Shown one piece after another: positions 1 to 24,000 of a DNA stretch of 24,000 nucleotides; position 1 is the stretch's first letter, and every line of letters starts with the position of its first letter. Source of the stretch: Clostridium mobile (GTDB lineage Bacteria > Bacillota > Clostridia > Clostridiales > Clostridiaceae); contig NZ_JAHLQF010000001.1 of assembly GCF_018918285.1 (NCBI RefSeq), positions 673,284 through 697,283 on the forward strand. The letters run 5' to 3'. Below the pieces are notes generated by a model that did not search any database, had not been told where the DNA came from, and worked only from the letters and a program-made list of their open reading frames with translations. Position numbers and translations under genes: made by a program.

Positions 1-1269
1 ATAAAACTTTTCCTTTACTTTAGGGAGTTCTTCTTTCTCTATACCACACCCATTATCCTCTACCTTTATGATAGCATACTCTTTTTCTTTATAAATACTT
101 AAGCTTATCTTTTTATTATTTACGTCATCTTTCATAAACTTAAATGCATTATCTAATAAATTTATTAAAACTTGTTTTATTCTATTTTTATCCATAAAAA
201 GTACAGGCAATTCATCTTCATAATTTATAGTAAAATCTATCTTCTCTCTTTTGCTTCTCGGTCCTATATATTTTTCTATATACTCAATAATTTCACCAAT
301 ATTTGTTTTCTCTTTTTTTATGCTTACTTTACCCGAAATCAGCTTTGAAAAATCTAATAATTCCTCTACCATTAATGATAATCTGTCACTTTCTTTTTCA
401 ATAATAGTAAGTCCATCTCTAATTAAATCCTCTGGAGGAAATTCTTCAGTATTTAATGTAATTGCCCACCCTTTTATAGCTGTTAGAGGGGTTCTAAGTT
501 CGTGAGATACCGAAGAAATAAAGTCATTTTTCAGCTTCTCCTTTTTTAATAACTCCTCTGCCATGTAGTTTAAAGTATCTGATAATTTCCCTATTTCATC
601 GTCCATTTCTTTTTCATTTCTTATTTCCAAGTCACCATTAGCCATTTTTTCAGCAGTTTTAGTAAGTTTTTTTAGAGGATCTACAATGCTATTGGATAAA
701 AAAATACTAATTATTCCTACTAAAATTATAACAATAAAACCTATCAACAAAAATAAAGTGGATATTGACATAATAGCTTTATCCACATCTCTTAAAGTAC
801 TAATATACCTCAACACGCCAACTATTTTACCTTGAGATTTTAAAGGATAGGATATTGCCATTACTTTAGCATTATCATATTCCACCATTCCAATCCATTT
901 GCCAAGTTCTCCTTTTAGAGCCTTTTTTACATCAGGACTATCGATTAATTCTTTAGGACTAGTTCCTATTGAATCCATTAGTACATTTCCTTTTAAATTT
1001 ATTATTTGCACTTGTGCATTGGTCTGTTTCCAAAACACATCCACATTTTCCATTATATTTTCTTCTAGGGAACTATTTGAAAAATATCTAGAATAGAAAT
1101 CCGAAGAAATTTTAATTTGGTTTGATAATACTTCTTCTACATTACTATAATAATACATTTTTACAAAATTCATTAATACGGTTTCTATAGCCATAACAGT
1201 TATGACTATAATAATCATAAAACTTCTAAACAGCCTTTTTTTAATACTTCTTTTTAAATCTTTTTCCAT
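1..1269 (-). CDS. Sensor histidine kinase, first 423 codons (C-terminus lies beyond the window start)
   Basis: Absent from the ORF track because there is no stop in the window. My minus-strand translation from ATG at 1269 reads MEKDLKRSIKKRLFRSFMIIIVITVMAIE.... It has two hydrophobic segments and the H-box EKLKNDFISSVSHELRTPLT (rc of 481-540). It also has the N-box IKQVLINLLDNAFKF (rc of 121-180) and the G1 box EDNGCGIEKEELPKVKEKFY (rc of 1-60). The frame is open to position 1. The start overlaps the response-regulator stop by 16 nt. Confidence 0.85.
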   Translation of the reverse strand, partial: MEKDLKRSIKKRLFRSFMIIIVITVMAIETVLMNFVKMYYYSNVEEVLSNQIKISSDFYSRYFSNSSLEENIMENVDVFWKQTNAQVQIINLKGNVLMDSIGTSPKELIDSPDVKKALKGELGKWIGMVEYDNAKVMAISYPLKSQGKIVGVLRYISTLRDVDKAIMSISTLFLLIGFIVIILVGIISIFLSNSIVDPLKKLTKTAEKMANGDLEIRNEKEMDDEIGKLSDTLNYMAEELLKKEKLKNDFISSVSHELRTPLTAIKGWAITLNTEEFPPEDLIRDGLTIIEKESDRLSLMVEELLDFSKLISGKVSIKKEKTNIGEIIEYIEKYIGPRSKREKIDFTINYEDELPVLFMDKNRIKQVLINLLDNAFKFMKDDVNNKKISLSIYKEKEYAIIKVEDNGCGIEKEELPKVKEKFY

Positions 1270-1940
1270 CTATATCCTCTTCCCCATACGGTTTCAATAT
1301 ATACTGGATTAGAGGGATTATCCTCTACTTTTGCTCTTAATCTTCTTATATTTACATCTACAATCTTTGAATCTCCAACAAAATCATAACCCCAAACTAA
1401 ATCTAATAGTTCATCTCTACTAAATGCTTTATCCTCATTTTCAACAAATATTTTCATCAGCATATACTCTTTTGGCGTTACATCCAATTCTTCATTGTTT
1501 TTATATACCTTTTGAGAGTATACATCTAATTTAAAAGACCCGCTGGTCAATATCTGTTTTTCTTCTTCAATATGGTTTTCCATTCTTCTTAATATAGCTT
1601 TTATCCTTAGAACTAGCTCAGATGGGTTAAAAGGTTTTACCATATAATCATCTGCTCCAAATTCTAAACCCATTATCTTGTCTATATCTTGAGTTCTGGC
1701 TGTAAGCATTATTATACCAATATTTTGATATTCATTTCTCAATATTTCGCAAACCTTAAATCCATCAATACCTGGAAGCATAACATCCAAAATAGCTATC
1801 TCTGGGTCCTCTAACTTTGCTAGTCTTATACCCTCTTCTCCCGTTTCTGCCTCTATCACATTAAAATTATTTCTTTGTAAATTTATTTTAAGAAAACTTC
1901 TTATACTCATCTCATCTTCGACAACTAAAATTTTAACCAT
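1254..1940 (-). CDS. OmpR/PhoB-family response regulator (receiver domain plus winged-helix DNA-binding domain)
   Basis: Track ORF 1254..1949. It has the receiver motif ILVVEDE...LDVMLPGIDG...MLTA and a C-terminal winged helix ending in VWGRGYRW. I prefer ATG at 1940 (MVKILVV), 6 nt after AGGGTG. The GTG at 1949 and ATG at 1946 are alternative starts. Confidence 0.9.
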   Translation of the reverse strand: MVKILVVEDEMSIRSFLKINLQRNNFNVIEAETGEEGIRLAKLEDPEIAILDVMLPGIDGFKVCEILRNEYQNIGIIMLTARTQDIDKIMGLEFGADDYMVKPFNPSELVLRIKAILRRMENHIEEEKQILTSGSFKLDVYSQKVYKNNEELDVTPKEYMLMKIFVENEDKAFSRDELLDLVWGYDFVGDSKIVDVNIRRLRAKVEDNPSNPVYIETVWGRGYRWKKI

Positions 1941-2135
1941 AATCATCACCCTTATACATACTTAATATATCAATTTTATAATAAACCATATATAAAATAA
2001 AGGGTTACAAATTTGTTTCAATTTATTTTCTCAATTATAATTTTTTAACATAAGTATTATTTATGCTAAAACGACTAAAAATATAATAACATCACTTTAG
2101 TAAAATTGTCACGAAATTTAAAGGTAAAAATTAAA

Positions 2136-2180
2136 AATTGAGAATTGAAAGCCTTAACTCTTAACTTCCAATTCTCAATT
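2136..2180 (-). terminator. Putative terminator of the ATPase gene
   Basis: The arms are a perfect 12-bp inverted repeat: AATTGAGAATTG (2136-2147) and CAATTCTCAATT (2169-2180). The loop is long (21 nt). On the minus strand the hairpin is followed by TTTTAATTTTT. Confidence 0.4.
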
Positions 2181-2203
2181 ATAAATTTTAACTAAGTTCT
2201 TAA

Positions 2204-4615
2204 TTAAACTCTAACTATTCTCATAGCATTTAATACTGCAATTAGAGCCACTCCAACGTCTGCAAAAACCGCTGCCCACATATTTGTAAGTCCTAGTGCT
2301 GCTAATATCAGTACAAAAATCTTTACTCCAAGAGCAAAAACTATATTTTGCATAACAATTCTTCTTGTTTTTTTAGCTACTTGTATAGCAGTAATAAGCT
2401 TTGATGGTTCATCTGTCATTATTACAACATCTGAAGCTTCAATAGCAGCATCTGAACCAAGAGCTCCCATTGCCACTCCTATATCAGCCCTTCTTAATAC
2501 TGGAGCATCGTTTATTCCATCTCCAACGAATATTAAATTTCCTTTTTTATTTGAATAAAGTTTTTCTACAATATCAACCTTATCTCCTGGTAATAATTCT
2601 GAGTAAACTTTATCTATATTTAATATTTCTCCTACTTTCTCTCCTACCTTTTTGCTATCCCCTGTAAGCATAACAATGTTATTTATGCCTTTTTCCTTTA
2701 ATTTTTTAATAGCATCCTTGGAATCTTCTTTTATTTGATCTGATATAACCATATATCCCCAATATACTCCATCTACAGCTAAGTGAGTTATTGTTCCGTA
2801 ATCTTCAACCTCTTTACTCTTTATATTTTCCTTGCTCATTAATTTGTCATTTCCAAGCAATACTTTTTTTCCATCTATTAATGCCTTAACGCCCATTCCC
2901 CATATCTCTTCATAATCTTTAATTACATTCTTGTCTACTTCTTTTCCATAGTAATCTCTTATAGATATAGCTATAGGGTGATTTGAGAAACTTTCAATAA
3001 GAGCTGCTTTATAAGCAAAATCCTCTTTATTTATTCCTTCTTCTAAATATAAGTTATTTACTTTAAACTCTCCCTTTGTTAAAGTTCCAGTTTTATCAAA
3101 TACAACAGTATCTACATTATTTAATGCTTCAAGATAATTTCCACCCTTTACTAATATACCTTTCTTAGATGAAGCACCAATTCCACCAAAGAAAGTTAAA
3201 GGAATTGAAACTACCAATGCACATGGACAAGATATTACTAAGAATGTTAATGCTCTATATATCCATTCTGAGAAAGTTGCACCTTCAATAAATAAAGGTG
3301 GCAATATAGCTAAAGCAACTGCTGTAAATACAACTGCTGGAGTATAATATCTTGCAAATTTAGTAATAAACTTTTCTGTTGGCGCTTTTTTAGCTCCTGC
3401 ATTTTCTACCAAATCTAATATTTTAGCTACTGTTGATTGTCCATAATTTTTACTTACTTTAACCTTTAATAAAGCTGTTTTATTAATAAATCCAGAAAGT
3501 ATTTCACTTCCTTCTTTTACTCTTCTTTGAACAGATTCTCCTGTTAGAGCTGAAGTATCGATAAAAGATTCTCCTTCTAGTACAACTCCATCAAGAGGAA
3601 CTCTTTCTCCCGGTTTTACTATAACTACATCTCCAACTTCCACTTCTTCAGGTGAAACCTTGCTTATATTACTATCTACTAATAAATTTGCATAATCAGG
3701 CCTAATGTCTAATAGAGCAGAGATAGATTTTCTTGAACGATCTACAGCATAGTCTTGGAATATTTCACCTACTTGATAGAACAACATAACAGCTACAGCT
3801 TCAGCATAATCATTTATAGCAAAAGCCCCTAATGTAGCAACAGTCATTAGAAAATTCTCATCAAAAACCTGTCCTCTTGAAATATTTCTAAAGGCCTTTA
3901 ATACTATTTCTCCACCTATTAACAAGTAACTTATAATAAATAGGACTAATCCTATCATACCTTTATCTTTTAAAAGAGCTGCAATTATTGCAATTACTGC
4001 CCCTATTGCAATTTGATATATTTTTCTTTTTCCTTCAAATTTCTCTTCTCTTTCTTCTTCTATTTCTTTCGCTACTTCTTTTGCTTCCTCTACCTTTCTT
4101 ACCATAGGTGCATTTTTTTCAGATACTTTTACATCTGGTTCGTATTTATTAACTATCTCTTTAGTTTTATTTATTATACTCTCTTTATTTTTTTCTTCTT
4201 TTAAATTTATAGTCAGTACCTTAGATACAAAATTCATAGAAGCATCTTTAACTTCTGATAGTTCTCCAACTGCTCTTTCAATTTTTGCTGAACAATTAGC
4301 ACAATCTAATCCTTCTAAGATTAATTCTACTTTACTGATCTTATTTTCATGTTTCTGTATTTTTTTTATTTCAGCTATGGACTTTCTTTCCCTTACTTTC
4401 ACATGTGGTTCATATTTATTCACTGTTTCTTTAGTTTTGCCTAATACATTATCTCTATTTTTTTCTTCTTTTAACATTATAGTTAATACTTTAGTAACAA
4501 AGTTCATATAAGCGCTTTCTACTTCTTCAAAATTATTTACAGCTCTCTCTATTTTTGCTGAACAATTAGCGCAATCTAATCCATCTAATACTAATTCTAA
4601 TTTATTTCCTTTCAT
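2204..4615 (-). CDS. cadA: Heavy-metal (Cd/Zn/Co type, P1B) translocating P-type ATPase with two N-terminal HMA domains
   Basis: 803-aa ORF. GLDCANCSAKIERAV occurs twice (HMA metal-binding motif of the CadA type). It has the transmembrane CPC motif (VISCPCALVVS), the phosphorylation site DKTGTLT and the hinge VGDGINDAP. The RBS is GGGGGG, 8 nt before the ATG. Confidence 0.92.
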   Translation of the reverse strand: MKGNKLELVLDGLDCANCSAKIERAVNNFEEVESAYMNFVTKVLTIMLKEEKNRDNVLGKTKETVNKYEPHVKVRERKSIAEIKKIQKHENKISKVELILEGLDCANCSAKIERAVGELSEVKDASMNFVSKVLTINLKEEKNKESIINKTKEIVNKYEPDVKVSEKNAPMVRKVEEAKEVAKEIEEEREEKFEGKRKIYQIAIGAVIAIIAALLKDKGMIGLVLFIISYLLIGGEIVLKAFRNISRGQVFDENFLMTVATLGAFAINDYAEAVAVMLFYQVGEIFQDYAVDRSRKSISALLDIRPDYANLLVDSNISKVSPEEVEVGDVVIVKPGERVPLDGVVLEGESFIDTSALTGESVQRRVKEGSEILSGFINKTALLKVKVSKNYGQSTVAKILDLVENAGAKKAPTEKFITKFARYYTPAVVFTAVALAILPPLFIEGATFSEWIYRALTFLVISCPCALVVSIPLTFFGGIGASSKKGILVKGGNYLEALNNVDTVVFDKTGTLTKGEFKVNNLYLEEGINKEDFAYKAALIESFSNHPIAISIRDYYGKEVDKNVIKDYEEIWGMGVKALIDGKKVLLGNDKLMSKENIKSKEVEDYGTITHLAVDGVYWGYMVISDQIKEDSKDAIKKLKEKGINNIVMLTGDSKKVGEKVGEILNIDKVYSELLPGDKVDIVEKLYSNKKGNLIFVGDGINDAPVLRRADIGVAMGALGSDAAIEASDVVIMTDEPSKLITAIQVAKKTRRIVMQNIVFALGVKIFVLILAALGLTNMWAAVFADVGVALIAVLNAMRIVRV

Positions 4616-4637
4616 GAATTATTACCCCCCACTCAAA

Positions 4638-4661
4638 ACATATGAATAACTGTTCATATGT
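4638..4661. promoter_or_regulatory. ArsR/SmtB (CzrA/CadC-like) type operator palindrome
   Basis: ACATATGAA-TAACTG-TTCATATGT has perfect 9-bp inverted arms. It lies directly downstream of the -10 box of the ATPase promoter and upstream of its RBS. TGAA...TTCA-rich imperfect 12-2-12 operators are typical of metal-sensing ArsR/SmtB repressors. Confidence 0.55.
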
Positions 4662-4663
4662 TC

Positions 4664-4692
4664 ATTCTAGTACTATTATTAATATATGTCAA
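4664..4692 (-). promoter_or_regulatory. Sigma-A type promoter of the ATPase gene
   Basis: Read on the minus strand: TTGACA (rc of 4687-4692), a 17-nt spacer, then TAGAAT (rc of 4664-4669). Confidence 0.6.
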
Positions 4693-4768
4693 TATATATT
4701 TATGTGTATTTACTTTTTCTTTTTTATTATGTATTATAATTGTAATTTATTCTTAAGGAGGTATTATT

Positions 4769-6571
4769 ATGGAAAACACAAAAAAAATTAAAACTAGAGA
4801 TGAAATAGAGCCCAAATACAAATGGGCAATAGATAAAATCTATTCTAATGAATCTTTGTGGGAAGAAGATTTTTCAAAGTTAAAAGAACTTACTCCCAAG
4901 TTATCTCACTATGAAGGAAAACTTAGTGATGGAAAGGAACTGTTTAATTTCTTAAAGCTTGATGAAGAAATTAGTAGATTAGCAGAAAAATTACACATAT
5001 ATGCTCATTGTAGAGCTGATGAAGATACAGCTAATACTAAATATCAAGCACTATGGAATAAAATTGTGAGCTTTATTCCTCAAATCAATGCTGAAAAATC
5101 TTTTTTTCTTCCTGAAATACTAGCTATGGATGAAAAGCATCTACTAAAAGAAATTGAAAATATTCCTGAACTTAAGATATATTCCTTTGCTATTAATGAT
5201 ATATTGAATCTAAAGCCGCACACTTTAAGTAAAGGAGAGGAGAGAATTTTAGCTGCTGTAAGCGATTCTTTAGAAGCTCCCGCTAATATTTTTAATATAC
5301 TTTCAAATGCAGACATGACTTTTCCTAAAATAAAAGATGAGTCAGGTATTGAAGTTGAGCTTTCTGATAAAAATTATTCAATTTATATAACTTCAAAAGA
5401 TAGAAGAGTTAGAGAAGATGCCTTTAAAACTTTATTTTCAACCTACGAAAAATTTAAAAATACCTTTGCTACTTCATTAACATCTTCCATGAAAGCTTTC
5501 ATTTTTAATTCCCAAATGAGGAAATACTCTTCTTCTTTAGAAAGCTCATTAAAACCAAATAACATTCCTCTAGAAGTGTATTACAAAACTATAGAAACCA
5601 TAAACAATAACCTATCTGCCCTTCATAGATACGTTAAGATTAAGAAACAGTTATTAGGGCTAGAGGAAATTCATATGTATGATTTATACGTTCCAATTAT
5701 AAATACCCCTGATATAGAAGTATCTTATGAAGATGGGGTTAAATTAATAGAAAAAGGATTGAATCCTCTAGGAGAAGATTATTTAAAAATATTCAAAGGT
5801 GGCATAAAAGAAGGTTGGGTTGATGTATATGAAAATAAATGCAAAAGAGGAGGGGCTTATTCTACAGGTTCCTATGATACAATGCCTTACATACTTTTAA
5901 ATTACCACAATAAAATTAATGATGTATCAACTTTAGCTCATGAGATGGGTCACTCTATACACTCATATTACTCTAATAAAACACAACCTTATATTTACTC
6001 AAACTATACTCTATTCTGTGCGGAAGTTGCTTCAATCACTAATGAATGCATTTTAATTGACTACTTAATAAAAAATGAACAGGATAAACTGAAAAAACTA
6101 TACTATATTAACAACGAATTAGAACAGATTAGAACTACTGTATTTAGGCAAGTTATGTTTGCAGAATTTGAAATGATCACTCAAGGAGAACTTGAAAAAG
6201 GTACTCCATTGACTAGCGAAGAACTTTGCAACATATGGCATGATTTAAATGTAAAATACTTTGGACCTGAGATGATAGTAGATAAAGAAATAGACATGGA
6301 ATGGGCTAGAATACCTCACTTCTACTACAATTTTTATGTATACCAATATGCAACAGGCTTTGCTGCAGCAAATTCCTTTAGTGAAAGAATACTAAAAGGA
6401 GAAGAAGGTGCTTTAGAAAACTATATATCCTTCTTAAAAAGTGGTGGCAGTGACTACCCTATAAATCTATTGAAGAAAGCTGGAGTAGACATGACTACTT
6501 CAAAACCTATGGAAGATACTATAAATAGATTCAATGAATTATTAGATATGTTAGAAGAAACAATTTCTTAA
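4769..6571 (+). CDS. pepF: Oligoendopeptidase F (M3B metallopeptidase)
   Basis: 600-aa ORF with the zinc motif HEMGHSIH, M3-family length and typical N-terminal (KYKW) and C-terminal (GGS..P) segments. A strong RBS, AAGGAGG, precedes the ATG. Confidence 0.9.
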   Translation: MENTKKIKTRDEIEPKYKWAIDKIYSNESLWEEDFSKLKELTPKLSHYEGKLSDGKELFNFLKLDEEISRLAEKLHIYAHCRADEDTANTKYQALWNKIVSFIPQINAEKSFFLPEILAMDEKHLLKEIENIPELKIYSFAINDILNLKPHTLSKGEERILAAVSDSLEAPANIFNILSNADMTFPKIKDESGIEVELSDKNYSIYITSKDRRVREDAFKTLFSTYEKFKNTFATSLTSSMKAFIFNSQMRKYSSSLESSLKPNNIPLEVYYKTIETINNNLSALHRYVKIKKQLLGLEEIHMYDLYVPIINTPDIEVSYEDGVKLIEKGLNPLGEDYLKIFKGGIKEGWVDVYENKCKRGGAYSTGSYDTMPYILLNYHNKINDVSTLAHEMGHSIHSYYSNKTQPYIYSNYTLFCAEVASITNECILIDYLIKNEQDKLKKLYYINNELEQIRTTVFRQVMFAEFEMITQGELEKGTPLTSEELCNIWHDLNVKYFGPEMIVDKEIDMEWARIPHFYYNFYVYQYATGFAAANSFSERILKGEEGALENYISFLKSGGSDYPINLLKKAGVDMTTSKPMEDTINRFNELLDMLEETIS

Positions 6572-6590
6572 TGAAAAAGCTTAAAATTTT

Positions 6591-6615
6591 AGGGATTTTG
6601 CATTGCAAAATCCCT
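6591..6615. terminator. Bidirectional terminator hairpin between convergent pepF and hisS
   Basis: AGGGATTTTGCA-T-TGCAAAATCCCT is a near-perfect palindrome. It is followed by TTATT on the plus strand and preceded by an A-rich run. Confidence 0.65.
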
Positions 6616-6652
6616 TTATTAATTCTGAATTTCTAATTCTTAATGAAAATAA

Positions 6653-7966
6653 CTATCTAATTAAATTAACCGCTTCTTCTAAAGAAATCATATTTTGTTC
6701 CCCTGAAGTCATGTTTTTAATTGTTAGTTTATTTTCTTTAACTTCATCTGGTCCTATTAATATAACATAAGGTATTTTTAGCTTATCTGCATATGCAAAT
6801 TTCTTACCTATCTTTCCATCTTCTAGATAAAGTTCAGCAACTACCCCTTTGTTTCTTAATCCATTAGCAACCTTTATAGATTCTTCTATGCAATCATCCA
6901 TTGGAATAACTAAAGCCTGGGATAAAGTTGATGAAGCATTCTCTCCCCATATATTAGCTTCTCTTAATTGATAAAATAATCTTGTAAGACCTATGGAAAT
7001 TCCAACTCCAGGAAGCTTTTGATTTGTATAATATTCTGCTAAATTATCATACCTTCCACCTGAACAAACACTTCCAATACTTGGGTAATTATCTAGTATA
7101 GTTTCATACACTGTACCAGTATAGTAATCAAGTCCTCTTGCAATAGTAAGGTCTATTCTAAAGTTCTTTTCTGGCACATTGAAGCATCTTATATAATGTA
7201 CTACTTTACTAAGTTCATCATATCCTTCTTTAAATACTTCACTATTAACTCCTAATTCACCTAAAGCTTTTAAAACTTGGTCGTTTTCTCCCTTTATTTT
7301 AATAAACTCCATTACTTTTTTAACTGCGCCTTCTTCAACGCCTAAATCCATTAACTCTTTAATTACAGCTTCTTCGCCAATCTTTTCTATCTTATCAATT
7401 GTCCTTAAAACATCGCCTTTATTAGTTATATTTAAATACTCAAAAAATCCATTCAATATCTTTCTATTATTGATTCTTATGGTGAAATCTTCAAAGCCCA
7501 ATTCTTTAAAAGTAGAATATATTACGCTAGGTATTTCCGCATCGTTAATTATACTTAATTTTCCGTTACCAATAATATCTATATCAGCTTGATAAAATTC
7601 TCTAAAACGTCCTTTTTGATTTCTTTCTCCTCTGTACACCTTTGAAATATGATATCTTCTAAAAGGGAAATTTAGATCATTAAAATGCTGGGATACATAT
7701 CTTGCCAAAGGTACTGTTAAATCAAACCTCATGGATATGTCCGTATCCCCTTTCATGAATCTATATATTTGTTTTTCCGTTTCTCCTCCACCTTTTGCTA
7801 AAAGTACCTCTGACTTTTCCATTACAGGTGTATCAAGTGGTATAAATCCAAACTTTTCATAATTATGTCTTATCGTATCCATCACTTTATTAAAAACTAT
7901 TTGATCCGCAGGCAATAGTTCCATAAAACCAGGTAATATAGATGGCTTAACTATATCATTTGACAA
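6653..7966 (-). CDS. hisS: Histidine--tRNA ligase (class II, with C-terminal anticodon-binding domain)
   Basis: 437-aa ORF with class II motifs (FRYERPQ-like YRGERNQKGRFREFYQ and GGRYDNL) and a C-terminal anticodon-binding domain. HisZ would lack the GGRYD motif and the anticodon domain. The start is TTG at 7966, 7 nt after GGAGGG. Confidence 0.88.
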   Translation of the reverse strand: MSNDIVKPSILPGFMELLPADQIVFNKVMDTIRHNYEKFGFIPLDTPVMEKSEVLLAKGGGETEKQIYRFMKGDTDISMRFDLTVPLARYVSQHFNDLNFPFRRYHISKVYRGERNQKGRFREFYQADIDIIGNGKLSIINDAEIPSVIYSTFKELGFEDFTIRINNRKILNGFFEYLNITNKGDVLRTIDKIEKIGEEAVIKELMDLGVEEGAVKKVMEFIKIKGENDQVLKALGELGVNSEVFKEGYDELSKVVHYIRCFNVPEKNFRIDLTIARGLDYYTGTVYETILDNYPSIGSVCSGGRYDNLAEYYTNQKLPGVGISIGLTRLFYQLREANIWGENASSTLSQALVIPMDDCIEESIKVANGLRNKGVVAELYLEDGKIGKKFAYADKLKIPYVILIGPDEVKENKLTIKNMTSGEQNMISLEEAVNLIR

Positions 7967-8131
7967 TTTTATCCCTCCATTTTACATATATGATTGCTTT
8001 CCTTTAGTTTCATATTATAACATAGTTTAACCAATTTTTAAATTTTATTATTCACTATTCATATCCTTTATGATAAAATGATTAATAGTCTAAATTGTAA
8101 AACAATTATTGCATTTACAGGAGTTGATTTT

Positions 8132-8791
8132 ATGTTATTCTTTAACAAAAAGGTAAACCCAAGTACTATTAATGAAATAGGCGAAATAATAAACAAATAC
8201 AATGAGGAATTTGAAGATTGCTATTTACCTCAAGGCACAAAATTTCTTTGGTATTTAGGCGGTCACGAAACTTTAGATTCTTTATGTGAAAATGAATTAA
8301 TTAATTTTGATTTACATAAGCTTTTTGACTATAAAGAAATAGCTTTAGCCAAATGCTTAGATGAGCAACCTAAAGTTAGAAAGTCTTTTTTTTATTCTTT
8401 AAACAACATTAAGCAAAGTCAAGATTTAGAAGATGTTTCTTCTGTATTAGAATTCTTAGAAAATAAAGGCAAGGTATTTATTAATAATTACTTAAAAACC
8501 TTTCAAAAATCAGCAGAGCATTATAACAAAAAGCATAACAAAGGTAAATTACCTGAGTATAGGGAATTATATACTTGGGCAGATGATGAATATGTTTATT
8601 TCTTAGATAAGCTCTTCGTTTATTTAGGTGCCTTTAAAATAAAACTAGATAGCATAATAGATGTCTATCAAAGTGATGATATTGCTAGAACAGTTTTAAA
8701 ATATAGCGAAAATGATGAAATTAATGAATTATATTTTAATTTAGAAGCATATGGAATGCTTAAACATTTTGCTCCTGATAAAAATGATTAA
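8132..8791 (+). CDS. Hypothetical protein (no family recognised)
   Basis: Track ORF 8078..8791. I prefer the internal ATG at 8132 (MLFFNKKV), which is preceded by AGGAG. Composition looks coding throughout. Confidence 0.6.
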   Translation: MLFFNKKVNPSTINEIGEIINKYNEEFEDCYLPQGTKFLWYLGGHETLDSLCENELINFDLHKLFDYKEIALAKCLDEQPKVRKSFFYSLNNIKQSQDLEDVSSVLEFLENKGKVFINNYLKTFQKSAEHYNKKHNKGKLPEYRELYTWADDEYVYFLDKLFVYLGAFKIKLDSIIDVYQSDDIARTVLKYSENDEINELYFNLEAYGMLKHFAPDKND

Positions 8792-8805
8792 ACTTTAAAG
8801 TTTAA

Positions 8806-8838
8806 AAAGACTTTTGGGTAAGTTATCCAAAAGTCTTT
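8806..8838. terminator. Bidirectional terminator between convergent genes
   Basis: The stem is a perfect 12-bp pairing of AAAGACTTTTGG (8806-8817) with CCAAAAGTCTTT (8827-8838), with a 9-nt loop. Confidence 0.7.
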
Positions 8839-8851
8839 AGTTATAAATATT

Positions 8852-9097
8852 TTATAATACTTTTCTCAATTGTTCTGCGTCATACTCTTTTATGAACTTA
8901 TTATTATATTCATCTCTTACTAATAATCTAACTATATTATCCTTAATTTTTAATACTCTTCCTTTAGTTTTAGTTCCTATTATATTAACTGGTGTGCCAT
9001 AGCTTAAGTCTTTTATATTTTCCCCATTACAATAATTACATTTTTCGCTGCCGTTAATAACTCTTTTGCATTCTGTACAATAAAATAATTTTCCCAT
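8852..9097 (-). CDS. Small zinc-ribbon protein, hypothetical
   Basis: 81-aa ORF with CTEC...CNYC (a CxxC-x13-CxxC zinc ribbon) followed by a short beta-rich segment. The RBS is GGAGGG. Confidence 0.6.
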   Translation of the reverse strand: MGKLFYCTECKRVINGSEKCNYCNGENIKDLSYGTPVNIIGTKTKGRVLKIKDNIVRLLVRDEYNNKFIKEYDAEQLRKVL

Positions 9098-9204
9098 GAT
9101 TTATCCCTCCAATTATTTTTGTCCATGTTTATATATTCTATATTTTCTGAATTTTTCCTCCTGGTTTAGTAAATATTTATCTTCTCAATATTTACTAAGT
9201 ATTT

Positions 9205-9783
9205 TTATCTCTTCACTATATAGAACTTAAATAGTGCAAGTATCTCTCTTAAAAAATAATAATATTCTTTTTCCTTATGCTCTGTAACAAAAGCCCCTGA
9301 GAAAGAAGCATCTATTCCAGTTTTTTTAGCCATTAAAGAAGCTCTTTTTAAGTGAAATTTGTTAGATACTACGATAGCTTTATCAAACCCTCTCTCCTCC
9401 ATGATTCTCTTACTCTGTTCTAAATTTTCCATGGTACTAGTGGATAAATCTTCTTTAATTATTGCATCTTCTGGTACACCTTTATTAACTAAATATCTTT
9501 TCATAGCTTCCGCTTCGCTTATATTTTCCCCTGGACCTTGTCCCCCTGAAGCGATTATATAATCCGCATATCCTTCTTTATATAGCCTATAACCTTCTTC
9601 TATTCTTGCCTTTAAAAATGGGCTAGGAGTCTCCCCATAAACACTACATCCAAGAATGATAATACTCTGGCTTTTTTCAGCTTTTGAATTCCACCCAAAA
9701 TTATAAATTTTTAAAGCTAAAACTAAACATAGTGATATGCCAAGTACAATTATCCATATAAACACCTTTTTAACTTTAGTCAT
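9205..9783 (-). CDS. YdcF/SanA/ElyC-like DUF218 membrane-anchored protein
   Basis: The track ORF runs to 9837. I prefer ATG at 9783 (MTKVKKVFIWIIV), preceded by AGAGGAGAG. It has an N-terminal transmembrane helix. The DUF218 pattern follows: IIILGCSVYG...IIASGGQG...SEAEAM..YL...G...I..E..STST.EN. Confidence 0.8.
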   Translation of the reverse strand: MTKVKKVFIWIIVLGISLCLVLALKIYNFGWNSKAEKSQSIIILGCSVYGETPSPFLKARIEEGYRLYKEGYADYIIASGGQGPGENISEAEAMKRYLVNKGVPEDAIIKEDLSTSTMENLEQSKRIMEERGFDKAIVVSNKFHLKRASLMAKKTGIDASFSGAFVTEHKEKEYYYFLREILALFKFYIVKR

Positions 9784-9988
9784 TTCATTCTCTCCTCTGT
9801 ACGTTATCTCATAGCTAACCGTAACTAATACCCACACCTATTTAAGTGGGACAATAATGTATCTAATTTCTTTGATTAGTTCAGTTAAAATTTACTATAT
9901 GATAATAGTATATCATTATTTGTACAAGTAAATTGAATTATATAGAAAAATTCCATTGAATAGGAAATTACAATTCAGTTTCACAAAC

Positions 9989-10054
9989 AGAGAGCTAAGC
10001 ATGTAGTGAAGCCGCTCTGAAAAAGTCGCTTTTTCACTACATGCTTAGCTCTCT
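9989..10054. repeat. Hairpin module B, copy 1 (perfect 22-bp stem)
   Basis: AGAGAGCTAAGCATGTAGTGAA (9989-10010) is the exact reverse complement of 10033-10054. The 22-nt loop is GCCGCTCTGAAAAAGTCGCTTT. Confidence 0.9.
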
Positions 10055-10140
10055 TAGGTTTTATAGAGATACTTTCTAATTAAATTATATAAGATTAGTT
10101 TGCAATTATAAATTTCTACAAGTATATATATATCAGAAAT

Positions 10141-10208
10141 AGGAACTGAGGTACATAATGACGTCGCGTCACAAAAAGGCGCTCCTCCCGCTATATACCT
10201 CAATTCCT
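10141..10208. repeat. Hairpin module D, copy 1
   Basis: AGGAACTGAGGTACATA (10141-10157) pairs with TATATACCTCAATTCCT (10192-10208) at 15 of 17 positions. The homologous copy is at 20298-20363. Confidence 0.85.
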
Positions 10209-10284
10209 TTATGTTTTACAGACATATTTTCAAATTTATATTATAACAGATTGTTTTCTCAAGCATTTATTTTTAAGATTTCAT

Positions 10285-10490
10285 GTGCAAAACTTAAAAA
10301 TGCTATGTAATGTGGCCTATGCATTTGAGCAAAATTTAGAAATTCTTAATTTATTTAGAAGGATGCCGTTAAAATGCTGCACATGTCTGACCGAAGGGAG
10401 TTTGTCAACATTAGGGATTTTTATAAAATAAATTTTAGAAGTTCTTATTGAAGCAAATCAGCATAATAAGCATTACATAGCATTTTTTAT
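10285..10490. repeat. Module E, the only full-length copy; MITE-like with 17-bp terminal inverted repeats
   Basis: AAAAATGCTATGTAATG (10296-10312) is the exact reverse complement of CATTACATAGCATTTTT (10471-10487). The left half recurs at 18039-18185, 18924-18986 and 19921-19985. Confidence 0.8.
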
Positions 10491-10688
10491 TTGTTTTACT
10501 TCTAAATTGTTTTCACAATTATAAGTTTCTATAAAGATAATGATGATAGATCTTTAGATAATAGATGTTGTGGAAATCTATTTTAGGAGATTTCTTAGAT
10601 TATTTAAAAATCCTATGATTTTATGGGGTTTTATTGTGATCTAAAATAATTATGCAGGAGCATTTATAAGCCCGGCTTGCCTTTAGCA

Positions 10689-11573
10689 TCACCATTCAAT
10701 ATCCTCGCATATTTTTAAAAACGCCTCTATCGAAGGAGAAATCCATTTATCTCTATGATGTACAACCTGAATGAACAATTTTAAGTCTTTCCCTGCCCAG
10801 TTAAGTTTGGCAAGCCTATGTGCAGCTATTTCATCATGGGCCTCATATAAGGGCAGCACTGTGATTCCAAAACCCAGCATAGCAAATTGTTTAAGTGTTT
10901 GTACGCTTCCTGTTTCCAGCATTGTCCGGAATGTTTCACGGGCATCCTCCATAACTGCCTGAAATAAATTTTGACAGCAGCAGCCGTGGGATACCAAAAG
11001 CATAGGATAGTTTGACACATCATGGGGAAAAACACTTTCTTTGTAAGCTAAAGGGTGGTCAGGTGAAACTAAGAGAGCCAAAGATTCTTCTCTTTGTATT
11101 TCAACCTTTAATTCGGGGGCATGCCATGCCCTGTCTAATAATACCGCGATATCAATTTGATTTTCTTTCAACCATATTTCCAATTCGTCTGTTGAGCCAA
11201 TCTTTATGCTGAATTCCACCTCTGGATACTGCTTATGATATTCTTCCAGCAATTTAGGCAATTTAGCCGCACAAATGGATTCGTCTGCTCCGATTGTAAG
11301 AATTCCACGCGGGAATTTTGATGAAGAGAGTAAACCCTTTGCCTTTTCCCATGAACAAAGAAGTTCTCTTGCATATATAAGAAATTCTTCGCCTTCGGGT
11401 GTAAGGCATACTTTTTTACCTAATCTGTCAAATAAACGTACCCCCAGCTCCTTTTCCAGCATTTGAATTTGTGACGTTACAGAGGATTGAGCATATCCAA
11501 GCTGATCAGCCGCCTGCGTAAAATTATGCAAAGTAGCTACAGTTATAAATGCGTTAATTAATCTGATATCCAT
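10689..11573 (-). CDS. LysR-family transcriptional regulator
   Basis: 294-aa ORF with an N-terminal HTH (FITVATLHNFTQAADQLGYAQSSVTSQIQMLEKELGVRLFDR) and a substrate-binding-domain length typical of LTTRs. It is divergent from the nitroreductase gene. G+C is higher than the flanks. Confidence 0.9.
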   Translation of the reverse strand: MDIRLINAFITVATLHNFTQAADQLGYAQSSVTSQIQMLEKELGVRLFDRLGKKVCLTPEGEEFLIYARELLCSWEKAKGLLSSSKFPRGILTIGADESICAAKLPKLLEEYHKQYPEVEFSIKIGSTDELEIWLKENQIDIAVLLDRAWHAPELKVEIQREESLALLVSPDHPLAYKESVFPHDVSNYPMLLVSHGCCCQNLFQAVMEDARETFRTMLETGSVQTLKQFAMLGFGITVLPLYEAHDEIAAHRLAKLNWAGKDLKLFIQVVHHRDKWISPSIEAFLKICEDIEW

Positions 11574-11736
11574 AGATTTTATCCTTTCATCTGTTTTTTC
11601 GATTTATCCAATAGAAACAATCAATTTCACCGATTTAAAAAATTATGTTATCATAATACCACATATCAAAAGCAAAAGACAACGCTTTGTTTTTGGCGTT
11701 GTATATTTGCGGGATTAAAGAACTGGAGGTATCTGT

Positions 11737-12240
11737 ATGAAGGAAATTTTTAACCGCAGAAGTATTCGGAAATTTAAGAATATACCTGTGGAGAAAGAAA
11801 AAACAGATAGATTGCTGCGGGCAGCTATGCAAGCTCCCTCGGCACTCAATCAACAGCCATGGGAATTTATTGTTGTTGAGGATAAAGCGTCCTTACAAAA
11901 ACTATCTAAGTCTATACCTGATGCAAAACCGGTTGAGAATTCAGGGCTAACATTGATTCTTGCAGCAAACAGCAGCAAGTTCAGATTTGAACCGGATTGG
12001 CAGTCGGATATGAGTGCGGCAGCGCAAAATATCTTATTGGAAGCGGTTCATTTGGAGCTTGGAGCTGTGTGGATAAGTATTTCATCTGTGGATTCCGCCA
12101 TAAGTTATGTGAAGGAGATGTATAAACTGCCTTCTCATATTAAGCCCTTTGCATTGATTGCCGTTGGTTATCCGGATAATCAGAAAAATCAATTTATAGA
12201 TCGATATAATGCTGAAAAAATCCACTATGAGAAATGGTAA
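11737..12240 (+). CDS. Nitroreductase-family (FMN-dependent) oxidoreductase
   Basis: 167-aa ORF. RRSIRKF...L.AA..APSA.N.QPW.F and the C-terminal GYP motif are typical of the family. The RBS is GGAGG. Confidence 0.85.
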   Translation: MKEIFNRRSIRKFKNIPVEKEKTDRLLRAAMQAPSALNQQPWEFIVVEDKASLQKLSKSIPDAKPVENSGLTLILAANSSKFRFEPDWQSDMSAAAQNILLEAVHLELGAVWISISSVDSAISYVKEMYKLPSHIKPFALIAVGYPDNQKNQFIDRYNAEKIHYEKW

Positions 12241-12369
12241 GTGAAGGGCCAAAATGCGAATAGCATGAAAAATTGAAAAGGAGAAATTAGAGGATATTCA
12301 AGCTTAGTGGAAGCAAAAGATTTGGGAAAGAGCAGCAACAAAAATTCAATTTAGAAAGGATGATATTCG

Positions 12370-12951
12370 ATGGGTAAGAAAATTCTTGTTATCACTGGAA
12401 GTCCCCGAAAAAAAGGAAACAGCTTCGCCATGACGGACGCTTTTGTCAATGCCGCAGAAGCAAAAGGCCACACCGTAACACGTTTTGATGCGGCGTTTAT
12501 GAATGTAGGCGGATGCCGTGCGTGTGATACCTGCTTCCAAACAGGTAGAGCATGTAGCTTCGATGATGATTTCAACACAATAGCCCCGGAAATTGAGGCG
12601 GCGGACGCGATTGTATTCACTTCTCCGGTGTATTGGTACACTTTCAGCGCACAAATCAAGGCTGTCATGGACAAATTGTATGCCTTTATGACCGTAGAAA
12701 AAGATATTGCGAATAAGAAGCATGGGTTCGCAAGAAAAGGTATTGGGGGTAAGAAGTACGGATTGATATCCTGCTATGAAGAAAATGATATGTCCGTTAT
12801 GGACGGCGTTCGTTTTTCTTATGAACGCACTGTTACAATGCTTAAAGGGACGTCTGTTGGTGAAGTGTTAATCCCGAACGTGTGGGACGTTAACGATATT
12901 CAAAAAACCGAGGGCATCGAGCAGGCTAAAGCTCTGGCAGAGAAATTTTAG
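12370..12951 (+). CDS. Flavodoxin-fold NAD(P)H-dependent FMN reductase, iron-sulfur flavoprotein (Isf)-like
   Basis: 193-aa ORF. ILVITGSPRKKGNS is the FMN-reductase P-loop-like motif. The compact cysteine cluster CRACDTCFQTGRAC (C-x2-C-x2-C-x6-C) matches the Isf [4Fe-4S] motif. The overlapping minus-strand ORFs at 12346-12723 are shadows. Confidence 0.8.
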   Translation: MGKKILVITGSPRKKGNSFAMTDAFVNAAEAKGHTVTRFDAAFMNVGGCRACDTCFQTGRACSFDDDFNTIAPEIEAADAIVFTSPVYWYTFSAQIKAVMDKLYAFMTVEKDIANKKHGFARKGIGGKKYGLISCYEENDMSVMDGVRFSYERTVTMLKGTSVGEVLIPNVWDVNDIQKTEGIEQAKALAEKF

Positions 12952-12989
12952 TGTTCGGCTTTATGTGTATATAATATTATACTAACACC

Positions 12990-13112
12990 ACAGATTGTTT
13001 TCTTGTACAAATATAGATTTCTACAAAGATAATTTAGTTTCACAAACAGAGAGCTAAGCATATAGTGAAGCCGCTCCATGAAAAGTCGCTTTTTCACTAC
13101 ATACTTAGCTCT
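12990..13112. repeat. Module A plus hairpin module B, copy 2
   Basis: Module A is ACAGATTGTTTTCTTGTACAAATATAGATTTCTACAAAGATAAT. The hairpin arms are 13050-13069 and 13093-13112, pairing at 18 of 20 positions. Both mismatches are C:A or A:C on the plus strand. Confidence 0.85.
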
Positions 13113-13280
13113 ATTGATCTAAATGGTTGGAAATAACTAAACCAGATAAAGATGTTATTGGAAATGTAAGATTACTTTTAGATAGTATTATCGAGCCTAT
13201 TTATGTAAAAATAAGAACAGTATAGGAAAAGGCAACTTGTCTCTTTGCTTGATAAATATATGTAAATTATGTTAGTGACT

Positions 13281-13330
13281 TAAAGATATTAATTATATAA
13301 TAAAAGAATAGTTAATACGTTATGGTAAAG
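13281..13330 (+). repeat. Module C, copy 1 (contains TATAAT at 13296-13301)
   Basis: TAAAGATATTAATTATATAATAAAAGAATAGTTAATACGTTATGG is homologous to 16437-16482, 18196-18245 and 19071-19118. Confidence 0.8.
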
Positions 13331-13356
13331 AAATGCGAAATCAAGGAGAAAGAGAT

Positions 13357-13476
13357 ATGGGTTCAGAAACCAAACAAAGACTTGAACGATTAAAAGAAGA
13401 AAAAAATGCAAAATACGGATTTGTTATTAGTATAGATGAATACCAAGATATCAGTATTGAATTCTGGGGTATATAG
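13357..13476 (+). CDS. Possible 39-aa small protein (MGSETKQRLERLKEEKNAKYGFVISIDEYQDISIEFWGI)
   Basis: Below the ORF-track size cutoff. AAGGAG lies 8 nt upstream of the ATG. The ORF starts 27 nt after module C. I recognise no homology. Confidence 0.3.
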   Translation: MGSETKQRLERLKEEKNAKYGFVISIDEYQDISIEFWGI

Positions 13477-13519
13477 ATAACATATCTTTAGCAGTAAAAT
13501 ATGACGTAATCTTCTTAAA

Positions 13520-13548
13520 TTGTGTAACTGTCTACTATTTAGTATAAT
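13520..13548 (+). promoter_or_regulatory. Sigma-A type promoter of the yjdF-like gene
   Basis: TTGTGT (13520-13525), a 17-nt spacer, then TATAAT (13543-13548). Confidence 0.55.
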
Positions 13549-13554
13549 AATTTT

Positions 13555-13668
13555 ATGGAGATAAAAACACAGTTTCGGTTGGTAGTCCGAACCTATAATT
13601 TAAATATATAGCAGTAACCTGCCCTCCTGGGGTTGTCCATTCTCCGTTATTAGATTTTAAACAGGAGG
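13555..13668 (+). ncRNA. Candidate yjdF-motif (azaaromatic-responsive) riboswitch or structured leader
   Basis: A leader of about 125 nt lies between the promoter and a DUF2992/YjdF-family CDS, which is the genomic context that defines the yjdF motif. Nested helices are visible: ATGGAGA (13555-13561) with TCTCCGT (13641-13647), and TTCGG with CCGAA around 13574-13591. CCTCCTG (13623-13629) is the exact complement of the Shine-Dalgarno region CAGGAGG (13662-13668). Confidence 0.5.
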
Positions 13669-13678
13669 TAATTTTATT

Positions 13679-14095
13679 ATGTATGCAAGTGTAAAATTGA
13701 CTGTATTTTTTGAAGAACCATTTTGGGTGGGTGTACTTGAAAAATGCGACTATGATTCTATATGTGTTTGTAGAGTAGTTTTTGGTGAAGAACCAAAGGA
13801 TTATGAGATTTATGAATTTCTATTAAAAGAATATAGAAATCTCAAATTTAGCAGCCCTATATCTACTGATAAAATTGAAAAAGACAAAATAAATCCTAAA
13901 AGACTCCAAAGGAAAATTAAAAGAGAAATTAAAAACACTGGAGTTGGAACAAAAGCACAACTTGCTATGAAACAACAGTATGAAGTAAACAAAACTGAAA
14001 AAAGAAAAATTTCAAGAGAAGAAAAGGAACAAGAAAAAGAAAGACAGTATGCATTACGACAACACAAAAAGAAGGAAAAACACAGAGGACATTAG
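13679..14095 (+). CDS. yjdF: YjdF-family protein (DUF2992)
   Basis: 138-aa ORF. The N-terminal KLTVFFEEPFWVGVLE...VVFGEEPKD matches my recollection of the DUF2992 pattern. So does the lysine/arginine-rich C-terminus INPKRLQRKIKREIKN...KAQLAMK...KKKEKHRGH. Confidence 0.8.
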   Translation: MYASVKLTVFFEEPFWVGVLEKCDYDSICVCRVVFGEEPKDYEIYEFLLKEYRNLKFSSPISTDKIEKDKINPKRLQRKIKREIKNTGVGTKAQLAMKQQYEVNKTEKRKISREEKEQEKERQYALRQHKKKEKHRGH

Positions 14096-14162
14096 TCATA
14101 ATATGCGTATAGAGCACACAACATTGTAAAACAAATAAAGAAATAGTGAATATAGAAAAAAT

Positions 14163-14202
14163 AAAACATCGCACTATTCAAAAATAAATTTTGCGGTGTT
14201 TT
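14163..14202 (+). terminator. Possible terminator of the yjdF-like gene
   Basis: AAAACATCGCA (14163-14173) pairs with TGCGGTGTTTT (14192-14202), 11 bp including one G:U. The loop is long (18 nt) and the T run is part of the stem. Confidence 0.35.
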
Positions 14203-14293
14203 TATACGGTCTTTTAAATATATTACAACATAAATGTAACATAATTACCATTAGTTAAGTCGAAATAGTAGAATTATACATCTCAATCTTAGA

Positions 14294-14330
14294 AAATAAG
14301 GTAGGTCCACAAAATGACTCTACCTTATTT
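14294..14330. terminator. Terminator hairpin, most likely for the minus-strand DUF169 gene
   Basis: The stem is a perfect 11-bp pairing of AAATAAGGTAG (14294-14304) with CTACCTTATTT (14320-14330). T runs follow on both strands. Confidence 0.65.
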
Positions 14331-14363
14331 TATATTTTCCAAAATAGGTGCTAATTTCTTTGA

Positions 14364-15080
14364 CTAAATCCTTTCTGCAATTTGTAGCCACGTTTTCTTA
14401 GTCAAAAAGCTTTCTTCAACTTGTTCCTCTAACTCTAGAAAACGTTTATATGGTATACTAAAGGAAAGTATATCTTTATCGATGAATTTACGAGCTGATG
14501 GGTCTGTTAACCCGATAATGCACTTTGGATTCTCCGATTCCGTTTGTTCCATAGAATAGAGTATTGATTGCACACAGCCAGAAGCAAAGTCAACCTTGAC
14601 ATTATTCTGAGTCGGCTTATCGTAATTAGCAAACTGAACTAGAGCGGAAAGTTGGTCAGCATTAACTAGGAAGACAATTATCTCTGGTGTTTCTTCCTCT
14701 GTCAATTCTGCTAAGGGCTTAAAAACCATATAGTTTTTCGTATTAACTTCGGGTAATTTAGTAACAAATTCTGTAGCTAGCTTAGGGTTCTTTTTATAAA
14801 ATTCTCCCTCTTTATTTCCTACCCCTCCAGTTGATAGAAAATATTCAATATAACTTAACTCAAACCGTTTGAAACCCAGTCCAGCTTTACCACCCACACA
14901 GGTAGTTGTATTAACATCAAACATAGCGACACGACCTTTGGAAGAAGCATTTAACATTGAGATTACACATCCCCACTTTCCTTCCTGAAACTGTAGAGCG
15001 CCCTCATGCTTAACATCTGTTCGAAATACTGCAACTGGTTGATTTTTAAGTTTTATAGCCTGCCCAATCTTGCTATTCAT
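14364..15080 (-). CDS. DUF169-domain protein (COG2043-like)
   Basis: The track ORF runs to 15098 (TTG). I prefer ATG at 15080 ([18 protein letters not shown]), preceded by GGAAGGAAG. The segment [16 protein letters not shown]...[10 protein letters not shown] matches my recollection of DUF169 proteins. Confidence 0.7.
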
Positions 15081-15178
15081 CTTAGCACTTCCTTCCAAAT
15101 TATTTATTAATTTGCATATTAAAATAAATTAAATTCCCTCCTTTAATTATATTACTCTATCAATATTTATATCTAACC

Positions 15179-15296
15179 AAAATTGTTTCACATTTATAAA
15201 TTTCTACAAATATAATTAAATTTCCAAATCATAGAGCTAAGTACATATTGAAGCCGGTCCAATGAAAAGTCGCTTTTTCAATACATACTTAGCTCT
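15179..15296. repeat. Module A plus hairpin module B, copy 3
   Basis: Module A is AAAATTGTTTCACATTTATAAATTTCTACAAATATAAT (TTCACA-N18-TATAAT). The hairpin arms are 15233-15252 and 15277-15296, pairing at 18 of 20 positions. Confidence 0.85.
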
Positions 15297-15379
15297 CTTG
15301 TATTTTATAACTACATTTTATTTTCAAATCATAATAAATTAGTTTTTATATTTTCTCAACAGTATATATTCATTAGTTT

Positions 15380-16273
15380 TTATTTAAAATACTTTTTTAA
15401 CTGCTCTAAACTATCAATATCAAATATATCTGTAGCTATAACGTCAATAGTTTCTTCATCCAAAGATTTTATCTTTTCTTTATATTCCTCAGGAAAAGTT
15501 TTAAATTTTTTTATAAGCTGTTTTATAAGAATTTCTGATTTACCTTCCTCTTTTCCCTTCTTTATACCTTCCTTTAGTCCTTCTTTTACGCCATCCTCTC
15601 TCAACATCTTTCCTATTTCGGTCATAGATATCAACTCCTTAAATTTTATTTTCGATAATTCATCTCCAAATTTATCAAACAAAGCATATAGTAAACTTAA
15701 ACATTGCAATTTCTCATTACCTTCTGGCATTTTACCCGCTAACTCTATACTGTCTAAAGTTCTTTTGCTTCTACTTTCCTTACCATTCATCAAAGGTATA
15801 AAACTTAGTGTTACTATATCCTTACCGCTTAAAGTGTCTCCTCTTTCTATTTTATCCTCTAAACGCTTTAATTTTTCATCGCCGTCTAAATTCTTCATGT
15901 AAAAAGCTTCTACTTCATATTTTATAGTCCCTGCATCTATAGAAGTTTCAACATCTTCTATGTCTGCTGAATAAATTACTATGGTCCTTATTTTTCTCTT
16001 TTTCTTATAAAAAAGCGATGCATCATAATATAGAAATCTCTTAATGTCTTCCTTTTTATTCGTAGTCTGAAATTCAAAATGTAGATAACTTCCATCTTCC
16101 GTGTAAAAAAGATAGTCAGTATAGTTAGTTTTAATATCTATGTTCTTTATTTCAGTTTCTGCTGGAGCTATTATTTTAGTGTCTATTCCAAAAAATTTTA
16201 CAGCATTGTCTTTAAAGAATTCCATAGCCTTTTTCAAAACTGCATCCTCTACCTTATTATAATCCATATTCAT
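15380..16273 (-). CDS. Rpn/YhgA-like recombination-promoting nuclease (PD-(D/E)XK 'putative transposase' family)
   Basis: 297-aa ORF. The N-terminal nuclease core shows ...TDYLFYTEDGSYLHFEFQTT.... A Lys/Glu-rich linker (KEGLKEGIKKGKEEGK) and the C-terminal helical domain are typical of clostridial Rpn paralogues. Confidence 0.75.
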   Translation of the reverse strand: MNMDYNKVEDAVLKKAMEFFKDNAVKFFGIDTKIIAPAETEIKNIDIKTNYTDYLFYTEDGSYLHFEFQTTNKKEDIKRFLYYDASLFYKKKRKIRTIVIYSADIEDVETSIDAGTIKYEVEAFYMKNLDGDEKLKRLEDKIERGDTLSGKDIVTLSFIPLMNGKESRSKRTLDSIELAGKMPEGNEKLQCLSLLYALFDKFGDELSKIKFKELISMTEIGKMLREDGVKEGLKEGIKKGKEEGKSEILIKQLIKKFKTFPEEYKEKIKSLDEETIDVIATDIFDIDSLEQLKKYFK

Positions 16274-16394
16274 CCTCTCTTTCTACTGGTAATTATACAT
16301 TGGTATATTCCATATTATTTCCAACAAAAAAAGTTTTATACGAATATACGTTCGTAAATTTATTTTAGAAAATTAGACATCTAAATATCTAACT

Positions 16395-16482
16395 AAAATT
16401 ATTTTCTAATTTATAAATTTCTACAAAATGATTATAGTAAAGATGTTCATTATATAATAAAATAACAGTTACTACGTTAAGG
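16395..16482. repeat. Module A plus module C, copy 2
   Basis: AAAATTATTTTCTAATTTATAAATTTCTACAAAATGATTAT is followed by GTAAAGATGTTCATTATATAATAAAATAACAGTTACTACGTTAAGG. It is nearly identical to 19029-19118. Confidence 0.85.
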
Positions 16483-16508
16483 ATGTGATATATTAATCAC
16501 ATCCTTAA
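16477..16508. terminator. Hairpin downstream of the 16514-17275 gene
   Basis: The stem is a perfect 13-bp pairing of TTAAGGATGTGAT with ATCACATCCTTAA, with a 6-nt loop. There is no clean U tract on either strand. Confidence 0.4.
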
Positions 16509-16513
16509 AACTA

Positions 16514-17275
16514 TTAGTTATTCCACTTTTGCCAGTTTGAATCATGTTTTTTTAACGTTACATTATTAACTCTGAGCCTTCCATTTTCAAATACGTACTC
16601 CATGACAATGACAGCTATACTTACATCATTACCGACAACTATATTCATTTCAGCTATCAATTTGTTATCAATCACTTTATATTCCTGTACAGATCCAAAA
16701 CCAACTTCATTACCCCAATACGCAAGACTTGACTCCTTAGCCGTCATAGTATGATCATTACCTTTAATATTTATAGTAACAGTTACAATACCATCTTTCT
16801 TTGTCAATTTTCCTTTGATATTTTGGTATATGCCTTCACGTGGGTCCATTACATAAATGTCATAAAAAAAGCCCTCTTTATCAAACCTAAAGACATGGAC
16901 ATCTTGTAGTAATATTCCTGTACCATAACCTGATGTTGATATTACAATTAACTCTTTTTTTCCATCATTATTTATGTCACTTAGATTAAATGTAGGTTTC
17001 CGCACTGGGTTTGTATCTATTTGCCAACAAGAAAAGTACTTTTCATGATCTCTTACAGAAAGCACTATTTCTCTATATACGCCATCGTGTTCTTCTGCCC
17101 TCTTCCAGTCCATAGCATATAAATAAATATTCTCTTCTGTCCATGAAGATATTAGTTTGCCATCTTTTACATTCCAAAGAGCTTTGTCTAACGCTTTGTT
17201 TGTTGATGATATAGGTACACTATTTATAAAACTTGCTATTAATATCGGTAGTATGAAACATATTTTAAAAAACAT
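16514..17275 (-). CDS. Secreted hypothetical protein with an FG-GAP/VCBS-like DxNxDGxxE segment
   Basis: The track ORF runs to 17284 (GTG). I prefer ATG at 17275, 6 nt after GAGGTG. The N-terminal signal-like sequence is MFFKICFILPILIASFINS. DINNDGKKELIVIS resembles a calcium-binding FG-GAP-type turn. Confidence 0.6.
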   Translation of the reverse strand: MFFKICFILPILIASFINSVPISSTNKALDKALWNVKDGKLISSWTEENIYLYAMDWKRAEEHDGVYREIVLSVRDHEKYFSCWQIDTNPVRKPTFNLSDINNDGKKELIVISTSGYGTGILLQDVHVFRFDKEGFFYDIYVMDPREGIYQNIKGKLTKKDGIVTVTINIKGNDHTMTAKESSLAYWGNEVGFGSVQEYKVIDNKLIAEMNIVVGNDVSIAVIVMEYVFENGRLRVNNVTLKKHDSNWQKWNN

Positions 17276-17401
17276 GATAATCACCTCTACATAGTATGTA
17301 CATTTGATGATTTATTAATAATTCATCCTTTTCTTATGCTATATCGGCAAAGTAATAAATGACGGACTAAAAAATTTGAGCTAGTATTCATACTATCTCA
17401 A

Positions 17402-17830
17402 CTATTGAGGAATGTAACTTTTAATATGTTCAAATTTTTCAATTTTAACATTACCTCCTGCACTTACTATGAAAGTAATATTGTCAGTACCTACAGTGTT
17501 ATGCGCACCAATGTATGGATTTACTTGCAGTTTGATGATGAAAAGTTCTGTACGGTTACCATTAGGTCGTTCAACACTTAAAATATCAGTGCTCCAATTA
17601 TCAAAACTATATGATTTACCATAGTAATCCGTTATTGCCTTACTGATATATGGCTCAAGAAGCGTAAAAAAGATATCTTGATACAATTCTTCTCTTGAAC
17701 CTTCAGGTGGTCTGTAAGGATTGACCATAAACAATATTTTTTTATTATCCGACGCATATACAGTATTAAAAGAAAATATATTCATAACTATCATTATTGA
17801 AATAACTATAACAAATATAAACTTTTTCAA
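17402..17830 (-). CDS. Secreted DUF3888-like protein
   Basis: The track ORF runs to 17845. TTG at 17830 (KKFIFVIV...) follows a perfect GGAGGTGA RBS. It has a signal peptide ending in VYA. The pattern ...LEPYISKAITDYYG...W...IL.V.R......F.I.L.V.PY.GAHN..G.D.ITF matches my recollection of DUF3888. Confidence 0.6.
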   Translation of the reverse strand: MKKFIFVIVISIMIVMNIFSFNTVYASDNKKILFMVNPYRPPEGSREELYQDIFFTLLEPYISKAITDYYGKSYSFDNWSTDILSVERPNGNRTELFIIKLQVNPYIGAHNTVGTDNITFIVSAGGNVKIEKFEHIKSYIPQ

Positions 17831-17929
17831 GCTAATCACCTCCATAATTATTCCTATATTAGTTTATACTAATACAAGTTATTAATTAGTGGAAGGTAAA
17901 TGTGATAATGGTATAAAATATAAGTTTGT

Positions 17930-18245
17930 ATTGTATGTTGAGAAGTAATCTTCTTATATTGCATAGCAATATATAGTTGAACCTTAACATAAGATGCAAC
18001 CAATTTTTCTCTCAAATATTTATCTCTTAAATTCTATTGTGTAAAACTTAAAAATGCTATGTAATGCGCCATATGTATTTGAGCAAGATTTAGAAATTCT
18101 TAATTTATTTTAGAAAAATACCATTAATATGCTGTACATGTCTGACCGAAGGGAGTTTGTCAGCATTAGGGAGTTTTATAAATAGAATAATTATAACAAA
18201 GATATTCATTATATAATAAAAAAACAGTTAATATATTATAGTAAG
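17930..18245. repeat. Intergenic mosaic, module order G-E(left half plus core)-C
   Basis: G is ...GTTGAACCTTAACATAAGATGCAACCAATTTTTCTCTCAAATATTTATCTCTTAAATTCTATT. E spans 18039-18185 and includes the ATGCTG...CTGACCGAAGGGAG...CAGCAT core. C spans 18196-18245. Confidence 0.85.
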
Positions 18246-18285
18246 TTTGTGTGTAATAAAGATTTATTTTAAACGAGGTGATGAG

Positions 18286-18816
18286 ATGAAATCACTACCA
18301 AATTTTATATCCTTTAGTAGAATAATTTTTTCTTTGATTTTAATTTATACTAAGCCATCGAGCTCAGCCTTTTATGTAATATATATTATTTGTGGATTTA
18401 GTGACATTATAGATGGATTTATTGCCAGGAAGACAGGCACAACAAGCACTCTTGGTGCAAAGCTTGATTCCATAGCTGACATGATAATGGCAGGTGTATT
18501 GTTGCTTTTGATTTACCCAATTTTAAATCCTACAACTAAAGTTGTTATTTGGATTGTTTTAATTGGTATGATTAGATTATCATCCATGTTTGTAGCCATG
18601 AAAAAATATAAAACTTTTGCAAGTATTCATACTTACGGAAATAAAATTGCTGGTATAATTTTGTTCCTGTTCCCTATACTGATTCCCTATGTTAATACAA
18701 CTATATTAATGTATATAACTTGTATTGTGGCAAGTATATCGGCAATTGAAGAACTGATTATTCAACTCACATCAAACAAACTGGAATTAAATAAACAAAG
18801 TATATTCATAAAATGA
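18286..18816 (+). CDS. CDP-alcohol phosphatidyltransferase-family membrane protein
   Basis: The track ORF starts at 18247. I prefer ATG at 18286 (MKSLPNFISF), after GAGGTGATGAG. The signature D-x2-DG-x2-AR-x8-G-x3-D-x3-D is present as DIIDGFIARKTGTTSTLGAKLDSIAD. The protein is multi-pass and hydrophobic. Confidence 0.85.
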   Translation: MKSLPNFISFSRIIFSLILIYTKPSSSAFYVIYIICGFSDIIDGFIARKTGTTSTLGAKLDSIADMIMAGVLLLLIYPILNPTTKVVIWIVLIGMIRLSSMFVAMKKYKTFASIHTYGNKIAGIILFLFPILIPYVNTTILMYITCIVASISAIEELIIQLTSNKLELNKQSIFIK

Positions 18817-18820
18817 GGGA

Positions 18821-19118
18821 AATTTTTTAATAGAAACTATAGCGGACGCTGAAGTAAGAGGTTGAACCTTAACATGAGATCCAATCAATTTTTTTCTCAA
18901 ATATTTATCTTTTAAATTTTATTGTGAAAAACTTAAAAATGCTATGTAATGGGGCTTATGCATTTGAGCAAGATCTAGAGACTTTTAAAGATAGTTAGAT
19001 TAATAGATAAATAGATAAATATCTAACTAAAATTATTTTCTTATTTATAAAATTCTACAAAATGATTATAGCAAAGATGTTTATTATATAATAAAATAAC
19101 AGTTAATACACTATAGTT
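18821..19118. repeat. Intergenic mosaic, module order G-E(left)-F(partial)-A-C
   Basis: G spans 18821-18923, E 18924-18986, F 18987-19028, A 19029-19069 and C 19071-19118. All are co-oriented with the other copies. Confidence 0.85.
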
Positions 19119-19223
19119 ATATATTACGAATTATCAACATGTTATACATAGAAAATAGTATAGAAGGAAGGTGTACTTTAGTGAGAGTTTGGTACTTATT
19201 ATACACTCTCTTACTAAAGATAA

Positions 19224-19676
19224 ATGATGAATATCGAAATTAGAGAGATTACATCTGAAAACTTAAAAGAAGTTTTATCTCTACATGTAAGTGAAACCCA
19301 AAAATCATATGTGGAATCTACAAAACAATGTTTAAAAGATGCTACAGAATGTAATTGTTATCGACCTACAGGTCTTTATCAGGATGGGATTATGGTTGGA
19401 TTTGCAATGTATGGATTTTTTCCTGATGAGGATGGAAATGGTCGGGTGTGGTTGGACAGATATTTAATTGATGAGCGTTTTCAAGGAAAAGGACTTGGAA
19501 GTATTATGTTAGAGGAATTAATTACACACCTTATTAAAATATATAATTGTAATAAAATTTATTTAAGTCTTTATGAAGACAATCAGCGAGCTCTCCATTT
19601 ATATCAAAAATTCGGCTTTCACTTTAATGGAGAGTTAGACATTAATGGAGAAAAAGTAATGGTAAATGTATTATAA
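19224..19676 (+). CDS. GNAT-family N-acetyltransferase
   Basis: 150-aa ORF with the acetyl-CoA binding motif RFQGKGLGSIML (Q/R-x-x-G-x-G/A) and the typical C-terminal ...A..LY.K.GF segment. No obvious SD lies directly upstream. Confidence 0.85.
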   Translation: MMNIEIREITSENLKEVLSLHVSETQKSYVESTKQCLKDATECNCYRPTGLYQDGIMVGFAMYGFFPDEDGNGRVWLDRYLIDERFQGKGLGSIMLEELITHLIKIYNCNKIYLSLYEDNQRALHLYQKFGFHFNGELDINGEKVMVNVL

Positions 19677-20142
19677 ATACTACTTTTGTGTGTCAATAAT
19701 TATTTAATTAGATTTCACACATTTTTATATTACTCTATCAATTATATATATAACAGAGTAAAATTTTTTAATAGAAGCTATAGTGTATGTTGAAGTAAGA
19801 GCTTGAACCTTAAGATAAGATGTGCTTAAAGATGTTTAGATAATCAAATCAATAGATGGTATTTAAGTTCTATTATGTTTTACAGATCTTTTCCCGAGTA
19901 ATAGTAAACACTTATTCATAGTGCAAAACTTAAAAATGCTATGTAGTGCGCTCTATACATTTGAGCAAAATCTAGAAACTTCTAAAGATAGTTAGATTAA
20001 TAGATAAATAGATACGGTGGAAATCCTTTAATAGGGTTTCTCTATTATCTAAAAATCTAAAAAAACTAAACATCTAAGTATCTGATAAAAATTCTTTTCA
20101 TATTTATAAATTTCTACAAATATAATTAATTTTCCAAATCAT

Positions 20143-20206
20143 AGAACTAAGCACGTATTGAAGCCGCTCCAATAAAAGGTCGCTTTTTAAATACATACTT
20201 ATCTCT
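20143..20206. repeat. Hairpin module B, copy 4 (most degenerate)
   Basis: The arms AGAACTAAGCACGTATTGAA (20143-20162) and TTAAATACATACTTATCTCT (20187-20206) pair at 15 of 20 positions. Confidence 0.8.
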
Positions 20207-20297
20207 TTTATAGTTTACAAAGATACTTTCTAAATTAAATTATATAAGATTAGTTTACAATTATAAATTCTCACAAACATATTTATATATCAGAAAG

Positions 20298-20363
20298 AGG
20301 ACCTAAGTACATAATGATGTCACTTCTGAAAAAGGCGTTCCTCCCACTATATACTTAGTTCCT
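20298..20363. repeat. Hairpin module D, copy 2
   Basis: AGGACCTAAGTACATA (20298-20313) pairs with TATATACTTAGTTCCT (20348-20363) at 14 of 16 positions. Relative to copy 1, both arms changed together (GAGG/CCTC became AAG/CTT). Confidence 0.8.
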
Positions 20364-20694
20364 TTATGTTTTACAAATGTATTCAATAGGCTAATAGATA
20401 ATAAATTTGATGGAAATCCATTTAAAGAAATTACTTTACTATCCAACAGGTTAATAATTCTCACAATCGTTTGAAAGGATGTATGGAGCAAATTATTATT
20501 TTGAGTCAGATAATTTTTCGCCAGTAAGTATTTCAAATAGCTTTGCTGACTTATTCTTGTCTAATTGAACATATTTACTTTCACTGTCTATTACGAGTTC
20601 CACTTTGTCATTGTTTGGACTAATCCATAGGTCATATATTTATAAAGCAACAAACTTTAAGAAAGCAGCGAAAAATTATATCATGATGAATATC

Positions 20695-21867
20695 TTATGA
20701 ATTTATCAACATTTCATTTTTACTTAGCACTTTATATATGGAACCTATGATTCCTGCCCTGTTTCCTAAATTTCCGAACTTAACTTTAGGTAGAAAAGGA
20801 ACTAAATTTTTTAAGGTTTCTTCTATGGTTTTTATTCCTTCTTTTCCGATATTTAAAGCTTCTCCACCTAATATAACAACCTCTGGGTTTATTACAGATA
20901 TTAGATTTGCAATAGCATAACTCCAATGAAGGTAGATTTCATTAAGTAGGTTTTTATATGATTCATCCTCACTACTTTTTTCTACAATGTATTTTATTAT
21001 GCTATATTCTCCTTTAAGTAAATCTCCTTTATCTTTAATAAAATCCCTTAATGCTGTGGAAGAGTAATTGCATTCAAAGACACCTTGCTCATGATTATCC
21101 CTTTTTTTGAAATTTCCAACTACCATGTACCCTATTTCTCCAGCAGCTTGATCTGCTCCTCTATAGAGTTCTCCATTTATCATAAGCCCTGCCCCTATAC
21201 CGTTTCCAAAGTATATATAAGCCATATTAGTATCTTTTCTTTTATTATCACAGCTATTATAATACTCTCCAAGGCACATTAAATTAACGTCATTATCTAT
21301 AAATATGGGTACATCGATCCAGCTTTCAATTTTGTTTTTAAGAAGTATTCCTTTATATTTTATTTCTGGAGCAAACATTATCTCTTCATGCCCATCTTTG
21401 ATTATACCTGGAATTCCTATGGATATTCCCATTAGGTTATCCTTGTCTAAATTATTGTCTTCTAAGAGTTTAGAAACAGCAGCTCTAAAATCCTTGGCTA
21501 CTGCCTCCTCCTCTCTAGAATCCTCTACAGGAATAAACTCTGTGGACATAATCTCACCTAAAAGATTTCCTAAAGCTAAATCAATTCCTATATTTGTAAA
21601 CATAGCTCCAATGATTACATATTTCCTAGAATTAAACTTAAGTCTCATAGGTCTTCTCCCAACTTGAGTCTTTTCTCTTCCTTCTTCGAAAACCCATCCT
21701 TCATTAATAAGTTCATTTATAAGTGAACTTATACTAGGCTTAGACAATTTAGTAATCTTCGATATATCTGCTCTAGAAAGCCCCTCATTACTTTTTAATA
21801 TATCCAATATAATATTTTTATTAATTTTTTTCATTAATTTCATGTTACCTAATTCTTTTTTTGTCAT
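20695..21867 (-). CDS. ROK-family transcriptional regulator (NagC/XylR-like)
   Basis: 390-aa ORF with an N-terminal winged HTH (ILDILKSNEGLSRADISKITKLSKPSISSLINELINEGWV) and a ROK sugar-kinase-like body (GIPGI...DNDVN...GNGIGAG). Its start overlaps the upstream stop (ATGA). Confidence 0.88.
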   Translation of the reverse strand: MTKKELGNMKLMKKINKNIILDILKSNEGLSRADISKITKLSKPSISSLINELINEGWVFEEGREKTQVGRRPMRLKFNSRKYVIIGAMFTNIGIDLALGNLLGEIMSTEFIPVEDSREEEAVAKDFRAAVSKLLEDNNLDKDNLMGISIGIPGIIKDGHEEIMFAPEIKYKGILLKNKIESWIDVPIFIDNDVNLMCLGEYYNSCDNKRKDTNMAYIYFGNGIGAGLMINGELYRGADQAAGEIGYMVVGNFKKRDNHEQGVFECNYSSTALRDFIKDKGDLLKGEYSIIKYIVEKSSEDESYKNLLNEIYLHWSYAIANLISVINPEVVILGGEALNIGKEGIKTIEETLKNLVPFLPKVKFGNLGNRAGIIGSIYKVLSKNEMLINS

Positions 21868-22874
21868 AAAATCACCACTTGCTCTTTTACTTTCTGCATA
21901 TTTAATGGAGTTAGTAAATTCGAATGTTTTAATCCTAAAATTATTGCTCCAAAAATCGGCTTAACATCTATATGAACTATATTACATTCATTATAGTTTT
22001 CCATAACTTTTTTAACAAGGATATCTTTTAATAATGCGCTATTCTCTAATACCCCTCCAAGCAATGCTAGAGTGAAATCTTCTTTTAAATGTAATTTATT
22101 CACTACTACATTTAAATGACTTAACAACTCCTCTGCAGCCATATCTAGTATTTTAAGAGCTACTTTATCCCCATAAGAAGCAGATTTGAAAACATCTTTG
22201 GTTAATGCTGCTACTTTTTTTATAGAATAGTTCTCGCTATATACCCACCCCATTAATTCCTCTACATTTTCTAACTTTAAGCTATTCAGTACACTTTCCT
22301 TTAATAGGGTATTTTCTTTTCTCCCATCTTCACTGTGAAAAATAAATTTTATTGCCTGACTTCCTATCCAAAAGCCGCTTCCCTCATCTCCTAGTATATA
22401 TCCCCATCCACCAGCTCTATAGTATTGATTTTTATTATTTTTACCATAACATATAGAACCAGTACCAGATATTATTAAAACCCCTTCTCTTTCTTCTAGA
22501 GCACCATTTAAAGTTATATAAGCATCATTTTCTAGTGCATATTTATCTACAGTTATATTTAATTCATCAAATATAGTTTTAAATATTCTCTCCATTACTT
22601 TTTTATCTTTTCCTGTATCGTTACCAGCAATTCCTGCTATGACACACTCTATTTTACTTATGTCATAAGAATGTTTCTTTTGATACGTCTCTATAGCATT
22701 GAAAATAGAATTTTTTATGCTTTCTTTTGATTTTTCTTCGCCGATACTTTGATAATTGCAGGAACCACTTTCCCCTACTCCAACTATATTACTTTCATAA
22801 TCTAATAAAACTGATAAGCACTTCGTGCCTCCACCATCTATAGAAAGAACGGGTAAACTCACTTTATCTTTCAT
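21864..22874 (-). CDS. BadF/BadG/BcrA/BcrD-type ATPase (N-acetylglucosamine-kinase-like sugar kinase)
   Basis: 336-aa ORF with LSIDGGGTKC (phosphate-1), ISGTGS and GGWGYILGDEGSGFWIG, typical of this ASKHA subfamily. It overlaps the upstream gene by 11 nt. Confidence 0.8.
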   Translation of the reverse strand: MKDKVSLPVLSIDGGGTKCLSVLLDYESNIVGVGESGSCNYQSIGEEKSKESIKNSIFNAIETYQKKHSYDISKIECVIAGIAGNDTGKDKKVMERIFKTIFDELNITVDKYALENDAYITLNGALEEREGVLIISGTGSICYGKNNKNQYYRAGGWGYILGDEGSGFWIGSQAIKFIFHSEDGRKENTLLKESVLNSLKLENVEELMGWVYSENYSIKKVAALTKDVFKSASYGDKVALKILDMAAEELLSHLNVVVNKLHLKEDFTLALLGGVLENSALLKDILVKKVMENYNECNIVHIDVKPIFGAIILGLKHSNLLTPLNMQKVKEQVVIL

Positions 22875-24000
22875 ACTCCCTCACCATTTCTTTTGATAAA
22901 TTCTCTATACTATTGATGCTATTTGATATATAGGCAAACTTTTCATCATGCCAGTTTATATTGCTTACATTTGCCTTTCTTCCCTTGGAAATCATATCTT
23001 TCATGGATTTTGGAGCTGGTCCACCTTCTACGCTTCTTATGTTTACAAAATTATATGGATCTAATGCTTTCTTGATTATTTCTTCATGAAATTTTATTTT
23101 TCTCCCACACTTTTCTTCATATAGGGTTTCTAACATTTTTCTATCTATATCCTTTGGTAAAAGTCCTTCTTTCATACATTTATCCACTGATGCACTTACA
23201 ATACTATGAGCTAATCTAAAAGGTATTTTGTATTCTCTTAACAAAGTATCTGCAAGCTCTGTTACCATAGCAAAACTTTTCTCTGCTCTATCTTTTAATA
23301 CTTCTTTGTTGATTTCTAAAGTTGCCATTATGCTATATAATAAATTATATATATCCTTCATGGTGTCCATAGCCTTCCAAATATAAGGTTGAGCATCATC
23401 CTCTGTATCTACAATATCTCCATAAGGAGTATTATGAAGCATAGTTAATATAGTAGAGCAATTTCCTATAACCGATGAAAGTAACGCTCTAATGTGCTCA
23501 ATAGATACAGGATTTCTTTTTTGTGGCATTATGGAGCTTATTTGAACATATCCTTTTGACACTTTTAAAATATTAAATTCTTGAGTAGCCCACAATAGTA
23601 AATCAGATACAAACCTTCCTAAATTAATTGCAGCTAATTGTATTGAAGTAGCCACCTCTCCTAAGTAATCTCCTCCTCCTATACAGTCATAGGAATTTTC
23701 AATTACATCATTGAACCCTAAAAGCTCCCTCATTCTGTCTCTATTTACATTAAACCCACTGGTGGTGATGGCCGCAGCACCTAAAGTACTTCTATTACAT
23801 GTATTAAAGGCACTTTTTAACCTTATTATATCTCTATTGAGAACCCATTGAAATCCAATGGTATAATGGCCTAAATAAGTTGGCTGAGCCTGTTGAGTAT
23901 GGGTATGAGCTATCATTATGGTTTCTTTATGCTCTTCTGAAAACTCTATAATCACCTTTTGAAGCTCACAGGCAGATTTATAAAGAGATAATAATCTGTC
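22864..24000 (-). CDS. Argininosuccinate-lyase/fumarase-superfamily lyase (N-terminus lies beyond the window end)
   Basis: The track starts at GTG 23955, but the frame stays open to 24000 (DRLLSLYKSACELQKVIIEF...). Conserved segments are HTHTQQAQPT (the ASL TH.Q.AQP motif) and SSIMPQKRNP (the superfamily signature loop). Confidence 0.85.
   Translation of the reverse strand, partial: DRLLSLYKSACELQKVIIEFSEEHKETIMIAHTHTQQAQPTYLGHYTIGFQWVLNRDIIRLKSAFNTCNRSTLGAAAITTSGFNVNRDRMRELLGFNDVIENSYDCIGGGDYLGEVATSIQLAAINLGRFVSDLLLWATQEFNILKVSKGYVQISSIMPQKRNPVSIEHIRALLSSVIGNCSTILTMLHNTPYGDIVDTEDDAQPYIWKAMDTMKDIYNLLYSIMATLEINKEVLKDRAEKSFAMVTELADTLLREYKIPFRLAHSIVSASVDKCMKEGLLPKDIDRKMLETLYEEKCGRKIKFHEEIIKKALDPYNFVNIRSVEGGPAPKSMKDMISKGRKANVSNINWHDEKFAYISNSINSIENLSKEMVREYER

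Follow-up and report, generated by a model that had tools for sequence, protein, structure and literature searches.

Why should the gaps between unrelated genes at one chromosomal site carry the same repeats, all facing the same way, and do these repeats contribute to the turnover of the genes between them? The question is raised by a hypervariable island in the gut Clostridium C. mobile MSJ-11 (Clostridium sp. MSJ-11 being C. mobile MSJ-11T; PMC9558573). The island lies at 9838-20694 of the 24,000-nucleotide stretch of DNA that we analysed (the window), between a DUF218/ydcF gene (9205-9837, - strand) and a ROK regulator gene (20695-21867, - strand), as delimited by Pfam, NCBIfam and a three-genome comparison, and holds ten genes in approximately six packets with repeat spacers in between. 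One protein encoded in the window is 100% identical to a Clostridium sp. MSJ-11 protein. As originally predicted, seven gaps are built from recurring non-coding modules: 7 of the 11 intergenic gaps in the island, versus 0 of approximately 7 in the conserved flanks (Fisher P ~0.01, on our own count). The claim that all cassette junctions carry repeats was too broad, as repeats are lacking from the four gaps that lie within multi-gene packets (11574-11736, 12241-12369, 14096-14363 and 17285-17401); the repeats are therefore markers of packet boundaries, not of every junction.

Recurring modules were present at the sites where they had been proposed, in numbers far above chance. The core of module A, TATAAATTTCTACAAA, has seven matches with at most 2 mismatches in the window against 0.33 expected, all on the + strand (10107, 10520, 13012, 15195, 16412, 19046 and 20105), and an eighth copy at 20262 with 3 mismatches. 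A 21-mer of module E has four exact + strand matches (10289, 18043, 18928 and 19925; 0.03 expected), its single - strand match (10474-10494) being the right arm of the E palindrome. The C core was found at 4 of 4 proposed sites (0 expected), and B and D were likewise recovered, with starts at 9966, 13031, 15208 and 20118 for B and at 10137 and 20294 for D. For F and G the proposed sites stood in part: the F motif occurs at 10561, 20000 and 20394 and the G core at 18851 and 19792, while the F copy at 18987 comprises the 5' 40 nt only and the G copy at 17930 is a 33-nt 3' fragment (17976-18008). The division of B and D into separate modules did not survive, as a B profile detects both D copies (E = 1e-10 and 4e-5), and we conclude that the two are homologous. 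Self-BLAST of the window gave 23 direct repeat pairs within 9966-20407 and none outside it except the tandem HMA domains of an ATPase gene; inverted matches within this interval are only palindrome arms, those of B, of E or of a short hairpin (16477-16508). No module lies beyond the ydcF–ROK interval in the window.

The repeating unit opens with an A leader of ~40 nt, continues with a conserved hairpin and a T-tract, and ends in a ~50-nt tail leading into the next A. Four modules supply the hairpin: B and its homologue D (~66 nt each), the palindrome E (~225 nt) and F. Island spacers, up to ~700 nt long, consist of such units bracketed by end modules G and C, and unrelated packets in either orientation occupy the DNA that separates the C ending one spacer from the G opening the following one. 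The modules keep a more regular order than had been described: most spacers can be derived by deletion from a single archetype, G-E-(A-B or A-D)-F-A2-C. The end of C is sharp at ...GTTATAGTA in 10 of 10 copies, after which unrelated sequence begins.

All modules read on the + strand. Following the ydcF gene are B copy 1 (9966-10065; arms 9989-10010 and 10033-10054, 22 nt and 100% complementary), a B tail with module A (10078-10133, core 10107-10122), D copy 1 with T-tract and tail (10137-10236, hairpin ~10141-10208), an A-like leader with full-length E (10242-10500; E is an imperfect palindrome of ~225 nt whose terminal arms are AAAAATGCTATGTAATG and CATTACATAGCATTTTT, with a T-tract after it), module A (10504-10541, core 10520-10535) and module F (10545-10640, motif 10561-10578). 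This last A is the left copy of a direct pair around the LysR packet; the right copy, with tail-like sequence, occupies 12960-13036 (core 13012-13027) and leads into B copy 2 (13031-13116; arms 13048-13069 and 13093-13114). A pre-G/G left part (15121-15177), whose - strand carries TAGATA-N18-TATAAT then AAAGGAGG, adjoins module A with B copy 3 and tail (15166-15369; A core 15195-15210, B arms 15233-15252 and 15277-15296), and A2 with C lies at 16362-16482 (cores 16412-16427 and 16450-16474). The spacer at 17976-18244 retains a G right fragment (17976-18008), the 5' two-thirds of E (18003-18182) and a C core (18209-18233); that at 18801-19117 has a G core (18851-18872), the 5' third of E (18888-18988), the 5' part of F (18978-19017), an A2 core (19046-19061) and a C core (19084-19108). 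The longest, at 19706-20440, runs through pre-G and G (19706-19823), a D-tail fragment (19863-19892), the 5' third of E (19915-19996), F (19975-20062), an A2/A core (20105-20120), B copy 4 (20118-20219), A (20233-20288), D copy 2 (20294-20391) and F' (20394-20440). A 77-aa ORF (20303-20536) was rejected as spurious because its reading frame crosses module D.

The hairpins fold much better than shuffled sequences (z -3 to -8), B copy 1 reaching -41 kcal/mol (z ~-7), and every one is followed by a T-tract. Compensatory changes occur in the stems of B (G-C to U-A, 4 copies) and D (A-U/G-C, and G-C/A-U in 6; CTGAGGTA...TACCTCAG versus CTAAGTA...TACTTAG). Where the E stem varies, the pairs are U-A/U-G or G-U/G-C throughout and none is broken, and E has invariant runs of 25-32 nt such as no other module has.

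Gene content at the ydcF–ROK site differs among the three genomes, and the island is, as had been proposed, accessory and polymorphic for presence and absence. Both comparison genomes, AA2 and bin.7, are MAGs, and in AA2 the island has a break at a repeat. MSJ-11 has LysR-NR-FMNred, yjdF, DUF169, Rpn-like, p256 with DUF3888, CDP-OH and GNAT packets; bin.7 has a 60aa and 80aa packet, CDP-OH, 128aa with OsmC, 165aa with a hydrolase, and a phosphodiesterase; AA2 has DUF169, CDP-OH, GNAT and, further along, YhfM. Packet 1 (10689-12951) comprises a LysR regulator (10689-11573, - strand), a nitroreductase (11737-12240, +) and an FMN reductase (12370-12951, +), has a GC content of 38-41% versus ~29% elsewhere, and is missing at the orthologous locus of AA2. 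This 2.5-kb packet is bounded by the two direct A copies where AA2 has one A, the left half of which matches A1 and the right flank the sequence after A2. Also missing in AA2 is 13113-14325 (+), exactly the segment between the B hairpin base and its T-tract, which contains module C (13263-13328), a 39-codon small ORF (13357-13476), an azaaromatic/yjdF riboswitch (13551-13656) and a DUF2992/YjdF gene (13679-14095). The DUF169 gene (14364-15098, -) is a packet common to MSJ-11 and AA2. The DUF4351/Rpn-like PD-(D/E)xK nuclease gene (15380-16273, -; packet homology 15384-16363) lies at another chromosomal locus in AA2 and bin.7, there inside a disrupted D unit, and at its new site in MSJ-11 the packet still has part of a D tail. 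The packet at 16514-17845 (-), encoding a 256-aa protein of unknown function (16514-17284) and DUF3888 (17402-17845), is missing at this site in both AA2 and bin.7 in the three-genome comparison. The only packet common to all three genomes is the CDP-alcohol phosphatidyltransferase gene (18247-18816, +; likely true start ATG 18286); the GNAT acetyltransferase gene (19224-19676, +) is shared with AA2, not bin.7. A 5'-truncated YhfM-family pseudogene (20499-20639, -) retains a last 47 codons 96% identical to the intact gene of AA2, which there adjoins ROK.

A 205-nt D-unit indel has neither a flanking repeat nor a target duplication, and a 2.8-kb insertion interrupting G replaced ~47 nt of G, again without duplication. 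Breakpoints in the island fall within or at modules, which is partly expected by default because nearly every packet boundary there carries repeats. A clean signature of recombination between direct repeats of the same module was seen in only 1 of 4 analysed indels, and the copies are only 82-89% alike and so a poor RecA substrate. Gene indels between AA2 and bin.7 also occur at repeat-free sites (CbiMQO and a 944-bp lipoprotein gene).

The modules are not confined to this site. A search of 185,579 species genomes for the E 21-mer located 18 more stretches, spread over many contigs in two related MAGs, and a single chance match beyond those MAGs; within the MAGs, A, B, D and E units occur together with it. 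These dispersed copies sit in ordinary intergenic regions, genes for ABC transporters, chemotaxis receptors and sigma factors being among the neighbours, and no module was found in the Rfam, phage, plasmid, viral or JGI metagenome collections. The modules, which had been suggested as a possible scaffold of this island, are instead non-coding mosaic repeats of a family that is restricted to this lineage and dispersed across the genome, beside ordinary chromosomal genes. Divergence within a genome equals that between genomes (E 89%, B 82%, maximum 93% identity), so there was no recent burst.

In the island the modules are co-oriented, all on the + strand, despite genes on both strands, as had been noted. 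Neighbouring clusters are co-oriented in 27 of 28 cases, with one flip, at locus L026, across 8 kb; outside the island, adjacent co-oriented clusters make up ~12 independent pairs (P ~2e-4), and even solo fragments 1-4 unrelated genes apart keep their co-orientation. Flanking-gene configurations are evenly spread (co/co 12, anti/co 9, anti/anti 8 and co/anti 8). The proposed orientation lock holds within each array and is not tied to gene strand. Single contigs carry both module orientations while gene strand stays unchanged, which argues against a replication lock, and module orientation is apparently not locked to replication direction. Nor did we find the combination of random orientation, no link to variable genes and invariant synteny that the original prediction had named as counting against it.

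We suggest, with about even confidence, that the island is a cassette hotspot of C. mobile MSJ-11 and its closest relatives in which NIME/BIME-like mosaic repeats act as recombination substrates and probably also as terminators and promoters. The co-oriented repeats would offer portable homology and palindromic weak points, at which host recombination could lose, gain or exchange segments: a crossover between two direct copies would excise or integrate a circle, Campbell type, and hairpin bases may be sites of breaks or template switches. Because integration at a resident copy always gives co-oriented copies, arrays would be internally co-oriented whatever the gene direction, and separate arrays would be free to face either way. 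Judged from consensus matches in AT-rich DNA, the hairpins with T-tracts probably also serve as terminators, and the promoter-like A, C and G-left parts as promoters, which would insulate and express the packets.

A rather unlikely alternative is that the repeats are passive passengers, selfish or neutral MITE-like elements or duplicated regulatory DNA piling up in accessory regions under weak selection, with gene turnover in the island having unrelated causes and co-orientation arising from local spacer duplication. The age of the family and its lack of recent copies, the indels at repeat-free sites, the absence of a linked recombinase and the resemblance of spacers to deletion derivatives of one archetype, which tandem duplication and decay predict, all fit this; however, the exact A...A versus single-A allele pair at the LysR packet and two other breakpoints at hairpin bases do not, compensatory pairing and the long invariant loops of E are unlike neutral decay, and solo fragments are co-oriented across 1-4 unrelated genes outside the island. 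We think it improbable that a dedicated recombinase encoded elsewhere recognises A or the folded hairpins and moves packets in trans, either as in integrons or in the manner put forward for Neisseria NIMEs, with dRS3 and a phage recombinase. Such a system would account for A at nearly every module junction, the nucleotide-sharp C end, the three payloads abutting the hairpin/T-tract position, the strictly local orientation, the D-unit indel without target duplication and the favoured hairpin strand, a feature shared with attC sites. Yet Pfam and NCBIfam show the window to lack integrase, transposase and HUH genes, as originally observed, no recombinase or transposase family recurs among 129 module-adjoining ORFs from 17 other loci, attC core sites are no more frequent than by chance (2 observed, 2.6 expected), dRS3 was not found, junction positions vary among events, and the Rpn-like nuclease family of the island is widespread in Clostridium species without the repeats. 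The attC-cassette analogy first drawn for this locus fails on core sites, integrase and cassette orientation.

Single-strand transposition, with PATE- or REP-like units mobilised by an IS200/IS605 TnpA or RAYT (HUH/Y1), seems very improbable: hairpins, non-random orientation and the absence of target duplications and terminal inverted repeats would suit it, but orientation is independent of gene strand and GC skew, with both orientations on the same contigs, no Y1 transposase was found among module-adjoining ORFs in the examined sequences, there is no conserved 4-5-nt target 5' of the units, near-identical copies were not found, and AT-rich hairpins of 66-225 nt differ from REPs. We also doubt that the modules are primarily RNA elements, either short units transcribed from promoter A through a hairpin RNA to a terminator, or mobile terminators or insulators acting in both directions, with genome plasticity a by-product. 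Module A is sigma-70-promoter-like, reading TTCACA-N18-TATAAT or GATAAT (TTCACA-N18-TATAAT, 11 of 12, in the copy with core 15195-15210), T-tracts follow every hairpin, stems are kept by compensatory changes, CUCCUCCC occurs in the D internal loop and GGGAG in the E apical region, and variation in the E stem is wholly wobble-compatible on the + strand. A family of structured RNAs, the alternative named at the outset, may still be right, the hairpins being conserved through such changes. Against this, the modules have no Rfam match, promoter-like sites are barely above chance in AT-rich DNA (73 observed, 61 expected), and the -35 and -10 hexamers do not stand out in the conservation profile of A. 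Moreover, no single transcript model fits: judged by G.U wobble pairs, which become C.A mismatches when the other strand is read, E prefers the + strand but B and D the - strand. B and D gain ~10 kcal/mol in folding when read as the - strand, and promoter-like A faces the other way.

Neisseria offers a precedent for the hotspot reading, its NIME arrays and minimal mobile elements (PMC1797815), and such mosaic repeat arrays and mobile elements match this island more closely than an integron does. The proposal of an undescribed system does not hold for its kind, NIME arrays, BIMEs and BOX being close precedents, and stands for the sequences themselves: we are fairly confident that the hairpin repeats are a previously undescribed sequence family.

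Counts against chance, self-BLAST and profile searches agree that the recurring non-coding modules of the island (9838-20694, between the DUF218/ydcF gene and the ROK operon) are real and lie where they had been placed. In the window the A core, allowing up to two mismatches, has seven matches, all on the + strand (0.33 expected); the E 21-mer has four exact + strand matches (0.03 expected), the C core four and the G core two (0 expected for each), and the F motif occurs at three places (0.01 expected). Self-BLAST of the window returned 23 direct pairs within 9966-20407 and no module copies outside that interval, and its inverted matches in the island were palindrome arms only (B, E and a short hairpin at 16477-16508). 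The repeats fill seven gaps at the boundaries of packets, by which we mean the gene or genes between repeat spacers, and are absent from the four gaps within multi-gene packets, from all genes and from 13 kb of flanks. The original prediction of seven module-built gaps holds except for two assignments: the G at 17930 is a 33-nt fragment only, and the F at 18987 a 40-nt fragment.

A common unit plan emerged when 46 B/D units and 13 full E copies were aligned, in which a leader A (AAATTGTTTTCACAtTTATAAATTTCTACAAAgATAAT) is followed by a hairpin and then by a tail (consensus TTTTATGTTTTACAAATATATTTTCAAATTTATATTATGACAGATTAGTTTC) that merges into the next A. The hairpin is a B or D (~66 nt), an E (~225 nt) or an F. 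Distinct modules in shuffled order had been proposed, a picture that now needs revision. The B profile search also picks up D, and the two share CTAAGyAyrTArTGA...AAAAAGnCGCT...ATACTTAG, so B and D are diverged versions of one hairpin; and most spacers are deletion derivatives of a single archetype, G-E-[A-B or A-D]-F-A2-C, where A2 is an A-type module before C. Spacers are bounded by C and G, and packets, with genes in either orientation, sit between a C and the next G. All 10 copies of module C stop abruptly at ...GTTATAGTA, with unrelated sequence beyond that point. The termini of E are 17-nt inverted repeats, while the A-hairpin-tail units have no terminal inverted repeats. By eye the tail TATATTATGACAG resembles the XerD arm of a Firmicute dif site at ~11 of 16 positions, a likeness we judged too weak in AT-rich DNA.

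The hairpins fold with z of -3 to -8, and their pairing is kept by compensatory changes. In the E stem all variable positions stay paired on the + strand, via U-A/U-G or G-U/G-C, and the consensus fold reaches -49 kcal/mol on that strand versus -30 on the - strand. The bias of B and D is opposite, as + strand C.A mismatches become G.U on the - strand with a gain of ~10 kcal/mol. E contains long invariant unpaired stretches and lacks a conserved ORF, since the 45-codon ORF of the window copy is broken by a 1-nt indel in 12 of 13 other copies. No module reaches the gathering score in Rfam (best 26 bits against a cut-off of 43), where only the yjdF riboswitch matches. Judged from this anatomy, roles of the modules as terminators, promoters or small RNAs are plausible. 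The left part of G carries TAGATA-N18-TATAAT on the - strand, followed by AAAGGAGG, and A scans as TTCACA-N18-TATAAT with up to 11 of 12 matches; promoter-like matches number 73 against 61 expected, barely above chance in this DNA, and the conservation profile across A is not promoter-shaped.

Clostridium mobile MSJ-11, the type strain of the species, comes from macaque faeces (PMC9558573). The DUF4351 protein of the window shares 100% identity with one from this strain. Pfam and NCBIfam scans bear out ten genes in 9838-20694. The window has ~29% GC and the flanks of the island are ordinary chromosome, encoding on the left a response regulator, a copper-type P-type ATPase, oligopeptidase F, HisRS and DUF218/ydcF, and on the right a ROK regulator, a BadF/BadG-type ATPase and a lyase. 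From ydcF to ROK the MSJ-11 packets comprise LysR, nitroreductase and FMN reductase genes (one packet, ~10500-13000); the DUF2992/YjdF gene (13679-14095, +); a DUF169 gene; a DUF4351/Rpn-like putative nuclease gene (15380-16273, -); genes for an uncharacterised 256-aa protein and a DUF3888 protein; a CDP-alcohol phosphatidyltransferase gene; and a GNAT acetyltransferase gene. Five of the ten run antisense to the modules, and there are three packets with two or three genes each. The GC content of the LysR packet (38-41%, versus ~29% in the rest of the window) suggests a recent foreign origin.

The LHFEFQT motif of the DUF4351 protein resembles the hhhEhQ catalytic motif of YhgA/Rpn PD-(D/E)xK nucleases; the protein scores only 27 bits against TIGR01784 (cut-off 52) and has close homologues in many Clostridium species. 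An azaaromatic (yjdF) riboswitch (13551-13656, +; 88 bits) lies directly upstream of the DUF2992/YjdF gene, a canonical pairing found here inside a packet missing from the closest relative, and a 39-codon small ORF (13357-13476, +) with a good ribosome-binding site (AAGGAGAAAGAGAT-ATG) is situated between module C and the riboswitch. In the left flank a 223-nt direct repeat of 78% identity (4113-4334 and 4383-4604) represents two tandem HMA domains in the P-type ATPase gene. To the right, the operon of ROK, BadF/G ATPase, lyase, creatininase and ABC transporter genes (20695-24000 in the window; L022 and L024 in related genomes) has orthologues only in the three related genomes. Beyond these, the ROK protein finds its best homologue in the Bacillales, at just 40% identity, so this operon may itself be acquired. 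Neither tRNA or tmRNA integration targets nor relevant tandem arrays were found.

All module copies in the island are co-oriented although the genes face both ways, as had been proposed. Over all loci, adjacent clusters within a locus always face the same way (27/27); counting just the ~12 pairs that lie outside the island and do not depend on one another, random orientation would give this with P ~2e-4. The sole flip (1/28) is on L026, a Logan contig of 8 kb from a C. mobile-like strain, whose two ends bear divergent units. A terminator or promoter tied to the flanking genes is rejected as the cause of the lock, as all four configurations of flanking-gene direction are about equally common (8-12 times each). 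A check of orientation against replication direction, recommended with the original prediction, revealed no tie: orientation matches neither GC skew nor gene strand, 10 loci face one way and 8 the other, and three single contigs carry both module orientations with gene strand unchanged. The lock thus belongs to arrays of a few kilobases; gene strand does not set it and, so far as contigs can tell, neither does the replichore.

Two related metagenome-assembled genomes, 'Clostridiaceae bacterium AA2' (~95% identity to the window in shared genes) and 'Uncultured Clostridium sp. bin.7' (~90% identity), carry the same site, and the expectation that the island would be presence/absence-polymorphic was confirmed. 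All three genomes share the flanking ydcF and ROK regions at 90-95% identity, and the content between them differs. From ydcF to ROK, AA2 has DUF169, CDP-alcohol phosphatidyltransferase and GNAT packets, then a contig break in E, and an intact YhfM gene adjoining ROK; bin.7 has 60-aa and 80-aa ORFs, the CDP-alcohol phosphatidyltransferase, a 128-aa ORF with OsmC, a 165-aa ORF with a hydrolase, and a phosphodiesterase, and its island modules all face as in the window. The AA2 YhfM gene encodes 144 aa (L022 11306-11740); MSJ-11 retains a remnant of it (20499-20639, -) comprising the last 47 codons, 96% identical to the AA2 gene, the first ~97 codons being deleted. The Rpn-like packet (15384-16363) is found in AA2 and bin.7 at another locus, adjoining chemotaxis-receptor genes. 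There, too, it runs antisense to the modules, with a B unit just 3' of it.

Of five breakpoint events, only one is clean. The LysR packet (2.5 kb) has a direct A copy at each end in MSJ-11, and the corresponding AA2 site has a single A whose left side matches the left copy and whose right flank matches the sequence after the right copy. Two copies of A around the packet against one at the empty site are the signature of direct-repeat recombination, either deletion or Campbell-type insertion. The other four resemble hairpin-associated events of an illegitimate or multi-step kind. The yjdF segment (13113-14325) sits exactly between the base of a B hairpin and the T-tract that follows that base in AA2. 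A D unit is interrupted by the Rpn packet in AA2 and bin.7; the MSJ-11 copy of the packet ends with part of a D tail and is then joined to a different module. A 205-nt A-D-tail-A unit present in AA2 is absent from bin.7, with no target duplication. A G module that AA2 has intact is split in MSJ-11 by a 2.8-kb segment (15178-17975), which takes the place of ~47 nt of it. Turnover is also not confined to repeat-bearing sites: a CbiMQO transporter block is an indel between AA2 and bin.7 at a module-free site (L020 4650-7887 versus L017 ~3896-3992), and a 296-aa lipoprotein/hydrolase gene (L017 6355-7298 versus L014 2579-3522) occupies a module-free site in bin.7 and lies beside B-E' and a D-tail fragment in AA2.

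The repeat family is narrowly distributed. An exact search with the E 21-mer of one genome per species, covering 185,579 species, found it in 19 stretches, 18 of them on many contigs of the two related genomes and one a chance match; further A, B, D and E units surround the matches. The E 21-mer has no match in viral contigs, the E and B core patterns none in JGI metagenome contigs, and the gap-1 spacer none in plasmid or phage collections. Genome-wide statistics are those of the two related genomes and the one Logan contig. Copies from the same genome differ from one another as much as copies from different genomes do (E 89%, B 82%, maximum 93%), so the expansion of the family predates the separation of these species; the repeat copies show no sign of recent transposition. 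On L015 (1-8000, bin.7) co-oriented solo modules B, E' and D separate a further series of small units of accessory type (Staygreen, a GntR-ABC operon, NUDIX and FMN reductase), which suggests that the architecture of the island recurs elsewhere in that genome.

The best-supported reading is that lineage-specific mosaic intergenic repeats mark a hotspot of packet turnover and, at least sometimes, mediate that turnover. Copies that arise by recombination with a resident one are necessarily co-oriented with it, which accounts for an array-level lock whatever the direction of the genes. Palindromes in DNA are unstable, and from this general instability the long palindromes here could plausibly serve as sites of breaks or template switches. 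An array-level lock is not expected from independent transposition, and a replication-coupled mechanism is contradicted. Derivation from IS200/IS605 elements as PATEs fails on replication-strand bias, given both orientations on the same contigs and one flip within 8 kb. On MITE features the repeats are mixed: E has inverted termini, the A-hairpin-tail units do not, and the only filled/empty pair shows no duplication. For an autonomous IS with matching ends there was no support, as plasmid and phage collections gave no similarity and no transposase was found adjoining modules.

A dedicated trans-acting recombinase could lie behind packet turnover, but nothing we found points to one. No integrase was detected in the 23 longest non-overlapping ORFs of the window by Pfam and NCBIfam scans, and no RAYT was seen in the ~230 kb of sequence examined. 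The search for a co-occurring recombinase suggested with the original prediction also came back empty, as the 129 ORFs adjoining modules at 17 other loci are ordinary chromosomal genes among which no integrase or transposase family recurs. The Rpn-like nuclease is rejected as a driver; its family is widespread in Clostridium species without the repeats, and one copy was found per genome. We consider it unlikely that these are integrase-less Firmicute cassette arrays of a new kind, whose hairpin spacers would be sites for a trans-acting recombinase or nuclease and would also form 'expression-ready slots' for genes of either orientation. Each slot would have an inward promoter at either end (C rightward, the left part of G leftward), with bidirectional terminators between slots. 

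Among known systems, the closest parallel is that of the Neisseria NIME arrays and minimal mobile elements (PMC1797815). In NIMEs, dRS3, a 20-bp inverted repeat (ATTCCCN8GGGAAT) and known phage-integration target, alternates with more than 100 RS families in arrays that are dynamic between strains and are proposed to promote exchange of adjacent genes (PMC1797815). Here too a short conserved element (A) is interspersed with diverse longer modules (B, D, E and F) in non-coding arrays, syntenic arrays vary in unit number and length between the three genomes, and, as with minimal mobile elements, alternative gene sets occupy the ydcF-ROK site between conserved flanks. In contrast to dRS3, A is asymmetric, AT-rich and ~40 nt long; the units are all co-oriented, with long conserved hairpins followed by T-tracts, and the host is a Gram-positive anaerobe. 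With up to two mismatches dRS3 itself has one match in the window, at 8548 outside the island (0.58 expected).

The BIME/REP elements of enterobacteria are likewise high-copy intergenic mosaics of palindromic units and linker motifs, for which terminator-like and recombination-related roles have been proposed (PMC2817692). REPs, however, are short (20-40 nt) and G+C-rich, their palindromes face in alternate directions along a BIME, and they are associated with RAYT transposases (PMC2817692), whereas our hairpins are 66-225 nt, AT-rich and never alternate, so that membership fails on size, composition and orientation. Pneumococcal BOX elements (boxA-boxB(n)-boxC; PMC3049150) are modular, intergenic non-coding repeats of Firmicutes with a variable number of internal modules and strong predicted secondary structure. 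By description, their module set differs from the one here. The terminal modules of BOX are fixed and its copies are dispersed one by one in the manner of a MITE, and we know of no co-oriented BOX arrays bounding alternative gene packets. In the Bacillus cereus group, another low-GC Firmicute lineage, families bcr1-bcr18, said to have been described by Tourasse in 2006 and Kristoffersen in 2011, are reportedly intergenic repeats of 100-400 nt. Some are said to have conserved RNA-like structure and some to cluster in composite arrangements, and bcr1 reportedly has terminal inverted repeats and a TTTAT duplication, MITE-like. As described, they resemble our modules in being intergenic, structured and composite; to our knowledge no orientation-locked bcr arrays have been reported.

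The proposed analogy with attC sites and integrons did not survive. Unrelated small packets at one site, structured and strand-biased palindromes between them, co-oriented sites and content that varies between relatives are all integron-like, but the island has no IntI, attI or Pc. Pairs of attC core sites (RYYYAAC...GTTRRRY, 45-145 nt apart) number two in the island, at one place on both strands, versus 2.6 +/- 2.4 in shuffles. Integron cassettes are mostly single, promoterless and co-oriented, whereas the island genes face both ways and some packets have two or three genes; the spacers here are composite, up to 700 nt long, and the same modules are scattered over the whole chromosome.

Mosaic non-coding repeats that flank swappable genes are thus already known; what is new here is the sequence family, with strict co-orientation at array level and long conserved hairpins as its unusual traits. 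If the repeats are the substrate of packet gain and loss, they would be the equivalent, in a Gram-positive anaerobe, of the pairing of NIMEs with minimal mobile elements in Neisseria. As a cultured type strain, MSJ-11 offers a tractable case in which to ask how the turnover of accessory genes is organised by non-coding repeats where classical mobile-element genes are lacking. The repeats also have practical consequences for genomics of this clade. Several contigs start or end inside an E, A-B or A-D unit (L002, L003 and L013, with the E 21-mer at 137-159; L026 at 1-84 and 8023-8137), which indicates that the repeats break short-read assemblies. They produce spurious gene calls as well, such as a 77-aa ORF (20303-20536, -) that is read across module D and whose sole 'homologues' are other D copies.

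Follow-up and report, generated by a model that had tools for sequence, protein, structure and literature searches.

Hairpin B of Clostridium mobile MSJ-11 is a real and selected structure, and the strand that folds is the minus strand of the DNA analyzed here, a stretch of 24,000 nucleotides (the window; contig NZ_JAHLQF010000001.1, positions 673,284 to 697,283) in which four copies are found. B is a new repeat family; terminator-like interspersed RNA hairpins are already a known type of element. On balance, and with a modest lean only, B is read here as an interspersed, terminator-like RNA hairpin of 3′ ends, analogous in its architecture to the SPRITE repeats of pneumococci. The functional form would be a rod-like RNA hairpin within transcripts of the minus strand. 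Located behind the 3′ ends of genes, it would most likely form the 3′-end structure of the transcript, acting as an intrinsic terminator and/or as a block to exonucleases, and would take the place of the ordinary short terminator. If this is true, B is the Clostridia counterpart of SPRITE, i.e., a repeat which has taken over the terminator or 3′-end role of ordinary short hairpins.

The four copies in the window, described in a first-pass annotation of this DNA, were found again with their arms and with one common orientation, and all of them are recognized on the minus strand by the covariance model described below. Copy 1 (unit 9973–10070, stem 9989–10054) scores 110 bits, copy 2 (unit 13032–13130, stem 13050–13112) 103.9 bits, copy 3 (unit 15215–15314, stem 15233–15296) 105.1 bits, and copy 4 (unit 20125–20224, stem 20143–20206) 95.3 bits. 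The unit of about 100 nt consists of a 12-nt flank motif (ATATTTGTRAAAC), a stem of 19–22 bp, a short apical helix, and the same motif ATATTTGTRAAAC again, and the stem-loop itself is 63–66 nt long. In copy 1, the arms at 9989–10010 and 10033–10054, of 22 nt each, are 100% complementary and enclose a 22-nt loop. The window is AT-rich (30% GC), and the RNA folds of copies 1 and 3 on both strands, as well as that of copy 2 on the plus strand, are better than those of all 200 shuffled sequences, with one shuffle in 200 reaching the copy 2 fold on the minus strand. The corresponding z-scores for the two strands are −7.8 and −8.3 for copy 1, −5.0 and −6.1 for copy 2, and −4.7 and −5.3 for copy 3. 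Copy 4 is the most degraded of the four and has kept its folding on the minus strand only, where z = −2.7 is significant, in contrast to −0.9 on the plus strand. The loop had also been described as conserved. Its conservation is seen, and the loop pattern is expected by chance in 0.00 cases according to shuffled sequences, but a part of this conservation is due to ascertainment, as most copies outside the window were found by the loop pattern itself. A conserved open reading frame spanning the hairpin was ruled out, because indels in the loop change the frame between copies.

The collection of further copies and the building of a covariance model had been proposed as a check. The model, built for the minus strand from 17 copies and run on the window and on the fetched loci, recovered 19 intact copies and one truncated copy (locus L008) from three related genomes: C. 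mobile MSJ-11 and the metagenome-assembled genomes “Clostridiaceae bacterium AA2” and “uncultured Clostridium sp. ERR9969075_bin.7” (bin.7). When 185,579 species genomes were scanned with the loop pattern, real copies outside C. mobile came up in AA2 and bin.7 only; 18 of the 29 matches were chance occurrences in high-GC genomes, lacking a hairpin. Hairpin B was absent from metagenomes in two scans, with no match in one and a single chance match in the other, and from viral collections, where one scan returned 39 chance matches in coding sequences without a hairpin and the other was empty. A BLAST search of plasmids and phages gave no match to B. The proposed Rfam search brought no family for B either: at the gathering thresholds of Rfam 15, the sole match in the whole window is a yjdF riboswitch located elsewhere, and of two permissive searches, neither of which yielded a family for B, the one at E ≤ 10 returned only chance matches to generic hairpin models. 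One short-read contig (Logan, L078) ends within a hairpin B (4756–4814). Since B breaks assemblies in this manner, copy counts from draft genomes are underestimates.

The same covariance model also detects, at 39–64 bits, 13 copies of a sister element, D. Two of them are located on the minus strand of the window, at 10125–10225 (43.2 bits, E = 8.6e-8) and at 20281–20380 (52.5 bits). The first is co-oriented with copy 1 of B, with about 55 nt between the units, and the second stands in tandem with copy 4; the remaining 11 copies lie in loci L002, L003, L009, L010, L012, L013, L016, and L028. D has flanks and an overall architecture like those of B and differs from it in stem and apex, with a 20-bp stem and an apex reading GGGAGG on the minus strand (CCUCCC on the plus strand). 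Its orientation is that of B in every case, and the two often stand in tandem, at about 130–160 nt from start to start. Judged from these shared sequence features, the constant co-orientation, and the frequent tandems, B and D are diverged paralogues. Together they are a low-copy family of interspersed intergenic repeats, with tens of copies, confined to MSJ-11 and its two close relatives.

Selection on pairing had been proposed from compensatory substitutions, and these are indeed present. The change from G:C to T:A at stem position 16 of the first-pass annotation (position 18 of the 22-nt arm) and that from C:G to T:A at its position 10 (position 12 of the arm) were both recovered. Across all copies, four stem pairs of B are changed on both sides, a covariation score reached by 1 of 500 shuffles, and seven stem pairs of D are changed on both sides (0 of 500 shuffles). 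Covariation in D extends to an indel, where GAGG/CCUC in some copies stands against AAG/CUU in others. The apical helix of 4 bp is an RNAalifold prediction which no compensatory change backs, and the idea of a loop helix supported by covariation was dropped for this reason.

The minus strand had further been proposed as the folded one, on the basis of stem mismatches that are C:A or A:C on the plus strand and thus G:U on the minus strand. A recount by column gave the same numbers of such mismatches, two in copy 2 (two G:U pairs on the minus strand), two in copy 3, and three in copy 4, the last of which also carries two non-transition mismatches. Energies, paired cells, and G:U counts all favor the minus strand. 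It is the more stable strand in 20/20 copies of B (by a mean of −6.8 kcal/mol) and in 12/13 copies of D. The RNAalifold consensus of B reaches −32.35 kcal/mol on the minus strand versus −15.02 kcal/mol on the plus strand, where the fold has an open center, and standard pairs make up 94.1% of the stem cells on the former versus 87.2% on the latter. The wobble pairs are distributed unequally, with 36 G:U cells in the B stem on the minus strand against 8 on the plus strand, six of which occupy the second pair from the foot of the stem; D by itself, after removal of an alignment artefact, shows 26 against 11. The caution that copies share their ancestry was justified, since counting by column reduces the polarity to 9 versus 3, which is not significant (p = 0.15).

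Two further observations bear on the origin of this polarity. The first is the pair U30:G71, which is the majority state in B (12/17), with U:G in the matching column of all 13 D copies; the wobble is thus older than the split between B and D. The second is the spectrum of transitions in unpaired columns. In B, the changes that would create G:U pairs (C>T or A>G) occur in 9 unpaired columns and the changes G>A or T>C in 16; the corresponding numbers for D are 9 and 18. The change T>C is seen in 12 of 17 unpaired T columns versus 3 of 14 stem T columns. Such a bias predicts the reverse polarity, so that mutation bias was ruled out as its source and selection on pairing of the minus strand is the better explanation. 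B thus offers a clear instance in which wobble direction, read against the mutation spectrum of unpaired columns, reveals which strand of a repeat is functional, with no recourse to expression data.

The position of the copies relative to genes points to the 3′ ends of transcripts. At least one gene 3′ end faces 17 of the 19 intact B copies, and the upstream gene is co-directional for 14 of the 19. Where the co-directional gene is at most 140 nt away, no intervening hairpin better than −6 kcal/mol was present in five of six cases. For 12 of the 19 copies, there is in addition an opposite-strand gene whose 3′ end points toward the hairpin. The use of B is therefore at least partly bidirectional, and such use by itself leaves the polarity unexplained.

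A role at 3′ ends is also supported by two comparisons of genes with and without B, over four loci each, in which canonical terminators were found only where B is missing or broken. The first concerns the region downstream of a sigma-54 regulator gene. With an intact B, no significant hairpin follows the stop codon in bin.7 (L029, z = −0.8), nor in a C. mobile-like contig in which B is cut by the contig end (L078, z = −1.4). In AA2 (L074, 11360–11430), the 5′ half of B is deleted between two GACTTTTT repeats, and a strong canonical terminator of −16.1 kcal/mol (z about −6) is present at the stop codon; in C. tetanomorphum (L076), where B is absent, a strong canonical terminator of −19.3 kcal/mol is found there (z about −6). 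The second comparison concerns a gene on the minus strand (15380–16273) for an Rpn/TIGR01784-like putative nuclease with DUF4351, the 3′ end of which is followed by B in all three carrier genomes (counterparts at L002 4622–5488 and L070 10001–10861). Hairpin B is located about 65–100 nt past the stop codon, and the neighbors of the gene in C. mobile differ from those in AA2 and bin.7. In the window, copy 3 is the first stable hairpin past the stop, with its unit beginning 66 nt beyond it, and there is no other structure downstream here or in L070 (z = +0.4 and −0.4, respectively). The Rpn homologues of 75–80% identity in L072 and L073 have no B and are followed by canonical terminators. The nuclease as an obligate partner of B was ruled out, because a single orthologue group is linked with the hairpin and distant homologues occur without it.

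Several properties of B fit an ordinary terminator less well. With its 22-bp stem, and in overall length as well, B greatly exceeds the ordinary local terminators, and an automated terminator scan with a loop limit of 3–8 nt made no call at hairpin B. Since the ordinary terminators of this genome have stems of 8–12 bp, B would be an oversized replacement. The U-rich tail is the poorer of the two on the strand that folds, with 4.7 U in 9 nt versus 6.3 in 9 on the plus strand. Termination or stabilization of the transcript is the activity we infer for hairpin B, and the tandem B–D arrays and the conserved loop suggest something beyond termination alone.

The closest known parallel is SPRITE of Streptococcus pneumoniae, an element with an 18-bp duplex and a U-rich tail which is enriched at the 3′ ends of coding sequences and whose orientation tracks the coding bias (PMC3049150, 2011). 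Both elements are interspersed and restricted to a lineage, their duplexes (18 bp in SPRITE, 22 bp in B) extend much beyond those of normal Firmicute terminators, a U-rich tract follows the duplex, and the copies lie near the 3′ ends of coding sequences in an orientation mirroring the coding bias. The features that define a SPRITE-like class are found in B as stems of 22 bp against 8–12 bp, 17/19 copies at 3′ ends, and, in 11 of 13 loci, a folding strand that is rich in G. The two elements belong to different genera, and B is taken here as an analogue by architecture rather than as a member of SPRITE. It differs additionally in its conserved apex of about 20 nt, the flanking direct repeats, the sister element D, the arrangement in tandem arrays, and the presence of a promoter-like module on the other strand.

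This promoter-like module, A, is the basis of the reading that survives best after the terminator-like one, which is nevertheless an unlikely one. Here each unit would be a gene for a plus-strand small RNA, with module A as the promoter, the hairpin as the body, and the U-rich tail as the terminator, and the units would form tandem arrays of paralogues; such RNAs might be antisense partners of the minus-strand transcripts that carry the same hairpin. Small RNA paralogues in tandem arrays are known from the LhrC and csRNA families. In the window, module A is located on the plus strand and points into copies 2, 3, and 4 of B, reading TGTACA-N18-GATAAT at 13004–13033, TTCACA-N18-TATAAT at 15187–15216, and TTCATA-N18-TATAAT at 20097–20126, respectively. 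The last two had been reported as promoter-like signals in conflict with folding of the minus strand. Both sites were found, but this AT-rich region shows no excess of such matches, with 71 against an expectation of 59.7 ± 7.4. The conflict is sharpened by the better U-tail on the plus strand, a feature that speaks for the small RNA genes. So do the plus-strand loops of B and D with their CUCC and CCUCCC motifs, the tandem arrangement of B and D with a module A before each, and the retention of the −35/−10 spacing and of −10 positions A2 and T6 in all 14 A modules before B.

Module A points into 14 of the 19 B copies on the plus strand and is missing at the other five, namely copy 1, its orthologue in L025, and the copies in L070, L003_7086, and L016_2197. 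Module A is therefore dispensable, and the five include the two best hairpins (copy 1 and that of L070), which weighs against a small RNA gene. The spacer of module A is moreover conserved like its hexamers, so that no selection specific to a promoter can be discerned, and the stem mismatches on the plus strand are nearly all C:A or A:C, with the consensus fold of that strand open in its center. A combination of both strands is very doubtful. In such a sense–antisense system of B/D and module A, minus-strand mRNAs ending in the hairpin with its conserved apex of about 20 nt would meet complementary plus-strand RNAs from module A, and the many near-identical copies would pair in trans through loop–loop contacts, co-regulating the stability of mostly accessory genes. 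Only if the plus-strand promoter is active would a long-standing question be touched.

Slightly less credible than small RNA genes is the proposal that the folded species is single-stranded DNA. According to this proposal, the minus-strand sequence, exposed on the lagging-strand template, is recognized by a nuclease or recombinase of the HUH/RAYT, IS200/IS605, or integron type, and the hairpins are mobile or serve as sites of cassette recombination; in an alternative wording, they are single-strand recombination sites which assemble the variable gene array at 10074–20689. A strand-specific fold is what it predicts, and the G-rich strand does fold in 11/13 loci. The copies are co-oriented inside every locus, units come and go as indels, the hairpins border a region where the gene content differs between C. 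mobile and bin.7, and the Rpn-like gene together with its B stands in another context in C. mobile than in AA2 and bin.7. The strand that folds is the gene-rich one and at the same time the sequence that the lagging-strand template exposes; its orientation therefore cannot tell RNA from single-stranded DNA. With DNA parameters, the difference between the strands drops to 2–3 kcal/mol, and copy 4 as single-stranded DNA has no significant fold on either strand. The predicted apical helix contains two adjacent U:G pairs. Since wobbles are the majority or even invariant state at some columns, and because of these adjacent apical pairs, the weaker strand difference with DNA parameters, and the behavior of copy 4, RNA appears favored over single-stranded DNA in these models.

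The first-pass annotation had likened the hairpins to integron attC sites or to REP/IS200-type hairpins, and the comparison did not bear this out. The palindrome of an attC site has the core sites R″ (RYYYAAC) and R′ (GTTRRRY) at its feet. None of the 38 copy-strands has the two motifs together at a distance of up to 24 nt from the unit ends, and copy 1, with its perfect 22-bp stem, has no extrahelical bases; the mismatches of the other copies are transition wobbles and not bulged bases. Neither an integrase domain nor a Y1_Tnp domain was present in the 20 window ORFs scanned. The likeness to attC is limited to a fold specific to one strand and to co-oriented copies within a variable gene array: all six B and D units of the window are co-oriented between variable genes, which lie on both strands, with more than one gene in several segments. 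In contrast to an integron, IntI is lacking among the window ORFs, and the flanking genes point in either direction and are served by promoters of their own.

REP elements measure 20–40 bp and are marked at one of their ends by a GTAG or CGTC tag; inverted pairs are frequent, and RAYT proteins are associated with these elements (PMC3733652, Di Nocera et al. 2013). Like B, they are palindromic extragenic repeats found 3′ of coding regions, where the genes on either side are unidirectional or convergent, and they may form RNA hairpins (PMC3733652). B differs from them in its length of 66–100 nt, its longer stem, the absence of the tag in all 19 copies, and the constant co-orientation of neighboring copies, among which no inverted pair of the BIME kind was found. 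The arms of B form inverted repeats by construction, and a copy-specific target duplication of the MITE type is missing, as the direct repeat ATATTTGTRAAAC is identical in all copies on both sides of the stem. Two indels illustrate the gain or loss of units: a D+A segment of 201 nt at L002 4221–4421, compared with the orthologous site in L070, is bounded by ATTTATT/ATTTAGTT, and the missing half of B in L074 was deleted between the two short repeats named above. Microhomology at both junctions fits deletion rather than transposition and counts against mobile or recombining single-stranded DNA, as does the lack of copies in phage and plasmid collections. B is therefore not an attC site, a REP, or a classical MITE.

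Functionless palindromes, selfish or decaying and MITE-like, would account for the data if the polarity arose from shared ancestry and strand-asymmetric mutation, and this is quite improbable. Low copy number and a narrow lineage agree with such an origin, the truncated copy of L008 and the half-deleted one of L074 resemble decay, and the polarity counted by column is, as stated, not significant. Four results oppose it: the direction of the transitions in unpaired columns is the reverse of the one required, covariation is present in B and D both, one U:G pair has been retained over the B/D split, and a canonical terminator is absent exactly where B is intact. Modular intergenic repeats of another kind are represented by BOX, BIME, and Correia elements, which like modules A, B, D, and E are shuffled between sites and give stable stem-loops when transcribed (PMC3049150, PMC3184786), and Correia elements carry promoters and are targets of RNase III (PMC3049150, PMC3184786). 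B is different in having neither terminal inverted repeats that bound a larger element nor a TA or other target duplication, and in its number of tens rather than hundreds of copies. Finally, a double-stranded palindrome bound by a dimeric protein, although in keeping with the perfect palindrome of copy 1 and with the conserved loop and flanks, is scarcely credible and was ruled out by the strand polarity of the mismatches, because a symmetric site predicts none and the cells number 36 versus 8, with energy differences between the strands in 32/33 copies.

The genomic setting of the terminator-like hairpins is a variable region at 10074–20689, between the core genes DUF218 (9205–9837) and ROK (20695–21867), whose gene content differs from that of the syntenic region of bin.7 (L025/L012). 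It includes an island of 40% GC at 10689–12951 with genes for a LysR regulator, a nitroreductase, and an FMN reductase. The repeat modules are located between the gene segments. Copy 1 forms the exact left edge of the region, as synteny with L025 stops at 10074, and in bin.7 the right break is adjoined by a D unit. From these positions, the repeats appear to mark recombination borders or to take part in their formation; a dedicated recombinase is not evident among the window ORFs. Units that break short-read assemblies and mark the borders of variable regions are useful for the annotation of C. mobile and its relatives.

Other elements were observed in the same DNA. The yjdF (azaaromatic) riboswitch (RF01764) lies on the plus strand at 13551–13656, just upstream of a DUF2992 gene (13679–14095), and scores 88 bits against a gathering threshold of 45. 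Module E, of about 210 nt, is located at 10283–10500 and repeated at 17976–18182, 18861–19017, and 19915–20014. It is closed by a long-range stem of 18 bp (AAAAAUGCUAUGUAAUGU / GCAUUACAUAGCAUUUUUU), its fold has z = −3.2 on the plus strand and −4.9 on the minus strand, and the part at 10324–10459 gives a weak, sub-threshold match to TwoAYGGAY (RF01731; 26 bits against 43). Module E may be an unrecognized structured RNA repeat. A further promoter-like module (AAAGATRTTNATTATATAATAAAA...) occurs on the plus strand at 13282–13345, 16439–16502, 18198–18261, and 19073–19136. Three of these four copies immediately precede genes of the plus strand (a small ORF, a CDP-alcohol phosphatidyltransferase, and a GNAT acetyltransferase), which suggests that the accessory genes reuse one promoter module. 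A short-hairpin module (GGAAATCT...AGATTTCT) with TAGATAATAGAT motifs is found at 10545–10625 and 20006–20060 as well as in L025, L016, and L009; as it can come after module A as well as after hairpin B, shuffling of the modules is evident. Outside the variable region, a P-type ATPase gene (2204–4615) contains a tandem duplication of 270 nt at 4113–4604 on the minus strand, of 78–88% identity, which probably corresponds to two Pfam matches to heavy-metal-associated (HMA) domains.
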